The notes below the pieces were generated by a model. It saw only the letters and a list, made by a program, of their open reading frames with translations. It was not told where the DNA came from and searched no databases. This document shows positions 1 through 57,830 of a stretch of DNA of 57,830 nucleotides, in pieces. The stretch spans positions 1 to 57,830 of the forward strand of contig CAZQSS010000002.1 in the NCBI GenBank assembly GCA_964596405.1, read 5' to 3'. A program made the translations under genes and the position numbers. Within the stretch, counting starts at the first letter, position 1, and every line of letters begins with the position of its first letter. The stretch is from an uncultured Gammaproteobacteria bacterium. Its GTDB lineage: Bacteria; Patescibacteriota; Patescibacteriia; Magasanikbacterales; UBA10003.

Positions 1-59
1 ATTACCCCCGAAATACTTGACAGGTTTGAATAACGGGTATAAGATAACCTATTCTCTTT

Positions 60-1202
60 ATGGCTTATAATCTGAATCAACAGGCATGGGAAGCTCTAAA
101 CCGCGCCCGCCAAATCCTCGTGATTTTCCCCAAAGAAAACGAGGGTGACGGCGCCACGGCCGCTTTGGCGTTGGCCGAAATTCTGAAAAAACTCAACAAG
201 CAGGCCGAGGTCGTCTGTACGGATTTTATCGCGCCGCACAAGTGGTTATTTCTGCCCTCAATCAAAAATATCAAAAGCCAACTCTCGCCGCTCCAAAAAT
301 TCGTGATCAAAGTTGATCTGAAAAAAAATAAACTGGCTTCTTTAAGTTATGATGTTAAAGACAATAATCTCTATATTTATATCTCCCCTAAAGAAGGCGT
401 GATCAACCGCAGCGATGTTCACACCGCTTCCAGTGATTTCAAATTTGATTTGGTAGTGACAGTAGACGCGCCGGATTTAGCCTCGCTGGGGCGTATTTAC
501 GAAAACAACACCGAACTTTTTTCCAAAACTCCCATTATCAATATTGATCACAATCCGGCCAACGAACATTTTGGCAAAATCAATCTGGTGGATATCTCCG
601 CCTCCTCGGCGGCTGAAGTTCTGTTTGAATTTCTAAACCAAATCGCGCCGGAGCAGATTACCGCCGATGTCGCCACTCTCTTGCTCGCCGGTATGATTAT
701 CAAAACCAAAAATTTCCGCGCGGCCAATGTCAGCTCTCGCACCTTGAGCAATGCCGGTAAGCTGGTAGATTTGGGAGCCAAACGCGAAGAAATTGTTCAA
801 CACCTTTACCGCCAACGCTCACTCGCGGCCCTCAAACTCTGGGGCGAGGCTTTGGTGAATTTAAAAAATGATTCTAAAACGGGATTGATCTGGTTGAGTC
901 TCAAACGCGATGATTTTCGCCACGCCAATGCTACCGAATCCGACCTGCCGGAAATTATTGACGAGCTCTTGGCTAATTCGCCCGAGGCCAAAACTATTGT
1001 TTTACTTTATGAAACTGCCGAGGGCAGTGTGGCCGGGTTAGTGGCCACGGAAAAACATTTGGATGCCAAAACCCTTGTTCAGCCGTTCGCGCCCATAGGC
1101 AATCGGTTGAGGGTTAAAATAAATATTGTCGGCAAAGATTTGGCCGCTGCCGAACAGGCCGTCATAGAAACTATAAAAAACCGCCTGCCTGCCTGCCGGT
1201 AG
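60..1202 (+). CDS. DHH-family phosphoesterase (NrnA-like)
   Basis: 380-aa ORF with a DHH-type motif region (INIDHNPANEHFG) and a DHH/DHHA1-like layout. The last codons (NRLPACR) are encoded by a degenerate copy of the dispersed CCTGCC..GGCAGG palindrome. Confidence 0.65.
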   Translation: MAYNLNQQAWEALNRARQILVIFPKENEGDGATAALALAEILKKLNKQAEVVCTDFIAPHKWLFLPSIKNIKSQLSPLQKFVIKVDLKKNKLASLSYDVKDNNLYIYISPKEGVINRSDVHTASSDFKFDLVVTVDAPDLASLGRIYENNTELFSKTPIINIDHNPANEHFGKINLVDISASSAAEVLFEFLNQIAPEQITADVATLLLAGMIIKTKNFRAANVSSRTLSNAGKLVDLGAKREEIVQHLYRQRSLAALKLWGEALVNLKNDSKTGLIWLSLKRDDFRHANATESDLPEIIDELLANSPEAKTIVLLYETAEGSVAGLVATEKHLDAKTLVQPFAPIGNRLRVKINIVGKDLAAAEQAVIETIKNRLPACR

Positions 1203-1262
1203 GCCTGGCCGCAGATTTAAAAAATCGCTCCGATCAAGGGGCGATTTTTTTATTTATTCCAA

Positions 1263-1334
1263 TGCGCCTGGCAGGGATCGAACCTGCGACCCAACGATTA
1301 TAAGTCGTTTGCTCTGCCACTGAGCTACAGGCGC
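1263..1334 (-). tRNA. tRNA-Ile, anticodon UAU (no encoded CCA)
   Basis: Hand-folded 72-nt cloverleaf. Acceptor stem GCGCCTG/CAGGCGC, D stem GCTC/GAGC, anticodon stem AACGA/TCGTT with loop CTTATAA, variable loop GGGTC, T arm GCAGG-TTCGATC-CCTGC, discriminator A. Confidence 0.85.
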
Positions 1335-1997
1335 CTATTTTGGTAACTCCGTTAAAATCTTTAACTGCATCATTATTTTTTCTTTTAATTCTACCTTGTT
1401 AAACATAATTGTGCAAGTACCATGACCAAACGAACCTTTATGATTTATTCTGCAAGAAAGACTCTCTTTAATATATGGCTTTATAAATTGTTTGATTGAA
1501 ATATTTAAAAATTCTGCCCAGTATTTAATTTCTTTTTTAATATCCATATCTTTGTAAAGTTGCAGTGCGACTTTTAGGTCTTTGCTCTGTACTTTATAAA
1601 TTGATTTTAACCAATATATAAAAAATTTCAATACTTGCGGGTCAGTATTTGCCAAAGCCACTCTTGACCAATCTGCTTTACTGCCCTCACCCCAATATAA
1701 AGCTAACCCAGCAACAAACAGTTCTTTTTTCAAAAAGGGTAAAATGCGCTTTTTTTCAAAATTATATAAATTATTTAACCTCTCTTCTCTCTTTTTAAAC
1801 ATTGTCTGTCTAAATTTTTCAATTCTTATCTCACTGTTAGCTCTTAACTGATTAATCCTTTCTCTAGATAATGGATAATCTCTAAGCCAAGAACTTAACG
1901 TGCTTTTAGAGACGCCTGTTTCATTTTTTATTTGTGAATAACTTTTACCTTCTTTGCGCAACTCAAGAGCTCGCTCTCTTAATTTAATTTTGGACAC
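1335..1997 (-). CDS. HTH plus LAGLIDADG-like endonuclease-fold protein (hypothetical)
   Basis: 220-aa ORF. The N-terminus has a resolvase-type HTH (SYSQIKNETGVSKSTLSSWL) and there is a LAGLIDADG-like block FVAGLALYWGEGSK. The stop codon directly abuts the 5' end of the tRNA. Confidence 0.5.
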   Translation of the reverse strand: MSKIKLRERALELRKEGKSYSQIKNETGVSKSTLSSWLRDYPLSRERINQLRANSEIRIEKFRQTMFKKREERLNNLYNFEKKRILPFLKKELFVAGLALYWGEGSKADWSRVALANTDPQVLKFFIYWLKSIYKVQSKDLKVALQLYKDMDIKKEIKYWAEFLNISIKQFIKPYIKESLSCRINHKGSFGHGTCTIMFNKVELKEKIMMQLKILTELPK

Positions 1998-2094
1998 ATG
2001 AGTGAGGTTTATATAACTTACATTCGTAAGTACAATATATCACGCCTCTCTCCTTTTGACAATGGCCTTTCGTCAAAAACGTCTAGATAAACTA

Positions 2095-2285
2095 AACTCA
2101 TCCTTCTCTAATTCCTGCCTGCCGGCAGGCAGGCGCGCGAATTAGAGAAGGTAATCTGTCCTACGATTCCCTCCTCCGCCAAGCCTGCTTGTCGGCAGAC
2201 AGGGCTACGGCGGGCAGGCGCGCGAATTAAACCAAATAATCTATTCTACGATTCCTGCCTGCCGAGGAGGCAGGAATCGTAGAAT
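2095..2285. repeat. Cluster of nested palindromes built around the CCTGCCTGCCGGCAGGCAGG family
   Basis: TTCTCTAATT-CCTGCCTGCCGGCAGGCAGG-cgcgcg-AATTAGAGAA (perfect 20-bp palindrome at 2114-2133), a degenerate copy near 2183-2225, and an 18-bp-stem hairpin ATTCTACGATTCCTGCCT..AGGCAGGAATCGTAGAAT at 2252-2285. Confidence 0.9.
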
Positions 2286-2297
2286 ACTAAAACAAGA

Positions 2298-2334
2298 AAA
2301 AAATAAAAAAGCCCCACAGGTTGTGCTGTGGGGC
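2298..2334 (-). terminator. Rho-independent terminator of the pilin-like operon
   Basis: Hairpin GCCCCACAG-N5-CTGTGGGGC followed by a T-run on the minus strand. Confidence 0.8.
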
Positions 2335-2347
2335 GGGTGAAATTGTT

Positions 2348-2956
2348 TTACTCCGGCTTGGGGGCAATCTCCATGTTGATGATGATGCCCTTGACCGCGA
2401 GAGGCTGATTGGAGACGTGAACGATCTGGCCACCAGAGACGTAGTGCTGATGGTATACACCCTTCGTGTCCCACCAGTACAGATACTCCGCCGATTGGTC
2501 GTAAGTACCGTCGTCCTGAAGGACTTCTGAGGTTCTGTGTTGCCGTCCTCCGATTGCCACGGGTATTCCACTGAGTTCTGCATTGACATACTGCCCGTCT
2601 ACAGCGGCCACCGTTGTGGGAGTGAGACGCTTCCCTCCGCTCGTCACCTTGCCGCGCACCGTTGAGTAGATAATAACCTGCCCGCTGTAGGCGGAGACGA
2701 CGTAGAGGTGCTTGATTGAACCGGGCTTGTTGTCCTCGGTTAGGCGGTCGGCGACATTCTGCTGTTCGGCCGTAAGACCACCAGCATTGGTCTGAACATG
2801 CACCTCGGCCTGTTTCACGCCAGAGGCCGAAGTCGGTTCGTTTTTCGCCGTGCCGCTTACTCTGGAACAAAATGGAATCATAAGCGCGGCGAGAAGGCCT
2901 ATGATTGCGACAATGATCACGACCTCAATGAGAGTGAAACCATGCTGTTTGCGCAT
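2348..2956 (-). CDS. Type IV pilin-like / pseudopilin-like protein (prepilin N-terminal methylation motif)
   Basis: Start trimmed to MRKQHGFTLIEVVIIVAIIGLLAAL, which matches the class III signal G/FTLIE followed by a hydrophobic helix. The C-terminal domain is unassigned. Lies in a G+C-rich island. Confidence 0.7.
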   Translation of the reverse strand: MRKQHGFTLIEVVIIVAIIGLLAALMIPFCSRVSGTAKNEPTSASGVKQAEVHVQTNAGGLTAEQQNVADRLTEDNKPGSIKHLYVVSAYSGQVIIYSTVRGKVTSGGKRLTPTTVAAVDGQYVNAELSGIPVAIGGRQHRTSEVLQDDGTYDQSAEYLYWWDTKGVYHQHYVSGGQIVHVSNQPLAVKGIIINMEIAPKPE

Positions 2957-2984
2957 TGTCTTTCCCCTTTCTTCTGTTTCTTGG

Positions 2985-3446
2985 TTACTGGGTGATGTAG
3001 GGCTTGAACTCGCGCGGGAGCGGTTTGTCCGCGCCCTTGGGCAACTCACCGGCGTTGGCAAACCGCCAATTGAACTTGGCCATCTGCGCGTTGTACTCGG
3101 CGGCGAGCGAGTTGTAGCTGGCCTTGACGCCGGCCACTTCCGAGGCCCAGACGTTGTACTGCTCGCGATCCTCGCGCGGCCACTTGTGGCGCGGCAGGTC
3201 CTTGTAGGCCTCGGCCATCGCCTTCATGCGACCATCGTAGACCGTCACGTCAGCCTGCTTCTTCTCCAGCTGGGCGGCGGCGTCCTTGAACCACATGTAC
3301 TTCTTGAGCAGAGCCTCGGGGCCGAACTCGTCCTTGGCCACCTGGGCGGCCTCGTTACAGACGAAACAGCCCATGACGCTAAAAACGATCCCGAGAGCCA
3401 AAACCGCGAACACGAACTTCACGCACCGATTCACTACCTGTCTCAT
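2985..3446 (-). CDS. Predicted lipoprotein, function unknown
   Basis: 153-aa ORF with a signal peptide and lipobox (FSVMGC), directly upstream of the pilin-like gene. Lies in a G+C-rich island. Confidence 0.6.
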   Translation of the reverse strand: MRQVVNRCVKFVFAVLALGIVFSVMGCFVCNEAAQVAKDEFGPEALLKKYMWFKDAAAQLEKKQADVTVYDGRMKAMAEAYKDLPRHKWPREDREQYNVWASEVAGVKASYNSLAAEYNAQMAKFNWRFANAGELPKGADKPLPREFKPYITQ

Positions 3447-3450
3447 CCTG

Positions 3451-3488
3451 GCCTCCTTGTCCTCCGTAGCTTTAGCGTAGGAGGACTG
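3451..3488 (-). promoter_or_regulatory. Conserved 5' leader with anti-SD/SD hairpin (copy 1)
   Basis: The minus strand reads CAGTCCTCCTaCGCTAAAGCTACGGAGGACAAGGAGGC and ends 5 nt before the ATG. It is identical to 31978-32016 on the plus strand except for one base. Confidence 0.7.
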
Positions 3489-3562
3489 TATTTTCCCCTT
3501 GATTGGGGAGTTGGTGGATAGGGCAAAACGCCCTTATTCCGCTTTAAAAGATCTAATAAGCC

Positions 3563-3591
3563 ATCATAGCACATTTTGGGACTTTTGTCAA
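3563..3591 (-). promoter_or_regulatory. Sigma70-type promoter (TTGACA-17-TATGAT)
   Basis: The minus strand reads TTGACAaaagtcccaaaatgtgcTATGAT. The same architecture recurs in front of the other G+C-rich islands. Confidence 0.65.
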
Positions 3592-3617
3592 GAGGCGGTT
3601 TGTGTTAAGATAAAGAC

Positions 3618-5366
3618 ATGAAAAGTCTAGCCCAAATCCAAAAAAATCTGGCCAAAATTCTAAAGGCTGAAAAAGGCCTGCCTGCCGGTAGGCATGGCCT
3701 AAATTTTATTGCTGTCCTATCAAAAAAATTTCCCCAAGCCAAAATTTACTTGGTCGGCGGGATGGCGCGAGATTTATTTTTGGGACGCGAATCAAAGGAT
3801 TATGATTTTGTGGTCTGCGGCGTGCCGGCCAAAAAACTGGAAACAATTTTAAAAAAACTGGGCGCCACCAACCTGGTGGGAAAACGGTTTGGAGTTTTTA
3901 AATTCGCGCCTACTCTCCCACCCCCTCTTACTCTCCCCCTCGGGCAGGGGGAGAAAACGATAGAAATCGATATTGCCTTGCCCCGCACCGAACACGCCTG
4001 GGGCACCGGCGGCTATCGCGATGTGGAAACCCAATCCGATTGGCGCCTGCCGATTGAAAAAGATCTAGCCCGCCGCGACTTTACAATTAATGCGATGGCG
4101 TTGGAATTGGGAATTAGGAATAAAGAATTAGGAATTATGGACTTGACCGACCCGTTTGACGGTTTAAGTGATCTGAAGAAAAAATTGATCCGAACGGTGG
4201 GCAAACCCGAAGAAAGATTTAAAGAAGACTTTTCTCGCATGTTGCGCGGCCTGCGTTTTGCCTCGCAATTAAACTTTCAGATTGAAAAAAATACATGGGA
4301 TACATTAGTCAAGATGATGAAAAAAATAAACGCGACATTATGTCATTCCCGCCCCCGATCTGTCATCCCCGCGAACGCGGGGATCCAGTCGAGGGCAGGC
4401 TCCCGCGGGAATCCAGCGGCTGGATCCCGCATCAAGTGCGGGATGACAACGAGTGAACGCATTGTGCCTTACGAAGTTATCTCTAAAGAATTTTTAAAAT
4501 CGCTGGTCATCAATCCCTTAAAAACCGTTGACCTGTGGGATGAGGCCGGAGCGCTAAAACAGTTGATGCCGGAATTACTGAAAATGCAGGGCTGTCCCCA
4601 GCCGCCGGAATTTCACAAAGAAGGCGATGTTTGGACCCACACCTACTTGGCGCTGGGTAATCTTTTTGCTCCACATTTTAAAAAATTCGTCCGTTCCCTG
4701 CCTCCGTCTTTCCAAAATGAACCTCTGATTTCGCCGACTTTGGTTTTGGCGGTTTTATTTCACGACCTGGGCAAGCCTTATACCATCAAAACGCCGGAAA
4801 AAGACGGCGTGGACCGCATCCGCACCAACGAACACGATAGTGTGGGCGCCAAACTGGCCAAACAAATCGGCGAACGACTCCGCTTGAGCTCAGTGCCGGA
4901 CATGCATTGCAATTTAGACCATCTGGCCTGGCTTATCCAACACCATTTGCTGACTGTTCACGGCGACCCGATGAAATTTACTAATCGCACCATTGAAAAA
5001 TACTTCTTCAATCCGCTCGTGCCCGGCACTGACCTGTTAAAACTGATTTATTGCGATCAAATGGCCTCTTTTGTTGGTGGCAAACCCCAACTAGGTTCGC
5101 TCCCCCGCCTGGTTAAAAGAATAAAAATGCTTTTAGGCGGATTGCGCCAAACCAAACACCTGCCTACCGGCAAGGCAGGCCATGCCTACCGGCAGGCAGG
5201 TTTGCCGCCGCCGCTTTTAGACGGCCGCGAAATTATGATGGTCTTAAAACTAAAACCCGGTCGCCTCGTCGGCGACCTAAAAGACCGTTTGCGCGAGGCC
5301 CAGTTAGCCGGTAAAGTTAAAAATAAAAAACAAGCTAAAGATTTTTTAATCAAGATCCACTCCTAA
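3618..5366 (+). CDS. cca: tRNA nucleotidyltransferase (CCA-adding enzyme / poly(A) polymerase family) with HD domain
   Basis: Motifs GGMARDLFLGRESKDYDFVV, RRDFTINAMA and HD (LFHDLGKP). It is interrupted in frame by several repeat-derived segments. Confidence 0.85.
   Translation: MKSLAQIQKNLAKILKAEKGLPAGRHGLNFIAVLSKKFPQAKIYLVGGMARDLFLGRESKDYDFVVCGVPAKKLETILKKLGATNLVGKRFGVFKFAPTLPPPLTLPLGQGEKTIEIDIALPRTEHAWGTGGYRDVETQSDWRLPIEKDLARRDFTINAMALELGIRNKELGIMDLTDPFDGLSDLKKKLIRTVGKPEERFKEDFSRMLRGLRFASQLNFQIEKNTWDTLVKMMKKINATLCHSRPRSVIPANAGIQSRAGSRGNPAAGSRIKCGMTTSERIVPYEVISKEFLKSLVINPLKTVDLWDEAGALKQLMPELLKMQGCPQPPEFHKEGDVWTHTYLALGNLFAPHFKKFVRSLPPSFQNEPLISPTLVLAVLFHDLGKPYTIKTPEKDGVDRIRTNEHDSVGAKLAKQIGERLRLSSVPDMHCNLDHLAWLIQHHLLTVHGDPMKFTNRTIEKYFFNPLVPGTDLLKLIYCDQMASFVGGKPQLGSLPRLVKRIKMLLGGLRQTKHLPTGKAGHAYRQAGLPPPLLDGREIMMVLKLKPGRLVGDLKDRLREAQLAGKVKNKKQAKDFLIKIHS
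3677..3697. repeat. 20-bp palindrome family copy, in frame inside cca (encodes GLPAGRHG)
   Basis: CCTGCCTGCCGGTAGGCATGG. Confidence 0.9.
4341..4448. repeat. About 108-nt compound palindromic insertion, in frame inside cca
   Basis: GTCATCCCCGCGAACGCGGGGATCCAG ... CTGGATCCCGCATCAAGTGCGGGATGAC. Translates to CHSRPRSVIPANAGIQSRAGSRGNPAAGSRIKCGMT within an otherwise conserved enzyme. Confidence 0.8.
5159..5200. repeat. Tandem pair of 20-bp palindrome family copies, in frame inside cca
   Basis: CCTGCCTACCGGCAAGGCAGG followed by CATGCCTACCGGCAGGCAGG. Encodes LPTGKAGHAYRQAG. Confidence 0.9.
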
Positions 5367-5368
5367 TA

Positions 5369-5506
5369 TGCCCAGTAATACAACCCCGCAAGTTTCGCTT
5401 CGCGAAACATAAAAGATGCGTTGATATTACTAGGTCATCAAAATTTAAAAAAACATTTAATTTAAATCCCCGAATGATAAAATCATGCGGGGTTGATATA
5501 CTGGGT
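5369..5506 (+). mobile_element. MITE-like 138-nt element with terminal inverted repeats (copy A)
   Basis: TGCCCAGTAATACAACCCCGCAAGTTTCGCTTCGCGAAAC ... AAATCATGCGGGGTTGATATACTGGGT. The ends are inverted repeats and there is an internal hairpin GTTTCGC-TTC-GCGAAAC. A second copy is at 41902-42040. The element ends exactly at the start codon of rluD. Confidence 0.8.
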
Positions 5507-6541
5507 ATGAAAAAGATTATAGTTGAAGAACCGGACAATAAAAAAAGACTGGATAAATTTTTGACAGAACAACTGCCAAATTTTAGCCGTTCCCAAATTC
5601 AAAAATTGGTTAAACTCAAAAAAATCTTGGTTAACCAAAAGCCGGTCACCCCGCATCATTTTTTAAAAACCAATGACGAAATTAATCTGCTGGATCTCAA
5701 ATATACGGTTGCTCCCTACCAAAAATCCGAAGAACAAACCAAGGGTTCTAAAAAAACAAAAGCCGTCGCGCCAAAAATAATCTACGAAGACGATGATCTC
5801 GTGATTATCAACAAACCGGCCGGCCTTTTGGTTCATCCCCGTCTGGATATAGACAAAGAAACCGAACCGACTTTGGTTGATTGGCTTATTAAAAAGTATC
5901 CCAAAATAAAAAAAGTCGGCGACCAACCCGCCTCTCGGTCCGCCGCATCAGCCACCTGCCTGCCGGCAGGCAGGTTCGGTTCTGTGGCACCCGCAAACTC
6001 GGCGGGCAGGCCCAAACTCCGCCCCGGTATTGTGCATCGCCTGGATAAAGACGCCTCGGGCGTTATGGTGGTAGCCAAAAACCAGGCGGCTTTTGAAGCG
6101 CTGAAAAAACAATTTCATGATCGGCAAGTGATAAAAGAATATGTGGCTTTAACTTATGGACAAATTAAAGCTGATTGTGCTAATATAGAATTTCCTATCG
6201 GTCGGGCGCGCGAGGGTGGTAAAATGGCGGCCCGCGCCAAAGAAACCGAAGGCAAACCCTCCATCACCGCTATTGAAGTCACCAACCGTTTTCCTAATTG
6301 CACTTTGATTAAAGCCTTTCCTAAAACCGGCCGCACTCACCAAATCCGCGTTCACCTTTTTGCTTTGGGCAACCCCTTGGTGGGCGACCAACTTTACAAA
6401 AGTAAAAAATTTAAACCCATCCCCACCGGTCGGCTGATGCTGCACTCGCACAAACTGACAATTAAATTATTAGACAGGGAAATTAAAACATTCATCGCCC
6501 CCATTCCGCAAGAGTTTGATAAATATCGCGGATGGAATTAG
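5507..6541 (+). CDS. rluD: 23S rRNA pseudouridine synthase, RluA/RluD family
   Basis: S4-like N-terminus (RLDKFL..SRSQIQKLV), catalytic HRLDKDASGVMVVAKN and KTGRTHQIRVH. Start trimmed to the M at 5507 because the upstream codons belong to the MITE-like element. Confidence 0.85.
   Translation: MKKIIVEEPDNKKRLDKFLTEQLPNFSRSQIQKLVKLKKILVNQKPVTPHHFLKTNDEINLLDLKYTVAPYQKSEEQTKGSKKTKAVAPKIIYEDDDLVIINKPAGLLVHPRLDIDKETEPTLVDWLIKKYPKIKKVGDQPASRSAASATCLPAGRFGSVAPANSAGRPKLRPGIVHRLDKDASGVMVVAKNQAAFEALKKQFHDRQVIKEYVALTYGQIKADCANIEFPIGRAREGGKMAARAKETEGKPSITAIEVTNRFPNCTLIKAFPKTGRTHQIRVHLFALGNPLVGDQLYKSKKFKPIPTGRLMLHSHKLTIKLLDREIKTFIAPIPQEFDKYRGWN
5955..5974. repeat. Perfect 20-bp palindrome, in frame inside rluD (encodes CLPAGRFG)
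   Basis: CCTGCCTGCCGGCAGGCAGG. Confidence 0.9.
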
Positions 6542-6610
6542 GAATCAGGAATCAGGAATTATGCGTGGCGATTTTTATTCCCTAATTCATAATTCTTAAT
6601 TCTTAATTCC
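6534..6610. repeat. GGAATTAGGAAT-type palindromic intergenic repeat / probable terminator
   Basis: GGAATTAGGAATCAGGAATCAGGAATTAT ... ATTCCCTAATTCATAATTCTTAATTCTTAATTCC. A related in-frame copy lies in cca at 4103-4137. Confidence 0.75.
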
Positions 6611-6617
6611 CAACACT

Positions 6618-7163
6618 ATGATTATCACCATCTCCGGTTTGCCCGGCTCGGGTAAAAGCACCGTCGGCAAAATCCTGGCCAAAAAATTGGGTTACGAATT
6701 TTTATCTATGGGCGATTTGCGGGGCAAAATGGCCATCGACCGAGGCCTGACCATTGACGAACTCAATCGCTTGGGTGAAAAAGAAGGTTGGACGGATAAA
6801 GAGGTGGATGACTATCAACGTAAATACGGCCAAGATCACGACCGCTTGGTGGTTGAGGGCCGTTTAAGTTTTTATTTTATCCCCCAATCTTTTAAGATAT
6901 TTCTAACCGTTAATCAAAAAACCGCCGCCGCTCGGACAATGGAAAACCGCAATGAACGTCAGGATGAAAAATCCGCCAAAACCGTGGAAGAAGCTGAGAA
7001 GCTGCTACGCGAAAGAATCGAAAGTGACCGCAAACGCTACTTAAAATATTACAAACTGGATTATACCGACCCCACGCACTATGACGTAGTTTTGGACACC
7101 ACCCTGCCCTCGGTCAAGGAAGTCGTCCAAATCATACTTGACAGATTACCCAAAAAGATGTAG
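6618..7163 (+). CDS. cmk: Cytidylate kinase, short archaeal-type
   Basis: 181 aa with P-loop GLPGSGKST. Length and motif order match type-2 CMP kinases. Confidence 0.7.
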   Translation: MIITISGLPGSGKSTVGKILAKKLGYEFLSMGDLRGKMAIDRGLTIDELNRLGEKEGWTDKEVDDYQRKYGQDHDRLVVEGRLSFYFIPQSFKIFLTVNQKTAAARTMENRNERQDEKSAKTVEEAEKLLRERIESDRKRYLKYYKLDYTDPTHYDVVLDTTLPSVKEVVQIILDRLPKKM

Positions 7164-7197
7164 GATATTATCAATCTTAAACTTCCAAATCCCAAGC

Positions 7198-7217
7198 CCT
7201 GCCTACCGGCAGGCAGG
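7198..7217. repeat. 20-bp palindrome family copy (intergenic)
   Basis: CCTGCCTACCGGCAGGCAGG. Confidence 0.9.
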
Positions 7218-7269
7218 TCTAAAATCTCAAACAAATTTCAAATATCAAATCCTAAATTTCCAAACGTAT

Positions 7270-7620
7270 ATGATGACAAAAACCGAGGAAGCCAAGCAAA
7301 ATTTAGCTGAAATTAGGCCTGGCCAAACAGTTAAGGTTTACCACAAAATTAAGGAAGTAAACCCCAAAGGCGAGCTTAAAGAGCGTCTGCAAATCTTTGA
7401 GGGCGTGGTTCTGTCCCGCCGCCATGGTATGGAACAAGGCGCCACCATTACCGTGCGGAAAATTTCCGAAGGTGTGGGCGTGGAAAAAATCTTCCCCGTT
7501 CATTCGCCGGCCGTGGCCAAAATTGAAGTGACGCGCGAGGGCCGCGTCCGCCGCGCTAAACTGTTTTTCTTGCGCGATCCGAATCAAAAACTGAAAGAAA
7601 AGAAAAAATCATCAAAATAA
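7270..7620 (+). CDS. rplS: 50S ribosomal protein L19
   Basis: Start trimmed to MMTKTEE. Conserved block RLQIFEGVVLSRRHGMEQGATITVRKISEGVGVEKIFPVHSP. Confidence 0.9.
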   Translation: MMTKTEEAKQNLAEIRPGQTVKVYHKIKEVNPKGELKERLQIFEGVVLSRRHGMEQGATITVRKISEGVGVEKIFPVHSPAVAKIEVTREGRVRRAKLFFLRDPNQKLKEKKKSSK

Positions 7621-7624
7621 AAAA

Positions 7625-7661
7625 ATATCCTCCGACATAATATCGGGGGATATTTTTTTAT
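7625..7661. terminator. Bidirectional rho-independent terminator
   Basis: Hairpin ATATCCTCCGAcataatATCGGGGGATAT flanked by A-run and T-run, located between convergent genes. Confidence 0.75.
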
Positions 7662-7665
7662 TTGA

Positions 7666-8049
7666 CTATTTCCCTATCCATTTACCCTTTTCAAGATAAT
7701 CCTCCAACTGATCAAGAATCTCATCGACCGTGCCCAAAAAACTTACTTTATATTTAGGCTTTCCGTCTTTTATCGGCTTCTTATCATCGTGTAAGCCCAA
7801 CTCCCAAACCACATTTCCGTCATCATCTGTCTCCAGATGATTCAGGCTGGTGGTCTGACCCGGATAATATTTTTCAATTAAAGCGTCCAAATCTTCTTTT
7901 TTGACTTCGCCGTCCTCCAATTGGTTGTCTATTCTTTTAGCCGATCTCTTTTTTCTCTTATCCTCGCTTCTGGCATCAACCATAATTCTTTCCTCCGGAG
8001 TTAAAGAGGTGTATTCTTTTCTAATAAAATGAAAACGTCCTTCTGTCAT
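7666..8049 (-). CDS. Hypothetical protein
   Basis: 127-aa ORF with a charged, acidic C-terminus. No motif recognised. Confidence 0.5.
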   Translation of the reverse strand: MTEGRFHFIRKEYTSLTPEERIMVDARSEDKRKKRSAKRIDNQLEDGEVKKEDLDALIEKYYPGQTTSLNHLETDDDGNVVWELGLHDDKKPIKDGKPKYKVSFLGTVDEILDQLEDYLEKGKWIGK

Positions 8050-8143
8050 ATAAGTATGATTCTAATCTACGAATTCTGTGAACGAATCTGCAAATTTGAT
8101 TCGAAACATTCGAAGATTTGTATATTATATCTGTTGATTCGTA
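8050..8143 (-). repeat. About 95-nt intercistronic TACGAATC/TACAAATC repeat family (copy 1)
   Basis: Aligns with 35537-35633, 39557-39656 and 50110-50217. Fills the gap from the uvrA stop to the next start codon. Confidence 0.85.
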
Positions 8144-11005
8144 TCATCTAAAACATTTTTTTAAATATTGTCCGGTATAGCTTCGTTTAATCTTAGAGAC
8201 ATCGCGCGGCGTGCCTTTGGCCACAATCTCGCCGCCCATTTTACCGCCATCCGGCCCCAAATCAATCACCCAATCGGCGCATTTGATCACTTCCAAATTA
8301 TGTTCAATGATCAAAACCGTGTTACCCTTGTCCACTAAACGATTTAATACATTCAGGAGTTGTTTAATGTCTTCAAAATGTAAACCGGTGGTCGGTTCAT
8401 CCAAAATATAAAGAGTCCGGCCGGTGGCGCGGCGGGCTAATTCAGTGGCCAATTTAACGCGCTGAGCTTCACCGCCCGAAAGTTTGGTGGCCGGCTGGCC
8501 CAACTGCAAATAACCCAAACCTACATCGGCTAAAATTCTCAATTTGTCGGCAATAGCCGGCACGTTTCTGAAAAACTCCAAGGCTTCTTCCACGGTCATG
8601 GAAAGAATATCGGCGATGTTCTTACTCTGATAATGAATTTCCAACGCTTCGGCATTATACCGCCGGCCCTGACACTCATCGCATTTAACGTAAACATCGG
8701 CCAAAAACTGCATGGGGATACGCACATAACCTTCGCCGGCGCAGGCTTCGCAACGACCGCCGCCTTTGACATTAAAACTGAACTTGCCGGCTTCGTAACC
8801 GCGCAACTTGGCCTCGGTCACTTCGGTAAAAAGATCGCGGATCAGCGAAAAAACGCCGGTATAAGTCGCCGGATTGGAACGCGGGGTGCGGCCAATCGGC
8901 GCTTGATCAATGCTGATAACTTTGTCAACATTCTCCAGTCCCTTGATGGCTTTATGCTCGGCCGGCAAGGCTTTAGAACGGTAAAAATGCGCGGCCAACG
9001 CTTTGCCCAAAATCTCAACGATCAAAGTGGATTTGCCCGAACCGGAAACTCCGGTCACGCAAACCAATTTGCCCAAAGGAATCTCCACGTCCACGTTTTT
9101 CAAATTAAAAGCCGAGGCTTTTTGAATCTGAATTGTTTTATTATTTCCTTTATGCATTTTCTCCGGTATGGCTATTTCATCGCGTCCGGAAAGATACGCG
9201 CCGGTCAAAGAATTTTTATTTTTTAAAATCTCACTCAGTGTCCCCTGCGCCACAATCTCGCCGCCGTAGACGCCCGCGCCCGGGCCCACATCCATAATAT
9301 AATCGGCGTGGCGCATAATCGTTTCATCGTGTTCTACCACAATCACCGTATTGCCCAAATCGCGCAAGGCTGACAAAGTCTTAATCAATTTTTCCAAATC
9401 GCGGGGATGCAGGCCGATGGACGGTTCATCTAAAATATAAATAACGCCGGTCAGCCCGCTTGAAAGCTGGGTGGAGAGGCGAACGCGCTGGGATTCGCCG
9501 CCGGAGAGGGTAGTGATGGAACGATCCAGCGTCAGATAATCCAAACCGACCTTGGATAAATCATCCAACCTTTTTAAACTTTCTTTGAGAATCGGCGCGG
9601 CAATAGAAGCGTGGGAGGCTATATGAAAATGATCTTTGTGAGAGGATTTTTTGCCCGCTATGGCCTTTAACACCTCGCTGAAAAATTCGCGCGCTTCGGT
9701 GACCGAAAAAGCCGTCATCTCGCTGATATTTTTATCAAAAACCTTAACCGCCAAAGATTCCACTTTTAAACGGCGGCCGCTGCAAAGAGGACAAATCATT
9801 TCCCGCATATACTCCTCAATCTCTTTGCGAACATAATCGGATTGGGTTTCCCGATGTTTGTTTTCCAAATTGGCCATCACGCCCTCAAACTTTACCGACT
9901 TGCCTTCCACCGTATAACAAACATCATTAGTGCCATTGAGGATTAAATCAATTATTTTTTTGGGCAAATCTTTTATGGCCACATCCATGGGGAACTTGTT
10001 GGTATGAGCCGCGGCCTCAAGCAGTTTCAGATACCAATTTTGATTGCCGGTAATGCGCATCCAGGGCTGAATCGCGCCCTCAGCCAAGGTCAAACGCGGG
10101 TTGGGAATAACGAGTGCCGGGTCAACTTTCAGAACAATGCCCAAACCGGTGCATTTGGGGCAAGCGCCATAAGGACTGTTGAAAGAAAAATTATGCGGTT
10201 CCAAATCTTCAAACCGGCGGCCGCACTTCGGACAGCGCCAATGAGTAGAAAAAAGGGTTTCCTTCCTGCCCGCCGAAGAGGCGGGTTTCTTATTCCAGAC
10301 GGCAATCACCAAGCCATTGCCCAATTCCAAAGCATCATCCACCATTTTGGTGACGGCCCCGCTGTTTTTACCGCTCACTTCACCCAAAACAATATCCAAA
10401 TTACAAAGTACTTCTTCTTGATGACGCCTGGCCAAAAACTCATCCGCGGTACAAAACTTGCCTTCAAAACGCAATTCTTTAATTTCCCTGCTTTCCACGA
10501 TTTTTTCCAAATCACCCAAATTCTTTTTTTCAAAACGGCTGAGCGGCGCCAAAATTTTCACCCGCTCTCCGGCCATCACCAAACTTCTGACGGCCTCAAT
10601 AATTTGGCCGGCGGTAAATTTTCGCGTTTCCTCGCCGCAATCCGGACAAGTAATTTTACCGATACGCGCGTAAAGCAAACGGATATGATCGTAGATTTCG
10701 GTAATGGTGCCCACAGTGGAACGCGGATTCTGGCTGACCGAATGCTGATCAATGGCAATGGTCGGCGAAAGCCCCTGCACCTCGTCCACATCCGGCTTAT
10801 CCTGCATTTCCATAAACTGGCGGGCATAAGACGACAATGATTCGGCGTAACGGCGCTGGCCTTCGGCATAAATCGTGTCAAAAGCCAAAGAAGACTTGCC
10901 CGAACCGGACAAACCCGTAATCACCACCAGTTTATTTTTTGGAATAGATAAACTGATGTTTTTTAAATTGTTGACGCGAGCGCCGCGAATGATGATTTTG
11001 TCCAT
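8144..11005 (-). CDS. uvrA: Excinuclease ABC subunit A
   Basis: 953 aa with two ABC ATPase modules ([22 protein letters not shown]), zinc-finger cysteines and LSGGE signatures. Confidence 0.97.
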
Positions 11006-11015
11006 ATTCTAAATT

Positions 11016-12365
11016 TTATAACTCCGGAAAGGCCGTGCGCGAGAGGGGTATATCGCAAACCATTCCATTTTCCAAATCTGAAAATTTAATCAGAAAAGGG
11101 TACAAAGTATCAAATTTTTTAATTGCCTCTGTCCACCACTCAGCTTCCAGAGCAACATCTTTCCAACCCATCAGTTGGTGTAAGTTTTTATTACAAACTG
11201 TCCCGTCTTTACCTATCGCGTAAACATCGTCATTGCCATTATCGTCATTGATCTCCGCCGCCAGAAAAAAACCACAAGGTTTTGGTGTGCCATCCGCGTT
11301 AATCACCTCGGATTTTAATTTTTCAGCCGTTACCGTAAAAACATATGATTGTTGAGTAGCTTTTTTATCCGTATCTAAATCAATACTTTCCGCATAAGGC
11401 GTCCCATCCTTACAAATAGTCATTAACCGAAGATTGTTGTCAATAAATGGCGCAACAATGCCATTGCCGGTAATTGTGCCTGACAAAAGTCCCTTCACGC
11501 ATTTATAATTATCTTTAGTCTCTTCTATACAGGCTTGCGGCTTGCCGTCAGCGTCATTTTTACAAAGATGGCCGGCACATGTGCTGTCACTACTTTTCAA
11601 AGTATAGTAGCTCGCTCCACAAATCGGCATCTTTAAGGCATCAGGCGATCCGGCTTCACTTTTATATTGTTTAACTTTTCCTTCTTCAGGATTGGCTGAG
11701 AGAGTAAAATCTCCGGGCTTATAATCTTTCAGTTCTCTCTGCTTATCTGTGGGTGTGGCCTTGGCCAAAACCAATTTGGCGTCTTCTTGGTCTTTACACC
11801 ATTCTGTGCCCAATGTCAAGGCCCGCACCATAAACACCCGCGGCAGTTTGAGACGGAGGAGGTCGGGATTGATGGTATAGAGGAGCGTGTAAGAACCCAA
11901 AAGTAAAAATAAACCCATCAGCGCGCCGGTAATACTGGATTTGGCCGAAGTGACGCGGGTGGGATTGCCGGCCGAGGTGGTCCACTCAAAACCGCCCTTG
12001 ATGATCAAAACGGTGGCGATCAGGCCGCCAATGCCCACAAGATAAAGATAAATTTTTTTAATATAATCACCCAAATTGGCAATCGGTCCGGCCTGATCGC
12101 CCACAGTGATGGAAAGCTGGGTTTGACCGGCCGGGATACAACCGCCCCAACTGCCGCACTCGCCATCCGACCCCCCGGGAAGAAAATTTAACTGTTCATT
12201 AAAATCCCAGCCATTGGCCTTGATTTGCGCCTCACAATTTGCTTTAGCCCAACACAGCGGATTTTGTTGCGGCGGAATTTCAGCGGCCAAAACAGGAGAG
12301 ACAGAAAACAAAGAAAAAAGAACAAGGAACAAAGAACAACGAGCAAAGAAAAATTTTTGGAACAT
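11016..12365 (-). CDS. Secreted Cys-rich membrane protein with central two-TM hairpin, function unknown
   Basis: Start trimmed to MFQKFFF.. (signal peptide ..SPVLA-AE). Two hydrophobic helices (IYLYLVGIGGLIATVLII; ITGALMGLFLLLGSYTLLY) and many Cys residues. Confidence 0.55.
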   Translation of the reverse strand: MFQKFFFARCSLFLVLFSLFSVSPVLAAEIPPQQNPLCWAKANCEAQIKANGWDFNEQLNFLPGGSDGECGSWGGCIPAGQTQLSITVGDQAGPIANLGDYIKKIYLYLVGIGGLIATVLIIKGGFEWTTSAGNPTRVTSAKSSITGALMGLFLLLGSYTLLYTINPDLLRLKLPRVFMVRALTLGTEWCKDQEDAKLVLAKATPTDKQRELKDYKPGDFTLSANPEEGKVKQYKSEAGSPDALKMPICGASYYTLKSSDSTCAGHLCKNDADGKPQACIEETKDNYKCVKGLLSGTITGNGIVAPFIDNNLRLMTICKDGTPYAESIDLDTDKKATQQSYVFTVTAEKLKSEVINADGTPKPCGFFLAAEINDDNGNDDVYAIGKDGTVCNKNLHQLMGWKDVALEAEWWTEAIKKFDTLYPFLIKFSDLENGMVCDIPLSRTAFPEL

Positions 12366-12502
12366 ACTTTTTATGAAATAAATTCTAAATCCGAAGCACG
12401 AAATCCTAAACAAATTCTAATGTCCAAAATTCGAAATCCAAAACGATTTAGAATTTTAGAAAATTTGAATTTTGATATTGTTTCGGATTTCGGATTTAGA
12501 GT
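12366..12502. repeat. AAATTCTAAATCCGAA.../...TTCGGATTTAGAG palindromic intergenic repeat (family also at 30286-30402)
   Basis: Long low-complexity inverted repeat that shares GAATTTCGGATTTAGAGTTT-type arms with 30286-30402. Confidence 0.75.
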
Positions 12503-13186
12503 TTAGAGTTTTAACCCCAGCACCCTTTCCCACGCTTCAAGCGGTATGGCGCCCTCAACTTTTTCGCCATTGACGAAAAAAGTGGGTGTGCCCTGAACGC
12601 CTAGGGCAATACCGTCAGCCATATCTTTTTCAAACTGTTTTTCATGTTTTTTACCGGTTAGACACTGGTCAAAAACAGCCGTATCCAGCCCCACTTGAGC
12701 CGCATAATTATTTAAATCCCCAAGCTCGAGTTTACCGACGTTTTGAAAAAGCTTATCATAATAAGCCCAGAACTTGCCTTGATCCTGGGCGCAAAAAGAG
12801 GCCAGAGCGGCATTTTTGGCGTTGACATTTTCACTGTGCCCGGGGAAAAATCTAAAAACCAAACTAACTTTATCCGGATACTTAGCCGCGAGTTCACGGA
12901 TGGCCGGAAAAGCCTCGGCTGAAAACTCGCAGGAAAAATCAGCAAATTCCACGATATTAATTTCAGCAGCCGCGCTACCCAGCCGCGGCGAATCCGGAGA
13001 TATCAATTTCTCCAAAGCCGGCGCAACTTTACTCGAAAATTTAAGATAACTCTTTTGAAAATGGACAGCGGACGATGACGCGTCGCCGCTTTTAATCAGC
13101 CGATAAAAATTAAAAACCCGCCAGCCAAAAAATCCCAAAACCAGAACAGTTATCGCCAAAATGATTATCAAAATTGTTTTTTTCAT
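12503..13186 (-). CDS. DsbA-family thioredoxin-fold protein with CxxS active-site variant
   Basis: N-terminal TM anchor and DsbA-like layout. The active-site region EFADFSCEFSAEAF has C-E-F-S instead of CxxC. Confidence 0.7.
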   Translation of the reverse strand: MKKTILIIILAITVLVLGFFGWRVFNFYRLIKSGDASSSAVHFQKSYLKFSSKVAPALEKLISPDSPRLGSAAAEINIVEFADFSCEFSAEAFPAIRELAAKYPDKVSLVFRFFPGHSENVNAKNAALASFCAQDQGKFWAYYDKLFQNVGKLELGDLNNYAAQVGLDTAVFDQCLTGKKHEKQFEKDMADGIALGVQGTPTFFVNGEKVEGAIPLEAWERVLGLKL

Positions 13187-13192
13187 AGTGTT

Positions 13193-14230
13193 TTAGTTTT
13201 CTGTTTCCGGAACAGCGGCAACACCGTAACCGGTGTCGCCCGGCCAAAGATATGATTCATATGTCCAATCGGCCAAGGCTCTAGCCTCATTAAAACGCCC
13301 TTCATTAGAAGTCGCCCCTAAAACCACCACCACGAGTTTGCGGCCGGCCGCGTTTTTTACTTCTACCGCCACGCTGTGCCCCGCCTCATCAATAAAACCG
13401 GTTTTACCGCCCTCAATACCGGCAATGGGACTGTCGGTTAAATTTGAAACCAAAAGCAGGTTGGTGGCGCGAATCTCTTTTTTTACCGACTGCCCGTCGG
13501 CGTCAATTACGGTCAACATATAACTTTTGGCCGTGGTCGCCTTTTTGATCAACGGCTCACGGAGGGCGGCCTTGAGGAGCAAAGCCACTTCTTTGGTTGT
13601 TGATCGATTTTGAGAGTTCAGGCCGGTGGGTTCAACCACTTGAGTATTTTTAAAGCCTAGGGCGGATGCTTCTTCGTTCATTTTAAAAACAAAATCTTCC
13701 AAAGAAAGGCCGGTGGAGCGCGCCAAAGCCATGGCCGCGTTATTGGAAGAACCGACCAAAGTGGCATAAAATAAATCGTAGACCCGCACCCGATCGCCTT
13801 CATTTAAAAATAATCTGCCTTCGCGGCCGTCTTGCGCCTCAATGATCATTTCTTTATCCCAGTCGGGCTGATTTTTTAAAAAAACCAAAACGGTTAGCAA
13901 TTTTGTAATACTGCCGACGGGACGGACAGTATCGGCCTCTTGCGAGACCAGCGGCAGCTCGCTGGCTTCATCTAAAACCAAAAAACTTCTGGCGGACAAT
14001 TTTAAATTAAACTCTGTTTCCGGCTGGCGGCGCGGCGCCAAATCTACTTTTCTTTGGGCCAGGGGCAAACTTTTTTTTGTTTCCGCTTCTTGACGCAAAT
14101 CACCGCCTCTTTGTTCGCTGCTTTGGACGACCCGGTTGTTGAGGGGAAAAGCGGAGAGGGGTAAAAAACTCAAAACACCCAGACTCAAAGCCATTTTCCA
14201 GATAAAAATTTTAAACAAAAAGCTGATCAT
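13193..14230 (-). CDS. D-alanyl-D-alanine carboxypeptidase (S11, PBP5-like)
   Basis: Motifs SITK (SxxK), SSNN (SxN) and KTGF (KTG) in the correct order, with a signal or anchor sequence. Confidence 0.85.
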   Translation of the reverse strand: MISFLFKIFIWKMALSLGVLSFLPLSAFPLNNRVVQSSEQRGGDLRQEAETKKSLPLAQRKVDLAPRRQPETEFNLKLSARSFLVLDEASELPLVSQEADTVRPVGSITKLLTVLVFLKNQPDWDKEMIIEAQDGREGRLFLNEGDRVRVYDLFYATLVGSSNNAAMALARSTGLSLEDFVFKMNEEASALGFKNTQVVEPTGLNSQNRSTTKEVALLLKAALREPLIKKATTAKSYMLTVIDADGQSVKKEIRATNLLLVSNLTDSPIAGIEGGKTGFIDEAGHSVAVEVKNAAGRKLVVVVLGATSNEGRFNEARALADWTYESYLWPGDTGYGVAAVPETEN

Positions 14231-14778
14231 ACCTCAGATTTTTTTGTATCTTCCAGCAATCTCTGCAATAGATCATTGTGATGCAGATGCTCATAATCCG
14301 GTAGTTCGCTGAGTTCGCGCAAACCCAAAAAGCGCATAAAATCCAGAGTCACGGTGTAGACCAACTGGACCCGAGCCTTGTCTTCCTCGGTCTGAATTAA
14401 CCCGCGGATCATTAAATTTCTCAAAATTAAACTGCAATTAACGCCGCGAATTTGTTCCAACTCCAACTTGGTAATTGGCCCGCGATAAGCGACAATCGTC
14501 AAGGCTTCCAAAGACGGACGAGTTAATTCACCTGTGTTTTCATCCTGAACATATTGTTTAACCAGCTTGCTGTTATCGGGATTTGTAATCATTTGCCATT
14601 CTTTGCCGTTATTCATCAGCTGGATGCCGTTCTCTTGATGATTATATTTTTCTTTGAGGACATTAAGAGCTTCGGATATTTCTTTTTCTTCCATCTCGGT
14701 AAATTCCGCCAATTTTTTAACCGTCAGCGGTTTGGCCGCGATAAACAAGACGGATTCAATTTTAGAACTAAGTGCCAT
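14227..14778 (-). CDS. scpB: Segregation and condensation protein B
   Basis: 183 aa with N-terminus IESVLFIAAKPLTVKKLAE and tandem winged-helix layout. Overlaps the downstream gene by 4 nt and lies downstream of scpA. Confidence 0.85.
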   Translation of the reverse strand: MALSSKIESVLFIAAKPLTVKKLAEFTEMEEKEISEALNVLKEKYNHQENGIQLMNNGKEWQMITNPDNSKLVKQYVQDENTGELTRPSLEALTIVAYRGPITKLELEQIRGVNCSLILRNLMIRGLIQTEEDKARVQLVYTVTLDFMRFLGLRELSELPDYEHLHHNDLLQRLLEDTKKSEV

Positions 14779-14872
14779 AAATAAACACAGATAACACAGA
14801 TTTTGACACAGACCGCACAGATCACAGATCTGTGATCTGTGAAATCCGTATTTAATTTATGCAATCTGTGTT
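14779..14872. repeat. CACAGATCACAGATCTGTGATCTGTG palindromic repeat family (copy 1)
   Basis: Shares the core ACACAGATCACAGATCTGTGATCTGTG with 31773-31865. Confidence 0.85.
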
Positions 14873-15565
14873 TTATAATTTTTCAATTGATATTTCTTCG
14901 AAATTATTCTGTTGAACAATAAACAATTCACGCTGTTTGGTCAATTCCAGAATGGCCAAAAAACTGACGATAATTTCGGTGCGACTTTGAGCCACTTCCA
15001 ACAAATGTCTAAAACCGAACTTGCCGCCGTTCGTCAACATGCTTCTGATCTGTTCAATCTTTTCCCGAATGGAAACTGTCTTGGCCATAGACAGCCGGGG
15101 CAGTTCCAAAATCGGTTTTAAGCGGGCCAACACGTCTTCAAACATCTTTTGCATCTTGGAGGCGGTGAGTCCGACCGGCGGATAAAATCCGGCTTCAACC
15201 AATTTAATCGGTGTTTCACGGCAAAACGCAAAACGTTTCTTTTTGATGGCGCCTTCAATTTTTTTGGCCGCTTCCACAAATTCTTTATACATTCTCAACT
15301 GATCCGCCAGGCTGATGCCGTCTTCTTCGCCCACATTCAACTCCGGCAAAAGAGTTTTGGATTTAATGTAAAGCAATTTGGCGGCAATGACCAAAAAATC
15401 CGCCATTTCATCTTCAGAAATCCCCGGATTACTGTTTAAGTAATTCAGGTAACTTTCTGTCACTTGGGCCAGGGCGATTTCGGTAATATCCAGCTTTTCC
15501 GCCTCCACCATTCCCAAGAGCAATGCCAACGGCCCTTCAAATTTTTCTAACTTCAGGGTATGCAC
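14873..15565 (-). CDS. scpA: Segregation and condensation protein A
   Basis: 230 aa with the typical ScpA N-terminus LEKFEGPLALLLGMVEAEKLDITEIALAQVTESYL. Confidence 0.85.
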   Translation of the reverse strand: MHTLKLEKFEGPLALLLGMVEAEKLDITEIALAQVTESYLNYLNSNPGISEDEMADFLVIAAKLLYIKSKTLLPELNVGEEDGISLADQLRMYKEFVEAAKKIEGAIKKKRFAFCRETPIKLVEAGFYPPVGLTASKMQKMFEDVLARLKPILELPRLSMAKTVSIREKIEQIRSMLTNGGKFGFRHLLEVAQSRTEIIVSFLAILELTKQRELFIVQQNNFEEISIEKL

Positions 15566-15583
15566 AAAACTAAATTAGACCTT

Positions 15584-16102
15584 TTACTTCTTTTTCTTTT
15601 TCGCTAAAACTTTTTTGACTTTGGTTTTGGCCGCCTGGCTAATCTCGGCTACGGTCATCTTTTCTAATTTATAGAGATCTTTTACTTTCATCCTTAAGGA
15701 TTCGGTAAAGCTACCGGCGCCAAAAATCGCTTTTTCCGCTTTCAACAAAGCTTTGTCCAAATACGGTTCCACTTTATGCAAGCCGGCAAATGGGGTGAGC
15801 GCACCCGGTTTGACCTTCAGGATTTTTTCCATCGCCTTCTCCGGCGCCAGTTCAATGGCTTTGGCCTTCAAGACTTTTTTGAGCTTGGCCATATCCAACC
15901 GATAGTGGGCCGGTAAAACCACGAGTACATATTTTTTATCGGCCTTAACTAAAAGCGTCTTAGCAATTTTGCTCATCTTTTCTTTTAACGTATTGGCCAA
16001 ATCAAAAGTGGTAAAAACCTGCTTGTGCGGCACTTTTTCGTATTTCACGCCTCGGCTATCTAAATAATTAATGACTTTTTTGGGAATCATAGAGATTGTC
16101 AA
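15584..16102 (-). CDS. YbaK/ProX-family aminoacyl-tRNA deacylase-like protein
   Basis: 172 aa with a YbaK-like pattern (..TLLVKADKKYVLVVLPAHYRLDMAKLKKVL..) and a Lys-rich tail. Confidence 0.55.
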   Translation of the reverse strand: MTISMIPKKVINYLDSRGVKYEKVPHKQVFTTFDLANTLKEKMSKIAKTLLVKADKKYVLVVLPAHYRLDMAKLKKVLKAKAIELAPEKAMEKILKVKPGALTPFAGLHKVEPYLDKALLKAEKAIFGAGSFTESLRMKVKDLYKLEKMTVAEISQAAKTKVKKVLAKKKKK

Positions 16103-16113
16103 TTGTTAATAAG

Positions 16114-17475
16114 TTAATTATTAATTGTTTTCTTGTATTCCGGCGGGGAGATTTGCAAATCAATGCGGTTTAAATCGCGCGGAAAAAGAGTGGCTTGTTT
16201 AACGTTATCAACGCCCAAAAGCTTGGCGGTCAGTCGCTCCAAACCAATCGCCAATCCGCCTTCGGGCGGCATGCCATATTTAAAAGCCTGCAGATAAAAA
16301 GAAAAATTAGCCGGATCCAATCCCCATTTCCTGATATTTTCCACCAACTGATTATAATCGTTGAGACGTTGACCACCGGTGGTAATTTCCACCCCGCGGA
16401 AAAGCAAATCAAAACTCTTGGTATATTCCGGATCGGTTTCATCCGGATATGTATACATGGGACGCTTCTTGGTCGGATAATGCGTGATGAAAATAAAATC
16501 AGAATCGTACTTTCTTTTCGCGTACTCCCCCAGCCAAACCTCATCGGACGGATCCAAATCCGGTTCGGCCGTGTGGTCAATCCCGGCTTCTTTTTTAATT
16601 AGCTCTTGAGCCTCTTTTAATTTTAAAAAAGGAATTTCTTTGGGCACAACCGGCAACTCCGCCCCCAACGTCTGGAGTTCGTCTGAAAAATTTTTCTTCA
16701 GATAATCCATCATGTGGGCCAATAAATCGCGTTCCAGCCGCATTACATCGGTGTGATCTTTGATAAAACCGAATTCCAAATCCAATGAAGTGTATTCGTT
16801 GATGTGACGGGTGGTGGCGTGTTGCTCGGCGCGAAAAACATTACCGACCGTAAAGACGCGCTCAAAAACACCGACCATAATTTGTTTGTAAAATTGCGGG
16901 CTCTGGGCTAAAAACGCCGGATGGCCAAAATAATCCACTTTAAAAACATTGGCGCCACCTTCGGTTGAGGCGCCGACAATTTTGGGACATTGAAATTCCG
17001 TAAAATCCCGACTAATTAAAAAAGACCGAAAAGCTTGCACCAGCGCGGCCTGAATCTTAAAAATCGCGCGGTTTTTTTCGGTCCGCAAGGTCAAGGGCAA
17101 CATATCCAAATAAACATCCAAACCCATTTTCTCGTCCGCCGGATCCAGCGGTAGCGGCTCAGCCTTGGCCAAAATTTTAAAACCCTTGGCCAACACTTCA
17201 ATCGCCCCGGTAACCAAATTGGGATTAACACTCTTTTCGTTACGTTTTTGGACAATACCTGAAATCGACACCACAAATTCCGTTCGTACTTCTTTGGCGG
17301 CGTCATAGTCCGCCCCCATCTCCGACGGCGCGCAAATAACCTGTACCAAACCGCTTCGGTCGCGAATATCCAAAAAAATAATCTTACCTAAATTGCGCCG
17401 GGCGCGCACCCACCCTTCCAACAATACCTCTTGGCCGATTTTTTGAGTTGTTTCCAAGATTAAAGTTCTCTCCAT
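16114..17475 (-). CDS. aspS: Aspartyl-tRNA synthetase, archaeal/eukaryal type
   Basis: 453 aa. Class II motif 2 FRAEQHATTRHINEYTSLDLEF, motif 3 GGLAIGLERL, and an N-terminal OB fold. Confidence 0.9.
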   Translation of the reverse strand: MERTLILETTQKIGQEVLLEGWVRARRNLGKIIFLDIRDRSGLVQVICAPSEMGADYDAAKEVRTEFVVSISGIVQKRNEKSVNPNLVTGAIEVLAKGFKILAKAEPLPLDPADEKMGLDVYLDMLPLTLRTEKNRAIFKIQAALVQAFRSFLISRDFTEFQCPKIVGASTEGGANVFKVDYFGHPAFLAQSPQFYKQIMVGVFERVFTVGNVFRAEQHATTRHINEYTSLDLEFGFIKDHTDVMRLERDLLAHMMDYLKKNFSDELQTLGAELPVVPKEIPFLKLKEAQELIKKEAGIDHTAEPDLDPSDEVWLGEYAKRKYDSDFIFITHYPTKKRPMYTYPDETDPEYTKSFDLLFRGVEITTGGQRLNDYNQLVENIRKWGLDPANFSFYLQAFKYGMPPEGGLAIGLERLTAKLLGVDNVKQATLFPRDLNRIDLQISPPEYKKTINN

Positions 17476-17552
17476 AGTCCGTTATATGATTACTTTAAGC
17501 ATTCATTATTCTACCAATTTTTAAGCCCCTTGGCAATAGTGGGGTTTAGGAT

Positions 17553-17584
17553 AAAAAAAGCCCGCTCGAAAGTTCGAACGGGCT
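17553..17584 (-). terminator. Rho-independent terminator of the lipoprotein gene
   Basis: Hairpin with arms AGCCCG and CGGGCT followed by a T-run on the minus strand. Confidence 0.75.
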
Positions 17585-17608
17585 GTGGGCTCGGCGATGG
17601 TTCTATCG

Positions 17609-18424
17609 TCAGAGCGACTTGGGCGGAATAAGGAGCTGTAAGAGAGCTTCACCGGCTTCCAGGATTTCCTGGGTGTCACCGGCTGGCGCGCAACCTTGCT
17701 TGATCTCCAGGTAACGAACCAACAAGCTGTGAACGGCCGTGACTTGCTGGAGCGTCAGGTAGGGGCTAGGTCCGAGCTGACTGTCAGAGAGGGCACTCGC
17801 CGCCATATCCACGTGATTCAGAAGGTACTGGTTGGTCATGTCCAGGTTGTGGTTCGGCTCACTGCAGACGCCGCCGACAGCTCGGCCGGCCCGCCACTCA
17901 ATCACCCGCTGCACCAGGTTGGTCAGGCCAAAATGAGTAACACTCATCATAGCGACATTGCCGGTGACCGAGGAGGTGCTGGCGGTGAAGAAAAGCGGGT
18001 CTTTGAGATTCAGAGACGGATTGGCCGACGGCAGCAGAGTGACAAGTGCGCTTTCCTCAACTGTCTGGGTGTTGCCGCTCACCGTGCCAATCTTGACCAT
18101 GATCTTGTGATACAAAATCCTGTCACCGACCGGCTTGACTTCCACGCTGCCGACGAAATTATAAAGCTCGCTCGGCATGGCCGGTTTGCCCTTTGCTTCG
18201 AAAGTCACCACCTGCTCGACGAATGCGTCCGGGTAATCCATGCTGTGCATGACGAGCGTCAGCTGCGGATTTTCCTCGGGCCTGGCTGCCTCCGGCGGAT
18301 CAACCTTCGGGGCCGGTTTTTCCACGACCGGCAGAACAGTTTGGGCCGACCGCACGGTCACACAACCGCTGCCGAAAACCGTTATCAAAAGAACCGTCGT
18401 CACCGCCAGCATCATCTTTTTCAT
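17609..18424 (-). CDS. Lipoprotein, paralog family member 1
   Basis: Signal peptide and lipobox (VFGSGC). The C-terminal block ..PYLTLQQVTAVHSLLVRYLEIKQGCAPAGDTQEILEAGEALLQLL aligns with 25301-26062 and 26059-26835. G+C-rich. Confidence 0.75.
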   Translation of the reverse strand: MKKMMLAVTTVLLITVFGSGCVTVRSAQTVLPVVEKPAPKVDPPEAARPEENPQLTLVMHSMDYPDAFVEQVVTFEAKGKPAMPSELYNFVGSVEVKPVGDRILYHKIMVKIGTVSGNTQTVEESALVTLLPSANPSLNLKDPLFFTASTSSVTGNVAMMSVTHFGLTNLVQRVIEWRAGRAVGGVCSEPNHNLDMTNQYLLNHVDMAASALSDSQLGPSPYLTLQQVTAVHSLLVRYLEIKQGCAPAGDTQEILEAGEALLQLLIPPKSL

Positions 18425-18476
18425 GGCTTCTTCTCCTTATTTTAGGCCTGTTAAAGATCTGCTCTCAAAACATTAT

Positions 18477-18505
18477 ATGATAGCACATTTTTAGCCTTTT
18501 GTCAA
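18477..18505 (-). promoter_or_regulatory. Sigma70-type promoter (TTGACA-17-TATCAT)
   Basis: The minus strand reads TTGACAaaaggctaaaaatgtgcTATCAT, near-identical in layout to 3563-3591. Confidence 0.65.
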
Positions 18506-18646
18506 GCATAGAAAGATTTGATATAATACTAGTAGTTTTGATAGCTTTTTGGCTAAACCCACACCGATTTCGTCTGTAGTAATTATTTTGATTCATAAGT
18601 CATTTATGAATTAAAGACGATGACCAAATTTTAGCATATTCACACT

Positions 18647-18832
18647 TAAACAGTCAAAAGTTCGCTTATCAGTAGTTACGCAAAATCGCGCGAGCGCTTT
18701 TGCGTAATGGGCGGCGGTTCCCTCCAGTTCCGCTCGTCGCTCGCGCGACTTCGCGTAACTGTCGGATATCTGTAATTTTGCCTTGCCGAGCGCGAGCTCG
18801 TCGGCAAAACTCCAGATATCCGCCGCCCATTA
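18647..18832 (+). repeat. Inter-cassette structured element, copy 1 (degenerate 5' module plus full core 18675-18832)
   Basis: The core is GTTACGCAAAATCGCGCGAGCGCTTTTGCGTAATGGGCGGCGGTTCCCTCCAGTTCCGCTCGTCGCTCGCGCGACTTCGCGTAACTGTCGGATATCTGTAAT-[variable hairpin]-CTCCAGATATCCGCCGCCCATTA. Confidence 0.9.
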
Positions 18833-18910
18833 TACGCCATACATTTTATCATTTTGATATTTTTTCACTCTGCTTTTTGTGAGTGATTGACGAATAAAAC
18901 AATATTTTTT
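18830..18910. repeat. Cassette 1 private inverted repeat, left arm
   Basis: TTATACGCCATACATTTTATCATTTTGATATTTTTTCACTCTGCTTTTT..TTGACGAATAAAACAATATTTTTT matches the reverse complement of 20153-20229. Confidence 0.85.
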
Positions 18911-18954
18911 AGTAATTTGATTAAGATAAAGGTACAAAGAATTATTCAACATTT

Positions 18955-20148
18955 ATGTCCTTGGAACGCGAGCCACAACAACATAATGAAAATGAGACTC
19001 GTGACAAATTCAATGCAAAATTGTCTGAATTGGCTGTCTATTGGTTAAAACTAAAAAATTTATGGGAACAAACGGCAACATCAAGAGACCCCCTTACTAA
19101 CAATGATCCCGACACAGAAATCGCGGGATTAGAAGAAAAAATTGCACCCATCCTCATCGAACTGCTCAATGCCAGCGGAGCGGAGCGTGAACTGCTGTAT
19201 GAAAAAGCTAGAAAAATTCGCGATGAAAATACTGACAAAAAAATTCAAGTTCGAGGTGTTATAGAGGTTAGCAATATCTGTCGTGCCAATTGTCTATATT
19301 GCCCAATGCGTCGAGATAATTTACCCACTACTGAAAAAATACGAATTACTCCAAAACAGATTTATAATCAGGTTAAGGCGACCAAAAAAGAAGGCATTAC
19401 AAATTTTTTCATGCAAAGTGGCGAGGATCCACAAATAATTCCCGTGGTATTAGAAGCATTATCGCTGATTAAAAATGACCCAGAAACGCGAGATATTAAA
19501 ATTGTCTTAAATTTAGGCGACCATTTGCCGAACACATATTCCAAACTGCACGAGGCTGGCGCTGATGGTTATTTAATAAAACACGAAACCTCAGATAAAG
19601 AATTACACCGTCTGATGCGACCTCATTCTACAGTTGAACAAAGAGTATCTCATTTACTACAAGCGCGCCAAGCTGGCATGCACATTGGTACTGGTGTAAT
19701 TGTCGGGTTGCCCGGTCAAACCGATCAATCATTAGCACAGGATATAATTTTTGCCGGTCGCATCGGATCTGAACAGATGGTTAGTTGCTCACCATTTATA
19801 CCGGGTGAAACCACTCCACTTGCAGGAGAACAAGCAGGAGATTTTTTCAAAACACTAAACATGATCGCAATATACCGCCTTCTCTTTCCAGCCGCCCGCA
19901 TTCCTGCAGTAAGTAATTTAGATTCTGCCAAACTCAGTACACGACCACCGGATTTAAAAATTAGCGGACAATCGGCAGGAATAAATGCCGGAGCAAATGG
20001 AATAACCATCAACGTGACACCACCAGCGATTCGCGATATCTATAGCATATACGATGTTAAAACAAGAGAAATTGTTGATTTTTCAAAAGCTAAAAGGATT
20101 GAAAAAGAAACAGGATTAACGCTTGATTTAGATGACAAAGATACATAG
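18955..20148 (+). CDS. Radical SAM enzyme, HydE/PylB/BioB-like subfamily (orphan)
   Basis: CxxxCxxC motif in VIEVSNICRANCLYCPMRRDN. Also MQSGEDP, EAGADGYLIKHETSD..LHRLMRP, GVIVGLPGQT, SPFIPGETTPLA and AIYRLLFPAARIPA, which are all HydE-like blocks. Has an unassigned N-terminal extension of about 95 aa. Confidence 0.85.
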   Translation: MSLEREPQQHNENETRDKFNAKLSELAVYWLKLKNLWEQTATSRDPLTNNDPDTEIAGLEEKIAPILIELLNASGAERELLYEKARKIRDENTDKKIQVRGVIEVSNICRANCLYCPMRRDNLPTTEKIRITPKQIYNQVKATKKEGITNFFMQSGEDPQIIPVVLEALSLIKNDPETRDIKIVLNLGDHLPNTYSKLHEAGADGYLIKHETSDKELHRLMRPHSTVEQRVSHLLQARQAGMHIGTGVIVGLPGQTDQSLAQDIIFAGRIGSEQMVSCSPFIPGETTPLAGEQAGDFFKTLNMIAIYRLLFPAARIPAVSNLDSAKLSTRPPDLKISGQSAGINAGANGITINVTPPAIRDIYSIYDVKTREIVDFSKAKRIEKETGLTLDLDDKDT

Positions 20149-20152
20149 AGAC

Positions 20153-20229
20153 AAAAAAATATTGTTTTATTGACGAGCGAAAAAAGCAGAGTGAAAAATA
20201 ATAATTAGGAAAAAATGTACAGCGTATAA
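20153..20229. repeat. Cassette 1 private inverted repeat, right arm
   Basis: Reverse complement of the left arm (..AAAAAAATATTGTTTTATTGAC..AAAAAAGCAGAGTGAAAAATA..GTACAGCGTATAA). Confidence 0.85.
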
Positions 20230-20448
20230 CAGCCGATATGCGGTTCCGCTCCGCTACACCCATATGCTGACGCACATCGCATATCGGCGAACGTTACGCA
20301 AAATCGCGCGAGCGCTTTTGCGTAATGGGCGGCGGTTCCCTCCAGTTCCGCTCGTCGCTCGCGCGACTTCGCGTAACTGTCGGATATCTGTAATCCCGCT
20401 CGCCCCCCGCGAGGGGCCGGCGGGACTCCAGATATCCGCCGCCCATTA
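20226..20448 (+). repeat. Inter-cassette structured element, copy 2 (5' hairpin module plus core 20293-20448)
   Basis: ATAACAG-CCGATATGCGG...CGCATATCGGCG-AAC followed by a core almost identical to copy 1. Confidence 0.9.
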
Positions 20449-20468
20449 TCTGAAATTGTAAATGCCCC
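20446..20468. repeat. Cassette 2 private inverted repeat, left arm (contains the ATG at 20462)
   Basis: TTATCTGAAATTGTAAATGCCCC, compared with the reverse complement of 21244-21266. Confidence 0.85.
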
Positions 20469-21238
20469 CTTTATTTATTGAAATTAAAAAATTATATTCG
20501 CTTCTTAATCCAAAAACTATGATACATAATCACGACATCAACAAACTTCCTGCCGATGGATATTTAGTGCTTCCTCTATCCATGAGCCGCTTGGCGAATG
20601 GCAAGGGTCAAAGCCCCGAAGAATGTTATGAGGTAATACAATATTTCGAGAATAAAGTCAGCCAAGTTGGAATAGATTTTTTGTTTATTTATACCAATGG
20701 ATTGTATTACAACAATGACGAATCTGCTTTGTCGGTCAGAAAAAAGACTAATCAAGCTATGATTGATCACAGAAACGCATTATTAAAATTAATGATAAAA
20801 AACAAAAAATATATTCCCCAAGCAGCTCATTTTATTCCGTGGGATTATATAATTTTGAATTCTCCGCAATTTTCTGATTATTATCAAAAATTAATTAAGC
20901 TGAAAGAAAATGACGAACAATTCAAAATTACTTTAGAGGAAGCACTAAATGGAAGAGAAAACACAGAAGCAAATATAAATTTTTTAATAGAGGAAATCGT
21001 TGTCACTTACTTGATTAGGCAAAAGTTAATTGAATTTCCCAAAACTCTCGTCAAAAATGATAAATTTCGCTTAGTGATTTATCCTGGAACATATTTGAAG
21101 GCTGATTGTTATCAATGGCAGAAAAAAGCATTGCCACAATTTGAAACATCAAGCGAAAATAGCAACCCATATTATGCGTCACAGTATGATTTTGCCAAAA
21201 AAATATTAAACAGTTTTGATGAAATTCAATTACAATAA
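20462..21238 (+). CDS. Hypothetical 258-aa protein, possibly cyclodipeptide-synthase-like (tentative)
   Basis: No strong motif. The order and spacing of LVLPLSMSRL (near residue 40), IDFLFIYTNG, WDYIILNSPQFSDYY, INFLIEEIVV (near residue 175) and LVIYPG (near residue 205) resemble the CDPS blocks GISxxNSxFS / YVxxExP / xYH. This is based on recall only. An alternative start is M20 at 20519. Confidence 0.3.
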   Translation: MPPLFIEIKKLYSLLNPKTMIHNHDINKLPADGYLVLPLSMSRLANGKGQSPEECYEVIQYFENKVSQVGIDFLFIYTNGLYYNNDESALSVRKKTNQAMIDHRNALLKLMIKNKKYIPQAAHFIPWDYIILNSPQFSDYYQKLIKLKENDEQFKITLEEALNGRENTEANINFLIEEIVVTYLIRQKLIEFPKTLVKNDKFRLVIYPGTYLKADCYQWQKKALPQFETSSENSNPYYASQYDFAKKILNSFDEIQLQ

Positions 21239-21243
21239 GGAGT

Positions 21244-21266
21244 GGGGCATTTACAACATCAGATAA
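21244..21266. repeat. Cassette 2 private inverted repeat, right arm
   Basis: GGGGCATTTACAACATCAGATAA, 5 nt after the stop codon. Confidence 0.85.
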
Positions 21267-21510
21267 CACGGCATATCTGCAAGGGCTAAAGCCACATTTC
21301 GCCACGAAAATTATATAAATAAAGGAGGTGGCGAAACGTCAGATATGCCGAAACGTTACGCAAAATCGCGCGAGCGTTTTCGCGTAATGGGCGGCGGTTC
21401 CCTCCAGTTCCGCTCGTCGCTCGCGCGACTTCGCGTAACTGTCGGATATCTGTAATCCCGCTCGCCCCCCGCGAGGGGCCGGCGGGACTCCAGATATCCG
21501 CCGCCCATTA
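21263..21510 (+). repeat. Inter-cassette structured element, copy 3 (5' hairpin module plus core 21355-21510)
   Basis: ATAACAC-GGCATATCTG...CAGATATGCC-GAAAC followed by the core. Both stems of the 5' module differ from copies 2 and 4 by compensatory changes. Confidence 0.9.
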
Positions 21511-21575
21511 GCGAAAATAAATTACTTTTTCCCGTCCGATTTTGACGATTTTAATTGTAGGGGGCCGAATTTTTG
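21508..21575. repeat. Cassette 3 private inverted repeat, left arm
   Basis: TTAGCGAAAATAAATTACTTTTTCCCGTCCGATTTT..GGGGGCCGAATTTTT matches the reverse complement of 24046-24110. Confidence 0.85.
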
Positions 21576-21633
21576 TAATTGTTGACGAGGGGAACAAACG
21601 GAATAGCCACCTTTTGTAGGGTGGCTATCATTT

Positions 21634-21662
21634 TTGACTTAAAACTGTAAAAAAGGTAAAAT
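21634..21662 (+). promoter_or_regulatory. Candidate promoter of the R-M operon (TTGACT-17-TAAAAT)
   Basis: TTGACTtaaaactgtaaaaaaggTAAAAT, preceded by the hairpin ATAGCCACC-ttttgtag-GGTGGCTAT at 21603-21628. Confidence 0.5.
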
Positions 21663-21688
21663 TAAACCATAAAAACCATTTATCACTT

Positions 21689-22480
21689 ATGAAATATCCT
21701 AAAGATTTTACCAACAAATTCATTACTGGTGATTGTATTAAAATCATGAAACAAATACCGGACGGCTCGGTTGATTTAGTTGTTACCTCGCCTCCCTACA
21801 ATCTCAAAAACTCCACAGGCAACGGCATGAAAGACGGCCGTGGCGGTAAATGGTCTGGAGCGGCGCTGGTAAATGGCTATGATAACTACGACGACAACAT
21901 GCCGCATGACGAATACGCTAAGTGGCAACGCAATTGTTTAACCGAAATGTTTAGGGTTGTTAATGATAATGGTGCTATTTTTTATAATCACAAATGGCGC
22001 GTCCAAGATGGATTACTCCAAGATCGACAAGATATTGTTAGTGGTTTTCCGGTAAGACAAATTATTATTTGGCGACGCAAAGGCGGAATCAATTTTAACG
22101 CTGGCTATTTTTTGCCAACCTATGAAGTAATTTATCTTATCGCAAAAAATAATTTCAAATTAGTATCAAAAGCCAACGCCCACGGCGATGTGTGGGAATT
22201 TACCCAAGATATGAACAACCCTCACCCCGCCCCATTTCCGGTCGCGCTGATTGAACGAATCGTTTCCTCCACCAACGCCCAAACTATTTTGGACCCATTT
22301 ATGGGTTCAGGTACTACGGCCGTTGTAGCTAAAGCATTGGGACGAAAATTTATTGGCATTGATATTTCACCTAAATATTGCGAAATGGCTGAGGAACGAC
22401 TCGGACGAAATGTAAAACACAACGAAATGGAACTTCTAAAACCTCAAATGAGTATTTTTAAACTACAACGCGCCGTATGA
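21689..22480 (+). CDS. DNA methyltransferase, beta-class N4-cytosine/N6-adenine (SPPY motif)
   Basis: Motif IV VVTSPPYN lies N-terminal and motif I DPFMGSGTTAVVA C-terminal. Overlaps the endonuclease gene through ATGA. Confidence 0.9.
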   Translation: MKYPKDFTNKFITGDCIKIMKQIPDGSVDLVVTSPPYNLKNSTGNGMKDGRGGKWSGAALVNGYDNYDDNMPHDEYAKWQRNCLTEMFRVVNDNGAIFYNHKWRVQDGLLQDRQDIVSGFPVRQIIIWRRKGGINFNAGYFLPTYEVIYLIAKNNFKLVSKANAHGDVWEFTQDMNNPHPAPFPVALIERIVSSTNAQTILDPFMGSGTTAVVAKALGRKFIGIDISPKYCEMAEERLGRNVKHNEMELLKPQMSIFKLQRAV

Positions 22481-23265
22481 AAATTTACACCAAACCACAG
22501 TTAATCACAAAACTAAAAGAAATCTCAAAACAAGGTTGGATACCAAACGGCCGACATGGCAATGCCGGCGGAATTGGTAACACTTTGGAAGACTTGTTGG
22601 GAATCGAAGAAAATAATTTGCCAATTCCAAACGCCGCCGAATGGGAACTTAAAACACAACGGATCGCTACAAGCTCGCTCACTACTCTTTTTCATACTGA
22701 GCCATCACCACGCGCGGTAAAATTTGTACCACAAATATTACTACCACTTTATGGTTGGAAACACGACGGAGCAGGAAAACAATACCCTAAGAACGAGATG
22801 AGTTTCCGACAAACAATTCATGGGCACAGTCCAAGCGACCGTGGCTTTATTGTAAAAATTGACCGCGCAGAACAAAAGGTTTTAATTTCTTTTGACGCCT
22901 CAAAAGTGGCCAAAAAACATAAAATTTGGTTAAAATCCGTCAAAAAGAAAGTCGGCAACTTAAACGAACTCAATCCCCAACCTTATTGGGGTTTTGATGA
23001 TCTGGGACACAAAGCCGGCACCAAACTTCTGAACTGTTTTTATGTCCAAGCCAAAGTGAAAAAAGAAAAAGGCAAAGAATTTTACCATTACACAAAAGTA
23101 ATGATGTTACAAAAATTCAGTTTTGAAAAATTTTTAAACGCTCTTGATGAGGGCAAAATTCTAGTGGACTTTGACGCTCGCACCGGCCATAACCACGGCA
23201 CAAAATTTCGGATGAGACAAGATTGTTTGCCGATGTTGTATGAAAAAACCACCTCAATAATATAA
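22477..23265 (+). CDS. Type II restriction endonuclease, MvaI/BcnI (MutH-like) family
   Basis: N-terminus MKIYTKPQLITKLKEISKQGW and the blocks GNTLEDLLGIEENNLPIPNAAEWELKT and HYTKVMML resemble BcnI/MvaI as I recall them. Translationally coupled to the methyltransferase gene. Confidence 0.75.
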   Translation: MKIYTKPQLITKLKEISKQGWIPNGRHGNAGGIGNTLEDLLGIEENNLPIPNAAEWELKTQRIATSSLTTLFHTEPSPRAVKFVPQILLPLYGWKHDGAGKQYPKNEMSFRQTIHGHSPSDRGFIVKIDRAEQKVLISFDASKVAKKHKIWLKSVKKKVGNLNELNPQPYWGFDDLGHKAGTKLLNCFYVQAKVKKEKGKEFYHYTKVMMLQKFSFEKFLNALDEGKILVDFDARTGHNHGTKFRMRQDCLPMLYEKTTSII

Positions 23266-23274
23266 AACAATAAA

Positions 23275-23985
23275 TTGCTAACCAAATTTATGAAAAAAAT
23301 CATAATTTATTTAAAATTTTTTTGGGTGGCAATACTTTTGTTTATATTATCTATAATTTGCTGGTACTACTTACCAGAAAATTATAACAATTTCAAAGGC
23401 AATTTAATCGCTTCTATTCTCGGCGTTGGAATCGCAATTTTTACTGCTGAGGGTTTTAAAAATATTAACGACCATAGACGAATCAAAAAGAACTTCGGAT
23501 TTTTAAGGCTTATTGTAATCCCTTATCTAAAAAATCAAACACAAAATTTTATAGATACAGCGAATGGTTTCCAAGATATATGTAATAAAGTACAAGCCGT
23601 CAATTTTATCGCAGTCATATCCAGCATAAATGAAATGAGTAATACATTTGATAAAAGCTGGCTTCAATTAATCTTCTCCCAAGATTTTATTGATGCTATA
23701 AAAACAGATGAACACTTCAATAAAATTTCCCACACTATATTGGAATTATTGTTATTCATAAGTTCAACAACAACATTATCCGCAAACGCAAAAACACTCA
23801 TGTTAAACAATGTCGTCCAACTCGACGAAGAAGCGACCAAAATGTTTATAACAAAAGCACGCGAGTTTAGATCGGCCTTAACCAAAAGTGCTCAAGATTT
23901 ACAGAAATACGTTAATTTACTAGACCAAGAAATGGAATTATTTTTTCGAGAGAATAATGTTATTTACCAAGAATTTGAAAGATGA
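23275..23985 (+). CDS. Membrane-anchored (2 TM) helical protein, unknown function, third gene of the R-M cassette
   Basis: Two N-terminal hydrophobic helices followed by an alpha-helical domain of about 170 aa. An alternative start is MKKII at 23290. Confidence 0.55.
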   Translation: MLTKFMKKIIIYLKFFWVAILLFILSIICWYYLPENYNNFKGNLIASILGVGIAIFTAEGFKNINDHRRIKKNFGFLRLIVIPYLKNQTQNFIDTANGFQDICNKVQAVNFIAVISSINEMSNTFDKSWLQLIFSQDFIDAIKTDEHFNKISHTILELLLFISSTTTLSANAKTLMLNNVVQLDEEATKMFITKAREFRSALTKSAQDLQKYVNLLDQEMELFFRENNVIYQEFER

Positions 23986-24045
23986 TTATACATATTTGGT
24001 GAGGGCGCAATTCACCCCTAACCCCTCTTGCGCCCGCCAACGACG

Positions 24046-24110
24046 AAAAAATTCGGCCCCCCATTATATTTAATAAAATCGAACGGAAAAAAGTAATTTA
24101 CATTCGCTAA
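24046..24110. repeat. Cassette 3 private inverted repeat, right arm
   Basis: AAAAAATTCGGCCCCCC..AAAATCGAACGGAAAAAAGTAATTTACATTCGCTAA. Confidence 0.85.
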
Positions 24111-24405
24111 CAGCCGATATGCGGTTCAAGAAAAAGAGTGTAAAATATTTTCAGCGGATACTCTTTTTCTCTCACCCATATTTCGCACAAATTTAATTTT
24201 AATGGAATGTGCGAAACATCGCATATCGGCGTACATTACGCAAAATCGCGCGAGCGCTTTTGCGTAATGGGCGGCGGTTCCCTCCAGTTCCGCTTGTCGC
24301 TCGCGCGACTTCGCGTAACTGTCGGATATGCGGCGCTTCGCTACATCCCGCCCTCGCCTCGAGCCTTGCGGCTCGGACGGGAAGTCGCATATCCGCCGCC
24401 CACTA
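24108..24405 (+). repeat. Inter-cassette structured element, copy 4 (expanded 5' hairpin module plus core 24235-24405)
   Basis: TAACAG-CCGATATGCGG...CGCATATCGGCG-TAC followed by the core. The 3' stem is GGATATGCG/CGCATATCC instead of GGATATCTG/CAGATATCC, which is a compensatory change. Confidence 0.9.
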
Positions 24406-24428
24406 GGCGAAATTTATTTAATTTTTTT
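24404..24428. repeat. Cassette 4 private inverted repeat, left arm
   Basis: TAGGCGAAATTTATTTAATTTTTTT, immediately 5' of the ATG at 24429. Confidence 0.75.
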
Positions 24429-24734
24429 ATGCATAAAGATGTTAGGCCTATTATTAAAGCAACAATATTTATAATTGTTGTGCTGTTAATAGCATGTCCT
24501 TTCTGGTTAAGAATTTTAATTAAAACTGCAGACAAAATGAGCATGAGTATGGGTGACGATAGTATGTTAGAGACTAAGGTCGCTGCCTGGATAATATTAA
24601 TCGGGGTCTTGTTAGTTTGGTTAATTCCTTGGTTGATCCAAATTATCTTATCTGTATACATTTTTAATAAAAATTCTCAACAATCTGATGCAATACTCAA
24701 AACTCTAAAAGATATAAAGAAAAAAATTAAATAA
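24429..24734 (+). CDS. Small (101-aa) two-TM membrane protein
   Basis: Start trimmed to MHKDVRP because the upstream part of the tracked ORF lies in the repeat. Two hydrophobic helices and a Lys-rich tail. Confidence 0.55.
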   Translation: MHKDVRPIIKATIFIIVVLLIACPFWLRILIKTADKMSMSMGDDSMLETKVAAWIILIGVLLVWLIPWLIQIILSVYIFNKNSQQSDAILKTLKDIKKKIK

Positions 24735-24745
24735 ACATCGCATAA
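24720..24745. repeat. Cassette 4 private inverted repeat, right arm (overlaps the last codons and the stop)
   Basis: AAAAAAATTAAATAAACATCGCATAA. Confidence 0.75.
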
Positions 24746-24765
24746 CAGGGGGATATCCGATTCCG
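24742..24765 (+). repeat. Terminal partial copy of the inter-cassette element (first approx 24 nt of the 5' module only)
   Basis: ATAACAGGGGGATATCCGATTCCG, compared with ATAACAGCCGATATGCGGTTCCG in copy 2. Confidence 0.7.
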
Positions 24766-24834
24766 ATACATTGTACGAAATTTTAAAAAACAAATTTTTT
24801 ATTTTTATATAGAGCCCTTTTGAAATTTTTTTTT

Positions 24835-24872
24835 GGAAATAAAGAAGACCCGCCTTTGTAAGCACGGGTCTT
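24835..24872 (-). terminator. Rho-independent terminator of the lipoprotein operon
   Basis: Hairpin AGACCCG..CGGGTCT followed by a T-rich run on the minus strand. Confidence 0.7.
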
Positions 24873-24892
24873 TATGTTTGTGAGCGGATTGT

Positions 24893-25258
24893 TCACCGTA
24901 CCGTCATGGCTCGGTGGGGTGCTCTTCTTCTCGCGAGCTCTTTGCGCTCGTCTTTCGTGAGGGTGTTGGCCTGTTCCTTGGCGTATAATCCCTCAATTCT
25001 GTCCCAATCTATCACTGCATTGTTGCGAGCCCATAACTCCCGATGTTCCTTGTCCTCTTCGCTGGAAATGCTACCAGCGATGGACTTAGAGGTTAGTTCA
25101 TGAAGCCTCTTCATCCATACTTCTCTTTCGCTGATTTTTTTCCACGATCGTATTTGCTTGAGTTTCTCAAGCTCTTTGTTGGTGAGTGTGCCAGCTTGCT
25201 CCTTGCGAAGCAAGTCGTGGAATATTCGCATCACATTCTCTATTCTTAAGGAACTCAT
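24893..25258 (-). CDS. Hypothetical 121-aa protein with internal repeat (KEQAGTLTNKELEKL / KEQANTLTKDERKEL)
   Basis: Good RBS (AGGAGGTGGCG-ATG). Last gene of the operon that starts at 26835. Confidence 0.6.
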   Translation of the reverse strand: MSSLRIENVMRIFHDLLRKEQAGTLTNKELEKLKQIRSWKKISEREVWMKRLHELTSKSIAGSISSEEDKEHRELWARNNAVIDWDRIEGLYAKEQANTLTKDERKELARRRAPHRAMTVR

Positions 25259-25300
25259 TCGCCACCTCCTAATCTTTGTTCAAAGGGAGTCTTTTAAGTT

Positions 25301-26062
25301 TTAGTTTGCCAAAATCTGATAAATCAGGTTCTGACCCTTCTCCAGCGCCTCAACAGCGTTACTGTCTTTCAGGCAGTTGTGCTGAGCCTGCAAATAGTCC
25401 TTGATAACCCGGTTGGCCTCCAGCATCTCGCCGAATTTCAGGTACGGCGCGCCGTCTTTGAGAAAACCGTCGGCCATTCTTTCGGCCGTGCGGAAAACAA
25501 CCAAGCTCACGGTGATGGACGACGGGTCATACCGCTCATCCGTAGCTCTTGTGCCTTCATTGCAGATATCCTCGCGCGGCATCACATAGCCCTCTTCAAT
25601 GGCCACCACGTTTTCCGCCAGGATATTGAGCATCAGCCGCGTCGCTTCCATCATCTTGATCTTGTGTTCAAAACCGATGACGGTGGCGGTAAAATCAGCT
25701 GGACCAATAATCTGCCGCGGCCGGCTCATGGGTTCAAGAAAAATCTCGCCCTGGGTAGCCACCACTTCCATGTGTTTGCTATTGACTCCCACCAAGGCGT
25801 CCATGCGGGTGTAAAGCGCCGCCCGATCATCAGCTGAAATTTCCATAGAATGGTCAGTTCGGTTGGTGAAAATCTTTTCGCCCGGGATGTATTGGCCGCC
25901 GTCGCTGATGATGGAATAAGACGCGTAGTGAACCGTAGCCTCGGGGAAATTGATAATAATGGGATCGGGTTCCGTGATCACCAGCGGCTTTTTGGAACAG
26001 CCGCCGATGGCCAGAGTGAAAACCGCGAATGCGATCAAGAAAAAACACGTCAGCTTTTTCAT
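25301..26062 (-). CDS. Lipoprotein, paralog family member 3
   Basis: Start trimmed to MKKLTCFFLIAFAVFTLAIGGC (lipobox). Its ATG overlaps the upstream stop codon (ATGA). Aligns with 26059-26835 (IKMMEATRLMLNILAENV vs IKMMTVTQLLLVYLADRL). Confidence 0.8.
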   Translation of the reverse strand: MKKLTCFFLIAFAVFTLAIGGCSKKPLVITEPDPIIINFPEATVHYASYSIISDGGQYIPGEKIFTNRTDHSMEISADDRAALYTRMDALVGVNSKHMEVVATQGEIFLEPMSRPRQIIGPADFTATVIGFEHKIKMMEATRLMLNILAENVVAIEEGYVMPREDICNEGTRATDERYDPSSITVSLVVFRTAERMADGFLKDGAPYLKFGEMLEANRVIKDYLQAQHNCLKDSNAVEALEKGQNLIYQILAN

Positions 26063-26835
26063 TTCACCTCTCCTTTGTAAAGAAGGTTGAGGAGTTCCTG
26101 AAACTGAATCAGAGCTTCTTCTGTTTCCGTATCGGACAGACAACCGGCTCGGAGAGCAACTACTCGTCGCGTGACTTCCCAAGCGGCCACCACCTCATCG
26201 TATTTGAGATAACGACTGCCGTCGGCCAAACGCGTTGTCGCCAGCCGATCCGCCAGCAGTTGCACCATGCCATCGCTCGGATTGAGATTGGAATCAAATT
26301 CCACCGTGTCCGGGCTCGGACAAACGTATGGCGCAAATTCATAACGCGCCAAACTTTCCAATCGGTCAGCCAGATAAACCAATAAAAGCTGGGTGACAGT
26401 CATCATCTTGATCCTCTCGCCCGCTTCCACAAAAGCGACAAATCTGGCCGGATTGTTGGTCGGGTCTTCAGACCGCGCCTCAACGATTAGAGCGTGCAGT
26501 TCGCGGCCGGCCTCGGCGCCATTGGGGCACCGGATGACCATCCGCTCATCAAGTTGCGACATTTCTTTTTCAATCTTCAACGTCATTCGCAAGTCAGATT
26601 GGCAATTTTCTGTCATCCGATTATTGTAAAACGTCTTAATAGAATACATGACAATCGCTTCGGGGAAAATCAGCGCTTCTGACTGATAGTCGGACTTTTC
26701 CATATACGGCTCGACCCGCCCGCCTGCTTGCGGAGCTTGCGGCGGGGCCGGTTTTGCCAACGCCGGCACAATCGGCGCGCTCGCGCAACCCAGAACAAAA
26801 AACATCGCCCCAAACAACCACATCAGCTTCTTCAT
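26059..26835 (-). CDS. Lipoprotein, paralog family member 2
   Basis: Signal peptide and lipobox MFFVLGC. The C-terminal block DGSRYLKYDEVVAAWEVTRRVVALRAGCLSDTETEEALIQFQELLNLLY is shared with the paralogs. Confidence 0.8.
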   Translation of the reverse strand: MKKLMWLFGAMFFVLGCASAPIVPALAKPAPPQAPQAGGRVEPYMEKSDYQSEALIFPEAIVMYSIKTFYNNRMTENCQSDLRMTLKIEKEMSQLDERMVIRCPNGAEAGRELHALIVEARSEDPTNNPARFVAFVEAGERIKMMTVTQLLLVYLADRLESLARYEFAPYVCPSPDTVEFDSNLNPSDGMVQLLADRLATTRLADGSRYLKYDEVVAAWEVTRRVVALRAGCLSDTETEEALIQFQELLNLLYKGEVK

Positions 26836-26928
26836 TGGATTCTCCTTTTGCCCCGTTTGCGGGGCTTTTTAGTTGTTAAAGATGCTCCCATTATCCTCAC
26901 ACAAACTGACCAAATTGTCAATCCGCTA

Positions 26929-26958
26929 AATCAAAACCCGATACTGTTAAGTATCGGG
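26929..26958 (-). terminator. Rho-independent terminator after the Cys-rich protein gene
   Basis: Hairpin CCCGATAC-ttaaca-GTATCGGG followed by TTTTGATTT on the minus strand. Confidence 0.75.
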
Positions 26959-26977
26959 CTAGGGATCCAAGCGGTTA

Positions 26978-27439
26978 CTACGGGAACTGGCAGTGCCGAG
27001 CCTGTTTCCAGAACTCTTCATCCACCATCTGGGCGCAGGCTTCGTTCGCATCGTGAGGCAGGGAGTAACAGCTGGGGTCATGATGCGCCGCCTCGTGGAC
27101 CAGAGTGTCGGCTTGGCCGATCGGAAGATTGGTCGGATCGCGAAGCTCGGCCACGCGACAACCGTCCTTGACGTAGGCGCAGCCCACCGCTTCACAGAGT
27201 CCTTCCGGCGTCCGCTTGTTGCACGGGCACTTGTTCCCGCGCACCAGGATGATCGTGTCCACCCGGTCCTTGATGTAGTCCTCGTACTCGGGACCCGCGC
27301 ACTCCAAAATCTCCTTGGTCTTCTCGGGCGCCACCTGGTCGTAACCATCCATGCAGGACGGCTCCACGGCCCAGGGCTCACCGCACGCGTTGCAAATCGT
27401 CGCCACACACACCATCGCCGCCATAAGCATCGTTTTCAT
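26978..27439 (-). CDS. Secreted Cys-rich protein with HExxH motif (putative zinc metallopeptidase-like)
   Basis: Signal peptide, about 16 Cys residues in 153 aa, and the motif LVHEAAHHD. Confidence 0.6.
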   Translation of the reverse strand: MKTMLMAAMVCVATICNACGEPWAVEPSCMDGYDQVAPEKTKEILECAGPEYEDYIKDRVDTIILVRGNKCPCNKRTPEGLCEAVGCAYVKDGCRVAELRDPTNLPIGQADTLVHEAAHHDPSCYSLPHDANEACAQMVDEEFWKQARHCQFP

Positions 27440-27509
27440 GATAAGCCTCCTTTAGGGTTGCTTGCCCCGTTTTGCGGGGAGTTGAACAAATAACTATCTT
27501 GAACAAATA

Positions 27510-27538
27510 AGTATAGCACATCTTTGGGATTTTGTCAA
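27510..27538 (-). promoter_or_regulatory. Sigma70-type promoter (TTGACA-17-TATACT)
   Basis: The minus strand reads TTGACAaaatcccaaagatgtgcTATACT. Confidence 0.65.
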
Positions 27539-27615
27539 GACACTTAACTTGGCTAACATTAGCCAAAAAACCAAAGATTAAGCTTATTTAAGGCTTATTT
27601 TGGGGGCTACTGCCA

Positions 27616-27644
27616 TTGACAAAGATTCAAACACCTGGTAATAT
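27616..27644 (+). promoter_or_regulatory. Sigma70-type promoter (TTGACA-17-TAATAT)
   Basis: TTGACAaagattcaaacacctggTAATAT, 58 nt upstream of the small ORF at 27703. Confidence 0.6.
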
Positions 27645-27702
27645 TCCTTCTTAGTAGTCGTCTGCGCCCTGTTCTTTGAACCCAGACCCAAAAAGGAGAA
27701 AA

Positions 27703-27846
27703 ATGCCGAACCTGAAAATGCCCGTGGACGCGATCGTGAGTGTTCTGGAAGCCGAAATACAGCAGATGACGCCCGAGGAACGTGCGGCCCTGGTCAAAAA
27801 CATGATGCGTCTGAAAAAGCTGGCCGAAAAACTGACCGAGGAATAA
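27703..27846 (+). CDS. Small 47-aa helical protein (absent from the ORF track)
   Basis: AAGGAG RBS 6 nt before the ATG. Translation is MPNLKMPVDAIVSVLEAEIQQMTPEERAALVKNMMRLKKLAEKLTEE. It has its own promoter and terminator. Confidence 0.55.
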   Translation: MPNLKMPVDAIVSVLEAEIQQMTPEERAALVKNMMRLKKLAEKLTEE

Positions 27847-27960
27847 AGCATCCTCAATTATCACGCCAACCACGTCGGTTGCTGACCGAGGGAAAAGGTA
27901 TCCCGACGTCACAGAACGCATCCCCTCTTTTGACTGCTGTTAACAGCGTCTAACTCAAAA

Positions 27961-27996
27961 CCCCTCGGACATAATGTCTCGAGGGGTTTTTATTTT
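27961..27996 (+). terminator. Rho-independent terminator
   Basis: Hairpin CCCCTCGGAC-ataat-GTCTCGAGGGG followed by TTTTTATTTTT. Confidence 0.75.
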
Positions 27997-28134
27997 TGCC
28001 TGTCATGATGCCAATCTCAACACCTCCCTTAATCCCTCCTTCGCAAGGAGGGAAAAACATGTTTCAAGTTTTCCCGCCACAGCGGGATCCCGACTTCATT
28101 ATTATCAAATAAAAAAGGTACGTCGGGACATGCT

Positions 28135-29421
28135 TCAAGGTTTCAGTCTGTTAATCATGCGGGGAAATGGTATGCTCTCTCTTACGTGTGAGAGGCCGCA
28201 GATCCAGGTGACGAGTCGTTCCAGGCCATAGCCAAAACCCGAGTGCGGCACCGAGCCGTAACGGCGTAAATCCAAATACCATTCAAACGGTTCGCGTTTC
28301 AAACCGAATTCTTTTAAACGCCGGAGCAGGGTTTCGTAATCGTCTTCGCGCTGACTGCCACCGATCACTTCGCCATAACCCTCAGGCGCGAGCAAATCCG
28401 CGCAGAGCGCGCGACTTTCATCTTGCGGATCACGTTTCATATAAAAGGCCTTAATTTTGGCCGGATATTTTTCAACAAATACGGGCTTGTCGTATTCTTT
28501 GGTCAGAGTGGTTTCATCATCCCCGCCTAAATCGTCGTCGGCTTTAATATCCGAACCCAATTTGCGCAATTTTTTAACCGCCTCTTCATGGCTTAACCGA
28601 TAAAACGGTGCTTTGACGTTTTCTAAGGGCTTAACATCGCGTTCTAAAATTTTTAATTCCTCCTGATTGATTTCCAAAACTTTATTGACAATAAAACTGA
28701 CGAGATTTTCCTGGATTTCCAAATTGCCAACGTGCTCCACAAAAGCCATCTCCGCGTCCATCATCCAAAACTCGGTTAAGTGCCGGCGAGTTTTGCTTTT
28801 TTCCGCGCGGAAAACCGGCCCAAAATCAAACACGCGGCCGTGCGAAAAAATCGCCGATTCAATATAGAGCTGGCCGGATTGGGTGAGATAAGCGTTGCCC
28901 TCGTCAAAATATTTCATGCCGAAAAGTTCGGTGGTATTTTCGCAGGAAGTCGGAGTCAAAATCGGCGCGTCAATTTTAATAAAATCGTTCTGATTAAAAA
29001 ATTCATAAGTGGCGTTGATAATGGTATTGCGGACACGCTGAATCGCCCACTGCCGCGGCGCACGCAGCCAAAGGTGGCGAATATCCAAAAGAAAATCCGG
29101 CCCGTGCTCTTTTTTGCCAATCGGGAACTCTTCGGCCAGTTGCACAATTTTCAAATCCCCAACCTGAATTTCAAAAACGCCCGGATGCTTGGGGTGGGCG
29201 CTCACCCGGCCATGGACAATCACCGACGTCTCTACGGTGATTTTTTGCGCCGTTTCCCAAACCGCCTCGGGCACGGATTTTTTATCCACGATCGCCTGGA
29301 CAAAACCCGAACCGTCGCGAATTTGCAAAAACGCGATACTGCCCGAAGAGCGCAGATTGTAAACCCAGCCTTTTAGCTCCACCTCTTTTCCAACTGATAA
29401 TGATAAGTTCTTAATAAACAT
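28135..29421 (-). CDS. asnS: Asparaginyl-tRNA synthetase
   Basis: 428 aa with FRAEKSKTRRHLTEFWMMDAEMAF and GGSQRE...YLDLRRYGSVPHSGFGYGLERLV..IPFPR. Confidence 0.9.
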   Translation of the reverse strand: MFIKNLSLSVGKEVELKGWVYNLRSSGSIAFLQIRDGSGFVQAIVDKKSVPEAVWETAQKITVETSVIVHGRVSAHPKHPGVFEIQVGDLKIVQLAEEFPIGKKEHGPDFLLDIRHLWLRAPRQWAIQRVRNTIINATYEFFNQNDFIKIDAPILTPTSCENTTELFGMKYFDEGNAYLTQSGQLYIESAIFSHGRVFDFGPVFRAEKSKTRRHLTEFWMMDAEMAFVEHVGNLEIQENLVSFIVNKVLEINQEELKILERDVKPLENVKAPFYRLSHEEAVKKLRKLGSDIKADDDLGGDDETTLTKEYDKPVFVEKYPAKIKAFYMKRDPQDESRALCADLLAPEGYGEVIGGSQREDDYETLLRRLKEFGLKREPFEWYLDLRRYGSVPHSGFGYGLERLVTWICGLSHVRESIPFPRMINRLKP

Positions 29422-29477
29422 ATTTTTTCAAAGCTACGCTTTTAATTTAAACTCTAATTTGAAACAAACTGTCTTTT

Positions 29478-29631
29478 AAGTTCAAAGTTCAAATGCCAAA
29501 GTTCAAATCAATGCCTAAAGCTCTAAGTTCAAATTTTGGGATATTTGACATTAGGATTTTTACCCGCCCACAGCCTGCCTGCCGGTAGGCAGGGCGGATT
29601 GATTTGACATTTGAACTTGGGATTTTGAAAT
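29478..29631. repeat. GTTCAAATGCCAAAGTTCAAATCAATGC.../...GATTGATTTGACATTTGAAC palindromic element (copy 1), with a nested 20-bp palindrome at 29574-29593
   Basis: Long inverted arms. The second copy is at 30814-30937. Confidence 0.85.
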
Positions 29632-30285
29632 TTAAAATATGCGATATTGTATAAACTCCTCAATCAAACTCAATAATTTTTTACTGACCTCGTCTGATTC
29701 GGTTTTGCCCGCCCTCCACCCCTCCACTATTTCCTGGCTGATTTCTTCCTGTTTTTCTTTGATGGTTTTCTGACCGCAACCGGCGCAAACCAATCCGCCG
29801 CGTTCAAAATTAAAAAAATTATTGGCCGATTCAACTAGTTTTTTGCAAACTAGACATTTTTGCAATTCTGGCTGGTGGCCGGTTAAAGCCAGAAGCCTGA
29901 TGCTGAAAAATAAATAATTTTTCCGGCCGGCTAAAAAATCTTTAAGCAGATCGTAAACCTCGGCTTCTTTTTGATGTTCCGGCATCAGTTTGTCCACCAA
30001 ACCGGTGGCTTTTTGAGCCGAATACAACCTTTCTAACCCTGTCTTAAGATTAAAATTGTCCACTAAAATCGCCTGTCCTATTTTATCAAAAGATTTGCCC
30101 GGCGCCAACATCAGCCGCAATTCCCGGGCCGGCTCCAGTTGCCCCGCCAGCTTGCTCCCGATTTTTTTGGCGCCAATCGCCACCGCCCGAATTTTTCCGT
30201 GTTCCCGACTCAAGAGGCTCACCGACAAATCCGCTTCCCGAAAAGTCTCCCGTCTCAGAATAATCGCCGTAACGTTGTATGTCAT
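29632..30285 (-). CDS. recO: DNA repair protein RecO
   Basis: Start trimmed to MTYNVTAIILRRETFREADL. OB-fold N-terminus and zinc motif CLVC..CAGC. Confidence 0.75.
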   Translation of the reverse strand: MTYNVTAIILRRETFREADLSVSLLSREHGKIRAVAIGAKKIGSKLAGQLEPARELRLMLAPGKSFDKIGQAILVDNFNLKTGLERLYSAQKATGLVDKLMPEHQKEAEVYDLLKDFLAGRKNYLFFSIRLLALTGHQPELQKCLVCKKLVESANNFFNFERGGLVCAGCGQKTIKEKQEEISQEIVEGWRAGKTESDEVSKKLLSLIEEFIQYRIF

Positions 30286-30402
30286 AAAAATTCTAAATTC
30301 GAAATCCCAAATCCGAAACAATATCAAAATTCAAATTTTCTAAACTCTAAACTCTTTTGAATTTCGAATTTTGGACATTTGGATTTGTTTCGAATTTCGG
30401 AT
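30286..30402. repeat. Palindromic intergenic repeat, same family as 12366-12502
   Basis: AAATTCTAAATTCGAAATCCCAAATCCGAAAC ... GTTTCGAATTTCGGATTTAGAGTTTCGGATTT. Confidence 0.75.
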
Positions 30403-30795
30403 TTAGAGTTTCGGATTTCTTTCAATGTAATTTTCTAAAATAACCATCGCGGCGCCGATGTCGCGACTGCCTTTGGTGCCGGCGCCCAAGACATCGGCCG
30501 CGCGGCTCGTCATCCGCTCATCAACTATTTTGACCGGCACGGACACGCTGGCGGCTAAAAAATCTATAAATTTTTGCGTTTCTTGAGCTTTGGGGCCGCG
30601 CTCACCCGTAAGCGACAAGGGCAAACCCACGACTATGGTTTTAACATCCTTTTCTACAATTATTTTTTTAATCTCGGATAAAACAAAATCTTTGTTTTTA
30701 TTTTCTATTTCTTTCAATGGCAAAACCACGCGGCTGCCTTCTTCAACAAAAGCGACGCCGATTCGTTTAGAACCATAATCAATGCCTAATAACAT
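30403..30795 (-). CDS. ruvX: Holliday junction resolvase-like RuvX (YqgF)
   Basis: Start trimmed to MLLGIDYGSKRIGVA. Contains DERMTS. Confidence 0.85.
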   Translation of the reverse strand: MLLGIDYGSKRIGVAFVEEGSRVVLPLKEIENKNKDFVLSEIKKIIVEKDVKTIVVGLPLSLTGERGPKAQETQKFIDFLAASVSVPVKIVDERMTSRAADVLGAGTKGSRDIGAAMVILENYIERNPKL

Positions 30796-30813
30796 AAAAA
30801 TAAAATATAATTC

Positions 30814-30937
30814 CAAAGTTCAAATGCCAAAGTTCAAATCAATGCTTAAAGTTCTAATTTCAAATTTTTGACATTTAAATTTTGTCCCGCCACGGCGGGA
30901 TTGATTTGACATTGGAAATTGGGAATTTGACATTTGA
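30814..30937. repeat. GTTCAAATGCCAAAGTTCAAATCAATGC palindromic element (copy 2)
   Basis: Near-identical left arm to 29478-29631. The centre is CCCGCCACGGCGGG. Confidence 0.85.
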
Positions 30938-30971
30938 GGTGCTTTTTCTTTGGACTAAGAACCGCTTATGC

Positions 30972-31772
30972 TTATGTAACTATTTCATTCCCTCTCTCGG
31001 TTATGATAATTGTGTGTTCAAAATGCGCCGCCCAAGAAGCATCGCAAGTCCGGATGCTAAAACCATCCGGCCCGGTTTCAATGTGGCACTTCCCCAAAGT
31101 CAGCATTGGTTCAATGGCCAAAACCTGCCCGGGCTTGATTTCTACTTTAGACAAAGTCGCGTCAAAATAATTGGGAATACGCGGCGCCTCGTGCACGCCA
31201 TAACCCACGCCATGGCCCACCAAGTCGCGCACGATCCCGATTCGGATGTCTTGTTTTTTAACAAAAGTTTCAATCGCCTTACCAATATCGGCGATGCTAT
31301 TGCCCGGTTTGGCCGCGGCAATTCCGATGGCCAAAGATTTTTGAGTGATTTTAATTAATTTTTCCACTTCTTTAGAAACCTGACCAACTTTGACCGTGGT
31401 GGCCGTATCCGTATAAAAACCATTGGGGTAAGGCCACTCCATACCAATATCAATGCCGATGTTGTCGCCCGCTTTTAAAATGCGGCCCGGCACGGCCGGC
31501 GCGTGCACTACTTCTTCATTGATGGAAGTGCACAGAGCGGTGGGGTAAGGTATTTCGCCGCGCGTCTGATAACCGCGAAAAGACGGCCGGCCGCCGGCTT
31601 CAGTAATCAACTTTTGCGCCACTTCTTCCAGTTCGGCCGTGTTAACACCCGGTTTGACCATCCTGGCAATCTTGCCCAAAATCTGGCCCAGTTGCCGCCC
31701 GCCTTCGCGAATTAAGGCCAACTCCTCGGGTTTTTTAATTGTCACTAATTCTTTAGACATAATTTGAATCAA
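30972..31772 (-). CDS. map: Methionine aminopeptidase type I
   Basis: 266 aa with the metal ligand blocks DIGMEW.., VGHGVG and FEHTIIIT. Confidence 0.9.
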   Translation of the reverse strand: MIQIMSKELVTIKKPEELALIREGGRQLGQILGKIARMVKPGVNTAELEEVAQKLITEAGGRPSFRGYQTRGEIPYPTALCTSINEEVVHAPAVPGRILKAGDNIGIDIGMEWPYPNGFYTDTATTVKVGQVSKEVEKLIKITQKSLAIGIAAAKPGNSIADIGKAIETFVKKQDIRIGIVRDLVGHGVGYGVHEAPRIPNYFDATLSKVEIKPGQVLAIEPMLTLGKCHIETGPDGFSIRTCDASWAAHFEHTIIITERGNEIVT

Positions 31773-31865
31773 ACACAGATATACAGATTTTATACGAATA
31801 CACAGATCACAGATCTGTGATCTGTGCGATCTGTATCGAAATCTGTGATATCTGTGTTATCATTC
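31773..31865. repeat. CACAGATCACAGATCTGTGATCTGTG palindromic repeat family (copy 2)
   Basis: Same core as 14779-14872. Confidence 0.85.
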
Positions 31866-31883
31866 TAGCTTAAATAGCGCCTC

Positions 31884-31912
31884 TTGACAAGTTTGCTGTT
31901 TTGTGCTATACT
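31884..31912 (+). promoter_or_regulatory. Sigma70-type promoter (TTGACA-17-TATACT)
   Basis: TTGACAagtttgctgttttgtgcTATACT, sharing the TGTGCTATA extended -10 with the other islands. Confidence 0.65.
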
Positions 31913-31980
31913 TATTTAAAAGCCTGAAATAGGCTTAAAATAGCTCTTTGACAGTTGAGGCTAAACCCAGCTCTAAAACA

Positions 31981-32016
31981 GTCCTCCTGCGCTAAAGCTA
32001 CGGAGGACAAGGAGGC
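31981..32016 (+). promoter_or_regulatory. Conserved 5' leader with anti-SD/SD hairpin (copy 2)
   Basis: GTCCTCCTGCGCTAAAGCTACGGAGGACAAGGAGGC, ending 5 nt before the ATG at 32022. Confidence 0.7.
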
Positions 32017-32021
32017 TCACA

Positions 32022-32609
32022 ATGAAGCTCTGGACAATGGTGCTGATGGCGGTCGTGGCCCTTTTCTGTTTCACGCTCGCGGCCTATGCCCAGGAGGACA
32101 AGACCGAGGCGGCCAAGATCCAGGCGATCGCCGACGCCGAAGCCATGCTCCAGCCGCTGGAGGATAACGTAAGTATCCTCTGGAAGAAAATGTTCGAGGA
32201 CCGCCAAGTCAAGTGGGAGGAAATGAAGTCTCTCAATGCGGCAATCGAAAAGTATGAGAATGAACTCGAGGCCGCAAACCAACACCTCTCAATCTACGAC
32301 GACGCCAAACTCCCAAACCGGCTCTACCTGTCCACCAGGGAATTCAACAAGTTCTACTTCCAAGGAGCAAAGTACGGCCACCTCGACCAACCCAAAATGC
32401 GACTCATAGCCGCCAAAGAGGGTGTTGACCTGCAAAAGATAGAAAAGCACGTAAATCCGGCGACTCAAGGAGTATCGTGGCTTGGAATACTACTATGCGC
32501 GGGAATCTTACTGCTTGGGCTGATAAAAAAGAGCCCTGTGGTCGCGGCGCTGGGTTTTGGACTAATGGCAGCCACATCTGTTTCCTTCCTGATAATCATA
32601 TCTGCCTGA
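32022..32609 (+). CDS. Secreted coiled-coil protein with C-terminal two-TM anchor, unknown function
   Basis: Signal peptide (..TLAAYA-QE) and two C-terminal hydrophobic helices. G+C-rich island with its own promoter and terminator. Confidence 0.65.
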   Translation: MKLWTMVLMAVVALFCFTLAAYAQEDKTEAAKIQAIADAEAMLQPLEDNVSILWKKMFEDRQVKWEEMKSLNAAIEKYENELEAANQHLSIYDDAKLPNRLYLSTREFNKFYFQGAKYGHLDQPKMRLIAAKEGVDLQKIEKHVNPATQGVSWLGILLCAGILLLGLIKKSPVVAALGFGLMAATSVSFLIIISA

Positions 32610-32635
32610 CCTCTCCTAACAGACCTCACAACCAA

Positions 32636-32671
32636 CACCCCCAATCCTAACGGATTCGGGGGTGTTTTTTT
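32636..32671 (+). terminator. Rho-independent terminator
   Basis: Hairpin CACCCCCAATCC-taac-GGATTCGGGGGTG followed by TTTTTTT. Confidence 0.8.
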
Positions 32672-32712
32672 GACCAACAATAACAGCGATGTTATAATCA
32701 AATCAAACCTTT

Positions 32713-33159
32713 ATGATATTTGACACGACTCAATCCCCCACCACCAAAAATCTAATCGCCGTTATTATTTCGGCGTTTCTAATTACTTTTATTTTGGCGC
32801 GGCTTTTGGTTTATCTGATTCTCGCGGGCTATTTGCCGCCTGAACTTTTTTTGACAGTTAAAGGCGTCCACATTCATCATTTCACCTACGGGGTGATTAT
32901 CTTGAGTATCGTTGGCCTTTATCTGATTTTAAAACGGCCACCGGTTGATTCGCGCCGTTTTAAACTGATCGTTTGGTTTTTTGGCATCGGCCTGGGACTG
33001 ACTTTTGATGAATTTGGCATGTGGGTTCGGCTGGAAGACGACTATTGGATCCGCCAAAGTTATGACGCGATAATTATTGTCGGGCTCCTGCTTTTAAATA
33101 TCGCCTACTACCGGCCGGTCATGAACTGGATGAAAGAGCTGTTTAGAATCAACGACTAA
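32713..33159 (+). CDS. Integral membrane protein (4 TM), unknown function
   Basis: 148-aa hydrophobic ORF. Confidence 0.6.
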   Translation: MIFDTTQSPTTKNLIAVIISAFLITFILARLLVYLILAGYLPPELFLTVKGVHIHHFTYGVIILSIVGLYLILKRPPVDSRRFKLIVWFFGIGLGLTFDEFGMWVRLEDDYWIRQSYDAIIIVGLLLLNIAYYRPVMNWMKELFRIND

Positions 33160-33165
33160 TTTTAA

Positions 33166-33260
33166 GTAAAATACCCCCGAACCTGATCTGTACCCCGTAA
33201 AGTGGACACTTTCGTGTCCACTTTTTGGGGTACAGATCAAACCAATCGGGGGTATTTTAC
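33166..33260. terminator. 95-nt three-tier nested palindrome / bidirectional terminator
   Basis: GTAAAATACCCCCGA..GATCTGTACCCC..AAAGTGGACAC-tttc-GTGTCCACTTT..GGGGTACAGATC..TCGGGGGTATTTTAC, located between convergent genes. Confidence 0.8.
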
Positions 33261-33263
33261 TTA

Positions 33264-33926
33264 TTATTTGAGATGTTTGAGGAGTTCTTGAAAAACCGTC
33301 GGAATGCTTTTCTTGCCATCAACCGTCAAAAGAGCCCGACGATGTCTAAAGTAATCCAAAACCGGCTTTTGGGCTTCATTGCCCTGTTTTCTAAAACGTT
33401 CATGAATAATCGCCGGCGTATCATCGGCGCGATGAACTAATTCACCGCCACATCGATCGCATGCCCTTTTTCTTTTTTTCTCTTTTAAAATAATAGCTGA
33501 ATGACCGCATTGCTTGCAGATCAATCGGAGCGCCGCCCGGCGCAAAGCCTCCGCTTCTTCAAGGTTAATCCAGATGGCTTTGACGCCGCCCCAAAGTTTC
33601 AATTTGGAAAAAAATTCTCCAAAACCCTCAGCCTGCTTCAATGTCCGGACAGCGCCGTCAAGCACAATGCCCTTTTTCTCTTTTAATGCCCACTCAATTG
33701 AAGCAAAAACCAATTCAAAAATTAACCAATCGGCCGCCATGTGGCCTTTTTGTATTTTCATCGCTTCTTCGCGTTCTTTGGGCGAGGCTTTAAAATCTTT
33801 TATCAAATTTCTTAAAAGATGCCCTGTTGAAACATGCTCGTAACCGAAACGCCTGGCCAAAAGTTCCGCTTGGGTGCCCTTGCCCGACCCCGGCGGACCC
33901 ATTAAAATAATAATTTTATACTTCAT
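33264..33926 (-). CDS. adk: Adenylate kinase (zinc-lid type)
   Basis: P-loop GPPGSGKGTQA and lid cysteines CKQCGH..CDRCGG. Confidence 0.9.
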   Translation of the reverse strand: MKYKIIILMGPPGSGKGTQAELLARRFGYEHVSTGHLLRNLIKDFKASPKEREEAMKIQKGHMAADWLIFELVFASIEWALKEKKGIVLDGAVRTLKQAEGFGEFFSKLKLWGGVKAIWINLEEAEALRRAALRLICKQCGHSAIILKEKKRKRACDRCGGELVHRADDTPAIIHERFRKQGNEAQKPVLDYFRHRRALLTVDGKKSIPTVFQELLKHLK

Positions 33927-33928
33927 AA

Positions 33929-34189
33929 TTAAACGCCAAAAAAATCACCAAAAGCATTTTCTATGGCCGACTGATCGTAAGTATTAATTTTGCCGGCGGC
34001 GCGCAAATTTTTTAACAGACGGTGAATTTTATATTGTGATATCTTCCCATCACTCCGAGCCGACTCAAGGGTGGCGCGAATATCCGCACATTGACTATCG
34101 TCTAATGTGTTAATACGAAAATGCGAAATTAATTTTTTTAACTCCTCGTGCGAAATAGGATGAGCTGTTTGATCTAACGGATTAAACAT
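33929..34189 (-). CDS. Hypothetical 86-aa protein between secY and adk
   Basis: Tight operon spacing. No motif recognised. Confidence 0.5.
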   Translation of the reverse strand: MFNPLDQTAHPISHEELKKLISHFRINTLDDSQCADIRATLESARSDGKISQYKIHRLLKNLRAAGKINTYDQSAIENAFGDFFGV

Positions 34190-34261
34190 ATACTTACACT
34201 TAAATAAAATTAAAAAAGACTGCCTTAATAATTATACAACAGTCTTTCAAAAAAATCTATT

Positions 34262-35536
34262 CTAAAACTGCTCGTAATCGCGCATGGTTAACTGTGATTC
34301 AATTTGTTTGACCGTTTCAATCACCACCGAGACCACGATCAGAAGCGAGGTGCCGCCGATTACCATGGCCTGAGTGCTGGTCACTTGTTGTAAAAGAAGC
34401 GGTAAAATAGCAATGGTGCCCAAGAAAATAGAACCGACCAACAAAATGCGATTCATGGTGTATTGCAAATAATCGGCCGTGGCGCGGCCCGGGCGCACAC
34501 CCGGGATAAACCCGCCTTGTTTTTGTAAATTTTCCGCTATCTTTTGCGGATGAAAAATAACCGCGGTATAGAAAAAAGAAAACGCCACCACCAAAACAAA
34601 GTAAATTATGCCATAAACCAACTGATTATTAAAAAGGTTGATGGTGCTTTGGGCCAAATTGGCCAACCACGGGGTGCGCGCATTAAGAAAAAATTGAGCC
34701 ACCATGGAAGGAAATAAAATAATGGAAATGGCAAAAATGATGGGAATAACGCCGGCCATATTTACCCGCAAAGGCAAATGAGTCTGAGCGCCGCCATAAG
34801 TGCGGCCGCCCCTGACTTGACGGGCGTAAGAAACCGGTATGTTGCGCTGACCCTCGGTAATATAAACTACGCTGACAATGGTCACGATGGCCACGGCAAT
34901 AAAGACAATGGTTTGAATCAGCTGATCTCGGTCAAAAGTGACTAAACTTTGTTGAAGTTTTGTGGGTAGGCTGGCCACGATACCGGCAAAAATTAAAAGG
35001 GATATGCCGTTGCCGATATTTTTTTCGGAAATTAATTCACCGATCCACATCACAAAAACCGTGCCAGCGGTAATCGTCAACATGGTGGTGAGTAAACTTA
35101 AAACACTCATTTCACCGACAATGCCCTGAGCCGACTGCTTTAACAACATAATCATGGCGTAAGACTGCATAAAAGCCAAAGGCACGGAGAGAAATCTGGT
35201 ATATTGATTGATGCGGCGCTGGCCGGACTCCCCATCTTTGGATATCTCTTCAAGCTTGGGAATCACCATGGCCAACAACTGAAAGATAATGGAAGCGGTA
35301 ATATAAGGACCAACACCCAACATAACAATGGAAAAATTTTCCATGGTGCCGCCGGAAAAAATATTCATCAAACCCAAAATTTGATTAGACTGAAAAAATT
35401 GGCGCAAAGCCACGATATCAACACCCGGCACCGGAATGTGAGCGGCCACTCTGATAATGGCCAACATAGCCAAAACAAAAAGAATGCTGTTGCGCAGATC
35501 TTTTATTCTCCAAATTTGCTGTATCTTCTCCCACAT
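34262..35536 (-). CDS. secY: Preprotein translocase subunit SecY
   Basis: 424 aa with 10 TM segments, SecY blocks (GGTMENFSIVMLGVGPYITASII.. etc.) and position after rplO. Confidence 0.95.
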   Translation of the reverse strand: MWEKIQQIWRIKDLRNSILFVLAMLAIIRVAAHIPVPGVDIVALRQFFQSNQILGLMNIFSGGTMENFSIVMLGVGPYITASIIFQLLAMVIPKLEEISKDGESGQRRINQYTRFLSVPLAFMQSYAMIMLLKQSAQGIVGEMSVLSLLTTMLTITAGTVFVMWIGELISEKNIGNGISLLIFAGIVASLPTKLQQSLVTFDRDQLIQTIVFIAVAIVTIVSVVYITEGQRNIPVSYARQVRGGRTYGGAQTHLPLRVNMAGVIPIIFAISIILFPSMVAQFFLNARTPWLANLAQSTINLFNNQLVYGIIYFVLVVAFSFFYTAVIFHPQKIAENLQKQGGFIPGVRPGRATADYLQYTMNRILLVGSIFLGTIAILPLLLQQVTSTQAMVIGGTSLLIVVSVVIETVKQIESQLTMRDYEQF

Positions 35537-35633
35537 ATTGAATATGATGCTAATCTACAAATTCTTATATACGAATCTACAAATATAATTTGTAATATTC
35601 GTAGATTTGTATATTATATTCGTTGATTCGTAT
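35537..35633 (-). repeat. About 95-nt intercistronic repeat family (copy 2)
   Basis: The transcribed strand reads GATACGAATCAACGAATATAATATACAAATCTACGAATA..TATTTGTAGATTCGTATA..TAGATTAGCATCATATTCAAT-ATG. It supplies the last codons and stop of rplO and runs to the secY start. Confidence 0.85.
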
Positions 35634-36084
35634 CTTCTATAATTGAGCCGCCGGCTTTTTCTATTTTTTCTTTAGCGCCGGCGGAAACGCGGCAACCGCT
35701 AATTTCCAGTTTCTTGCTTAATTCGCCATTGTTTAATATTTTGACCCCGGCGGTAACATCCGATTGAACTAAAACTCCTTTTTTTATCAATTCCTCCGGT
35801 GTCACTTTTTCTCCATCTTTAAAATGTTTATCCAACTCGCCCAGATTAACCGTGGCGGGTTTAAAATAAATACTTTTAAAACCGCGCGCTTTCGGAATAC
35901 TCAAAAGTAAATGGCGCATGCCTTTTCTTTTCAAGATACCCTTTTTGCTGCCAGTTCTGGCTTTTTGGCCTTTTAAACCGCGGGTACTATAAGTACCGTG
36001 CCCCGAAGCATTGCCGCGACCGAGCAGTTTTCTTTTTTTCTTAGCGCCGAATTTGGGGTTTAAATTGTGTAATCCTATAGTCAT
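35614..36084 (-). CDS. rplO: 50S ribosomal protein L15
   Basis: Sequence match and operon position. It directly follows rpsE with no rpmD between them. Confidence 0.93.
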   Translation of the reverse strand: MTIGLHNLNPKFGAKKKRKLLGRGNASGHGTYSTRGLKGQKARTGSKKGILKRKGMRHLLLSIPKARGFKSIYFKPATVNLGELDKHFKDGEKVTPEELIKKGVLVQSDVTAGVKILNNGELSKKLEISGCRVSAGAKEKIEKAGGSIIEDTNQRI

Positions 36085-36102
36085 ACTTTTAACTTTACAG
36101 CC

Positions 36103-36660
36103 TTACTTTCTGCGGGCTCTTAATTTTTTTATAGCCTCAAAAGTCGCTTTTATATTGTTAATCTTGCTTTTAGACCCTAAACATTTTGAAACAACATCGG
36201 GTACGCCGGCCGCTTCCAGCACCATACGCACCGAACCGCCGGCAATAATACCGGAACCGGGTGGGGCCGGTTTGAGCAACACCTTGGCGGCTTTATACTT
36301 GGCATAAACAACGTGAGGAATGGTCGTGCCTTTTTCTAAAATAATTTTTACCATGTTCTTTTTGGCCTGACGGGCGGCTTTACTGAGAGCCAGCGTCACA
36401 TCCGCGCCTTTGGCTACGCCAAAACCAACGCTACCTTTTTTATCGCCCACCACCACGCAAGCACGGAAGCGCATTCTTTTACCGCCTTTGGTGACACGGG
36501 TAACGCGCGCCAATTCAACAGTCGTCTGAATTAAATCTTTATCAACGCCATCAGAGCCCGCTCTGTCGCGGCCGCGTCTGTCCCGGCGATCGCCGTCTTT
36601 GCTTTTTTCTTTTCCCCCGAATGAGGCTCCGCCTCTACCGGGATTTTTTGCCTGAAACAT
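36103..36660 (-). CDS. rpsE: 30S ribosomal protein S5 (Arg/Gly-rich N-terminal extension)
   Basis: Block RVTRVTKGGKRMRFRACVVVGD. Confidence 0.95.
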   Translation of the reverse strand: MFQAKNPGRGGASFGGKEKSKDGDRRDRRGRDRAGSDGVDKDLIQTTVELARVTRVTKGGKRMRFRACVVVGDKKGSVGFGVAKGADVTLALSKAARQAKKNMVKIILEKGTTIPHVVYAKYKAAKVLLKPAPPGSGIIAGGSVRMVLEAAGVPDVVSKCLGSKSKINNIKATFEAIKKLRARRK

Positions 36661-36663
36661 AAT

Positions 36664-37032
36664 TTAAAATTTTAAACCACCGGCGCGGGCGCCATCGGCT
36701 ACCGCCTTAACCCGGCCATGATATTTATAACCGCCGCGATCGAAACAAACTTTTTCAACGCCTTTTTTTACGGCTTCTTTGGCCAAAACTAAACCGGTTT
36801 CATAAGCCAATCCGGTTTTGCCGGTCAAACCGCTTTCTTTACCAACCTTAAGACCTTGGCTCGAAACAGACACTAAAGTTTTGCTCGATTCATCGTCAAT
36901 CAACTGAGCGTAAATTTGTTTTAAACTGCGGAACACGGAAAGACGGGGCATAACCGCTGTCCCGCTCACCCGGCCACGAACTCTGGCATGACGCAATTTT
37001 CTTTTATCTTTTTTTTGTTTGACTAAATCCAT
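36664..37032 (-). CDS. rplR: 50S ribosomal protein L18
   Basis: Sequence match and operon position. Confidence 0.95.
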
Positions 37033-37045
37033 ATTAATCTTTTAA

Positions 37046-37597
37046 TTAAGAAGCTTTGGCGGCAGTGGCGGCCTTACCGGCCTTACGGCGGATAATTTCA
37101 TCGGCATATTTAATGCCCTTGCCCAAATAAGGCTCCGGTGGTTTAATTGAACGGATATTGGCAGCGACACTGCCCACCAGCTGTTTATCAATGCCCCTGA
37201 TTTTAATAATATTTTTTTCCATGACGATTTCAATTCCGGCCGGAATAGGAAAGTCGACCGAATGAGAAAAACCCACGTCTAAAACCAAATTTTGACCCCG
37301 GACTTCGGCTTTAAAACCAATGCCGTTCATTTCCAGTTTTTTTTCAAAACCCTGAGTCACGCCCGTCACCATGTTTTTAATCAAGCTGGCAAATAATCCC
37401 CACAAAGCCTTATCTTGAAGATTTTCCGGATTAACGACAGTAATAGATAAAGACGAGCCCTCAATATTGACTTTAACTCTTGAGTGAACAGTCACGGTTA
37501 GAGTTCCCTTGGGACCGGTGATGGTTAATTTACCATCCTGCAGAGAACCGGTGACTCCAGCCGGCATGATAATCGGTTTTTTTCCTAATCTGGACAT
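37046..37597 (-). CDS. rplF: 50S ribosomal protein L6
   Basis: N-terminus MSRLGKKPI and operon position. Confidence 0.95.
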   Translation of the reverse strand: MSRLGKKPIIMPAGVTGSLQDGKLTITGPKGTLTVTVHSRVKVNIEGSSLSITVVNPENLQDKALWGLFASLIKNMVTGVTQGFEKKLEMNGIGFKAEVRGQNLVLDVGFSHSVDFPIPAGIEIVMEKNIIKIRGIDKQLVGSVAANIRSIKPPEPYLGKGIKYADEIIRRKAGKAATAAKAS

Positions 37598-37608
37598 ATA
37601 ACAAACAA

Positions 37609-38007
37609 TTAATAGACTTCACAAATAACCTCACCGCCCAACTTTCTCTTACGCGCTTCTTTTTCGGTGACTAAGCCCTGAGAAGTGGAAACAATGGCAA
37701 AACCCATACCGTTTCTAACTTTTGGCAAATTATTTTGATTAACATAAAGGCGACGACCCGGCTTGCTGACTCTGTCTAAACCATTAATGACCGGCGTTCG
37801 GCCGCTATATTTTAAATGAATGCGGATATCTTTGCGCGCGGTTACGCCCTCTTCTTCGTTTTCAATTTTTTCCACAAAACCTTCCTGCTCTAAAATCTTG
37901 GCAATAGCCAATTTAATTTTGGAAAACGGAATAACCACCTCAGCTTTTCTCACAGCTGAAGCGTTTCTAATTCTTGTTAACATGTCTGAAATTGGATCAG
38001 TAAACAT
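37609..38007 (-). CDS. rpsH: 30S ribosomal protein S8
   Basis: Block DPISDMLTRIRNA. Confidence 0.95.
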   Translation of the reverse strand: MFTDPISDMLTRIRNASAVRKAEVVIPFSKIKLAIAKILEQEGFVEKIENEEEGVTARKDIRIHLKYSGRTPVINGLDRVSKPGRRLYVNQNNLPKVRNGMGFAIVSTSQGLVTEKEARKRKLGGEVICEVY

Positions 38008-38021
38008 AATTTTATATTTGA

Positions 38022-38204
38022 TTACCAGCTGGCTTTTTTAATGCCGGGCATTTCGCCCCGATTGGCTAATTCGCGAAAACAAATACGGCACAACTCAAAA
38101 TCCCTCATATACCCATGACGGCGGCCGCAGCGCCAGCAACGGTTGACTTTGCGGGTGCTGAATTTCGGCGTCCTCTTTGATTTATTTCTTTGCGCTAGTG
38201 TCAT
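38022..38204 (-). CDS. rpsN: 30S ribosomal protein S14, type Z (zinc-binding)
   Basis: 60 aa with CWRCGR..CRICFRE. Confidence 0.93.
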
Positions 38205-38206
38205 AA

Positions 38207-38746
38207 TTATTTTTCTTGTAAGGGTAAACCTAAATACTTAAAAAGATTTTTACCTTCTTCTTTGGTTTTAGCGGTCGTCACTATTGAAACTTCCAAACCA
38301 TGAACCCGCTCTACTTCGTCGGAACGAATCTCCGGAAAAGCGATGTTTTCTCTAAAACCAATAGTCAAACAATTGCCCCGACCCAACGATTTTAACGGTA
38401 AACCGCGAAAATCACGCACCCGGGGCAAGGTCACGTTAATTAATTTTTCTAAAAAATCAAACATCCGATGGCCGCGTAAAGTCACCATGGCGCCAATAAC
38501 CTCGCCTTTACGTATTTTAAAAGCGGAAATTGATTTTTTAGCCTTGGTCCAAACCGGTTTTTGGCTTGTCACTCGTTTTAAAGTATCCTCAATCATGTCC
38601 TGAATCTTGGGTTCTTTGCGGATCTTGCCAAAACTGGCGTTAACCACAACCTTGACCAAACGAGGCACTTGGTTGACATTTCTATAATTAAAATCCTTCT
38701 GCATTTTGGGAGCGACTGATTTTTTGTAGAATTCCTGTAAAGACAT
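38207..38746 (-). CDS. rplE: 50S ribosomal protein L5
   Basis: Sequence match and operon position. Confidence 0.95.
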
Positions 38747-38747
38747 A

Positions 38748-38873
38748 CCCCGTTAGAAGTTAGATAAATCAAGTTAAATAATTTTTTGATGTAATGATAG
38801 ATTGCTGAATACCACCGCCAGTGTTCAAACAAAAATTTTTCTAAAATTTTTGTTTTGAGAACTTCTAACGGGG
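38748..38873. repeat. Intercistronic palindromic element between rplX and rplE
   Basis: 14-bp arms CCCCGTTAGAAGTT / AACTTCTAACGGGG enclosing about 98 nt. Confidence 0.75.
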
Positions 38874-38879
38874 CATATT

Positions 38880-39191
38880 TTAGATTACTTCGTTACATTT
38901 TTTACAAAAACGAACTTTATTTTCGGCTTCTTGCCTAAAACCCGATCTGACCCCGCGAGCGCAACGTTCACAGTATAACGCCGCTTTAGATATATAAAAA
39001 GGCGCCGGCAATTCAATAATTTGCCCTTTTTGTCCGGCCTTGCGGGTCTTTAAGTGTTTCTTTACAATATTCACACCCTCAACCACCAGCTTGCCGCTTT
39101 CCGAAAAAACCTGAATGATTTTGCCGATTTTTCCTTTATTTTTACCGGCCAAAACAATCACCTTGTCGCCGGTTTTAAACTTCTTAATCAT
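38880..39191 (-). CDS. rplX: 50S ribosomal protein L24 with C-terminal zinc-ribbon extension
   Basis: KOW motif [15 protein letters not shown]-terminus [15 protein letters not shown]. Confidence 0.9.
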
Positions 39192-39556
39192 AATACTTCT
39201 GGCGCTAAAGAAATAATTTTAATATAATTTTCGCGCAATTCTCTGGCCACCGGCCCAAAAATACGCGTGCCTTTGGGCTCGCGGCTTTCTTTGTCAATAA
39301 TAACAGCGGCATTATCGTCAAAACGGACATAAGTGCCGTCTTTACGCTTGATTTCTTTGGTCGAACGCACTAAAACCGCCATGACTATTTCACCTTTTTT
39401 AATGACACCGTGCGGATCCGCTTTTTTAACTACGGCATTAAAAATCTCGCCAATTCTGGCATAGCGTTTACGATAACCGCCCAACACACCAATACACTGA
39501 ATGATTTTGGGTCCGGTATTGTCGGCGACATTGACCATTGTTCTTAATTGCACCAT
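39188..39556 (-). CDS. rplN: 50S ribosomal protein L14
   Basis: N-terminus [15 protein letters not shown]. Confidence 0.95.
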
Positions 39557-39656
39557 ATAAAATATGATTCTAATCTACAAATCTTGTGAACGAATCTACG
39601 AATATGATTTGTAGCATTTGTGGATTTGTATATTAAATTTGTTGATTCGTATCGTC
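39557..39656 (-). repeat. About 95-nt intercistronic repeat family (copy 3)
   Basis: Between the rpsQ stop and the rplN start. Aligns with copies 1, 2 and 4. Confidence 0.85.
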
Positions 39657-39905
39657 TTAATAGATGACTCTCCATTTTTTATCTTTGGAGATGGGGCGGC
39701 AAGGCTCAAACTTAACCAAATCACCTTCTTTATATTGCCCCTTGGGGTCATGCACTTTATACTTTTTACTGACAGTGTATTGCTTTAAATACTTTTCATT
39801 TTTCTTAACCCGGTCAACATTAACCACAATAGTTTTGGCCATTTTGGCCGATACTACCAATCCGCTAAAAACTTTTTTTACTTTAGTTTGTTGCATACCG
39901 TACAC
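39657..39905 (-). CDS. rpsQ: 30S ribosomal protein S17
   Basis: Sequence match and operon position. Confidence 0.93.
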   Translation of the reverse strand: MYGMQQTKVKKVFSGLVVSAKMAKTIVVNVDRVKKNEKYLKQYTVSKKYKVHDPKGQYKEGDLVKFEPCRPISKDKKWRVIY

Positions 39906-39914
39906 TTAAGATAT

Positions 39915-40109
39915 TTAAGCTTTCTTAATATTTTTTAAAATGGTCAAAACCCTGGCGACCTTCTTTTTCAATTTGGTAATCTCCGACCAATTTTTTAGCT
40001 CGCGGCTATGGGCTTTAAAACGCAAACCGGTTAGGCCGTCTCGGCCTTCTTCCAGGAGGATATTAAGCTCTTCAACGGTTTTTTGTTTTAATTCTTCAAA
40101 TTCTTTCAT
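39915..40109 (-). CDS. rpmC: 50S ribosomal protein L29
   Basis: Sequence match and operon position. Confidence 0.9.
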   Translation of the reverse strand: MKEFEELKQKTVEELNILLEEGRDGLTGLRFKAHSRELKNWSEITKLKKKVARVLTILKNIKKA

Positions 40110-40111
40110 AT

Positions 40112-40525
40112 TTAAACTTTTTTCACCACTATGGTGGTAACCGGTAATTTATATCCGGCCAGCTTCAAAGCTTTTTTGGCAGTCGCTTCGTCCACGCCGT
40201 CAATTTCAAACATAATTGTGCCCGGTTTAACCGGAGCCACAAAGTAATCTACGGCGCCCTTACCGCCACCCATGGTGCTTTCATTGCCGTGATTGGTCAC
40301 CGGTTTATCCGGAAAAATTCTAATCCAGACCTTGCCGCCTTTTTTAAGAAAACGCGTGATGGTGCGGCGGGCGGCTTCAATTTGACGCGCGGTAATCCAG
40401 CAACATTCCAAGGACTTCAAACCATGGCTGCCAAAAGCAACAAAATTTTTGGCGGTCGCGATACCGGTGCGACGGCGACGCCCCTTGTGCCATTTTCTGT
40501 GTTTTACTTTCTTGGGAAACAACAT
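40112..40525 (-). CDS. rplP: 50S ribosomal protein L16
   Basis: N-terminus [16 protein letters not shown]. Confidence 0.95.
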
Positions 40526-40531
40526 ATTATC

Positions 40532-41206
40532 TTAATTTTTATTTCCGCCAGAGGCGGATCCGCTTTTAGCGGAAAAAACCTCACCCTTGTAAATCCAGAC
40601 CTTGATGCCGATAGCGCCATAAATAGTGTGGGCCGTGTCGCCAAAATAATCAATCTCAGCGCGTAAATTCTGCAAAGGGATGGTGCCGGAACTCAATTTT
40701 TCGGTGCGAGCGATCTCCGCGCCGTTTAAACGTCCCGCCACGCAGACCTTAACACCCAAACCGCCGGCGCGGCGCACTTTTTCAATCGCCTGCTTTAAAA
40801 CCCGACGAAAAGGCATGCGTTTTTCAATCTCATCAATCATCCCCTGAAGAATTATCGGGGCGGAAAGATTGGGTTGGGCGACTTCTTGAATATTTAATTT
40901 TACGTTGATTTTGTCTTTAGTAAAAAACTGTTTTAGGACTTTTTTTCTTAAATCTTCGGCGCCGGCTCCCCCGCGGCCGATAATCACGCCCGGCCTGGCC
41001 ACGAGCAGTGTAATCGTCACTTCTTTAATATTTCTTTCAATTTGAATAGCGCCAATACCGGCCTCTTTACAAATCTTTTTCAAGAACTCTTTAATTAAAA
41101 TATCCTGACGCAAAAATTCCGGATATTTTTTTTGCGAAATCCATTTGGAATCCCAGCCATAAACAGTGCCGATACGAAATATTTTTGGATGTACTTTATG
41201 TCCCAT
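40532..41206 (-). CDS. rpsC: 30S ribosomal protein S3
   Basis: N-terminus MGHKVHPKIFRIG and a KH domain. Confidence 0.95.
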   Translation of the reverse strand: MGHKVHPKIFRIGTVYGWDSKWISQKKYPEFLRQDILIKEFLKKICKEAGIGAIQIERNIKEVTITLLVARPGVIIGRGGAGAEDLRKKVLKQFFTKDKINVKLNIQEVAQPNLSAPIILQGMIDEIEKRMPFRRVLKQAIEKVRRAGGLGVKVCVAGRLNGAEIARTEKLSSGTIPLQNLRAEIDYFGDTAHTIYGAIGIKVWIYKGEVFSAKSGSASGGNKN

Positions 41207-41210
41207 AAAA

Positions 41211-41552
41211 TTATTTCTTAGTCTGATCAGCCAAAACCAAATTTATATGACAGCTGTGCTTCTTAATGGTATAGCCGCGGCCAAAGGCTCTGGGTCTCAT
41301 TCTTTTAAGTGGTGAACCCTGGTTAACCGTAATGGCCTTAACATATAAATTGCCGGCAGTCATATTGGTGTTGTGCGTAGCGTTGGCCACGGCCGACTTT
41401 AATAATTTGCGCAAAGGAGTGGCCGCGCCTTTTTGGGTGAAAGCCAAAACCGTTTCCGCCTGAACCGCTGACTTACCCCGAATCAAATCTGCCACTAAAC
41501 GCACCTTGCGGCTGGACATTCTGATAGATTTTATTGAAGCTTTTACTTCCAT
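41211..41552 (-). CDS. rplV: 50S ribosomal protein L22
   Basis: Sequence match and operon position. Confidence 0.93.
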   Translation of the reverse strand: MEVKASIKSIRMSSRKVRLVADLIRGKSAVQAETVLAFTQKGAATPLRKLLKSAVANATHNTNMTAGNLYVKAITVNQGSPLKRMRPRAFGRGYTIKKHSCHINLVLADQTKK

Positions 41553-41562
41553 ACATTAATAA

Positions 41563-41901
41563 TTACTTTTTCTTGTCGTCAGTTTTAGTGGCGCTGCTGG
41601 CGGCCTTTTCCGAATCAGCTTGTTTTGTTTCCAAATCTTTCTGCATCTTACCGCCGTGTTTAACAAATTTCCGCGTTAAAGAAAATTCGCCCAAATGATG
41701 GCCCACCATGTTTTCAACGATGTTCACCGATACATGGTCGCGGCCATTATGAACGCCAATAGTAAAACCAACCATCTCCGGAGTAACAGCGGAATCACGA
41801 GACCAGGTTTTGATAATAGTTTTATCGCCGGGTCTCAGCTTGGAAATCTTCTTTAGTAATTTCGGATCGGTGAAAAAACCTTTTTTTAAACTACGGCTCA
41901 T
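41563..41901 (-). CDS. rpsS: 30S ribosomal protein S19
   Basis: Start trimmed to [12 protein letters not shown] because the 11 upstream in-frame codons belong to the MITE-like element. Confidence 0.93.
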
Positions 41902-42040
41902 ACCCAGTATATCAACCCCGCATGATTTCATCACTTGGGGATTTTAAGTTAATTTATTATTTAATCTTGATAACCCAGTAAAAACGACTGTCCCCTTGTG
42001 TTTCGCGAAGCGAAACTTGCGGGGTTGTATTACTGGGCAT
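41902..42040 (-). mobile_element. MITE-like element with terminal inverted repeats (copy B), inside the S10 operon
   Basis: The reverse complement aligns end to end with 5369-5506. It fills the rplB-rpsS intergenic space and ends at the rpsS start codon. Confidence 0.8.
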
Positions 42041-42043
42041 AGG

Positions 42044-42874
42044 TTATTTTGATCTTTGAATTATAAGCTTGTTGGTCCACTTGTTCTTTTTTCTGGTCTT
42101 CATGCCCAGGGCCGGTTTGCCCCAAGGCGTTTCCGGGCGGCGCATACCAATGGGATTGTGGCCTTCACCGCCACCGTGCGGATGGTCAATCGGATTCATG
42201 GCCTTACCTCTAACTTCCGGTCTCCAACCCAGGTGGCGCATGCGACCGGCTTTGCCCCAGCGAACCAAATTGTGATCGGGGTTGCTTAACTGACCAATAG
42301 ATGCCCGACAATTTTTAATAAAATGACGAACCTCGCCCGAAGGCATCTTTAAACTGGCAAAATCGCCTTCAACAGCCAAAAGTTGGGATCCGGCGCCGGC
42401 GCCGCGGACCATTTGTCCGCCCTTGCCCGGCTGTAATTCCACATTGTGAACCACAAAACCAATCGGGATGAATTCTAGTGGCATGCGGTTGCCCAAACCG
42501 GCTTCAATTTTATTTTTTGAAGATAAAACCTTATCACCAACTTTGATATTGAGCGGAGCCAAAATGTAACTCTTGACGCCGTCCGCGTATTTAATCAAAG
42601 CAATGCGGGCGCCGCGATTCGGATCATATTCAATCGCCAACACCTCGGCCGGCATATCCAATTTATTAACTTGCTTGAAATCAACCAGCCGATAATAACG
42701 GCGATTGCCACCGCCCCGATGACGCACGGTAATGGTACCATGGGATCGGCCATTGCGACGGGTCGGTTTGGTGATCAATGACTTTTCCGGTTCAAACTTA
42801 GTAATATCTTCAAACGTATCCACGCTAGAAAACCGACGGCCACCTAAATTTTTCTTGTATACTCTAACTGGCAT
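42044..42874 (-). CDS. rplB: 50S ribosomal protein L2
   Basis: 276 aa with GRNxxGxITxRHRGGG-type blocks. Confidence 0.96.
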   Translation of the reverse strand: MPVRVYKKNLGGRRFSSVDTFEDITKFEPEKSLITKPTRRNGRSHGTITVRHRGGGNRRYYRLVDFKQVNKLDMPAEVLAIEYDPNRGARIALIKYADGVKSYILAPLNIKVGDKVLSSKNKIEAGLGNRMPLEFIPIGFVVHNVELQPGKGGQMVRGAGAGSQLLAVEGDFASLKMPSGEVRHFIKNCRASIGQLSNPDHNLVRWGKAGRMRHLGWRPEVRGKAMNPIDHPHGGGEGHNPIGMRRPETPWGKPALGMKTRKKNKWTNKLIIQRSK

Positions 42875-42879
42875 AAATA

Positions 42880-43311
42880 TTAAACTTGTTTGTGAAGTTC
42901 TATTCTCTCGCCTTTTTTAACAGTGACAATGGCTTTTTTGCGATTTTTACGGCTACCTGACACGCGGCCATAACGCACCTGCTTACCTTTGGAATTGACA
43001 ATCCTTACGCTCTCAACATGAACGCCAAAGGTTCCCTCAATCGCTTTTCTAATTTCAATTTTATTCGCGCGAGGCGACACTTCAAAACAATACTGGCTGT
43101 CACCTTCCAGATAAGTGGTTTTCTCAGTGACAATCGGATGTAATAAGATTTTAAAAGCATTGTGATTCTTTTTAGACGCTGTCGGCTGACTTTCAGAAAC
43201 TATTGGCTCAACCGTTACCGGCTTGACTTTTTCTTTTTTGGCAACCTTAACAACCGGCGCTTTAGCCTTTTGGTTTGCTTCTTCTTGTTTTTTAAACCAA
43301 TTGAATGCCAT
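42880..43311 (-). CDS. rplW: 50S ribosomal protein L23 (N-terminal extension of about 50 aa)
   Basis: The C-terminal approx 90 aa match L23. Operon position agrees. Confidence 0.88.
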   Translation of the reverse strand: MAFNWFKKQEEANQKAKAPVVKVAKKEKVKPVTVEPIVSESQPTASKKNHNAFKILLHPIVTEKTTYLEGDSQYCFEVSPRANKIEIRKAIEGTFGVHVESVRIVNSKGKQVRYGRVSGSRKNRKKAIVTVKKGERIELHKQV

Positions 43312-43313
43312 AT

Positions 43314-43952
43314 TTATTTTTTATATGTCTCTTGCCAATAATCAACAGTGTCTTTAACCGTCAAAATCGTGTGACTCTTCAGTAAATCTATCAAATTAAG
43401 TGAACCCAAATCGGCCTGGCTAATATTAGGGATGTTGCGTGAAGCTAAACCCATATTTTCCGCATCTTGACGTTTGGGGAAAACCAGTAAAACTCTTTTG
43501 CCCTTGATTGGCAACTTTTTCAATAAACTGCCGACCAATTTGGTTTTTGGTGTTTCCAAATTGAAATTCTCTAAAAGAAGCAAGGCGCCATCTTTAACCT
43601 TTTCTGATAAAGCCATAAGGAAAGCCAGCTTCTTGGTTTTTTTGTTGATTTTAACTTTAAAATTACGGTCTTTGCGCGGACCAAAAGTGACACCGCCACC
43701 GCGCCAAATTGGCGAACGGATGGAACCATGACGAGCGCGGCCGGTGCCTTTTTGTTTCCACGGCTTCTTACCGCCGCCGGAAACCTCACCCTTGGTTTTT
43801 GTGTGGGCCAAAACCTGACGATCGTTGGCGGTCATGCCTCTGACGACTTCATGTAATAAACCGATTTTTGCCTTAACACCAAAAACTTCCGGCATCAATT
43901 CTACCGATCCCACTTCTTTTCCTTCCCAATTGTAGACACTTACTTTAGACAT
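43314..43952 (-). CDS. rplD: 50S ribosomal protein L4
   Basis: Sequence match and operon position. Confidence 0.95.
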   Translation of the reverse strand: MSKVSVYNWEGKEVGSVELMPEVFGVKAKIGLLHEVVRGMTANDRQVLAHTKTKGEVSGGGKKPWKQKGTGRARHGSIRSPIWRGGGVTFGPRKDRNFKVKINKKTKKLAFLMALSEKVKDGALLLLENFNLETPKTKLVGSLLKKLPIKGKRVLLVFPKRQDAENMGLASRNIPNISQADLGSLNLIDLLKSHTILTVKDTVDYWQETYKK

Positions 43953-43958
43953 AAATGA

Positions 43959-44591
43959 TTATTCCCTGACGGTCTTAATAACCACGACCGCGTTCCGACT
44001 GCCGGGTAAAGCACCCTTGATTTTTAAAAGATTGTTTGCCTCGTCTATTTCCACTATTTCTAAATTTTTAATCGTGGTGAGCGTATCGCCCATATGTCCG
44101 GCCATGCGTTTACCCTTGGCCACCGGGCCTTGACGTTTTGAACCAATGGAGCCGGGCATGCGCAAGTTATCTTTTTGGCCGTGTGAACCGGGGCCGCCAT
44201 GAAAACCGTGACGTCTGACCACACCTTGGAAGCCCTTACCTTTAGAAACGCCGGTCACATCAACTCTATCCCCGGTTTTAAAACTTTCAACGGTAATTTT
44301 GGCGCCGCGTTCTAATGGCGGAGTGGTCGCATCTTTAAAATAGAATTCCCGCAAGTGCCGGACTATTGGTAAATCTTTCAAATGGCCGACTTGGGGTTTG
44401 CTTAACTTCTTTTGATCCACCTCATCAAAACCGATTTGAATGGCTATGCCACCCAACGGCATTTTAGTTTTTACCTCGGTAACATAACAAGGGCCGGCTT
44501 GAACTTCGGTCACGGGCACTTCTTCGCCGTCGGCCCTGAAAACTTGCGACATCTGAATTTTTTTACCAAGAATGAATCTCATATTATACAA
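43959..44591 (-). CDS. rplC: 50S ribosomal protein L3
   Basis: Sequence match and operon position. An alternative start is at 44582. Confidence 0.95.
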   Translation of the reverse strand: MYNMRFILGKKIQMSQVFRADGEEVPVTEVQAGPCYVTEVKTKMPLGGIAIQIGFDEVDQKKLSKPQVGHLKDLPIVRHLREFYFKDATTPPLERGAKITVESFKTGDRVDVTGVSKGKGFQGVVRRHGFHGGPGSHGQKDNLRMPGSIGSKRQGPVAKGKRMAGHMGDTLTTIKNLEIVEIDEANNLLKIKGALPGSRNAVVVIKTVRE

Positions 44592-44594
44592 AAA

Positions 44595-44648
44595 GTCACC
44601 AACTCAACATGGCTTTTTATCAGTAAAAAAGCCGGGTTGAGTTGGCGA
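44595..44648 (-). other. Long hairpin in the unusually long (192-nt) rpsJ-rplC intercistronic spacer
   Basis: GTCACCAACTCAAC..GGCTTTTT-atcagt-AAAAAGCC..GTTGAGTTGGCGAC. Confidence 0.5.
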
Positions 44649-44783
44649 CCTTATAAATCTCTAAGGTCTTTTTTTATACTTTAGCTTGTCAATTTTCTCC
44701 TTGAAGCTCACCGTCAGTTGGTAGAAGTTTTCTTGCCCCGGGTGGGCGAAGATCCTCTCTACTGGCCAACAACAAGCATTTAA

Positions 44784-45134
44784 TTACATTTTAATTTCCA
44801 CCTCTACGCCAGCCGGTAAATTCAAGTGTTGCAGGGCGTCGATTAATTTTGGATTCGGGTCAATAATATCAATTAATCTTTTGTGAACCCGCATCTCATA
44901 TTGTTCGCGCGCGTCTTTGTGGACAAAAGTGGAACGATTGACCGTATAAATCTTCTTTTCAGTCGGTAACGGTACTGGCCCCAGGAGCGTAGCGTTATTG
45001 CGTCGGCTGGTTTCCATAATAGTCTGGGCGGCCTGATCAATGATCCGGTGATCATAAGCGCAAATCTTAACCCTCAGACGTAAATGGACCTCTTCGGCTT
45101 TTTCAGTTTTTTTCACAGACTTAACGTCGCTCAT
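44784..45134 (-). CDS. rpsJ: 30S ribosomal protein S10
   Basis: Block LRLRVKICAYDHRIIDQ...GPVPLPT, with a short N-terminal extension. Confidence 0.95.
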   Translation of the reverse strand: MSDVKSVKKTEKAEEVHLRLRVKICAYDHRIIDQAAQTIMETSRRNNATLLGPVPLPTEKKIYTVNRSTFVHKDAREQYEMRVHKRLIDIIDPNPKLIDALQHLNLPAGVEVEIKM

Positions 45135-45192
45135 GTGTTTTAATTTAAGAATTTACTAAAATCCCGCCCCCTTTTGGGACAGGATTTTTATT

Positions 45193-46383
45193 TTACTTGG
45201 TAATTTTGGTGACCGCGCCGGCGCCAACGGTTTTACCGCCTTCGCGGATAGCAAAACGTTGTGATTCTTCCAAAGCCACCGGTACGATTAATTTAATCTT
45301 TAATTCCACGGTATCGCCGGGCATAACCATTTCAGTTCCAGCCGGTAATTCAACCTCGCCGGTTACATCGGTAGTGCGGATATAAAACTGGGGTTTGTAG
45401 CCTTTAAAGAATGGTTTATGACGGCCGCCTTCTTCTTTGCTTAATATGTAAACCTTGCCTTCAAATTCGGTATGAGGAGTGACTGAACCCGGTTTGACTA
45501 AAACCATACCGCGTTGCACTTCGTCTTTTTTAGTACCGCGCAAGAGCAAGCCGGCATTGTCGCCAGCCAGGCCTTCGTCTAATGATTTGTTGAACATTTC
45601 AATACCGGTCACAACGGTCTTTTTGGTTTCACCCAAACCGACCAGTTCCATTTCATCATTTAAATGAATGGTGCCTCTTTCAATTCTGCCGGTGGCGACT
45701 GTGCCACGGCCTTCAATTGAAAAGACATCTTCAACCGGCATTAAGAACGGTTTATCGGTGGCGCGAACCGGATTCGGAATATATTCATCTAAGGCTTTTA
45801 ACAAATCAAAAATGGGTTTAGCCGCCGCCTCATCTTTAGGATTCTGCACGGCCTTGAGCGCGCTACCGCGGATAACCGGGGTAGTATCGCCGGGAAATTC
45901 ATATTTCTTTAACAAATCGCGAACTTCTTCTTCAACTAAATCAATCAATTCCGGATCACTCACCTGATCAACTTTGTTTAAAAAGACAACTATATAAGGC
46001 ACACCGACTTGGCGGGCCAAAAGAATGTGTTCACGAGTCTGAGGCATGGGGCCGTCAGTGGCCGAAACAACCAAAATCGCGCCATCCATCTGAGCGGCGC
46101 CGGTAATCATGTTTTTAATGTAATCGGCGTGCCCCGGACAGTCAACGTGAGCATAGTGACGAACGTCACTTTCGTACTCCACGTGAGCGGTGGCAATGGT
46201 AATACCGCGAGCCTTTTCTTCCGGCGCGGCATCAATCTGATCAACGCCTTTATTTTGAGCCTTTTTGCCATGAGCTAAAAGCACCTGCAAAATAGCGGCG
46301 GTCAAAGTTGTTTTACCATGGTCAACGTGACCGATAGTGCCCACATTAACGTGGGTTTTTGAACGTTCAAATTTTTCTGCCAT
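45193..46383 (-). CDS. tuf: Elongation factor Tu
   Basis: 396 aa with [14 protein letters not shown] and NKVD. Confidence 0.98.
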
Positions 46384-46490
46384 ACGATTTTTTATTTAGA
46401 TTCTAATTAAATTTAAGATTTTAATTAGTTAGTTATTATACGCAGAAAACATTATAGCACACCTGCCATAAAAAGGCAAGTGGCGCGGGA

Positions 46491-46877
46491 TTAGGACTCA
46501 ACCGGCTCAAAATTATACTGATCTTTGTCATCTTCTTTGGCGGTTTCCGCTTCGGCGACTGCCGGCGCTTCTTCGGTCAAAAAAACCTCTTCTTTTGCTG
46601 TTGACTGACTCAAGGGCGGCGCGAGAGGAACAACCGGAGGCGCTTTTTGCGCCACTGCCATCTCTTGCTTGGCCCGCCACAGGGCGATATCGCTGTTGAT
46701 CTTTTCTAAAAGCTGGGATTCACTGTGGGCCTTGGGTTTTTCCGGCTTGGCCAATAATTTTTCATAATCGGCCAGCGACATCACCACGTACGGCGTGTTA
46801 CTGTCGGTTTCCCAAATAATAAAACGATCCCCCGTCTTTTGAATCAACTCTATAATTTTTTTTATACTCGCGTCCAT
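46491..46877 (-). CDS. Hypothetical protein with Phd/YefM-like N-terminal segment, between fusA and tuf
   Basis: 128 aa. The N-terminus ..DRFIIWETDSNTPYVVMSLADYEKLL resembles the antitoxin-type fold. The C-terminus is acidic and low-complexity. Confidence 0.45.
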   Translation of the reverse strand: MDASIKKIIELIQKTGDRFIIWETDSNTPYVVMSLADYEKLLAKPEKPKAHSESQLLEKINSDIALWRAKQEMAVAQKAPPVVPLAPPLSQSTAKEEVFLTEEAPAVAEAETAKEDDKDQYNFEPVES

Positions 46878-46989
46878 ACTCTAATACTAATTACTAATTT
46901 TCACATGGCTACGAATTACTAATTTTTACCAATATACAAATCCAATTTGTATATTTGTATCCATTTGTAATTTGTAGAGTATTGTTATT

Positions 46990-49065
46990 TTATTTCTTCT
47001 TGCCCTCAATAATTTCTTGAGCTTTGTTGGCCGGCACCTCGGCGTAATGAGAAAATTCCATAGTATAAGAAGCGCGGCCCTGAGTCATGGAACGCAAATC
47101 CGTGGCATAACCGAACATTTCGGCCAAAGGCACATCCGCGTCAATCACTTTAATACCCGAGCGATCACGCATTTCTTTAATCTGGCCGCGTTTGGAGCTT
47201 AAATTGCCAATGACATCACCCATAAATTGTTCCGGAGTGATTACTTCAATTTTCATGACCGGCTCAAGCAAAATCAAACCGGCTTTCCTGACGGCCGCCT
47301 GCAAAGCAAACGAACCGGCCAATTTGAAAGCCGCTTCAGAAGAATCTACATCGTGATAGGAACCGTCAAAAACCGCCACCTTAATATCAATCAAAGGATA
47401 ACCGGCCAAAACGCCTCTTTCCAGCGCTTCTTTAACGCCTTTTTGAATTGGCGGAATAAATTCTTTGGGGACCACGCCGCCTTTTAATTCATTGATAAAC
47501 TCATAACCCTTGCCTTTTTCATTCGGCTCAACCCGCAACCAGCAATGGCCATATTGACCGCGGCCACCCGATTGGTGAATGTATTTACCTTCGGCTTCGG
47601 CGCTACCCTTGATGGTTTCTTTGAAGGCGACCTGCGGCCGACCCACATTAGCTTCTACTTTAAATTCGCGTTTCATGCGGTCAACCAAAATTTCCAAATG
47701 CAATTCGCCCATGCCCCACATAATGGTCTGGGAAGTTTCTTCGTCATTTTTAACTTTGAAAGTCGGATCTTCTTCCGTCAATTTCTGAAGCGCCACACCC
47801 ATCTTTTCTTGGTCAGCCTTGGTTTTGGGTTCCACGGCGATGGAGATAACCGGCTCCGGAAAAGTAATGGTTTCCAGCGCGACCGGACGGTTAGGATCGC
47901 AAAGAGTGTGACCGGTAAAAGTATTTTTAAGACCAACGGTGGCGGCAATTTCACCGGCAAAAACTTCTTCAATATCTTCACGGTGATTGGCATACATGCG
48001 CAAAATACGGCCGATGCGTTCTTTCTCGCCGGTGGCGGCATTTAACACATAACTGCCGGCTTTGAGGGCGCCGGAATAAACACGAAAATAAGCGATTTTA
48101 CCCACAAACGGGTCGGTGGCAATCTTAAAAGCCAGGGCCACAAACGGCTCAGCATCAGAGGCGTGACATTCAATAATTTTTTCCGGATCGCGGACATCAT
48201 GAGCCTTAGCTGGTGGAATATCCATCGGGCTCGGCAAATAATCAGCCACCGCGTCCAACATAAATTGCACGCCTTTATTCTTCAGGGCGCTGCCGCAAAG
48301 AATCGGCACAATATCAAAATTAATTACCGCCTGACGCAACACTCTTTTTAAATCCGGGATGGGAATTTCCTCACCGGCCACAAATTTATTTAAAAGGACC
48401 TCGTCGTTTTCCGCGATTTTTTCAATCAACCTGGCCCGATACTCCTCAACCATTTCTTTCATCTCAGCCGGCACTTCTTCTTCTTTGATGTCTTTGCCCA
48501 GATCATCCATAAACATAAAAACCTTGCGCGTAAAGAGATCAATAATGCCTTTAAAATTAGCTTCGACGCCGACGGGCAACTGGAGCGGAATAGCGTCTTT
48601 AGTTAAACGCTCGTTGATAGATTTAACATCAGCAAAAAAATCCGCGCCCATGCGATCCAATTTATTGACAAAACAGATGCGTGGCACGCGATACTCATCG
48701 GCATAACGCCAGTTGGTTTCCGATTGCGGTTCCACGCCGGCCACGCCATCAAAAATGACCACGGCGCCGTCTAAAACGCGCAAAGAACGCTTGACTTCCA
48801 CGGTAAAATCAATATGCCCGGGAGTATCAATAATGTTTAAACGACAATCTTTCCAAAAACAGGTGGTGGCGGCGGAAGTGATGGTAATGCCGCGTTCGCG
48901 CTCCTGTTCCATCCAATCCATCTCGGCCGCCCCTTCATGCACTTCACCGATTTTATGTTTCTTGCCGGTATAAAAAAGCACCCGTTCAGTCACGGTGGTT
49001 TTGCCCGCGTCAATGTGGGCAATAATGCCGATATTACGGGTTTTCTCTATTGGATACTCACGCAT
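46990..49065 (-). CDS. fusA: Elongation factor G
   Basis: 691 aa with [17 protein letters not shown] and NKLD. Confidence 0.98.
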
Positions 49066-49112
49066 AATGTCTACAAATTACAAATGAATACAAATATACA
49101 AATTGACTTGAC

Positions 49113-49529
49113 TTAATTTAGATTAAGGATTCTTTTAAAACGAATGCCTCTGCTTGTAAAGTGTACAATTATACCAAGTTTTAAATCGGTGGCTTTTAAA
49201 TAACTGTAAATTTGTTTAATATCTTGCTGAGAAAAAAATTCCCGCTTCTTAATCTCTAAAACAATTTTGTCCTCTACTAAAAAATCCAGAAAATAAACAC
49301 CTATTTTATCACCGTGATACTTCAAATCTGTCTTAACTTCTTTTTTAAAACGAATGCCATGATTATTAAATGCCAGGGCGATTGCTTTTTGAATATATTT
49401 TTCTTTATGACTCCAGCCAATCTCGTCCCAGACTTCGAATAATAGACCGACAATTTTATAACTCAATTCCGGGTAGACTACTTTATTCTTACTTCCCCGC
49501 TCATCACTTTTCTCATCGCTCTCTTCCAT
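49113..49529 (-). CDS. GxxExxY-family protein (PD-(D/E)XK nuclease superfamily)
   Basis: Start trimmed to MEESDEK to remove the overlap with rpsG. Blocks LSYKIVGLLFEVWDEIG.., DFLVEDKIVLEIKK and YLKATDLKLGIIVHF. Confidence 0.75.
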   Translation of the reverse strand: MEESDEKSDERGSKNKVVYPELSYKIVGLLFEVWDEIGWSHKEKYIQKAIALAFNNHGIRFKKEVKTDLKYHGDKIGVYFLDFLVEDKIVLEIKKREFFSQQDIKQIYSYLKATDLKLGIIVHFTSRGIRFKRILNLN

Positions 49530-49632
49530 AGTTTCAATTTGTATGTCTGTGCTTATTGGTAATTCGTGGCCTACTGGTTTGTAGCCACTTTGACTCAATT
49601 TGTATATTTGTATAAATTCGTAATCTTGTAGC

Positions 49633-50109
49633 CTATCTGGAGAACTTGGCGAAGTGAGCAAAGGCGCGGTTAGCTTCGGCCATACGCAACACATCCATCT
49701 TTTTCTTCACCGCATCGCCTTGATTCTGGGAGGCGCCCAAAAGCTCCTCAGCTAATTTTTCCGCCATGGGCTTGCCTTTGCGGCTACGAGCCGCGCCAAT
49801 AATCCAGCGGAAAGCCAAGGCGTTTTTACGTTCCGGTGCCACCGGCATGGGCACCTGATAGTTGGCGCCGCCCACGCGACGAGAACGGGTTTCCACCGTC
49901 GGACCGACATTTTTCATGGCCTCTTCAAAAATTTCTACCGGATTCTTTTTGGATTTTTCTTTCATTATATCAAAAGCCGTGTAGACTATCTTGCGCGCCA
50001 CATTTTTTTTGCCGCGCTCCATAATACAATTAATCAATTTGGCCACGACCAAATCGTTGTACATCATATCCGGCAAAATTTTTCTTTTAGATGCTTTCTT
50101 TCCTCTCAT
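49633..50109 (-). CDS. rpsG: 30S ribosomal protein S7
   Basis: Sequence match and str-operon position. Confidence 0.96.
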   Translation of the reverse strand: MRGKKASKRKILPDMMYNDLVVAKLINCIMERGKKNVARKIVYTAFDIMKEKSKKNPVEIFEEAMKNVGPTVETRSRRVGGANYQVPMPVAPERKNALAFRWIIGAARSRKGKPMAEKLAEELLGASQNQGDAVKKKMDVLRMAEANRAFAHFAKFSR

Positions 50110-50217
50110 AAATGTAAGTATGATACGAATTTACAAATTTTTTATACGAATCTACAAATTATTCGAATTATTCGTAGATTTGTATACTATATTCGTTGAT
50201 TCGTATCTTAAAATAAA
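50110..50217 (-). repeat. About 95-nt intercistronic repeat family (copy 4)
   Basis: Between the rpsL stop and the rpsG start. Shares ..ATTCGTAGATTTGTATACTATATTCGTTGATTCGTATC. Confidence 0.85.
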
Positions 50218-50634
50218 TTATTTCGGTTTTTTATTGCCATAAACTGAGCGGCCCCGACGACGTTCGGCCACGCCTTGAGTATCATAAACACCGCGAACAA
50301 TGTGATAGCGGACGCCCGGCAAATCTTTCACGCGGCCGCCGCGAATCATCACAATTGAATGTTCCTGCAAATTATGACCAATACCCGGAATATAAGCGGT
50401 CACTTCCATCCCATTGGAAAGACGCACCCTGGCAATTTTACGCAAGGCCGAGTTTGGTTTCTTTGGGGTCATGGTGGTTACTTTAACACAAACGCCGCGG
50501 ACAAACGGCCGGCCGCCCGCGATTTTAGTGCGGCGGCGGTGTAAAACATCCAAACCCCAATGCATGGCCGGAGCCTTGCTTTTCTTTTTGATACTTTTGC
50601 GTCCTTTTCTGATCAATTGATGAATCGTTGGCAT
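50218..50634 (-). CDS. rpsL: 30S ribosomal protein S12
   Basis: N-terminus [12 protein letters not shown] and block KKPNSALRK. Confidence 0.97.
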
Positions 50635-50785
50635 ATTTCAAACTAAAATTTAAAATCTCAAATCTTAAAATTAAATTAAAAAACAAAAGAATATTTACAA
50701 CTCTTTTGTGGATCAGCTATTGACTCCACAATACTGGAAAATAGTATACAAAAAAACCGTAAATAAGTCAAGACCTGGCGGGAGG

Positions 50786-50838
50786 ATAAAAAAAGACACT
50801 GGAATGTTTGCGTGTTGACGCAAAATTTTCCAGTGTCT
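50786..50838 (-). terminator. Rho-independent terminator of the gene at 50851-51468
   Basis: Hairpin AGACACTGGAA..TTCCAGTGTCT followed by TTTTTTT on the minus strand. Confidence 0.8.
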
Positions 50839-50850
50839 TGTTTGGTTAGA

Positions 50851-51468
50851 TTACAAAGTGGCGGGCGGCAGGGGGCGGGCGAGAAAATAGTAATAATCGC
50901 TCCACCGGCTGACATACCCGCGCAGGGAGATAACGCGCGCCTTGCCCCGGCGACGGATCTCAACCACAAAACGGTTGGTGTCCGGCGCCACATAAACAGC
51001 GCCCAAGGCTACAATCGGATGATCTCTCTGTTCCTCGGGATTGTTGGCTCCGTAGTTCATGAGCTCGATGGGGTCCGCCAACTCATAACCCTTGGTGGCC
51101 AGCAATACCGGAATCTCTGAAAGATCAACATCGCGGCCGAAATTAAAAGTCCGGAGTTCGCTGAAAGGTGTGCCACGCGAAGGCTGAGGAAACTTGTCGG
51201 CGGTAATGGGAATGTCACGCAAGTCATAGTGACCGGCTTTGATCTGATCTTCAAAAAGCAGAAGATAAAAAGGGTCGGCCACTTTCCGAGCGACACCGAC
51301 AATGAGGACGGCAATCTGTTTGGCCAGCTCGGGATCGGCGCGCAGACGGTTCAGTTCCGCGTCTCCCCCGCCCAAGGCCAGCACGGCATCAGCCACGGCC
51401 TTGTAATTAAGTGATGCGCCGCAAAAAGCCCTGATGGACTCACAGCCGGCTCCTCTTTTTTTTGCCAT
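50851..51468 (-). CDS. Hypothetical cytoplasmic 205-aa protein (G+C-rich island)
   Basis: Start trimmed to MAKKRGAG. No signal peptide and no motif recognised. Confidence 0.55.
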   Translation of the reverse strand: MAKKRGAGCESIRAFCGASLNYKAVADAVLALGGGDAELNRLRADPELAKQIAVLIVGVARKVADPFYLLLFEDQIKAGHYDLRDIPITADKFPQPSRGTPFSELRTFNFGRDVDLSEIPVLLATKGYELADPIELMNYGANNPEEQRDHPIVALGAVYVAPDTNRFVVEIRRRGKARVISLRGYVSRWSDYYYFLARPLPPATL

Positions 51469-51517
51469 TAAGTTTCCTTTCTCCGGTTTAGTTGGTTTTT
51501 GAAGGAACACTCCTTAC

Positions 51518-51578
51518 TTCTTAATCTATTCTGAATAATTTGTCAACCTCTTGACATTTGTCTAAAAAAGACTAAGAT
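51518..51578. promoter_or_regulatory. Divergent back-to-back promoters sharing TTGTCAAcctcTTGACA
   Basis: The minus strand has TTGACA-17-TAAGAA and the plus strand has TTGACA-16-TAAGAT. The two -35 boxes are separated by 4 nt. Confidence 0.55.
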
Positions 51579-51637
51579 GAAACCAGTACTTTCCAAATCT
51601 AACCCCCGCAAGGCGGGGCAGGCAAAAAGGAGGTAAG

Positions 51638-51904
51638 GTGAGTATGATGGTCACCGTTTGGCTGATTAGCGCCCTTGTCTTTGTCGTTTCGACGTTTATT
51701 GAAGCTGTCCTCAACGCTCAGCACAATCGAACCATGTGGCAGGCGATTGCCGCGGAAAAGAATGCCAACGAAATTATCGCCTCGCTAAAACCCTATCTTC
51801 TGCCCGGCCGCATCTTTCGCGCTCTTAGTTTGAGCGCCTGTGTAATCGCCATTATCACCACTTTTATCATCGTGGGCTTCTGGATCGCAAACCTAAAACC
51901 GTAA
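51638..51904 (+). CDS. Small two-TM membrane protein (88 aa)
   Basis: AGGAGG RBS and a GTG/ATG start cluster, preceded by the CCCCGC..GGGG leader hairpin. Confidence 0.6.
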   Translation: MSMMVTVWLISALVFVVSTFIEAVLNAQHNRTMWQAIAAEKNANEIIASLKPYLLPGRIFRALSLSACVIAIITTFIIVGFWIANLKP

Positions 51905-51946
51905 ACAAACCCCGCCCTTACGGAACGGGGCAAGAAGGAGAAACCA

Positions 51947-52240
51947 ATGGAAACGGAAACAGTGATGCTTACTTGCGCTGTGATAGCCGCCATCTGTGGA
52001 CTGGTGATGTATTGCATTGTGAAAAGAAAGAATGAACTGTTTGAACAAGCAATCACGGCGGAAGACATTGATACCGAAGCCATAACCAAGGCCTACTCTT
52101 ATGGAAAAATTCCGTTCATCATCGCCCTGGTCATCGGCGCTATTGCCGTGTTTATAATTTTTATTTTGACAGCCAGCCTTTTCTTCAGCGGCCCCACCAC
52201 AAAACTCCTGCTCCCCCATATAAAACTCTTCATCGGCTAA
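51947..52240 (+). CDS. Small three-helix membrane protein (97 aa)
   Basis: GAAGGAG RBS, preceded by the CCCCGC..GGGG-type hairpin. Confidence 0.6.
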   Translation: METETVMLTCAVIAAICGLVMYCIVKRKNELFEQAITAEDIDTEAITKAYSYGKIPFIIALVIGAIAVFIIFILTASLFFSGPTTKLLLPHIKLFIG

Positions 52241-52248
52241 ACTAACCA

Positions 52249-52284
52249 ATAAAAACCCGTCTGTCAACACAGGCGGGTTTTTTC
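52249..52284. terminator. Bidirectional rho-independent terminator
   Basis: Hairpin ACCCGTCTGT-caac-ACAGGCGGGT flanked by A-run and T-run. Confidence 0.8.
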
Positions 52285-52293
52285 TAATATGCG

Positions 52294-52947
52294 TTATAAA
52301 ACGCCGCCGATAAATAATTGATAAAGCCGGTTGATAATCGGTGAAATCAAATCAAAAACGAAAAAAATCAAAACCAACAAAATCATAAAGCCGTATCGCG
52401 CAAAAAAATCATGCAGTTTGTCGGAGAGCGGCGCGGGCAAAATCGCGTAGAGAATATGCGAACCGTCCAAAGGCGGCACCGGCAAAAGATTAAAAACGGC
52501 GAGCATAATGTTGGCGTAGACAATCAGCGACAAAAAGCCCGTCAGGTTGCCCAAAAAAGAATCCAGACCGGCCGCCGGAGAAATAACGCCACTGGCCAAA
52601 ATCCGGACAAACAGGGCAAAAACCGCCGCCACCAAAAAATTGGAAAGCGGACCGGCCACGGCCACCAAAGCCGGGCCCAATTTTTGATCCCGGAGGTTAT
52701 ACGGATTAAACGGCACGGGCTTGGCGTAGGCAAACATAAAAGTGCCGCCGGATATAAAATACAAAACAACAGGCATTAAAATTGTGCCCCACCGGTCAAT
52801 GTGGACGAGCGGATTTAAGGTCAACCGACCGGCATATTTGGCCGTCTGGTCGCCCTGCATATACGCCGCCCAACCGTGCGCGTACTCGTGAATGATGGCC
52901 GACGGCACGATGATTATAAAATAGAATAAAAGTGTGGCAATACTCAT
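52294..52947 (-). CDS. Site-2 protease family (M50) zinc metalloprotease
   Basis: HEYAH (HExxH) in TM1 and NLLPVPPLDGSHIL. Polytopic membrane protein. Confidence 0.8.
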   Translation of the reverse strand: MSIATLLFYFIIIVPSAIIHEYAHGWAAYMQGDQTAKYAGRLTLNPLVHIDRWGTILMPVVLYFISGGTFMFAYAKPVPFNPYNLRDQKLGPALVAVAGPLSNFLVAAVFALFVRILASGVISPAAGLDSFLGNLTGFLSLIVYANIMLAVFNLLPVPPLDGSHILYAILPAPLSDKLHDFFARYGFMILLVLIFFVFDLISPIINRLYQLFIGGVL

Positions 52948-53089
52948 AAAATCTATAGAATTTTCATAATTACAGCGTTATCATAACAAAAAACCGGCTT
53001 TTAAGCAATCTTCTGCGCGGTGTTAACTATACCCCCAGATTTGACTTATTTTTTTTTTGATGATATTATGTAAGCATAATCAATCCAAT

Positions 53090-53308
53090 ATGCGCAAAAT
53101 AGACCTAAAATCCGTAGTTTGGAAAGAAGGCAAGTATTACATCTCTCAATGTTTAGAGGTAGATGTTTCTAGCTGTGGAAAAACCAAAAAAGAAGCGCTA
53201 GTGATGCTCCAAGACGCATTGGGGTTATACTTTGAAGATAAGCCTATTCCCAAAAAATCAGAAATAAAACATCCTTTTCTGGCCTCTGTCACCCTTCAAC
53301 ATGCCTAA
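53090..53308 (+). CDS. hicB: HicB-family antitoxin (short form)
   Basis: Start trimmed to MRKIDLK. The block WKEGKYYISQCLEVDVSSCGKTKKEALVMLQDAL is HicB-like. Overlaps hicA by 8 nt. Confidence 0.7.
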   Translation: MRKIDLKSVVWKEGKYYISQCLEVDVSSCGKTKKEALVMLQDALGLYFEDKPIPKKSEIKHPFLASVTLQHA

Positions 53309-53516
53309 GCCCTTTCCACTTCGACTTGTGCTAAAAGTCCTAAAAGAAAAGGGCTTCTTTTTTGTTTCACAGACAGGTTCGCATGTTAAATACAGAAAAG
53401 ATGGCAATCCGATACTTACAGTCATCGTGCCAATACACGGTAATGAAATCCAATTTGGAACTTTTAGGTCTATCTTGCGCCAAGCGAAATTACAGCAGAG
53501 CGATTTTGAAAAGTAA
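53301..53516 (+). CDS. hicA: HicA-family mRNA interferase toxin
   Basis: 71 aa with the block VLKVLKEKGFFFVSQTGSHVKYR, typical of HicA/YcfA. Confidence 0.75.
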   Translation: MPKPFPLRLVLKVLKEKGFFFVSQTGSHVKYRKDGNPILTVIVPIHGNEIQFGTFRSILRQAKLQQSDFEK

Positions 53517-53613
53517 GTCAAACTTCGTATGTCCTTGGGACATTATGCGCCACAGCAGAAAGACAAAATGCTGACGCATTTTGAAATTTCTGGGCTTCTT
53601 AAATTCCTGACTC

Positions 53614-53642
53614 TTGCTATTTCTCAAATTATCTGCTATCAT
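53614..53642 (+). promoter_or_regulatory. Candidate rpmB promoter (TTGCTA-17-TATCAT)
   Basis: TTGCTAtttctcaaattatctgcTATCAT. Confidence 0.5.
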
Positions 53643-53706
53643 CTTAACATCGTCATGAGCATTGAACAAAAACCAAATCGAGTTTAAAAATTAAAAATTC
53701 TTTTAT

Positions 53707-53883
53707 ATGTCTAGACGTTGTGAAAAATGCGGCCGTGGCCCTCGGGCTGGCGCCACTCGGAGCCATTCCAATATTCAATCCAAACGCCGTGTCTACGTTA
53801 ACCTGCAATCAAAAGTGGTCAACGGCAAAAGGATTAAAATCTGCACCAAGTGCATCAAGACCATGGCTAAAAAAAGTAAATAA
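53707..53883 (+). CDS. rpmB: 50S ribosomal protein L28 (absent from the ORF track, 58 aa)
   Basis: Hand translation: MSRRCEKCGRGPRAGATRSHSNIQSKRRVYVNLQSKVVNGKRIKICTKCIKTMAKKSK. Confidence 0.85.
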   Translation: MSRRCEKCGRGPRAGATRSHSNIQSKRRVYVNLQSKVVNGKRIKICTKCIKTMAKKSK

Positions 53884-53893
53884 ACAAATAAAA

Positions 53894-53927
53894 AAACTGG
53901 TCGCCTTGGGTGACCAGTTTTTTTATT
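53894..53927. terminator. Bidirectional rho-independent terminator
   Basis: Hairpin AAACTGGTC-gccttgggt-GACCAGTTT followed by a T-run. Confidence 0.8.
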
Positions 53928-56057
53928 TCATTGATTACTGTCAGCGGCTAAATTTCCAGGAGAAATCAACCGACTAATTAAAATTTTAGGATTGGTATTG
54001 TCTTTACTAAGACTGGGATCGTTTAGACTGATAAAATAATACTGCCGGCCGTCTTTTTCAATGACCATGGCCAAACATTTTTGCGCTTCGTCCAGATAAC
54101 CGGTTTTAGACGCCAAAATTGTAAAGGCCGGCTTTTGAAGCAATAATGAATTGGTGTGATTAAAACTGTGTCTAACGATTTTACCGCGATTGTTTACTCG
54201 GTTAAATTCATAATGAGGTGTGCCCAAAGCTTGGCTAATTTCCGGATTTTTGTAAGCCGCCATCAAAACTTTGAGCTGATCGGCGGCCGTCGTGATATTT
54301 TCCGTAGAAAATCCGCTGGGCTCAACATAACGCGTGCCGGCCAGGCCCAATTCCTGGGCTTTTTGATTCATGGCCAGAATAAAATCAACGCGGCTTAAAT
54401 TGGTCGCCTCTACCAACATCTCGGCCGGCTCGTTGACCGACCCCACCAGGAGCGAAAAAAATAAATCCTTGACTGTCACCGCGTCGTTGTTTTGCAAACG
54501 CAAATAATTACCGTAAACAAAATGTTTTTTGGAGTCGTAAACAATTTTTTCGGTCCAATCTTTATTGCGATGTTCCACAAAAACCAAAGCGGCTGTCATT
54601 TTGGTGAGCGACGCCAGGGGTAGCTGCCGCGTTAAATTTTTCCCAGCCACGATTGTGCCGGCCGCATCGGCAATCACATAACTGCCCACCGCCGTGGTAA
54701 TTTTCGGCCCGACAAATTCATCGGGCACCAAATTAACCCCGGTCAAAGGCGCCTTGAGCGGCGCGCCCGCCTCCGGCTTGATATGCACTTTGCCGGATTT
54801 AAATTGCAGTGAAATCAGCTGTTTTTTTATCAAATCGTAAATCTTGATGGCGACGCCGTCATTTTGGATTTGCAACTCGCCGTCGTCAGTGTAATTTAAG
54901 GGATTCTGTAAAGCCGTCGCTTTGGGATTGTCTGTATTTAATTTTAACGCCGCGGCCAACCCCAGTTCAGCCGCGTCAATAAAAGCGTAATCATCGTGAT
55001 AATTGGCGCGCGCTGGAAGCGGTGTCCACTTTACTCTAGTCACTAATTTTTTGCGAACCCAAACTTTATACGTCTGCCTTTTGTATTCCACCGAGGTGCG
55101 GTGATATTCCAGCCGGTTGGGATAACGGGCATCAGAGAAAAACCGATTGATGCCTGCATAATTAAAATAAACTGCCGCGTCCGTGTCAGCGGCGGCCTCG
55201 CCCAGCGCCCCCATCATCAAATAAAACTGGGCGCCCAAACCTACCGGCCGCGGCCCCGCTTGCGCTTCCACCAAACCGCTGCTAAAAGTTATTTTTTTCA
55301 AATTCTGATACAACCGCTCGGCCAAATCCAGATATTCTTTTTGATTGGTCAACTGGCCGTAGGCCAAAAGCATAAACGCCGAAACGGCCTGATAGTGCGG
55401 CACAATCTCTCCCCCTTCGCGATACCAACCGGCCGGGCTGATGCTCTCTTTCACGGCGGCGGCGATTTTATTTTTGATAGCCGCGTCGTTGGCGGATTTT
55501 TCTTCGGCTGTAATTAAACTTTTTTCCAACAAATAATTATTTAGATACTGCCAATGAGCGCCGGCAATGAGCGCCCGATTTTCCGTATCCGCGATTGCAA
55601 TACCGGGCTGGAGAGAATCCTTCATCGCCTTGAACAGATCGGCTGTTTCTTTTTGATTTAATAAATCCGGCACTTCTTCGGCCAAGCGGACGGCTAAAAA
55701 TAACGCTTCGGCGTCATTAAAAGATAAAGTTTTGGCCGGGCGGCCGGAGATTTCTTTGATTGCTTTTAAGATACTGCTACGCAAAATTTGCCGCGGTTTT
55801 TTTTCCCCCGCGATGGCCCGATACTTGTAATAGCCGGCCAAGCTGATAATTTCGCGGCCGCTTTTGGGCGCGCTGAAATTTTTAACGCCATAATCCGGCG
55901 CGGCGTATTTTAGGCCGATTTTATCAAACTGTTTACTGTAACGATTGTAAAAATATTTTAAATAGGCCTCATTGCCGCTCTCGGCCGACGCCAAACCCAC
56001 CCCAAAAATTTGGACTATCAGACTAACCAAAAAAATCACCACCCATTTCTTCATCAT
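53928..56057 (-). CDS. Secreted two-domain protein: unknown N-terminal domain of about 430 aa fused to an S11 D-Ala-D-Ala carboxypeptidase domain
   Basis: Signal peptide. The C-terminal half carries SLTK (SxxK), SVNE (SxN) and KTGY (KTG). Confidence 0.75.
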   Translation of the reverse strand: MMKKWVVIFLVSLIVQIFGVGLASAESGNEAYLKYFYNRYSKQFDKIGLKYAAPDYGVKNFSAPKSGREIISLAGYYKYRAIAGEKKPRQILRSSILKAIKEISGRPAKTLSFNDAEALFLAVRLAEEVPDLLNQKETADLFKAMKDSLQPGIAIADTENRALIAGAHWQYLNNYLLEKSLITAEEKSANDAAIKNKIAAAVKESISPAGWYREGGEIVPHYQAVSAFMLLAYGQLTNQKEYLDLAERLYQNLKKITFSSGLVEAQAGPRPVGLGAQFYLMMGALGEAAADTDAAVYFNYAGINRFFSDARYPNRLEYHRTSVEYKRQTYKVWVRKKLVTRVKWTPLPARANYHDDYAFIDAAELGLAAALKLNTDNPKATALQNPLNYTDDGELQIQNDGVAIKIYDLIKKQLISLQFKSGKVHIKPEAGAPLKAPLTGVNLVPDEFVGPKITTAVGSYVIADAAGTIVAGKNLTRQLPLASLTKMTAALVFVEHRNKDWTEKIVYDSKKHFVYGNYLRLQNNDAVTVKDLFFSLLVGSVNEPAEMLVEATNLSRVDFILAMNQKAQELGLAGTRYVEPSGFSTENITTAADQLKVLMAAYKNPEISQALGTPHYEFNRVNNRGKIVRHSFNHTNSLLLQKPAFTILASKTGYLDEAQKCLAMVIEKDGRQYYFISLNDPSLSKDNTNPKILISRLISPGNLAADSNQ

Positions 56058-56114
56058 ATATTCTTTTATTCTATTCTTATTTTCTACATTCTACTCTACA
56101 ACTTCCTTTAATCC

Positions 56115-56136
56115 TATGTTAAATATTTCTAACATA
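56115..56136. promoter_or_regulatory. Putative XRE operator (copy downstream of the regulator gene, upstream of 53928-56057)
   Basis: TATGTTAAATATTTCTAACATA, with inverted arms TATGTTA/TAACATA. Confidence 0.5.
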
Positions 56137-56149
56137 GCGCCGGAGTAAA

Positions 56150-56338
56150 TCAGAACGTAAATAAATCATCTATGCCAACCTTAAAAACTCTGGCAATCTT
56201 GTGCGCCAGCCGCAGTGAGGGACTGTATTTGAATTGTTCCAAAAATACAATTGTTTCGCGCCGCACGCCCACCGCGTAAGACAACTTCTGTTGAGTCAAC
56301 CCGCGCTTGGTTCTGTATTCTCTAATCTTATTACGCAT
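56150..56338 (-). CDS. XRE/Cro-type helix-turn-helix transcriptional regulator (62 aa)
   Basis: RGLTQQKLSYAVGVRRETIVFLEQ matches the short YozG-like HTH family. Confidence 0.8.
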   Translation of the reverse strand: MRNKIREYRTKRGLTQQKLSYAVGVRRETIVFLEQFKYSPSLRLAHKIARVFKVGIDDLFTF

Positions 56339-56382
56339 AAACGAATAAAGACATAAAAAATAAATAAAACCCTGATAAATCC

Positions 56383-56402
56383 ATGTTAACTATTTCTAAC
56401 AC
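56383..56402. promoter_or_regulatory. Putative XRE operator (copy upstream of the regulator gene)
   Basis: ATGTTAACTATTTCTAACAC matches 56116-56135 at 18 of 20 positions. Confidence 0.5.
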
Positions 56403-56489
56403 GAAGGTCAAGAGACGTTTTTGTGGATAAATGCAAACAAAACAAATAATAAATAAAACCCCCAACCGTTAGATTGGGAGTTTCAAGAT

Positions 56490-56909
56490 TTACTTGGGCA
56501 TGGCGCCAAAATTGGCGCCAGCCGGCCACTTGAATTCTGGGTCGCAGTCTATCTTGATGACTATACCCATCACCGGATCGCGATCCGAGCAGCCGGGTAC
56601 CATATAACAAACGCGGGTGTTGAGGGAAATAGTGCCGGCCGAACCGAGGGCATAGATCAGCCCGCCATCGGCCGTGGCCCGCTTGGGCTCTTTCATGATC
56701 TCTTCAAGGGCCGCTGGCTCAAGCATGGCCGCATCCATCTTCTGGAGCACCTCAAGGGTCGTCAGATCCTGATTGAAAGAGACAATCTGCAGACCGGAGC
56801 CGGTCTTCATAACGTTTGTTTCCAGACGATGCGTTGAGCAACCGCCTGCCATCACCGCGCTCACCACGAGGGCCACCACCATCATTACGAGCGCTGTTCT
56901 CTTGGTCAC
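56490..56909 (-). CDS. Lipoprotein (139 aa, GTG start), unknown function
   Basis: GAGGAG RBS 6 nt before the GTG. Signal peptide and lipobox VMAGGC. G+C-rich island. Confidence 0.65.
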   Translation of the reverse strand: MTKRTALVMMVVALVVSAVMAGGCSTHRLETNVMKTGSGLQIVSFNQDLTTLEVLQKMDAAMLEPAALEEIMKEPKRATADGGLIYALGSAGTISLNTRVCYMVPGCSDRDPVMGIVIKIDCDPEFKWPAGANFGAMPK

Positions 56910-56992
56910 GTTTTTCTCCTCGCCCCGCTTTGCGGCGGCTTGCCACGCCTTGCGGGACTTTTGGTGTTTGTTGAAAGACCGCTGATAAAACC

Positions 56993-57340
56993 CTACTTTT
57001 CCGGTTTGGCTGATGCCTTCTCTTCTAAACCATCGCTCAACGCGCCCATCATGAAGACAATGGCCACAAGCGCAAAGAGAGCGCCGACAATCCCGGCGGT
57101 AATCAAGCCCGGCAGAATTGTCGATTCCCAACCGACAAAGATGCGGGCGATGAGCATGGCCGCGCCGCCAAAAATGGCGCTGACCAACGCTCCCACAAAA
57201 AGCACCACCATGGCCGTGCCAAAAGCATAGACCAGACAGGCGCCGAAGATTGCCCCAATCAGCCAATCCGGCAGACCCAAAATCTGTACTGCCAGTATGC
57301 CCAAAAAGATCCCCGCCGCCAACACTTCTTTCCTGTTCAT
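56993..57340 (-). CDS. Gly/Ala-rich four-TM membrane protein (115 aa)
   Basis: Clear hydrophobic helices. Its start overlaps the stop of the upstream zinc-ribbon gene (ATGA). Confidence 0.65.
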   Translation of the reverse strand: MNRKEVLAAGIFLGILAVQILGLPDWLIGAIFGACLVYAFGTAMVVLFVGALVSAIFGGAAMLIARIFVGWESTILPGLITAGIVGALFALVAIVFMMGALSDGLEEKASAKPEK

Positions 57341-57522
57341 CGCTTACTCCTCTTTCTCGTTTTTTGACGGACTCGCACAACTCTCCAATAAACCATCTCA
57401 TGAACAATGTAACGGTTGTCGTCGCAGACCGGACAGACCTGGGCGATATCGTGACCTCCATAGCCCCGGCATTCCGGGCAAACAACCTGCCGATAAGCCA
57501 CTACCTTTTTTCTCTTGCTCAC
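57337..57522 (-). CDS. Small zinc-ribbon protein (CPEC..CPVC)
   Basis: GGAGG RBS 5 nt before the GTG at 57522. The tracked ORF begins at an upstream TTG at 57534. Confidence 0.55.
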   Translation of the reverse strand: MSKRKKVVAYRQVVCPECRGYGGHDIAQVCPVCDDNRYIVHEMVYWRVVRVRQKTRKRSKR

Positions 57523-57622
57523 TGGCACCTCCAATTGAAGTTTAAAGAACTTTACCCTGTTAAATGCCGCGGGGCGGCAATCCCGTTCATAGCGGGATTA
57601 TTTAACAGGGTGAACTACCTTA

Positions 57623-57651
57623 ACCTAACCATTTTTTGGGAGTTTTGTCAA
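57623..57651 (-). promoter_or_regulatory. Candidate promoter (TTGACA-17-TTAGGT) of the zinc-ribbon/membrane/lipoprotein operon
   Basis: TTGACAaaactcccaaaaaatggTTAGGT, followed by a long leader hairpin CCCTGTTAAAT..ATTTAACAGGG at 57554-57610. Confidence 0.45.
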
Positions 57652-57830
57652 CCCCAGCCGCCTGCAGCGGTTCTTTGTTTGGGAAGCCTTGGATTATATT
57701 TTTATCTTGGTTGCGCGGCTGGGGAGCGATAATTATACCTGAACAGGCGGCGGGGTCAATATCCGCAACCAAGGGCCAAATCATCATCTTGCCATTTTCG
57801 TTTATTCGTGATACTGTAATTTGAAAGCTG

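Follow-up and report, generated by a model that had tools for sequence, protein, structure and literature searches.

Patescibacteria depend on cell contact and meet phages, and the proteins of their cell interface are almost all unannotated. On the side of the phages, surface lipoproteins such as Llp of T5, Ltp of TP-J34 and Bor of lambda are encoded by phages or prophages and mediate superinfection exclusion. The closest described systems for small, compositionally deviating gene units are the phage moron, a concept that reportedly goes back to Juhala and Hendrix, and the replacement flexible genomic island. Morons are defined by possession of their own promoter and terminator and by a GC content unlike that of their neighbours (PMC2920897). 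Replacement flexible islands of aquatic prokaryotes, which are maintained by homologous recombination, encode exposed envelope structures, presumably driven by phages (PMC4033161), and recombining bacterial genes show raised GC3 (PMC4450053). Classical replacement islands are clusters of 10-100 kb for glycosylation, O-antigen or flagella, usually of lower GC.

In the window, the whole analysed stretch of 57,830 nucleotides, six G+C-rich islands (islands 1-6 at 2.3-3.6, 17.55-18.5, 24.85-28.0, 31.9-32.7, 50.8-52.3 and 56.4-57.65 kb) are probably moron-like hypervariable 'replacement' loci of 0.8-3 kb, mostly for envelope proteins, in the chromosome of a groundwater member of the Patescibacteria (CPR). 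Like phage morons, they have their own promoter and factor-independent terminator, deviate in GC, are inserted between unrelated genes and often code for lipoproteins or membrane proteins, and the gene pair of island 1 apparently recurs in unrelated elements. Unlike morons, they are located between chromosomal housekeeping operons (tRNA-Ile, CCA enzyme, AspRS, AsnRS, Map, S12) with no phage genes, and in islands 3 and 4 synteny and vertical inheritance take the place of sporadic insertion. With replacement flexible islands (PMC4033161) they have in common the fixed position with near-identical flanks around diverged or swapped content (islands 1, 3 and 4), and an envelope location is predicted for most products; in contrast to the classical representatives, they are only 0.8-3 kb in size, encode single proteins, occur six times within 58 kb and exceed the core in GC. 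Classical genomic islands differ further, as integrase, transposase and att-like repeats are missing here and the tRNA-Ile gene near island 1, about 1 kb away, is not adjacent to it.

Composition and architecture of the islands

That six segments are richer in G+C than their surroundings, as the initial annotation had judged by eye, is borne out by calculation, with GC contents of 0.556, 0.554, 0.516, 0.502, 0.495 and 0.527 for islands 1 to 6 versus 0.435 for the remainder (0.449 for the whole window). Measured against non-island segments that match them in length, they have z-scores of 4.0, 3.4, 3.8, 1.7, 2.1 and 2.9, so that islands 4 and 5, with only 1.7 and 2.1, are weak in bulk GC. The difference is clearer at the level of genes, as the GC3 values of the 15 island genes range from 0.55 to 0.87 with a mean of 0.66 versus 0.456 +/- 0.073 for 52 backbone ORFs; all 15 lie above the backbone 95th percentile (Mann-Whitney p = 3e-9) and 11 surpass the backbone maximum of 0.59. 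The gap narrows at four-fold degenerate sites (0.72 in islands versus 0.62 in the backbone). Long antisense ORFs, which had been considered exclusive to the islands, are also found in the backbone, for instance at 8633-9226 and 10004-10840 inside uvrA and at 28780-29376 inside the AsnRS gene.

The island products had further been described as almost exclusively exported. On the basis of translations and family scans, which predict lipoboxes, one prepilin motif, signal peptides and small membrane proteins, this holds for 11 of 15 as predicted envelope proteins, but not for I3d, I3e, I5a and I6a, which have neither a signal peptide nor a membrane segment.

As had been proposed, the islands are self-contained, each with its own promoter and terminator and predicted to be transcribed autonomously. 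A unit consists of a strong sigma-70-type promoter with the native extended -10, a 5'UTR with palindromic repeats or hairpins, an AAGGAGG ribosome-binding site, one to three ORFs and a terminator. An intrinsic terminator indeed closes every unit, identified by scan at 2334-2311, 17584-17559, 26960-26935, 56485-56454 and 52259-52278 and by eye in the sequence at ~24846-24880, 27960-27998, 32636-32671 and 50786-50842. A near-consensus promoter, claimed for every island, is found, the I5a and I3b promoters being weaker matches. Perfect TTGACA-N16-18-TAnnnT occurs at ten sites in the window, seven of which are situated at island starts (3591, 18505, 27538, 27616, 31884, 51551 and 57651), and the same island sites rank top in consensus scans.

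Synteny and divergence of islands 2 to 6

Island 2, on the reverse strand, encodes I2, a 271-aa lipoprotein (17609..18424; GC3 0.71), between a promoter TTGACA-17-TATCAT with TG (18477..18505) and an intrinsic terminator found by scan (17559..17584). I2 is distantly paralogous to I3b and I3c, and this family has ~7 representatives among 1.84 billion proteins. In island 3, a reverse-strand promoter TTGACA-17-TATACT with TG (27510..27538) precedes I3a (26978..27439), a 153-aa secreted Cys-rich protein with a HEAAH motif and a GC3 of 0.80, which is followed by a terminator found by scan (26935..26960). On the same strand, a promoter-like site (TTGACA ... GAGGATAAT; 26890..26921), the layout of which is kept in the L114 orthologue, precedes the 258-aa lipoprotein I3b (26059..26835), with a CCCCGCAAACGGGGC hairpin just 5' of its Shine-Dalgarno sequence, its tandem paralogue I3c, a 253-aa lipoprotein (25301..26062), and I3d, a helical protein of 121 aa without signal peptide (24893..25258), with the distal terminator read from the sequence at 24846..24880. 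The I3e unit (27616..27998) is located on the forward strand and comprises a promoter (27616-27644), a 47-aa ORF (27703-27846) and a terminator (27960-27998).

In L114 and L115, orthologues of I3b and I3c adjoin AsnRS in synteny with the window. Identity to the window is 87% for AsnRS, 48% for I3b and 42% for I3c, and other genes take the place of I3a and I3d at the orthologous locus, with I3a absent from L114. The I3c orthologue in L114, with a GC3 of 0.48, is not GC3-rich. Among 80 Patescibacteria AsnRS loci (1.1 Mb), no island homologues were found; GC-rich patches with unrelated hypothetical genes inside are seen near AsnRS in several of these loci.

Island 4 is a forward-strand unit with a promoter TTGACA-17-TATACT with TG (31884..31912), conserved in the orthologue L113, the 195-aa protein I4 (32022..32609; GC3 0.66) with signal peptide, coiled coil and C-terminal membrane helices, and an intrinsic terminator read from the sequence (32636..32671). 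Just four homologues of I4 were found, and the context is legible for two of them, L112 and L113, in which the gene order is Map, I4, a 148-aa gene, adk and secY. The I4 protein is 46-53% identical versus 82-99% for the flanking proteins, adk (58%) excepted, and nucleotide identity falls from ~0.9 in the flanks to 0.4-0.78 within I4. The GC3 excess is seen in L112/L113 too, with 0.68 in I4 versus 0.40-0.54 in those genomes. Scans of IMG/VR with I3a, I4 and I5a gave no relatives.

Taken over islands 3 and 4, the GC3 excess is retained in three of four orthologues, the I4 promoter is near-identical and that of I3b keeps its layout. Since the slots are old and GC3 is retained in them, the composition persists over evolutionary time and is not the fading mark of a recent donor. 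As a general account, the donor idea of the initial annotation, taken as recent import, is thus not supported, as islands 3 and 4 are found at an unchanged syntenic position in relatives and have a long-lasting composition.

Island 5 is composed of two units. That of I5a, on the reverse strand (50786..51546), has a weak promoter (51518-51546), a 205-aa soluble protein (50851-51468) and a terminator at ~50786-50842; that of I5b/I5c, on the forward strand (51551..52285), has a promoter (51551-51578), hairpins at 51604-51619 and 51909-51931, two small membrane proteins (51644-51904 and 51947-52240) and a terminator (52255-52285). Island 6, on the reverse strand, starts with a promoter-family copy (TTGACAAAACTCCCAAAAAATGG...; 57622..57651) and a structured leader (57540..57616), which forms a stem of two hairpins (z = -4.2) and matches no Rfam family. 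The operon (56490..57534) encodes a Zn-ribbon protein (57337-57534), a membrane protein (56993-57340) and a lipoprotein (56490-56909), with the intrinsic terminator found by scan at 56454..56485. By sequence comparison, the turnover of islands is much more rapid than that of the flanks wherever diverged relatives could be compared, which is the case for three of six islands (1, 3 and 4), the copies of islands 2 and 5 being clonal.

The gene pair of island 1

Island 1 is read from the reverse strand, where a promoter TTGACA-17-TATGAT with TG extended -10 (3563..3591), a member of a 30-nt promoter family, precedes I1a and I1b, and a terminator was found by scan at 2311..2334. I1a (153 aa; 2985..3446; GC3 0.87) combines an N-terminal membrane/lipoprotein anchor with a conserved helical domain, while I1b (202 aa; 2348..2956) combines a prepilin-type N-terminus, G|FTLIE, with a highly conserved 160-aa domain. 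Searches of Pfam, NCBIfam, PADLOC and PHROGs for known families yielded only the pilin motif and a sub-threshold match to LemA (PF04011), against which I1a scores 17.8 bits with a cut-off of 26.2; three of six I1a family members match LemA weakly (best E-value 0.0014), and a profile search of the PDB with the I1a family gave no match. The I1b prepilin motif exceeds the cut-offs of PF07963 (33.4 versus 21.2 bits) and TIGR02532 (20.5 versus 16.3), NCBIfam pilin equivalogs all remain far under their cut-offs with matches that span the N-terminus only, and the PHROGs matches are likewise restricted to the pilin-type N-terminus. The I1b domain has no match in the PDB, pilin fold included. AlphaFold modelling was unusable for full-length I1b (pLDDT 56); for the model of the domain alone (pLDDT 75), the best structural neighbour is one viral protein (E = 1.6e-5, TM 0.47), and a few phage proteins annotated as lipoproteins weakly resemble it.

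Like type IV pilins and pseudopilins, the I1b allele of the window has a canonical prepilin N-terminus; unlike in these, the globular domain is mostly carried by homologues with a lipoprotein signal (at least 87 lipoprotein-like versus 16 pilin-like N-termini in 121 aligned family members). Like the exclusion lipoproteins of T5, TP-J34 and lambda, the pair is membrane- or lipid-anchored and is encoded on phage-like contigs as well as on chromosomes, but it has no sequence homology or confident structural homology to the characterised ones and is far more conserved than usual for such proteins, the best 119 of 1849 I1b relatives (E <= 0.001) being 56-81% identical. A spanin pair was considered and rejected, as both the length and the conservation of the lipoprotein are too great for one and it is not located beside the endolysin in contig L098; moreover, Patescibacteria are not known to have an outer membrane. 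Searches of cultured phages gave marginal matches only.

Allele exchange at this locus can be followed in a sister strain. Its contig L103 is 99-100% identical to the window over 1401-2300 and 3600-5200, while inside island 1 nucleotide identity is 94-98% for I1a and 61-86%, with indels, for I1b, which in L103 has a lipobox N-terminus in place of GFTLIE. Over the shared domain, the I1b protein of the window is closer to alleles from other contigs (81% identical to P0004 and P0006) than to that of the sister strain (70% to P0044). Near-identical flanks around a different I1b allele and anchor mean that the I1b allele was replaced by recombination.

The suggestion that islands have spread as modules holds for island 1, as the pair is found in at least four unrelated chromosomal contexts in Patescibacteria (L013, L097, L109-111), an IS integrase fragment flanking it in L013 only. 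Each chromosome has a different promoter before the pair, which fits the idea of refitting with local promoters. The pair is also present on at least four dissimilar contigs that resemble phages or mobile elements, a label based on a few marker genes, with no capsid or terminase identified in the stretches analysed: L098, with GroES, ATP-dependent ligase, M15 endolysin and ThyX in L098/L099; the IMG/VR contig L096, with Erf and a ParB-methylase; L116, with methylases, HNH and sliding clamp; and L010, with a DUF87/Zot ATPase. The GC content of the pair is 0.55-0.57 in Patescibacteria chromosomes, with flanks of 0.39-0.44, and 0.40-0.46 in the phage-like contigs.

Origin of the islands and their shared signals

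The moron-like replacement loci would represent the hypervariable part of the chromosome, at fixed positions between housekeeping operons, and two routes of change are seen where comparisons exist, namely in-place divergence or mosaic exchange in islands 3 and 4, and, in island 1, replacement of alleles or cassettes through homologous recombination, the partner being a gene pool that Patescibacteria and phage-like elements share. The raised GC3 would then be a property of the loci, likely caused by GC-biased repair at recombination hot spots, by a GC-richer donor pool or by both, and the driver may be phages and/or host cells that exert diversifying selection on structures of the surface. The island 1 pair would most likely be a phage-linked surface module for exclusion, receptor masking or adhesion, anchored by either a lipid or a pilin-type helix. 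A bolder and so far speculative extension is that I1a/I1b is a conserved surface module that phages and mobile elements carry among ultra-small symbionts (Patescibacteria, possibly DPANN archaea) and that was domesticated at hypervariable slots, with an effector domain that can exchange its lipid tail for the stem of a type IV pilin and with the persistent GC3 excess as a mark of GC-biased recombination turnover in reduced genomes that are clonal otherwise.

Other origins have to be weighed against replacement loci. That all six islands were recently acquired from one or more higher-GC donors, with a composition that has yet to approach the host's, is unlikely: the atypical GC3 of the island genes, the demonstrably mobile island 1 pair, rich in GC within four different Patescibacteria chromosomes of low GC, the existence of possible donors among related Patescibacteria with a GC of 0.55-0.65 and the tRNA-Ile ~1 kb from island 1 agree with such an import, but islands 3 and 4, syntenic in relatives with 85-99% identity in the flanks, with conserved promoters and mostly the same GC3 offset, are old and maintained, the GC3 spread among island genes does not suggest a single donor, and no integrase, transposase or att-like direct repeats stand beside any island in the window. 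Integron-like cassettes were rejected as well, as there is no integrase and no attC-like repeat and every unit has its own promoter. Decayed prophages, which would have left true morons behind after loss of the phage, are improbable, even though the anatomy of own promoter, own terminator and different GC fits the moron definition (PMC2920897), the island 1 pair is encoded on phage-like contigs, and a viral protein and a few phage lipoproteins are the nearest, if weak, structural resemblances of the modelled I1b domain. The flanks consist of tRNA, aminoacyl-tRNA synthetase, Map, ribosomal protein and CCA-enzyme genes with no phage gene among them, islands 3 and 4 are nearly without relatives anywhere, with none found in viral contigs, and the PHROGs matches are limited to the pilin-type N-terminus. 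An artefact or trivial cause can practically be dismissed. ORFs on both strands of a GC-rich stretch typically point to rRNA genes, to genes for other non-coding RNAs or to misassembled contaminant DNA; a Rfam scan, however, gives one tRNA only, at gathering and E-value thresholds alike, with no rRNA and no other family in the islands, and the coding frames carry signal peptides and have conserved homologues. Chimeric assembly is contradicted by islands 2 and 5, which recur in the same context with 99.5-100% identity and identical junctions in independent Hainich groundwater assemblies from several samples, and codon bias of highly expressed genes is ruled out by the low GC3 (0.38-0.54) of the ribosomal protein genes and tuf.

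A different matter, compatible with replacement loci, is whether the islands are co-regulated as a single surface-protein regulon by means of shared promoter and leader elements, which is conceivable but doubtful. The shared promoter context noted in the initial annotation is borne out: an unguided repeat finder recovers a 30-nt promoter family with copies at four islands (3563, 18477, 27510 and 57623; 73-87% identical), island 4 has TTGACAAG...TGTGCTATACT in common with this family, and TTGACAA...TGTGCTAT is present at five islands. The TGTGCTAT box, however, is an extended -10 box found likewise in the native tuf promoter, and as tuf has TGTGCTATAAT too, TGTGCTATAAT is the native consensus; the housekeeping operons in the window also have an upstream repeat family of their own with similar identity (73-81% over 63 nt). 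In the 5'UTRs, a ATCTTTAACA-like motif is exact in I2 and the L113 I4 orthologue and has one mismatch in I3b, but with two mismatches allowed the 32 observed occurrences do not differ significantly from 21 +/- 5 expected, and the motif was dropped. In five units, CCCCGC...GGGGCAAG hairpins immediately precede the Shine-Dalgarno sequence, which would suit a regulon; the hairpin is missing from the L114 orthologue. Islands 1 and 4 have a promiscuous repeat as their common leader, missing from orthologous leaders, and none of the islands is accompanied by a regulator gene.

If the islands are replacement loci, compositional mini-islands would flag envelope loci with fast turnover and provide a cheap finder of candidates for interaction or defence in thousands of genomes. 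The island 1 pair is a concrete target, with more than 1800 relatives, presence also on phage-like contigs and an anchor switched between co-occurring strains; should the surface-module reading be true, it would be an exchangeable factor that determines phage exclusion or attachment to host cells. The persistent GC3 excess at syntenic hyper-divergent loci cautions against equating atypical composition with recent foreign DNA, and it provides a case in which GC-biased gene conversion can be studied in reduced genomes.

The repeat in the leaders of islands 1 and 4 has a distribution of its own. Rickettsia palindromic elements are MITE-like palindromic repeats that insert in frame. The 42-nt leader common to both islands is a copy of a 35-nt palindromic repeat (GTCCTCCTACGCTAAAGCTACGGAGGACAAGGAGG), located at 3452..3486 (reverse strand) in the I1a 5'UTR and at 31981..32015 (forward strand) before I4 and absent from the leaders of the I4 orthologues L112 and L113; a riboswitch or regulatory RNA was rejected, as the repeat is promiscuous. 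Like the Rickettsia elements, it is found across unrelated genomes between genes or in frame, here inside ftsK and the lipoyl-linker of an E2 dehydrogenase, where it translates as SSFAKATEDKE. Unlike these, it is much shorter, ends in AAGGAGG and has been co-opted as a ribosome-binding site, providing the Shine-Dalgarno sequences of I1a and I4.

Composition and origin of the G+C-rich islands

The six segments at 2.3-3.6, 17.55-18.5, 24.85-28.0, 31.9-32.7, 50.8-52.3 and 56.4-57.65 kb (islands 1 to 6), singled out by eye in the initial annotation as G+C-rich, have GC contents of 0.50-0.56 compared with 0.435 in the rest of the window (44.9% overall), with z-scores of 1.7-4.0 against equal-length non-island segments, the lowest being those of islands 4 and 5. 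At the third codon position, all 15 island genes (GC3 0.55-0.87) lie above the 95th percentile of the backbone (p = 3e-9), that is the 52 ORFs outside the islands with a GC3 of 0.456 +/- 0.073 and a maximum of 0.59. Since tuf and the ribosomal protein genes have a GC3 of only 0.38-0.54, expression-linked codon bias does not explain the excess and was discarded as its source. Long antisense ORFs, on the other hand, are not confined to the islands as had been proposed, but are also carried by backbone genes. Recombination-associated GC bias (PMC4450053), repeated sampling of a GC-richer pool, or both are compatible with this persistent excess at the third position.

The housekeeping genes of the window are those of a Patescibacteria (CPR) bacterium. 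No match of the asparaginyl-tRNA synthetase AsnRS among 185,579 reference genomes exceeds 75% identity, with the top match in a Magasanikbacteria metagenome-assembled genome and the remaining ones mostly in Patescibacteria, while exact protein matches to the window are restricted to Hainich groundwater contigs from wells H41 and H51. As independent Hainich assemblies reproduce islands 2 and 5 including their junctions at 99.5-100% identity, the islands are not assembly chimeras. G+C-rich stretches with ORFs on both strands are also typical of rRNA and other non-coding RNA genes, which were therefore suspected to be hidden in these segments, but tRNA-Ile was the sole Rfam match in the window, with the gathering threshold as well as with an E-value threshold. 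Both artefactual explanations are thereby essentially refuted.

Variation and distribution of the island 1 gene pair

Comparison with a sister-strain contig from well H41 (L103) provided the decisive result. The two sequences are 99-100% identical over positions 1401-2300 and 3600-5200, and 94-98% identical in I1a, the first of the two island 1 genes, but only 61-86% identical, with indels, across the second, I1b. The I1b alleles differ in an internal loop and at the N-terminus, which is a lipoprotein signal (MKK...LAGC) in the sister strain and GFTLIE in the window. A divergence of about 35% inside 100% identical flanks is beyond point mutation; the allele was replaced by recombination. Over the shared domain, the I1b of the window is nearer to alleles of other contigs than to that of its sister strain (81% identity to the homologues P0004 and P0006 versus 70% to P0044).

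I1b has 1849 relatives at E <= 0.001, the best 119 of which are 56-81% identical. Conserved is a domain of approximately 160 aa with many invariant polar residues, while the N-terminal anchor is variable, being pilin-like in 16 and lipoprotein-like in at least 87 of the 121 aligned members. An I1a-like gene precedes I1b in all contexts examined. On Patescibacteria chromosomes, the pair is located between an IS fragment and AsnRS-RecO-RuvX-Map (L013), adjoins adk-map (L097) or separates a HepT/MNT toxin-antitoxin pair from RluD-L19 (L109-111). Phage- or mobile element-like contexts are L098/L099, a one-strand contig of 42 kb that encodes GroES, an ATP-dependent ligase, an M15 endolysin and ThyX; L096, an IMG/VR contig encoding Erf and a ParB-methylase; L116, 72 kb in length, with genes for three methylases, HNH and a sliding clamp; and L010, an 84-kb contig deposited in a "Nanoarchaeia" bin, in which a DUF87/Zot ATPase gene is accompanied by tiny membrane ORFs in arrays. 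Chromosomal copies of the pair have a GC content of 0.55-0.57 versus 0.39-0.44 in the flanks and possess each their own terminator and their own, differing TTGACA promoter; in the phage-like contigs the pair has a GC content of 0.40-0.46 and is embedded in an operon.

The structure model of full-length I1b is poor (pLDDT 56), while the domain alone (pLDDT 75) is modelled as a helix followed by a beta-sandwich-like arrangement. The domain model has no neighbour in the PDB, one significant neighbour in BFVD, an unnamed viral protein (E = 1.6e-5, TM 0.47), and a weak resemblance to several phage proteins annotated as lipoprotein; matches of I1b to cultured phages are marginal only. Island 1 is read as carrying a widely shared, phage-linked two-protein module, the putative effector domain of which can be tethered either via a lipid or via a pilin stem.

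At positions 1-10573 of the low-GC contig L010, the I1a/I1b homologues are surrounded by tiny membrane ORFs arranged as tandemly repeated pairs; the contig may be a plasmid- or virus-like element, with uncertain host assignment. In the surroundings of island 1, tRNA-Ile (anticodon TAT) adjoins a helix-turn-helix gene (1335-1997) with a GC content of 0.305, the two spanning 1263-1997, and a palindromic repeat cluster (2100-2290) lies directly downstream of the island 1 terminator. Palindromic repeats of the CCTGCCTGCCGGCAGGCAGG type occur at 1187-7218 and 29569-29605, both intergenic and in frame within the gene for the CCA-adding enzyme (3618-5366), with several in-frame insertions differing in presence between the window and the sister strain.

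Variable slots and their gene products

Only four relatives of I4, the gene of island 4 (31.9-32.7 kb), were retrieved, and in the two with readable context (L113 and L112) the locus is that of the window, with Map on one side and a 148-aa gene, adk, secY and ribosomal protein genes on the other. I4 is 46-53% identical versus 82-99% for the flanking proteins (adk 58%), and nucleotide identity, about 0.9 in the flanks, is only 0.4-0.78 within I4. Conservation is seen in the first 50 residues of I4 and in its promoter (TTGACAAGTTTG.TGTTTTGTGCTATAAT). In their own genomes, the I4 orthologues are equally GC3-rich (0.68 versus 0.40-0.54). The lipoproteins I3b and I3c of island 3 (24.85-28.0 kb) and I2 of island 2 are distant paralogues in a family of about seven representatives among 1.84 billion proteins, none of which was matched by a word-seeded search. 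On contigs L114/L115, I3b and I3c orthologues adjoin AsnRS, with 48% and 42% identity respectively versus 87% for AsnRS; of these orthologues, that of I3b shares the GC3 excess (0.67) and that of I3c does not (0.48), and other genes stand in place of I3a and I3d. Being syntenic but hyper-divergent, with 42-53% identity next to conserved flanks, islands 3 and 4 are not the recent imports that their foreign-looking composition had suggested; gene order and divergence together mark them as old, fixed slots with fast content turnover.

Most island genes are predicted to encode exported products, although not as exclusively as initially stated, as four of the 15 (I3d, I3e, I5a and I6a) are without export signals. 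Besides the paralogous lipoproteins and one further lipoprotein, I6c, the products include two or three soluble proteins, a protein with a Zn ribbon, small membrane proteins, a Cys-rich secreted HExxH protein and I4 with signal peptide, coiled coil and membrane helices. Library scans of the island proteins gave almost no matches, the exceptions being the prepilin N-terminal motif of I1b and a sub-threshold LemA match of I1a. The islands are read as putative surface determinants whose variability would reflect pressure from phages and/or from interaction with host cells, whereby the comparative evidence covers islands 1, 3 and 4, and islands 2, 5 and 6 may be assigned to variable slots by analogy. 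With its own promoter, terminator and deviant GC content, each unit has the anatomy of a phage moron (PMC2920897), but lies on the chromosome, with housekeeping operons on either side. At the population level, the islands behave like replacement flexible genomic islands, for which homologous recombination is the mechanism of maintenance (PMC4033161), although those of the window are miniaturised to single proteins and GC-richer than the core.

Other parts of the window are variable as well. In comparison with the close relative L112, adenylate kinase (adk, 33264-33926) is only 58% identical, with neighbouring proteins at 82-99%; nucleotide identity dips to 0.47-0.67, and adk may be another replaced gene. 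GC-rich patches of 0.5-1 kb with unrelated hypothetical genes, some products of which are basic or membrane proteins, lie directly beside AsnRS in L016, L041, L059, L063, L064 and other Patescibacteria genomes, such that the variability of this slot may extend to the whole phylum. Between islands 2 and 3, a low-GC flexible block (18672-24398) contains four copies of a 167-nt repeat (18672, 20290, 21352 and 24232), interleaved with low-GC ORFans (20462-21238, GC 0.31; 23275-23985, GC 0.30) and a type II restriction-modification pair consisting of an N6/N4 methylase (21689-22480) and an MvaI/BcnI endonuclease (22477-23265). A PD-(D/E)XK_3 nuclease-family gene (49113-49694, GC 0.35) separates rpsG and fusA in the otherwise conserved str operon. 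L108, a contig from the same population, is 99.9% identical to the window up to 46907 and divergent to the left of it; the place of the 128-aa ORF and tuf after fusA is taken in L108 by a gene for a DUF5667 protein of 418 aa.

Promoters, leaders and the question of a common regulon

The near-consensus promoters ascribed to the islands were recovered, as seven of the ten perfect TTGACA-N16-18-TAnnnT sites in the window are island starts. Within the first 20 kb, the two highest-ranking promoter matches belong to islands 1 and 2, as do two of the three strongest terminators, and scans and direct sequence reading revealed a similar pattern for the other units. Whether the islands form one dedicated regulon, as their shared regulatory context had suggested, is a different matter. 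In favour, an unguided repeat finder recovered a promoter family common to four islands (four copies, 73-87% identical over 30 nt) and a 42-nt leader 95% identical between islands 1 and 4, and a ATCTTTAACA-like motif in several island leaders is suggestive, but not significant. However, the native promoter of tuf likewise has TGTGCTAT as its extended -10 box. The core of the island 1/4 leader was matched in five contigs of a metagenome collection, one from the sister strain, two with intergenic and two with in-frame copies, the latter in an ftsK-like gene and an E2 lipoyl-linker gene with the translation SSFAKATEDKE. As the element is also absent from the leaders of I4 orthologues, it is a mobile 35-nt palindromic repeat, the AAGGAGG end of which happens to serve now as ribosome-binding site. 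CCCCGC...GGGGCAAG hairpins stand directly 5' of five Shine-Dalgarno sequences, but are missing from the L114 orthologue, and other intergenic repeat families are abundant in the window, one of them upstream of housekeeping operons. A dedicated regulon is therefore a conceivable, but weakly supported reading.

Contigs with the 35-nt palindrome and its GGACAAGGAGG end (L100-L104) belong to unrelated organisms with GC contents of 0.40-0.62, and the palindrome seems to be a widespread mini-repeat, the translation of which is tolerated. An AT-rich 63-nt family (8099-8161, 35588-35650, 39607-39669 and 50161-50223; 73-81% identical) upstream of housekeeping and ribosomal protein operons could represent a separate, second family of promoters or leaders. 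The island 6 leader (57540-57616, minus strand), without Rfam match, is predicted to fold into a long stem around two hairpins (-38 kcal/mol, z = -4.2), with attenuation or protein binding as possible functions.

Follow-up and report, generated by a model that had tools for sequence, protein, structure and literature searches.

Described systems close to the locus considered here include integrons (IntI, attI and attC, including the Vibrio superintegron with its VCR), the CALIN (Cury et al. 2016, PMC4889954), which are defined through the canonical attC model, and Xer/dif systems. Integron integrases are thought to have gained the ability to recombine single-stranded hairpins via the I2 helix, which is described as required for cassette capture and as absent from all other proteins (PMC7790495). 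In the CTX phage, a folded single strand mimics the duplex site for an Xer enzyme that has no I2 (PMC7790495). A 'Cand' subgroup of simple tyrosine recombinases, related to Xer and lacking the arm-binding domain, has been reported from candidate phyla only, with neither substrate nor function given (Smyshlyaev, Barabas and Bateman, 10.1101/542381); the array recombinases described below resemble it by description, as Xer-related enzymes of candidate phyla. Our literature search found no published description of the present system.

The array lies at 18.66-24.77 kb of a 57.8-kb stretch of DNA, the whole of which is referred to as the window. We propose that it is probably an array of cassettes belonging to a site-specific recombination system that resembles integrons and is widespread among Patescibacteria, a reading that builds on the anatomy of the array, the covariation of its sites, the association of related arrays with a recombinase gene and reshuffling at the population level. 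With integrons it shares a one-directional array of mostly single-ORF accessory cassettes, some ORF-less, whose order varies among populations, and an imperfect palindromic site at the cassette end (TAAC...GTTA, crossover G↓TT, the arrow marking the crossover point). The opening bases of each cassette pair with the R'' box of that same cassette, and in related loci a divergent tyrosine recombinase gene lies beside an attI-like site with repeated boxes, again as in integrons.

The original prediction of four near-identical GC-rich elements alternating with four blocks of plus-strand genes was borne out by a direct-repeat search and by BLAST. The elements are direct copies (family D1; 18672-18838, 20290-20456, 21352-21518 and 24232-24398) with BLAST identities of 89-99%, and they agree to within a few bases with the positions first given; the 95-nt consensus proposed for them is present, copies 3 and 4 differing by single bases. 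The 23-mer TAATGGGCGGCGGTTCCCTCCAG occurs four times in the window, on the plus strand only, where none is expected (100 shuffles). A 5' module starting (A)TAACA in copies 2-4 was found as described, both in the sequence and through the covariance model R1, a check that had been suggested and that recovers the site family in the window and in related loci. Pfam likewise upheld the cargo (radical SAM enzyme, 258-aa unknown protein, restriction-modification pair with a 236-aa protein, 101-aa membrane protein) and, among the 30 window ORFs scanned, revealed no recombinase gene, further ORFs, one of 709 aa among them, lying outside the scan. Two features had been overlooked, namely a flanking inverted repeat of 23-49 nt for each gene block (I2, I12, I18) and a fifth, short site at the terminus of the array (24734-24781). 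On the left the array is adjoined by a lipoprotein gene on the minus strand (17609-18424). The supposed single site of 225-300 nt resolves into two parts: the module (70-135 nt) is the recombination site and the GC-rich core a separate ORF-less cassette with breakpoints at both ends. Therefore the array holds eight cassettes, four with genes and four ORF-less cores, rather than four (Table 1).

Table 1. Features of the cassette array, in window coordinates.
Feature	Position	Strand	Basis or remark
Promoter-like site TTGTCA-17-TATAAT with TG, directed into array; candidate cassette promoter	18499..18527	+	11/12 consensus matches; putative function, from consensus alone
attI-like proximal box AAGTTCGCTTATCAGTAGTTA, with first crossover point G↓TTA (18675/18676) at its end	18658..18678	+	Same box in related loci
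Core copy 1, ORF-less GC-rich cassette; hairpin H1, outer H2 helix GGGCGGCGG/CCGCCGCCC	18676..18829	+	Repeat family D1
Inner degenerate attC-like site of core copy 1	18747-18840	+	Weak R1 match, E 0.1
Cassette 1: radical SAM gene (18955-20148) and attC-like module M2	18830..20293	+	Pfam; R1
End repeats of cassette 1	18830-18878 and 20181-20229		Inverted repeat I2
Module M2 (TAAC 20227-20230, GTTA 20293-20296)	R1 match 20218-20304	+	R1 75.5 bits, E 9e-18
Core copy 2, ORF-less cassette	20294..20445	+	Repeat family D1
Cassette 2: 258-aa unknown ORF (20462-21238) and module M3	20446..21355	+	Ends complementary at 21/24 positions
Module M3	R1 match 21255-21366	+	65.5 bits
Core copy 3, ORF-less cassette	21356..21507	+	Repeat family D1
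Cassette 3: three ORFs and module M4	21508..24235	+	Pfam; end repeats I12, complementary 21/24
Promoter-like site inside cassette 3	21634-21662		Consensus match
N4/N6 DNA methyltransferase of cassette 3	21689-22480	+	Pfam
MvaI/BcnI-type endonuclease of cassette 3	22477-23265	+	Pfam
236-aa ORF of cassette 3	23275-23985	+	
Module M4	R1 match 24099-24246	+	87.6 bits, E 5e-21
Core copy 4, ORF-less cassette, different inner hairpin; end CCCA↓CTA	24236..24402	+	Repeat family D1
Cassette 4: 101-aa membrane protein (24429-24734) and short degenerate terminal site	24403..24770	+	End repeat I18
Terminal site of cassette 4 (TAAC 24743-24746, A↓TTG 24770/24771)	R1 match 24734-24781	+	E 0.006

The 5' hairpin module, a recombination site resembling attC, has invariant TAAC and GTTA at its borders and a three-way-junction fold. 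It runs from ACATC-nnn-TAAC through a 1-2-nt spacer and an 11-12-bp stem into the three-way junction, which exposes the conserved single-stranded motifs GGTTC, CACCCAAAT and ACTTC, and back along the stem to a 3-5-nt spacer and GTTA. All 29 modules that were aligned share TAAC and the central TT of GTTA without exception (29/29); the boxes of attC, R'' (RYYYAAC) and R' (GTTRRRY) with crossover G↓TT, are thus present, while the RYYY and RRRY positions fit loosely, as had been noted before. Paired cells make up 97.7% of this alignment as against 70% in shuffles, and double changes 170 cells as against 47. The covariation score of 0.661 (versus 0.156 in shuffles) is reached by none of 500 shuffles and falls to 0.15 or less once the partners are slid. 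Of the features of attC, the asymmetric spacer (1-2 versus 3-5 nt) is found and the extrahelical base is not. At 70-135 nt in 31 of 35 distinct cases, and 70, about 95 and 131 nt in the window, module length falls within the range taken for attC (about 55-141 nt); the other 4 cases measure 180-196 nt. Across the 57.8-kb window, R1 finds three strong sites, the 3' halves of the cores and the terminal site, all on the plus strand, and none elsewhere. Furthermore, each cassette opens with ~24 nt (TTA-nnn-GAAAT...) that can pair with the last ~24 nt of the same cassette; in 30 of 57 intervals such self-complementarity is higher than the 95th percentile for non-cognate pairs.

Covarying helices, a GC-rich element within AT-rich surroundings and a very stable predicted fold (z = -7.5) would also suit a structured non-coding RNA, with the core or module serving as a cis-regulatory or processing RNA repeated before each gene. 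This we regard as very improbable, since the minus strand folds better still (z = -8.3) and the module helices contain only 2 G-U cells among ~590 paired cells, one constant G-T position aside, unlike RNA helices. The ends of both core and module are recombination breakpoints, and many arrays of the site family are entirely without the core. Nor does the array region match a known RNA family, a possibility raised at the outset: at the gathering score the sole Rfam match in the window is a tRNA, and matches in the array region at E up to 10 are at chance level.

The GC-rich core (152-167 nt) is a cassette that has no ORF but does have a degenerate site of its own. Among 13 distinct complete versions, H1 is paired 10/10 and H2 9/9, across 3 and 5 different arm sequences respectively. 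Like the ORF-less cassettes of integrons (PMC6557892), the core is short, without an ORF, and moves independently; unlike them, it has no promoter-like site in a promoter consensus scan, is conserved across genera with compensatory changes and occurs four times in one array, ahead of each gene cassette. It may be a self-propagating or regulatory empty cassette. Four near-identical copies within 6 kb could be the outcome of local segmental duplication, or of a REP/MITE-like selfish repeat that takes no part in moving genes, and the original prediction had held that an element occurring nowhere else, in a locus invariant among relatives, would point to duplication. Instead the core family is present in at least 7 other MAGs, Patescibacteria among them, with compensatory changes, and the module family in many metagenomes and on one phage contig. 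Copies of the core always lie exactly between GTTA and TTA-nnn-GAAAT, and their neighbours differ among populations. A copy 100% identical to core copy 2 precedes the radical SAM cassette in L005, and core copy 4 follows three different modules, one in the window and L009, one in L010 and one in L013. The presence of the family in other MAGs and these changed contexts contradict duplication and REP/MITE origins alike, leaving them hardly credible.

The same cassettes occur in other orders on contigs from the same aquifer. Wells H41 and H51 yielded contigs on which the radical SAM cassette has different neighbours, as has the unit of core copy 4 with the 101-aa gene. The radical SAM cassette stands in other contexts in L002, L004 and L005, a different cassette lies 5' of the same module M4 in L009, and by contig-level comparison neighbours have changed relative to the window in L002, L004, L005, L009, L010 and L013. 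Sequence identity stops exactly after GTTA or ATTA and in one case exactly before TAAC; the population breakpoints map to (A)ACGTTA and TTA(T). At the level of contigs, the cassettes thus appear to be individually mobile, and the array appears to be real, active and integron-like, its activity being read from contig polymorphism, which repeat assembly can distort. Contigs end at array repeats; since these repeats break metagenome assemblies, arrays are probably under-represented in MAGs. The single junction at TAAC (n=1), on the R'' side, instead of at GTTA argues against a strict integron mechanism, which does not predict it.

Beside related arrays lies the gene for a Xer-like tyrosine recombinase of 270-280 aa, divergent from the array. 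In three GTDB MAGs the array starts 110-120 nt from this gene. Among 80 metagenomic recombinase loci, 65 of 69 R1 matches lie upstream of the gene and on the other strand, stretches of equal size having been searched on both sides. An array is present beside 19 of 23 close homologues, counted where at least 600 nt of upstream flank was available, as against 6 of 37 distant ones; beside the remaining 4 of the 23 none was seen. No variation is seen in the catalytic residues (R, K, H, R, H and Y), and the best match is the XerA model NF040815 (223, 252 and 244 bits, cut-off 220), at full length (model positions 3-261 of 263). The I2 helix domain that marks IntI-type integrases is lacking: residues 172-246 of VchIntIA (2a3v) have no counterpart in the array recombinase.

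The call of an integron-like array or CALIN stands in part, supported by cassette reordering in sister populations and by related arrays beside a divergent tyrosine recombinase. The system departs from a true integron in having a recombinase without the IntI-specific insertion and sites without extrahelical bases. The window resembles a CALIN in being a cluster of at least four sites with no integrase within reach, the difference being that its sites are defined by R1. The attI-like box at the start of its array makes it look like a second platform and not like a fragment left by decay. An ordinary integron, with plain attC modules and a canonical IntI elsewhere in the genome, so that only the host phylum would be new, could claim the co-oriented cassettes, the attC-like length and the resemblance of TAAC/GTTA to R''/R' boxes; the module ends ATAAC...GTTAT recall the Vibrio VCR repeats. 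We consider it quite improbable. The gene beside arrays is consistently an I2-less recombinase, which in L021, L023 and L034 scores 202-228 bits with TIGR02249 (cut-off 265) and 118-154 bits with PRK15417 (cut-off 435), each in two stretches. In the L stem, 12 contiguous pairs form a perfect helix (99.7% paired) with no bulge or extrahelical base in 29/29 sites. Unlike attC, with its free-form central loop, the modules have a sequence-conserved three-way junction and a conserved R box, here of 12 nt with two conserved mismatches and extending to ~24 bp of cassette-specific pairing. The host also differs, being Patescibacteria, and our full-text literature searches found no report of integrons in CPR/Patescibacteria.

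An attI-like box, A[CG]TTCG[CT]ATAnnAACGAGTTA, lies 88-176 nt from the recombinase gene (L036, L037, L040, L048, L050, L052, L053, L057, L058, L064, L082), and it is matched by array starts in L019, L021, L023, L026, L028, L029, L032 and L034 and in the window. Related loci combine an attI-like site, a divergent integrase gene and co-oriented cassettes; next to its array the window has only the attI-like box, together with a promoter-like site. With its 11-7-11 symmetry, ACTTCGCATAA-TAACGAG-TTAnnnGAAAT, the attI-like site stands beside the recombinase gene, much as difSL adjoins xerS in streptococci. This classical core-type layout and the I2-less, full-length XerA-type enzyme recall the Xer/dif systems (XerA, XerS-difSL, XerH-difH; IMEX such as CTX phage; Acinetobacter pdif modules). 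In chromosome dimer resolution, Xer/dif employs one site of 28-31 bp, in which two inverted arms flank a centre of 6-8 bp, at the replication terminus, where GC skew switches. The recombinase could accordingly be the housekeeping Xer and the site the chromosomal dif, with the cassettes as IMEX-like Xer hijackers in tandem by double-stranded recombination and the hairpins serving some other end. The 3' part of each module (ACTTC-nnn-TAY, 8-9 bp, TTA-nnn-GAAAT) repeats the 11-7-11 layout and resembles an ordinary double-stranded core site, so that folding may not be the recombining form. We nevertheless think this unlikely, since stems that covary so strongly in Watson-Crick pairs require a folded form and the putative central regions differ among modules, normally a block to double-stranded exchange. 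Genomes carry several arrays, not all of them with a recombinase (JTS-AC97 on 3 contigs, SMAG_U8153 on 4, RIFOXYC2 on 3, plus the window), and no terminus signature is apparent at the level of contigs: GC skew does not switch consistently at the attI-like site, having the same sign on both sides in most of 13 loci, and is monotonic with no switch in the window. Cassettes are single-ORF units of 250-1500 nt without replication or phage genes, are co-oriented where pdif modules alternate, and have structured sites of 70-135 nt as against the 28-bp dif.

In the integron-like system that we favour, the array starts at the attI-like box, which the cassettes follow, and every gene cassette ends in an attC-like site, with exchange at G↓TTA. 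The sites would act as folded single-stranded DNA, with only one strand exchanged. Because the start of a cassette is complementary to its own end, an excised circle would carry one long hairpin site. The enzyme would be the Xer-like recombinase, whose gene lies 90-180 nt from the array start in complete loci elsewhere, and which has all catalytic residues but not the I2 helix by which integron integrases grip folded attC. As no such gene was found among the window ORFs scanned, nor one belonging to this genome, the array would be either served in trans or an orphan. We see a real possibility, if somewhat short of an even chance, that Patescibacteria and at least one phage run true gene capture in which folded hairpins are recombined by an I2-less Xer-like enzyme, recognition relying on the conserved three-way junction and the stem mismatches in place of extrahelical bases. 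Either the integron principle would then have been invented independently a second time, or the system would be left over from a stage before I2, out of which integrons evolved.

An I2-less recombinase paired with sites that have no extrahelical bases and are strongly selected to fold would offer a natural test case for the origin of integrons from Xer-like enzymes. Cassette-based gene capture would, in addition, reach into the candidate phyla radiation, small-genome, host-dependent bacteria whose routes of gene gain are poorly known. The cargo seen in these arrays is diverse accessory material, including restriction-modification, radical SAM, Fic, GNAT and kinase-like genes, and in 42 of 47 cassettes the longest ORF runs in the same direction as the array.

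The array is of a recombinase-linked kind, polymorphic and one-directional, and its polymorphism is seen in related contigs. The window originates from Hainich groundwater metagenomes, and contigs encoding the identical radical SAM protein end at repeats, several of them differing in arrangement. In L005 the radical SAM cassette is preceded by a 268-aa cassette, a module (the attC-like hairpin site) and a core (the GC-rich repeat). Downstream of it in L004 come cassettes of 96, 129 and 83 aa, and the core is missing from two of the junctions there, which consist of the 5' module only (...AAACGTTA|TACGCC). In L002 the module of the radical SAM cassette joins directly to another cassette (GTTA|TCGGAAAT), L009 has a 207-aa cassette upstream of the methyltransferase/endonuclease module, and in L010 and L013 the fourth core with the 101-aa cassette is preceded by two other modules. 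The cassette reordering looked for among relatives is seen at the level of contigs, the same cassettes having different neighbours in all six. The identity breakpoints between contigs always fall within (A)ACGTTA or TTA(T), with one at TAAC. This means that recombination takes place at the 5' module, and that the core, which has breakpoints at both ends, forms a unit of its own. The single long element of the original prediction is thus repeated as described, but splits into a recombination-site module and an independent core. The lone TAAC-side junction, in L009, suggests that both strands may be usable, which would fit the absence of extrahelical bases. In integrons, such bases impose the choice of strand.

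The junction sites of the array are selected to fold. Across 29 aligned modules, all different and drawn from the window, MAGs and metagenomes, TAAC, the TT in the middle of GTTA and internal motifs are invariant. Their consensus fold, a three-way junction, has 22 pairs, and compensatory double changes are seen in 17 of these. Standard pairs occupy 97.7% of the cells of the named structure (70% in shuffles), 170 cells are changed on both sides (47 in shuffles), and the covariation score of 0.661 (0.156 in shuffles) was reached in none of 500 shuffles and dropped to 0.15 or less once partners were slid by 1-3 columns. Since only 2 of approximately 590 cells are G-U, one constant G-T position being set aside, DNA helix pairing on both strands would fit the pattern better than RNA. 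The module covariance model R1 found the sites listed in the table and no further match elsewhere in the 57.8-kb window.

Positions of array features and other elements (window coordinates unless a locus is named)
Feature	Position	Strand	Detail
Core 1	18672-18838		
Core 2	20290-20456		
Core 3	21352-21518		
Core 4	24232-24398		
R1 match	20218-20304		75.5 bits
R1 match	21255-21366		65.5 bits
R1 match	24099-24246		87.6 bits
R1 match	24734-24781		short terminal site
R1 matches, weaker	3' half of every core		E 0.001 to 0.1
Dif-like palindrome	18583-18607		ATTCATAA-gtcat-TTATGAAT
Distal sequence	~24813-24835		ATAGAGCCCTTTTGAAATTTTTT
Divergent left-hand ORF	17609-18424		lipoprotein
HTH_23 ORF	1335-1997	minus	220 aa, homeodomain-like HTH
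tRNA gene	1263-1334		abuts HTH_23 ORF
AT-rich repeat family	12379-12505; 30287-30424		
AT-rich repeat family	14783-14873; 31768-31858		
L042 modules	5524-13612		both sides of recombinase
L154 phage array	1624-3950		IMGVR_UViG_3300028595_000036

The four repeats were found where they had been predicted, and the cargo proposed for them is borne out by Pfam: a radical SAM protein; a 258-aa unknown protein; an N4/N6 methyltransferase, an MvaI/BcnI endonuclease and a 236-aa protein; and a 101-aa membrane protein. The core copies are 89-99% identical to one another (BLAST), and a 23-mer taken from the core occurs four times in the window, always on the plus strand, and never in shuffles. The G+C content of the array region is 32-41% against 50-60% in the flanking genes. 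Every gene block is bracketed by an inverted repeat of its own (I2, I12, I18), which starts directly after ...CCCATTA and ends directly before TAACA, and a promoter-like site with a strong consensus match lies approximately 150 nt upstream of the array start. As the original prediction had it, the element matches no Rfam family, neither at the gathering score over the whole window nor, for anything relevant, at E up to 10 within the array. The dif-like palindrome in the gap that separates the array start from the lipoprotein gene may act as a terminator or in regulation. After the last site of the array stands a sequence also found at the distal end of the unrelated metagenomic L057 array; it may be what is left of a cassette or mark a conserved end of arrays. 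Between housekeeping genes there are two other families of intergenic repeats, AT-rich and internally palindromic (~83% identity, both orientations), which are unrelated to the array.

Some regularities hold for the cassettes in general. In 30 of 57 inter-module intervals, the two 24-nt ends are complementary to each other (beyond the 95th percentile of non-cognate pairs), with two conserved mismatches where GAAAT lies opposite ACATC. In 42 of 47 cassettes, the longest ORF points the same way as the array. Among the cargo, as read by eye from translations and not by Pfam, are radical SAM/SPASM, Fic, GNAT, kinase-like, deaminase, methylase, glycosyltransferase and membrane proteins.

No recombinase or transposase was found by Pfam among 30 ORFs of the window, as had been noted before. 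The sole faint lead was the HTH_23 protein beside a tRNA gene; this protein could be left over from an integrated element or be part of a transposase. The divergent left-hand ORF was rejected as a hidden recombinase, since its product is a lipoprotein (signal peptide, lipobox) and has no recombinase homology. In three other loci (L021, L023 and L034), a divergent tyrosine recombinase of 272-276 aa is encoded 110-120 nt from the array start. All of its catalytic residues are conserved, its best NCBIfam model is the XerA-type NF040815, with a score above the cut-off, and it aligns end to end with the P. abyssi XerA structure. Both integron-integrase models matched it below their cut-offs and in two stretches each, and alignment to VchIntIA was possible only when IntI residues 172-246, the IntI-specific insertion, were skipped. 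A C-terminal G-x-x-SPL motif is common to this recombinase and IntI.

A metagenome scan with the array-linked recombinase proteins gave 80 loci containing 69 R1 matches, of which 65 were upstream and on the strand opposite to the recombinase, the space searched being 311,652 bp upstream versus 318,897 bp downstream. An array was present in 19 of the 23 close homologues with enough upstream flank versus 6 of 37 distant homologues. Between the recombinase gene and the array is a conserved attI-like region with a distal box, A[CG]TTCG[CT]ATAA[CT]AT[AG]CAA, and a proximal box, ACTTCG[CT]ATAA-nAACGAG-TTA|nnnGAAAT, an 11-7-11 inverted-arm site that is matched by the array start of the window (AAGTTCGCTTATCAGTAGTTA|CGCAAAAT). 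In L042 the modules are on the recombinase's strand and flank it on both sides, in contrast to the divergent layout elsewhere. Two MAGs, SMAG_U8153 (L029, L034) and JTS-AC97 (L023, L026), each have two contigs with a common array-start region (~105 nt in one of these MAGs, ~30 nt in the other) and first core, with the recombinase upstream in one contig and ClpB or FtsK in the other; either each genome has two platforms or the assembly is ambiguous.

As proposed for checking, the core was sought beyond the window; a degenerate pattern from its hairpin H1 gave 18 loci in Magasanikbacteria, Moraniibacteriota, unclassified Patescibacteria MAGs and three MAGs labelled Gammaproteobacteria. The latter (L019, L022, L028) carry the core and typical array starts, so that either they are mislabelled or the element exists outside Patescibacteria. 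One further match, in a Micrarchaeota MAG (L018), lacked the second hairpin, H2, and the expected context and was probably due to chance. The short core form is 59 nt, comprising H1 and then the GC-rich H2. The long form, to which the cores of the window belong, measures 153-172 nt and carries within the loop of H2 a second R'' box that looks canonical, ACTTCGCGTAAC, and a stem of its own. Among 13 distinct complete cores, H1 is paired 10/10 and H2 9/9, with 3 and 5 different arm sequences, respectively. Since H1 combines a cassette 5' end (TTA-nnn-AAAAT) with an R''-like box (CTTTT-nnn-TAAT) 11-12 nt apart, the short core is an empty cassette of minimal size whose site is simplified. Cores follow a module or an array start. 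They are nearly absent from the 80 recombinase-centred loci and missing at some junctions of the same population (L002, L004), and are therefore optional rather than an obligatory part of the platform. A promoter cassette was likewise rejected, no copy containing a sigma-70-like site.

By analogy with integrons and CTX-phage integration (PMC7790495), the folded strand would present duplex R and L boxes on either side of an unpaired spacer and so resemble a core site; a single strand would be exchanged at G|TTA and the product resolved by replication. The recognition box AC[TA]TC-nnn-TAA is present three times per site (as R'', as ACTTC plus L' and, inverted, as R'), and the 3' part of every site may therefore react purely in double-stranded form. 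A dif/IMEX reading is weakened by the occurrence of several arrays per genome and, as regards a location at the terminus, by the lack of a consistent GC-skew switch. The likeness to integrons is one of working mode: the IntI insertion and extrahelical bases, two defining features, are missing, whereas the others tested are present. This is a real, integron-like array that is probably active, and it allows the question of how hairpin recombination arose in integrons to be tested. Full-text literature searches of incomplete coverage turned up neither integrons nor cassette arrays described from CPR/Patescibacteria, so a prior description is possible; the sole related literature concerns the uncharacterised 'Cand' subgroup of Xer-like recombinases (10.1101/542381).

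Viral-contig loci served as the negative control for R1. The loose module pattern gave mostly chance matches there, with R1 matches in 3 of the 80 loci listed, and one phage array was found. This array, on a 35-kb viral contig (L154), has nine module matches in 2.1 kb, which means that a phage also bears this site family. It lies directly downstream of an attI-like box (...GCGTATAAAAAGAGTTA|GATGAAAT), a promoter of the TTGACA type and a 776-aa ORF that is terminase-like as read from its translation. Its cassettes are only 150-300 nt, with tiny ORFs that extend into the TAAC box.

Follow-up and report, generated by a model that had tools for sequence, protein, structure and literature searches.

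The window, by which we mean the whole 57.8-kb stretch of DNA analysed, contains four AT-rich cassettes at positions 18830-24745, and all cargo ORFs of the array lie on the + strand. A promoter-like site, TTGTCA-17-TATAAT with an upstream TG, was detected at 18499-18527 (+, 11/12 consensus matches); it is a consensus match only, points into the array and is a candidate for a common cassette promoter. The leader that follows, ACAGTCAAAAGTTCGCTTATCAGTAG (18650-18675, +), runs up to TAG|TTACGC, the first junction of crossover type, and may be an attC-like site in degenerate form or else an attI-like one. Among related loci (given L numbers here), leader-like sequence was also found at the start of the L047 array and past the last cassette of L053, while attI-like ..CACTAG|TT was present in L044, L032, L054, L055, L061 and L063, and ..AAACTAG|TT in L057.

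Cassette 1 (18830-20229, +; arms 18830-18913 with 20151-20229) encodes a HydE/PylB/BioB-like radical SAM protein (18955-20148, +). Cassette 2 (20446-21266, +; arms 20446-20485 with 21222-21266) encodes a protein of no recognised family, probably at 20519-21238 (+). Homologues of this protein are 238-240 aa long and match 90-93% of the 258-aa ORF, from which a start at 20519 follows; contrary to the earlier placement, the start codon therefore probably lies outside the arm. Cassette 3 (21508-24110, +; arms 21508-21574 with 24047-24110) carries an N4/N6 DNA methyltransferase (21689-22480, +), an MvaI/BcnI-family restriction enzyme (22477-23265, +) and a further protein of no recognised family (23275-23985, +), along with terminator-like and promoter-like sites of its own at 21603-21662. 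Cassette 4 (24403-24745, +; arms 24404-24428 with 24720-24744) encodes a predicted membrane protein of 101 aa (24429-24734, +), and its arms, as previously described, reach right up to the ATG at 24429 and include the stop codon at 24732-24734. The cargo is of accessory or defence type, restriction-modification (R-M) systems included. The array end (24746-24800, +) consists of a short palindrome, CAGGGGGATATCCGATTCCGATACA, similar to the D1 hairpins described below, and of TTGTACGAAATTTT…; set against the TTGTACGAAAT left arms in L053 and L054, the latter resembles the left arm that a fifth, truncated cassette would have.

The sequence between the cassettes had been treated as a single conserved element. 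It was found to comprise two parts, namely a variable attC-like hairpin belonging to the upstream cassette (D1) and a separate non-coding mini-cassette (the E core). The right ends follow one scheme, in which …TAAC and an unpaired stretch of 2 nt lead into a hairpin of ~20-125 nt, and a second unpaired stretch of 4-6 nt leads on to G|TTA or A|TTA; for D1 the scheme reads …TAAC-AG-hairpin-AACG|TTA…. The D1 of cassette 1 (20230-20293, +; C-AG-CCGATATGCGG…CGCATATCGG-CGAACG) lies in identical form behind cassette 1 in L026, the stem of the D1 of cassette 2 (21267-21355, +; C-AC-GGCATATCTGC…GTCAGATATGCC-GAAACG) shows compensatory changes relative to other D1 hairpins, and the D1 of cassette 3 (24111-24235, +) is the longest at ~125 nt. 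The E core is 152-167 nt long and occurs at 18676-18829 (+; TTACGC…GCGTAAC-TGT-hairpin-CCGCCCA), 20294-20445 (+), 21356-21507 (+) and 24236-24402 (+), the fourth copy having a terminal hairpin variant with compensatory changes. Its ends are complementary too, 5' TTACGC… to the GCGTAAC of the same copy, and it carries a separate attC-like hairpin with …CCCA|TTA at the end. In L044 and in L026 two cassettes have no E core between them, L055, L057 and L063 lack it, and L044 has a truncated copy; in these comparisons it behaves as a separable cassette. Its helices co-vary across lineages, with double changes in 16/36 pairs, and its fold is very stable (z about -8) and equally strong on both strands.

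In each of the four cassettes the 5' start is the reverse complement of the cassette's own end, and the coordinates and description given previously agree with the sequence. Local alignment of the first 110 nt with the reverse complement of the last 110 nt gave cognate arm scores of 69, 43, 66 and 35 for cassettes 1 to 4, compared with 13-21 for non-cognate pairs among the four, while 1000 shuffles gave means of 15-19 and maxima of 26-33. All cognate scores exceed the shuffle maxima, which speaks against the objection, raised in the preliminary description itself, that the complementarity is no better than chance in AT-rich DNA; for cassette 4, with the shortest arm, the excess is only marginal (35 versus 33). 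The TA-type junctions were also recovered, reading GCCCA|TTA on the left (GCCCA|CTA in cassette 4) and TAA|CAG or TAA|CAC on the right. The arms differ in sequence among the four cassettes, so the claim that they are private holds within this array. It does not hold for the first 11 nt, which are semi-conserved (left TTAKNYGM(A/C)AT; reverse-complemented right end TTAKNYGMTGT), nor across genomes, where arm families and whole arm 'frames' are common to unrelated cargo.

End pairing was compared over 20 cassettes from at least 7 source assemblies, and consists of 8 bp, a 2-nt mismatch and then 10-100 nt more, 20-110 nt from end to end overall. At positions 4-8 the two ends share 4.7/5 identity within a cassette versus 2.7/5 between cassettes, with 10 distinct words among the 20. 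The ends thus co-vary within the cassette, which argues for pairing and against a fixed protein-binding sequence. Positions 9-10 are asymmetric, the left end having A/C-A and the reverse-complemented right end T-G in nearly all cassettes (18 T and 19 G of 20), so that the bottom strand has 19 G·T pairs and the top strand none. Bottom-strand hairpins are predicted to be 3.4-5 kcal/mol more stable than their top-strand counterparts.

A function at the RNA level, in which the array is read as one transcript, the flank pairing forms RNase III-type processing or stabilising stems as in rRNA and the GC-rich element is a structured RNA, would fit the strong promoter-like site upstream of co-oriented genes, the bracketing of ORFs by arms and the very stable fold of the E core. 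That fold is equally strong on either strand, however, and a search of Rfam 15 gave a tRNA at 1263-1334 as the single gathering-score match, with nothing below E = 0.3 at 18400-24900. Among the arm mismatches, changes compatible with G·U on the sense strand are not in excess (15 top-strand G·U-compatible, 7 bottom-strand, 59 other), and the wobble at positions 9-10 pairs on the antisense strand only. Moreover, the arm ends fall exactly on junctions where other genomes have a unit or lack it, and the arrays are anchored to a recombinase gene. RNase III-type processing, one of the two functions originally proposed, gained no positive evidence, and we regard an RNA-level role as improbable.

Arrays with the same grammar and new cassettes were found in diverged relatives (L053, L044, L054, L056, L057/L058, L061, L063, L026 and L035), and these relatives, recovered from other metagenomes, keep both the end complementarity and the junction grammar, the two features that the comparative check suggested earlier was to look for. 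From genome to genome, whole units are found or lacking precisely at the junctions; with the strand asymmetry, this lends indirect support to excision and insertion of cassettes by site-specific recombination of the folded bottom strand. Cassette-order differences among the Hainich contigs run through identical 152-nt E cores and so could reflect assembly chimeras or a second array; neither an excised circle nor an empty site was seen. A divergent tyrosine recombinase of 270-285 aa adjoins the array start in L044, L032, L054, L055, L056, L057/L058, L061 and L063. This adjacency rests on 8 informative loci, and every locus with upstream DNA shows it. The array-associated recombinases are 62-100% identical to one another. 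In two further contigs, L059 and L060, less than 100 nt of sequence precedes the recombinase gene before the contig ends, and in L059 the gene adjoins ftsK. In the 57.8-kb window, tblastn and Pfam analysis of the flanking ORFs detected no tyrosine recombinase; the window array can at most count as a cluster of integrase-less sites.

The anchoring of the arrays also bears on non-autonomous, TA-targeting transposons with terminal inverted repeats (TIRs), of MITE or IS630/Tc1-like type, inserted into a tandem repeat scaffold. The ends do resemble TIRs flanked by TA…TA, unrelated cargo shares arm families, and an IS3/HTH-like ORF fragment lies at 1335-1997. Nevertheless, no transposase occurs in or near the cassettes and no DDE transposase near the window array, every copy seen lies inside an array, the cargo orientation is uniform, the variable D1 stands behind cassette 1 in both contexts seen, and arrays always start at a conserved site beside the tyrosine recombinase gene. 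Neighbouring cassettes have different TIRs, and the earlier argument against a single TIR-binding transposase is reasonable. We consider such transposons extremely improbable; both they and RNA processing are disfavoured relative to folded-DNA recombination sites.

The best PDB match of the recombinase is the integron integrase VchIntIA (2A3V, E = 5e-45). The alignment of the recombinase P0001 with 2A3V falls into two blocks, with P0001 residues 192-208 opposite 2A3V residues 182-241, so that ~43 residues are missing, and P0001 lacks the IntI-specific insertion (the I2 helix region, the additional domain around patch III). It scored 210 bits with TIGR02249, below the cut-off of 265, and 234 with NF040815 (XerA/integron integrase), above the cut-off of 220. 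The insertion is regarded as necessary for single-stranded attC recombination (PMC7790495, PMC9668308), and the same protein family has been classed as a candidate-phyla housekeeping Xer (PMC8138268).

The array was compared with integrons sensu Mazel 2006 and Cury et al. 2016 (PMC4889954), including integrase-less attC clusters ('CALINs'). An intI gene beside the array is lacking in the window, and related arrays do have the adjacent divergent recombinase, although P0001 does not carry the IntI-specific additional domain. The attC geometry of …TAAC, 2 nt, hairpin, 4-6 nt and G|TTA is present, with window sites of ~70-135 nt; an integron attC is an imperfect palindrome, R''-L''…L'-R', of ~57-141 nt that has AAC/GTT triplets and a central spacer left unpaired. 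The boxes deviate, being TTAKNYG/…TAAC here versus GTTRRRY/RYYYAAC in integrons, and the crossover base after the E core is A, not G. As in integrons, the cassette ends in an imperfect hairpin between …AAC and G|TT…, the bases with which it begins complement the start of the hairpin site (R'') of the same cassette, and asymmetry tells the strands apart. The first junction is conserved and attI-like, the recombinase gene of the relatives is divergent from the array, and the accessory cassettes are mostly promoterless and co-oriented behind a promoter-like site, with non-coding cassettes and R-M or other defence-type cargo among them. Unlike in integrons, end pairing spans 20-110 nt rather than ~7 nt in the 20 cassettes, with the fixed 2-nt mismatch at positions 9-10; the array recombinase is without the insertion; in some lineages the gene cassettes alternate with a conserved non-coding one of 152-167 nt; and the host is a CPR bacterium. 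The comparison with integrons made in the preliminary description is apt; the junction geometry is that of integrons, and the relatives' arrays begin beside an IntI-like/Xer-like tyrosine recombinase.

The absence of the insertion leads to another explanation, in which the units are duplex Xer/dif modules (pdif-like or otherwise Xer-exploiting) with double-stranded arms and duplex exchange without folding, and the long complementarity is a by-product of module origin. The recombinase is Xer-like and adjoins ftsK in L059, the shared 11-nt end consensus resembles the E. coli dif arms, and some junctions have a spacer of only 13-25 nt with no real hairpin (L061; window 24746-24770). The E. coli arms are TTATGTTAAAT and GGTGCGCATAA. 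Duplex sites need no complementarity at positions 4-8 or over the next 10-100 nt, whereas here both are complementary and co-vary, and D1 stems show compensatory changes between copies. A Xer/dif site is a 28-30-bp duplex of two 11-bp arms around a 6-8-bp centre, while the dif-arm-like arms here lie 13-135 nt apart. Acinetobacter pdif modules are likewise discrete gene modules between inverted Xer-arm-like sequences, but their sites are conserved 28-bp duplexes with a 6-bp centre (PMC7399989), and they lack a hairpin, long module-specific complementarity and anchoring to a recombinase gene. Duplex exchange of this kind therefore seems unlikely, if less so than the two explanations above.

A further parallel for folded sites may be CTX-phi. 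There, a Xer enzyme without the IntI insertion acts where distant inverted segments pair into an arm-central-arm site with an unpaired centre. Val and co-workers are said to have shown in 2005 that the folded single-stranded hairpin of this phage is integrated by XerCD at dif. The proposed action of a Xer-type enzyme on a hairpin of paired distant segments would be alike in both. Unlike CTX-phi, the arrays are stacked gene cassettes beside a recombinase gene and not a phage genome at a chromosome terminus (GC skew indicated no terminus at the window array), and the arms are cassette-specific.

We consider it likely that the region is an integron-like cassette array of CPR/Patescibacteria, with the folded-DNA recombination sites of a Xer-type integron whose arms extend R' and R''. 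The mobile unit runs from TTA… to …TAAC and is followed by the attC-like D1 ending …ACG|TTA, the E core being interleaved between units under the same grammar, and the inverted repeats would be R' and R'' boxes stretched from ~7 nt to the lengths observed. Once a cassette is excised as a circle, or where its DNA is single-stranded or extruded, D1 would be joined directly to the right arm on one side and to the left arm on the other, and the three could form one long hairpin, in which the first 11 bp of the stem (TTAKNYGM-xx-T) would provide a dif-arm-like binding site, the unpaired C-AG/…AACG the central region and the D1 stem the second binding arm. A Xer-type tyrosine recombinase would exchange strands at |TTA with attI-like ..CACTAG|TT or with another cassette site, and the arrays may be active at present. 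Through the fixed asymmetry at positions 9-10 the two strands would fold differently, which could set strand choice and orientation. The longer stem would stabilise the folding or extrusion of AT-rich ends that lie 0.3-3.3 kb apart when integrated; as classical integrons function without long arms, this role of the extra length is one that we infer. What the comparisons show directly is the anatomy of the array, its persistence across genomes and its link with the recombinase gene, while single-strand folding, the crossover point, the role of the long arms and present-day activity belong to the proposed mechanism. The other function originally proposed, in which the arms fold as nucleic acid and so serve as substrates of recombination, is supported by the junction geometry, the co-varying ends and the recombinase-anchored relatives.

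No prior description of such an array was found. The array belongs to a groundwater 'ultra-small' (CPR) bacterium and in relatives lies beside a Xer-type recombinase devoid of the IntI domain, so that it may show how integrons arose. More tentatively, and with rather less than even confidence, CPR/Patescibacteria might carry a widespread, undescribed integron lineage run by a housekeeping-looking Xer-type recombinase without the I2 insertion, in which dif-arm-like ends zip into stems that create the site. If true, such a lineage would stand, still living, midway from Xer/dif recombination of folded DNA to classical integrons. The 'empty' hairpin cassettes and the E core would then be frames that capture genes, a point relevant to how integron cassettes originate, which is still unsolved. 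The array of L057 extends over more than 9 kb without the E core, as a plain alternation of cassette and hairpin.

Four copies of a GC-rich element lie in the region with AT-rich, gene-bearing segments between them, and the ends of each segment (cassettes c1-c4) were complementary to each other. The first 110 nt of each cassette was aligned with its reverse-complemented last 110 nt. Cognate ends, that is both ends of the same cassette, scored 69 for c1, 43 for c2, 66 for c3 and 35 for c4, whereas all non-cognate combinations scored 13-21. The maxima of 1000 shuffles were 26-33, and only c4, the shortest, was marginal against them. The left and right arms are located at 18830-18913 and 20151-20229 in c1, 20446-20485 and 21222-21266 in c2, 21508-21574 and 24047-24110 in c3, and 24404-24428 and 24720-24744 in c4, respectively. 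The left junctions read GCCCA/TTA (CTA in c4) and the right junctions TAA/CAG or TAA/CAC. Since the cognate scores were above those of non-cognate and shuffled ends and the junctions were as described, the end pairing reported in the preliminary description is correct.

The same description treated the conserved element as a single unit, which alignment and folding divided into two parts. The first, D1, is an attC-like hairpin directly 3' of each cassette; it is variable (~64-125 nt), has the layout C-AG-CCGATATGCGG…CGCATATCGG-CGAACG and shows compensatory stem changes from copy to copy. The second, the E core, is conserved and 152-167 nt long, with the layout TTACGCAAAA…GCGTAAC-TGT-CGGATATCTG…CAGATATCCG-CCGCCCA and copies at 18676-18829, 20294-20445, 21356-21507 and 24236-24402. 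It shares the grammar of the gene cassettes: TTA comes first, the 5' end TTACGCAAAATCGCGCGAGCG can pair with an internal segment whose last bases are GCGTAAC, and after that segment come a hairpin and the next TTA. Its helices co-vary across lineages, with double changes in 16 of 36 predicted pairs. A ribozyme, an intron or a known structured RNA was rejected, as no Rfam match was obtained at the gathering score or at E < 0.3 and both strands fold with equal strength. The E core can take either of two mutually exclusive folds, by pairing of its own ends or by forming two hairpins internally, and TTCCCTCCAG is invariant and unpaired.

The cassettes run from TTA… to …TAAC. Between this end and the TTA of the next unit lie a hairpin, preceded by 2 and followed by 4-6 unpaired nt, and lastly G (or A). 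In terms of an integron attC site, …TAAC corresponds to R'', the hairpin stem to the L box, the unpaired bases to the central spacer and G/TTA… to R'. The start of each cassette is complementary to the cassette's own R'', which is also the case in integrons; here, though, the pairing runs on. When the ends of 20 cassettes from at least 7 source assemblies were compared, the first 8 nt paired, positions 9-10 were asymmetric, and a further 10-100 nt then paired. At positions 9-10, nearly all 20 cassettes had A/C-A at the left end and T-G at the reverse-complemented right end, a fixed asymmetry. Positions 4-8 took 10 distinct words in the 20 cassettes, with an identity of 4.7/5 between the ends of one cassette versus 2.7/5 between cassettes.

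The asymmetry distinguishes the strands. At positions 9-10 the top strand has two mismatches and the bottom strand T·T or G·T plus T·G, giving 19 wobble pairs on the bottom strand versus 0 on the top. Folding of the cassette ends had been proposed as a check. The right arm and D1, joined to the left arm of that cassette as in an excised circle and folded as DNA, formed one long hairpin that was 3.4-5 kcal/mol more stable on the bottom strand. The arms had also been considered as stems for RNase III-type processing of RNA, which the operon-like layout would fit, but wobble enrichment on the sense strand, looked for in the arms as a test of RNA function, was absent; the stems carry no sense-strand signature, and we regard this explanation as quite improbable.

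The consensus of the cassette ends (left, TTAKNYGMAAT; right, …ACAKCRNMTAA) resembles both arms of E. coli dif, a likeness that is a lead and not a test. The cassettes might be seen as modules recombined by a Xer enzyme in duplex form; although this would account for the arm consensus and the enzyme type, it leaves the end co-variation, the long pairing and the spacers of 13-135 nt unaccounted for and appears unlikely. Integration of CTX-phi is a precedent for a Xer enzyme working on a folded hairpin.

Relatives were searched for in other genomes. The proteins flanking the window array had matches only in Hainich groundwater assemblies. An E-core 21-mer had no match in the viral contigs scanned and only two chance matches in genome contigs, inside Alphaproteobacteria cytochrome oxidase genes (WGGSLQF). 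A metagenome scan with a shifted E-core 19-mer gave 35 loci, ~12 of them with real, diverged relatives; these were short metagenomic contigs. The metagenome locus L053 has three E cores and new cassettes, each with its own end complementarity as had been asked of relatives, for example TTAGCTGAAATAATTAAATT… with …AATTTAATTACATCAGCGAA. Cassette order differed between Hainich contigs. As proof of mobility this was downgraded, because all such junctions pass through identical 152-nt E cores, and an assembly artefact or chimera, or a second array, is possible.

In the Parcubacteria genome GW2011_GWA2_42_28 (L044), a divergent gene for a 285-aa tyrosine recombinase lies beside the array, which begins ~120 nt upstream of it, and homologues of this recombinase led to further loci. 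The array starts at a conserved junction beside the recombinase gene in L032, L054, L055, L056, L057/L058, L061 and L063. This junction is ..CACTAG/TT in most loci, ..AAACTAG/TT in L057 and ..ACGAG/TT in L056, and the recombinases of L032, L054-L058, L061 and L063 are 62-86% identical to that of L044. The L059 and L060 contigs break <100 nt upstream of the recombinase gene, as would be expected at repeats. The 57.8-kb window encodes no tyrosine recombinase. The preliminary description had argued against a single TIR-binding transposase. Transposons with terminal inverted repeats would fit the TA…TA ends, but no transposase was found in or near the window cassettes, the cargo orientation is uniform and the arrays are anchored to the recombinase gene, so we give this possibility very little credence. 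IS200/IS605-type or HUH elements, a bridge RNA and a retron, which the anatomy had brought to mind, were rejected as well, since no such enzymes lie nearby and the association is instead with a tyrosine recombinase.

The L057 array exceeds 9 kb and simply alternates cassettes with D1-type hairpins; one 156-nt cassette consists of arms only. Its first unit after the attI-like site (8998-9831, minus strand) encodes a transposase with an rve (IS3-type) integrase domain and starts with a normal left arm, AACTAG/TTATAGGAAATTG. The E core is missing entirely from this array. The L055 and L063 arrays start without one, and L044 and L026 each have a pair of cassettes with none between them. In L044 it also occurs with two different internal deletions, at 1600-1671 and 5690-5789: a CTAT loop caps the closing helix in one, the terminal hairpin is gone from the other, and a normal cassette start follows both. 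As the E core is absent or truncated at several loci, it is a non-coding cassette that is separable and does not belong to every site. In the window it alternates with gene cassettes and may serve as a selfish cassette, as an insulator or as a preferred site of insertion.

The array-associated recombinase matched NF040815 (XerA/integron integrase) above and TIGR02249 (integron integrase) below the cut-off, and its best relative of solved structure was VchIntIA. The enzyme lacks ~43 residues of the insertion specific to IntI. This insertion is regarded as the defining and necessary feature in the integron literature (PMC9668308, PMC7790495, PMC4792948), and single-strand recombination has been ascribed to gain of the I2 helix (PMC4792948, PMC7790495). 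The family is large, with 5677 matches below 1e-40, mostly in Patescibacteria, and corresponds to the 'Cand' Xer-related subgroup, which is presumed to be housekeeping (PMC8138268). In L059 the recombinase gene adjoins ftsK.

In an integrated cassette, the R' that comes after R'' belongs to the next unit, and the two match in only 3-4 nt. A full R box would be possible only with the cassette's own left arm, 0.3-3.3 kb distant. The 20-110-bp stem would then stabilise long-range pairing, pairing at the circle junction or cruciform extrusion in AT-rich DNA, and the asymmetry at positions 9-10 may dictate which strand is used. For c2, the model expects the circle junction …CAGATAAC-D1-…AACG/TTATCTGAAATTG…. 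We infer the activity, the strand choice and the crossover point.

The arms had been described as private to each cassette. This holds within the array but not elsewhere, as unrelated cargo can share an arm frame: in L053 and L044 the left arm of window c1 is found in front of a kinase gene, and the TTATACGCCATAATAAAAGCCG arm family frames three different cargos. Where members of an arm family differ, both arms have changed together. Arms were absent around c2-protein homologues located in a Kerfeldbacteria island (L064) and in a Pacearchaeota chromosome (L065), with scores of 15-17, which is background. The arms were thus rejected as companions of the cargo gene and are a property of the cassette frame.

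We class the array as an integron-type cassette platform, a known kind of system; literature searches on CPR/Patescibacteria integrons or long cassette-end pairing found no description. How IntI evolved from Xer-like enzymes and how cassettes gain recombination sites are long-standing questions. If a Xer-like enzyme without I2 does serve a cassette system in nature, one in which cassette ends resemble dif arms, long stems join the two ends and 'empty' cassettes consist of arms only, both would become testable. The 'Cand' subgroup would get a reassigned function, reduced-genome CPR bacteria would have a gene-shuffling platform with R-M systems among its cargo, and surveys keyed on the IntI insertion would overlook such systems.

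The window array lies among housekeeping genes, between a lipoprotein gene and an unknown gene, with a strong promoter-like site upstream (18499-18527). The cargo is a HydE/BioB-like radical SAM protein in c1, an unknown protein in c2, an MvaI/BcnI-type R-M pair plus an unknown protein in c3 and a 101-aa membrane protein in c4. After c4 (24746-24800) come a short palindrome and the apparent left arm of a truncated fifth cassette. In c3 (21603-21662), a terminator-like hairpin and then a promoter-like site (TTGACT-17-TAAAAT) precede the methyltransferase gene; therefore the R-M unit may be transcribed independently of the array promoter. Both c1 arms (18873-18900, 20165-20185) carry TTGACG on the top strand exactly where complementarity locally breaks, as though a motif specific to that strand, perhaps a -35-like box, were retained.

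The c2 homologue in L065 (6001-6726 of Ga0265297_10000027, labelled Candidatus Pacearchaeota) is 74% identical, and its chromosome looks archaeal, with S27e, eIF2-alpha and RadA as neighbours, which suggests a cargo gene common to both domains. In L064 (1-12741, Candidatus Kerfeldbacteria, JACPGJ010000008.1) the homologue lies within a run of ~18 small accessory genes that share one orientation, are separated by just 3-50 nt and lack hairpin sites; this is a different kind of accessory island or perhaps an array stripped of its sites.

Elsewhere in the window, the cassette-end search found a ~30-nt inverted repeat (4107-4140/6584-6613, score 50) rich in AATTAGGAAT/AATTCTTAAT, without hairpin or TAAC/CAG context. 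One arm is inside a CCA-adding/poly(A) polymerase-like ORF (3618-5366) and the other in the gap before a cytidylate kinase gene. A tRNA-Ile with anticodon TAT (1263-1334) adjoins a 220-aa ORF (1335-1997, minus strand) with no more than an HTH_23/IS3-transposase-like region at its N-terminus; the kilobase holding the two is low in GC (37%), and the region 1263-1997 may be a mobile-element remnant. Two paralogous class II (D/K/N-type) aminoacyl-tRNA synthetase genes, at 16114-17475 and 28135-29421 (minus strand), flank the array 11 kb apart.

What the first reader, a model, noticed from the sequence alone, without database searches (positions are those of the whole stretch)
18955..20148. Orphan HydE-like radical SAM enzyme as a mobile-looking cassette
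The protein matches the HydE/PylB/BioB-like radical SAM subfamily block by block (SNICRANCLYCPMRRDN, MQSGEDP, EAGADGYLIKHETSD, GLPGQT, SPFIPGETTPLA, RLLFPAARIPA). There is no HydA, HydF or HydG, no pyrrolysine genes and no biotin genes in the window. It also has an approx 95-aa N-terminal extension that I cannot assign. A HydE-family enzyme carried as a single-gene cassette next to an R-M system could be a small-molecule-modifying or nucleotide-modifying accessory or defence function.
Basis: partly seen in the sequence, partly recalled or inferred. Interest (0 to 1): 0.6.

Follow-up and report, generated by a model that had tools for sequence, protein, structure and literature searches.

The report
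Orphan HydE-like enzyme on mobile cassette
A tiny groundwater-type bacterium carries, on a swappable gene cassette, an intact enzyme that resembles the hydrogenase-building enzyme HydE but belongs to a separate, unstudied branch, in a genome with no detectable hydrogenase genes.

Summary
The ORF at 18955-20148 (+) is real: a 397-aa radical SAM enzyme whose nearest named family is HydE. It is not HydE. It scores 206.7 bits against a 254.6-bit cut-off and lies outside the bona fide HydE clade in both trees. It lacks four HydE signature residues, including Met291, which all 47 high-scoring HydEs keep. The 97.7%-complete, 958-kb CPR-type genome shows no HydA, HydF, HydG, PylD or BioD.

It belongs to a rare clade marked by a conserved two-helix N-terminal extension. 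The extension is about 46-50 aa beyond HydE, not 95. Some clade members are fused to a TehB/TPMT-type methyltransferase or an HD domain. Others sit beside a HemN-like radical SAM gene with a methyltransferase and a DMT/EamA transporter nearby.

The "mobile cassette" reading is confirmed. The gene is one unit of a four-cassette array separated by a roughly 165-230-nt structured element. An identical gene lies on two other contigs, between the same elements but with different neighbours. The genome's only tyrosine recombinase (XerA-type) abuts such an element on another contig.

A defence or nucleotide-modifying role has no support. Most likely it is an accessory small-molecule enzyme, perhaps doing sulfur chemistry. 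The scan had already noted this cassette array on this same stretch, and other non-hydrogenase HydE-like genes on other DNA.

The parts
18955..20148 (+). HydE-like radical SAM gene (397 aa)
   Evidence: ORF. Pfam PF04055 E 2.2e-22. TIGR03956 206.7 bits against a 254.6 cut-off. AF2 model pLDDT 93.6, pTM 0.93. Foldseek top 10 hits are all T. maritima HydE, E about 2e-30.
18955..19167 (+). N-terminal extension, residues 1-71, predicted as a two-helix hairpin (helices 9-39 and 55-71). It is specific to this clade.
   Evidence: AF2 secondary structure; block-mean pLDDT 86-98 over residues 11-70. W37 is invariant and W30, P46, L47 and E60 are at least 90% conserved in 43 sequences. No Pfam family matches it.
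19279..19302 (+). CX3CX2C motif (C109, C113, C116) for the radical SAM [4Fe-4S] cluster
   Evidence: Translation. The three Cys are present in 9 of 9 tier-1 and 12 of 13 tier-2 rows, the thirteenth being a gap.
20005..20007 (+). Thr351, at the position of HydE Met291
   Evidence: Met in 47 of 47 HydE rows scoring at least 280 bits. Thr in 8 of 9 tier-1 and 11 of 13 tier-2 rows.
18830..18878 (.). Left private inverted repeat of the rSAM cassette
   Evidence: the repeat finder I2: 49 nt, 82% complementary to 20181-20229.
20181..20229 (.). Right private inverted repeat of the rSAM cassette
   Evidence: I2.
18672..18836 (+). Structured conserved element, copy 1. It has the core only, with its own variable hairpin, and abuts the recombinase remnant.
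20227..20449 (+). Structured conserved element, copy 2 (5' stem-loop plus core), closing the rSAM cassette
   Evidence: The consensus fold has 49 pairs, 15 of them with compensatory changes.
18577..18697 (.). Stretch homologous to the end of contig C27. It holds a remnant of the first ~20 nt of the tyrosine recombinase gene plus the site region.
   Evidence: BLAST: 121 nt at 95.9% identity to C27 11654-11774. Sequences.
20462..21238 (+). Cassette 2: 258-aa protein with no family hit
21262..21513 (+). Structured conserved element, copy 3
21689..23985 (+). Cassette 3: N4/N6 DNA methyltransferase, MvaI/BcnI-type restriction endonuclease, and a 236-aa ORF with no family hit
   Evidence: Pfam PF01555 1.2e-45 and PF15515 6.6e-69. 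PADLOC MTase_II 409.5 bits and REase_II 291.4 bits.
24106..24407 (+). Structured conserved element, copy 4 (longer variable hairpin)
24404..24775 (+). Cassette 4: a short ORF between its own inverted repeats, followed by a remnant of only the 5' part of the element
   Evidence: I18. Sequence read.

Best explanation
SHOWN. The gene encodes an intact full-barrel radical SAM enzyme. It belongs to a distinct, uncharacterised clade related to HydE, the [FeFe]-hydrogenase maturase, but is not a HydE. The clade is defined by a conserved two-helix N-terminal extension. It keeps HydE residues R54, E58, L157, M224, Y303 and Y306. It replaces the residues that handle the Fe(CO)2(CN) species in HydE: V105 to F, T134 to V/I, R155 to G and M291 to T. 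The gene is the sole gene of one cassette in an array of four cassettes. The cassettes are separated by a structured element of about 165-230 nt. The same cassette occurs, with an identical protein, beside different cassettes on two other contigs. The genome's only tyrosine recombinase, of XerA type, abuts such an element on another contig.

INFERRED. The cassette moves by site-specific recombination at the structured element, in an integron-like or Xer-exploiting way. The enzyme binds a [4Fe-4S] cluster through C109, C113 and C116, cleaves SAM, and uses the 5'-deoxyadenosyl radical on a small, probably sulfur-containing, amino-acid-type metabolite rather than on an iron complex. Its product is one that relatives go on to methylate. 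This rests on fusions to a TehB/TPMT-type methyltransferase, and on neighbourhoods with a HemN-like radical SAM gene, a methyltransferase and a DMT/EamA transporter.

In this genome it is a stand-alone accessory metabolic trait, not a hydrogenase maturase and not a demonstrated defence gene.
For: Family placement. TIGR03956 gives 206.7 bits against a 254.6 cut-off. Three HydEs lying beside HydF and HydG score 353-386 bits. Tier-1 relatives score 184-213 and tier-2 relatives 162-182. In the 117-row tree the query sits in a 9-row clade (99*) next to a 12-row clade (100*). A 53-row HydE clade (99*) excludes it. The same holds in the 49-row tree, where HydE is one side of a 99* branch.

Residues. 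M291 is Met in 47 of 47 HydE rows but Thr in 8 of 9 and 11 of 13 clade rows. R155 is Arg in 41 of 47 but Gly in 8 of 9 and 7 of 13. M224 is kept in 9 of 9 and 10 of 13. Residue roles come from passages read in PMC11826987 and PMC10114646.

No partners. HydA, HydF, HydG, PylD and BioD are not found in the 97.69%-complete genome.

Fold. AF2 pLDDT is 93.6. The best structural matches are T. maritima HydE with TM 0.83-0.88, then PylB.

Mobility. Four element copies occur only at this locus. L081 and L082 carry the identical 397-aa gene with different flanking cassettes. A 280-aa XerA-type recombinase (NF040815, 236.6 bits against 220) lies about 80 nt from an element copy at the end of contig C27. 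It is the only PF00589 hit in the genome. The element structure covaries: 15 of 49 pairs show compensatory changes.

Chemistry leads. P0005 and P0007 are fused to a methyltransferase hitting Pfam TehB and TPMT. That domain's PDB hits include Thiol methyltransferase 1 and TehB. P0002 is fused to HD/DUF4202. A tier-2-like homologue on a Bradyrhizobium plasmid lies next to a HemN-like gene, with a methyltransferase and a DMT transporter nearby. L003 shows a similar arrangement.
Against: There is no biochemical evidence for any substrate. The sulfur reading rests on analogy with HydE and on a weak methyltransferase similarity: 41.8 bits to a thiol methyltransferase, while the best PDB hit, at 74.2 bits, is a Methanosarcina acetivorans methyltransferase whose PDB title names no substrate.

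The HydE relay lysine K309 is not conserved in the clade: K in 3 of 9 tier-1 rows and G in 10 of 13 tier-2 rows. Only 3 of the 8 tier-1 relatives are fusion proteins.

This genome has no detectable HemN-like partner and only weak generic methyltransferase hits, so the pathway seen in relatives is incomplete here.

The deep position of the clade is unresolved. A tree holding HydE and the clade together is not rejected (p-AU 0.539). The HydE group in the residue table was defined by HMM score, which is partly circular.

In five relatives searched, the recombinase matches are on different contigs from the element hits; four of the five had a match. No recombination has been observed.
Confidence: 0.6

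Rival explanations
1. It is a genuine HydE maturase left over from, or serving, a [FeFe]-hydrogenase encoded elsewhere.
For: HydE is the best model and the best structure match. M224, R54, E58, Y303 and Y306 are conserved. The genome is in 68 contigs.
Against: It scores below the cut-off by 48 bits. It lies outside the 99*-supported HydE clade. M291, R155, T134 and V105 are replaced. No HydA, HydF or HydG is found at 97.69% completeness.
Confidence: 0.03
2. It is an anti-phage defence or counter-defence effector that modifies a nucleotide or another small molecule, in the manner of viperins, and travels among defence cassettes.
For: It shares the array with a type II R-M cassette. One relative (P0002) is fused to an HD phosphohydrolase-type domain. 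From my own knowledge, not checked here, integron cassette arrays often carry defence genes.
Against: PADLOC gives no hit for it or for P0002. The mad2 hit of P0005 covers only its methyltransferase domain. The annotated neighbourhoods of relatives hold transporters, regulators and glycosyltransferases, with no gene annotated as a defence gene. Phage records give only 26-34% identity matches to unannotated DNA or bioB-labelled genes. Other cassettes bounded by this element include an alpha/beta-hydrolase-like protein, judged from its motifs by eye.
Confidence: 0.1
3. It modifies a macromolecule (tRNA, rRNA or a protein), and the N-terminal helical hairpin is the docking module.
For: It is a stand-alone gene with changing neighbours. 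It has a conserved extra helical domain of unknown role.
Against: All characterised members of the HydE/PylB/BioB/HydG/ThiH full-barrel group that match it act on small molecules or metal complexes (titles). It is rare and patchy: apart from this genome, 1 of 400 sampled phylum genomes holds a close relative. That is unlike a translation-apparatus modifier. Some relatives lie beside exporters.
Confidence: 0.12
4. It is a PylB-type carbon-skeleton mutase, or another H-abstraction enzyme, acting on an amino acid with no sulfur chemistry involved.
For: PylB is the second-best family and structure. The HydE-specific iron-handling residues are lost.
Against: PylB scores 118.1 bits against a 348.2 cut-off, lower than the 164-194 bits that three HydEs beside HydF and HydG reach on that model. 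The methionine M224 and the TehB/TPMT-type methyltransferase fusions fit a chalcogen better, but weakly.
Confidence: 0.15

Closest known systems
HydE, [FeFe]-hydrogenase H-cluster maturase (TIGR03956; T. maritima structures 3IIZ, 3CIW, 7O1O)
   Same: Full (beta-alpha)8 radical SAM barrel with a CX3CX2C motif. It is 33-34% identical, with TM 0.83-0.88. R54, E58, L157, M224, Y303 and Y306 are conserved.
   Different: The score is below the cut-off, it lies outside the HydE clade, and HydA, HydF and HydG are not found. M291, R155, T134 and V105 are replaced. There are no Cys residues in the C-terminal tail (from residue 280 on) for an auxiliary cluster. It has about 46-50 extra N-terminal residues and a 9-residue insertion near residues 323-336.
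HydE-like radical SAM genes paired with HemN-like radical SAM, methyltransferase and EamA/DMT transporter genes (uncharacterised module)
   Same: Tier-2-like homologues on a Bradyrhizobium plasmid and in L003 sit beside or near a HemN-like gene and a methyltransferase. The HydE-like members of that module share the F/T/G-type replacements.
   Different: The Verrucomicrobia module members lack the N-terminal extension and fall in another clade. This genome has no such HemN-like partner.
PylB methylornithine synthase (3T7V) and BioB biotin synthase (1R30)
   Same: Same fold class. Foldseek E 6.6e-20 for PylB and 3.9e-16 for BioB.
   Different: 118.1 bits against 348.2 for PylB, and 89.7 against 225 for BioB. 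PylD and BioD are not found.
Integron gene cassettes (IntI/attC), and mobile elements that exploit Xer recombinases at dif. Both comparisons are from my own knowledge.
   Same: Co-oriented cassettes are separated by imperfectly palindromic structured sites. A tyrosine recombinase is divergent from a site copy. Cassette order differs between contigs.
   Different: The recombinase lacks the stretch of the IntI model at positions 181-237 and scores 229.6 against a 265 cut-off. The sites are about 165-300 nt with a highly conserved core. Each cassette has long private inverted repeats. No 28-30-bp dif-like site has been defined.

Membership tests
HydE (TIGR03956 equivalog) | Score at or above the curated cut-off of 254.6 bits | tested here: not met
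   206.7 bits. Three HydEs lying beside HydF and HydG score 353-386.
HydE (TIGR03956 equivalog) | Placement inside the clade of HydEs linked or fused to HydF or HydG | tested here: not met
   The HydE clade of 53 rows (99*) excludes it, as does the 14-row HydE group (99*) in the smaller tree. Whether its clade is sister to HydE is unresolved (p-AU 0.539).
HydE (TIGR03956 equivalog) | Co-occurrence with HydA, HydF and HydG | tested here: not met
   PF02906 gives no match. TIGR03955 matches only the gene itself, at 53.2 bits. TIGR03918 gives at most 76 bits against a 325.55 cut-off. Genome completeness is 97.69%.
HydE (TIGR03956 equivalog) | Residues that handle the Fe(CO)2(CN) species: M224, M291, R155, T134, V105 | tested here: not met
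   M224 is kept (M275). M291 becomes T351, R155 becomes G205, T134 becomes V184 and V105 becomes F152. Roles are from passages read in PMC11826987 and PMC10114646.
Radical SAM superfamily (PF04055) | CX3CX2C motif and core domain above the gathering score | tested here: met
   80.4 bits against 29.5. C109, C113 and C116 are present.
PylB (TIGR03910) | Score at or above 348.2 bits, with PylC/PylD present | tested here: not met
   118.1 bits. PylD was not found. PylC was not searched.
BioB (TIGR00433) | Score at or above 225 bits, with biotin pathway genes present | tested here: not met
   89.7 bits. BioD was not found. The ligands of the auxiliary [2Fe-2S] cluster were not examined.
Integron (context of the cassette) | IntI-type integrase with its extra domain | tested here: not met
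   TIGR02249 gives 229.6 bits against 265, in two stretches that skip model positions 181-237. The best model over its cut-off is XerA-type NF040815, 236.6 against 220.
Integron (context of the cassette) | attC sites as recognised by the IntegronFinder covariance model | not testable with these tools
   That model is not in Rfam. Rfam gave nothing relevant here. A structured, covarying element is present.
Integron (context of the cassette) | Cassettes that change neighbours between genomes | tested here: met
   L081 and L082 compared with the window.

The most novel reading that the evidence does not exclude
The N-terminally extended clade may be a metal-free descendant of HydE chemistry. In this reading, the radical SAM enzyme attacks the sulfur (or selenium) of a free cysteine- or thiazolidine-type metabolite and releases a thiol or chalcogenide. 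Fused or neighbouring methyltransferases then methylate that product. In CPR bacteria the trait is traded as a single-gene cassette by a Xer-type recombinase acting on large folded sites, a cassette system distinct from classical integrons.
Probability: 0.15. Interest if true: 0.75.

Novelty: new variant of a known kind. Interest (0 to 1): 0.5.

Why it matters
HydE-family enzymes are known almost only as hydrogenase maturases. A well-defined sister-type clade with a different pocket, carried where no hydrogenase exists, points to an unknown radical reaction.

The clade offers tractable entry points. One is a cultured Bradyrhizobium plasmid copy. Another is the natural fusions to a methyltransferase.

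The cassette also shows that very small CPR genomes can exchange single enzymes through a site-specific cassette array. That bears on how these reduced organisms acquire accessory metabolism.

Tried and rejected
- Rfam found nothing relevant for the repeat, at gathering and at E-value thresholds.
I used RNAalifold on six copies instead.
- PADLOC gave no hit for the enzyme, cassette 2, the 236-aa ORF, cassette 4 or the L081/L082 cassette proteins.
- A search for longer fused forms (696-2000 aa) found none at E <= 1e-60. The tool itself calls this weak evidence.
- The promoter and terminator scan was uninformative: 30 promoter-like sites against 19.6 +/- 5.0 expected, and 7 terminator-like sites against 6.9 +/- 2.3.
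- The AU test on the full 117-row set did not finish in three runs. I replaced it with a 49-row set. That result does not resolve the deep branching.
- A 17-nt pattern scan of genome contigs gave 91 stretches. I estimate chance alone would give about as many. Only 3 of the 80 fetched loci (L140, L174, L188) showed extended similarity to the element.
- In five relatives that have element hits, the recombinase matches are on other contigs; four of the five had a match.
- Literature: "HydE-like" with "radical SAM" gave 0 papers. Six phrasings for HydE homologues gave 9 papers, none relevant by title or abstract. "integron" + "attC" + "Patescibacteria" gave 4 papers, all resistome surveys by title (listings only).
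- The protein atlas returned only generic radical SAM, HydE and BioB clusters.
- The contigs of the closest relatives (P0001, P0003, P0004, P0006, P0008) could not be fetched, so their contexts are unknown.
Full report
**Observation.** Pfam finds only Radical_SAM (E 2.2e-22, residues 103-263). NCBIfam ranks HydE first (TIGR03956, 206.7 bits, cut-off 254.6). PylB follows at 118.1 (cut-off 348.2), then BioB at 89.7 (225), HydG at 53.4 and HmdB at 51.7.

The window is contig C2 of a 957,957-base assembly in 68 contigs, 97.69% complete. Its gene content is typical of a CPR/Patescibacteria organism.

**Not a hydrogenase, pyrrolysine or biotin enzyme.**
- Genome-wide, HydA (PF02906) has no match.
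- HydG matches only this gene itself, at 53.2 bits.
- HydF gives only generic GTPase matches of at most 76 bits against a 325.55 cut-off.
- PylD and BioD are not found.
- Nine radical SAM genes exist in the genome (ten PF04055 matches), so such enzymes can be matured there.

**Relatives.** The word-indexed search gave 914 proteins at E <= 0.001, of which the best 120 were listed. Reading those 120, I saw three tiers.
- Tier 1: eight proteins (P0001-P0008) are 56-88% identical over 94-100% of the query.
- Tier 2: about 45 proteins are 40-47% identical, and most also cover the N-terminus.
- The rest are about 320-350 aa, cover about 81% of the query, and start near residue 67.

The exhaustive representative search gave 2007 proteins at E <= 0.001 and 252 at E <= 1e-30.

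Among the eight tier-1 proteins, P0005 and P0007 carry a C-terminal class I methyltransferase that hits Pfam TehB and TPMT. P0002 carries an HD/DUF4202 domain. No longer fusions were found.

In a sample of 401 genomes of the phylum, 15 had a match at E <= 1e-20. Only one besides this genome was close: G166, at 58% identity, whose gene is the 619-aa methyltransferase fusion. The genomes of the same family, order and class listed individually as non-matching had none. The gene is therefore rare and patchy.

**Phylogeny and scores.** I scanned 100 relatives against NCBIfam, plus 14 proteins.
- Three HydEs that lie beside HydF and HydG score 353-386 bits, and three HydE-HydG fusions score 348-394.
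- Tier-1 proteins score 184-213 and tier-2 proteins 162-182.
- HydE-like proteins from other gene clusters score about 160-273.

In a 117-row tree rooted on HydG halves (quick search, SH-aLRT support), the query falls in a 9-row clade (99*) beside a 12-row tier-2 clade (100*). A 0.61-long, 100* branch separates these from 91 rows. Those 91 rows contain a 53-row HydE clade (99*) and the other HydE-like groups.

A 49-row tree again makes HydE one side of a 99* branch. An AU test does not reject holding HydE and the query's clade together against the other HydE-like rows and the outgroup (p-AU 0.539). The protein is therefore outside HydE, but whether its clade is HydE's sister or more basal is open. 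PylB, HmdB and BioB sequences could not be added to the tree.

**Active site.** I took T. maritima HydE residue roles from passages of PMC11826987 and PMC10114646. I mapped them through the PDB alignment and a MAFFT alignment of 117 rows.

| HydE residue | Query residue | HydE rows (>= 280 bits, n = 47) | Tier 1 (n = 9) | Tier 2 (n = 13) |
|---|---|---|---|---|
| R54 | R100 | R 44 | R 9 | R 10 |
| E58 | E104 | E 45 | E 9 | D 9, E 2 |
| L157 | L207 | L 47 | L 9 | L 11 |
| M224 | M275 | M 47 | M 9 | M 10 |
| Y303 | Y363 | Y 46 | Y 9 | Y 13 |
| Y306 | Y366 | Y 46 | Y 9 | Y 12 |
| V105 | F152 | V 41 | F 8 | F 12 |
| T134 | V184 | T 43 | V 5, I 4 | I 5, T 4, V 4 |
| R155 | G205 | R 41 | G 8 | G 7 |
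| M291 | T351 | M 47 | T 8 | T 11 |
| K309 | K369 | K 36 | K 3 | G 10 |

The residues lost are the ones the papers assign to binding the Fe(CO)2(CN) fragment and its cyanide ligands. Two caveats apply: the HydE group was defined by HMM score, and part of the mapping began from a hand-read alignment.

**Structure.** With a 43-sequence alignment, AlphaFold2 gives pLDDT 93.6 and pTM 0.93. The ten best Foldseek matches are all T. maritima HydE (E about 2e-30, target TM 0.80-0.88, 33-34% identity). PylB, BioB, HydG and ThiH follow.

The N-terminal extension is a confident two-helix hairpin (helices 9-39 and 55-71). W37 is invariant, and W30, P46, L47 and E60 are nearly so. Relative to HydE it adds about 46-50 residues, not 95. 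Its role is unknown.

**Contexts of relatives.** Clustering ORFs from 80 genome loci and annotating representatives shows four situations.
- True HydEs lie with HydF and HydG (the neighbour identities are inferred from the ORF clustering and the HydE-HydG fusions; the HydEs themselves were scored).
- An actinomycete and Burkholderia cluster holds a B12-radical SAM enzyme, a hydrolase, a ligase and oxygenases.
- A Verrucomicrobia module holds an ABC transporter, a RyR-domain protein, a methyltransferase, an EamA transporter, a HemN-like radical SAM and a HydE-like gene.
- The N-extended proteins have changing neighbours. In L002 an IclR regulator lies beside a duplicated aroA 3' end. In L001 there is an outer-membrane efflux protein, and in L006 a RecG fragment. 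In the CPR2 contig there are a hydrolase and a response regulator.

Two N-extended members do link to the HemN-like module. L003 has a HemN-like gene about 4 kb away. A homologue on a conjugative Bradyrhizobium plasmid is 41.8% identical over query residues 23-385. It lies directly beside a "coproporphyrinogen-III oxidase family" gene, with a methyltransferase and a DMT transporter upstream. The window's genome has no such HemN-like gene detectable with the Verrucomicrobia protein and only weak generic methyltransferase hits.

**The cassette.** Four copies of a G+C-rich element lie at about 18672-18836, 20227-20449, 21262-21513 and 24106-24407. Full-length copies occur nowhere else in the genome. 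A 23-nt match sits at the end of C27 and a 50-nt partial match near the end of C49. The copies delimit four co-oriented units:
- the radical SAM gene;
- a 258-aa unknown;
- a type II R-M pair plus a 236-aa ORF with no family hit;
- a short ORF.

Each unit has its own terminal inverted repeats abutting the element (I2, I12 and I18; cassette 2 read by eye). Another first-stage note on this stretch had made that point.

Two metagenome contigs carry the identical 397-aa gene between the same elements but with different neighbours. L082 has a 268-aa ORF upstream, and L081 has unrelated small ORFs downstream. Both have a different variable hairpin in the upstream element. That is direct evidence of cassette exchange.

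Contig C27 ends in the first 23 nt of the element, about 80 nt from the start of a divergent 280-aa tyrosine recombinase. Window 18577-18697 is 95.9% identical to that end and retains only the first ~20 nt of the recombinase gene. The recombinase passes the XerA-type model (236.6 bits against 220). It fails the integron-integrase model (229.6 against 265, with model positions 181-237 unmatched). It is the only PF00589 hit in the genome.

Related elements occur in 7 of 60 relatives and in a Candidatus Magasanikbacteria contig. There they flank an ORF with alpha/beta-hydrolase-like motifs, judged by eye without a family search. A six-sequence consensus fold has 49 pairs, 15 of them with compensatory changes.

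The crossover point is unresolved. The swapped hairpins favour the junction between core and cassette. The half-elements at the two ends of the array favour the junction between the 5' stem-loop and the core.

**Function.** The chemistry is inferred, not shown. The enzyme should bind a [4Fe-4S] cluster and SAM like HydE. The retained top-of-barrel residues and M224, together with the loss of the iron-fragment pocket, suggest a small organic, possibly sulfur-bearing, substrate. The fused methyltransferase's best PDB match is a Methanosarcina acetivorans methyltransferase whose PDB title names no substrate (74.2 bits). Weaker matches are Thiol methyltransferase 1 (41.8 bits) and TehB. This fits a chalcogen nucleophile as product only weakly.

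A defence role has no support beyond co-residence with an R-M cassette. Phage and plasmid searches show no close phage copy: the best phage match is 34.4% identical, in unannotated DNA.

**Literature.** I found no paper describing HydE homologues outside hydrogenase maturation using the phrases searched, nor integron-type arrays in Patescibacteria (listings only). Earlier notes of this scan describe other non-hydrogenase HydE-like genes, including the HemN-like, methyltransferase and transporter module. I saw that module independently.

**Verdict.** This is a real, intact, mobile, orphan HydE-related enzyme of an unstudied clade. The size of the extension and the defence reading do not.

Noticed in passing
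window 18672-24775: There is a four-cassette array separated by a structured G+C-rich element of about 165-300 nt. Each cassette has private terminal inverted repeats. The leftmost copy lacks the 5' stem-loop and the rightmost remnant has only that part. The motif ATTA-NNN-RAAAT recurs at both element boundaries.
   Followed up: partly
window 18577-18697 and G000 contig C27 10831-11774 (L114): The window keeps only the first ~20 nt of a tyrosine recombinase gene that is intact (280 aa, XerA-type) on C27. That gene is the only PF00589 hit in the genome. It is unclear whether these are two loci or strain variants.
   Followed up: partly
window 18499-18527 (+) and 18505-18477 (-): A divergent pair of near-consensus sigma-70-like promoters (11 of 12 matches, each with an upstream TG) lies just left of the recombinase remnant, facing the array and the 271-aa gene.
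   Followed up: no
window 16114-17475 and 28135-29421 (both -): Two paralogous class II aminoacyl-tRNA synthetase genes (tRNA-synt_2 plus OB fold) lie on either side of the region that holds the low-G+C cassette island.
   Followed up: no
L002 6200-10500: In an alphaproteobacterial MAG, the N-extended homologue and an IclR regulator lie between a duplicated 3' end of aroA (EPSP synthase) and the rest of the gene. This looks like an island inserted at the gene's end.
   Followed up: no
L140 1-2053: A Candidatus Magasanikbacteria contig has three copies of a related element flanking a 170-aa ORF and an ORF with alpha/beta-hydrolase-like motifs, judged by eye. Arrays bounded by this element therefore exist in another CPR MAG.
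   Followed up: partly
L097 (G047:C4) around 1501-1550: One relative has a permuted junction: the 3' end of the element (…CCCATTA) is followed directly by the element's first hairpin. This may be an empty or recombined site.
   Followed up: no
L115 (G000 contig C49) 770-1681 and 3427-3476: A 3.5-kb contig carrying a Fic/DOC-family gene has a partial copy of the element near its end. It may be another cassette of the system.
   Followed up: no
P0148, P0205 (protein hits): HydE-like domains occur fused to a HemN-like radical SAM domain (825 aa) and to an acyl-CoA-ligase-type domain (813 aa). These fusions mirror gene adjacencies seen in the Verrucomicrobia and actinomycete clusters.
   Followed up: no
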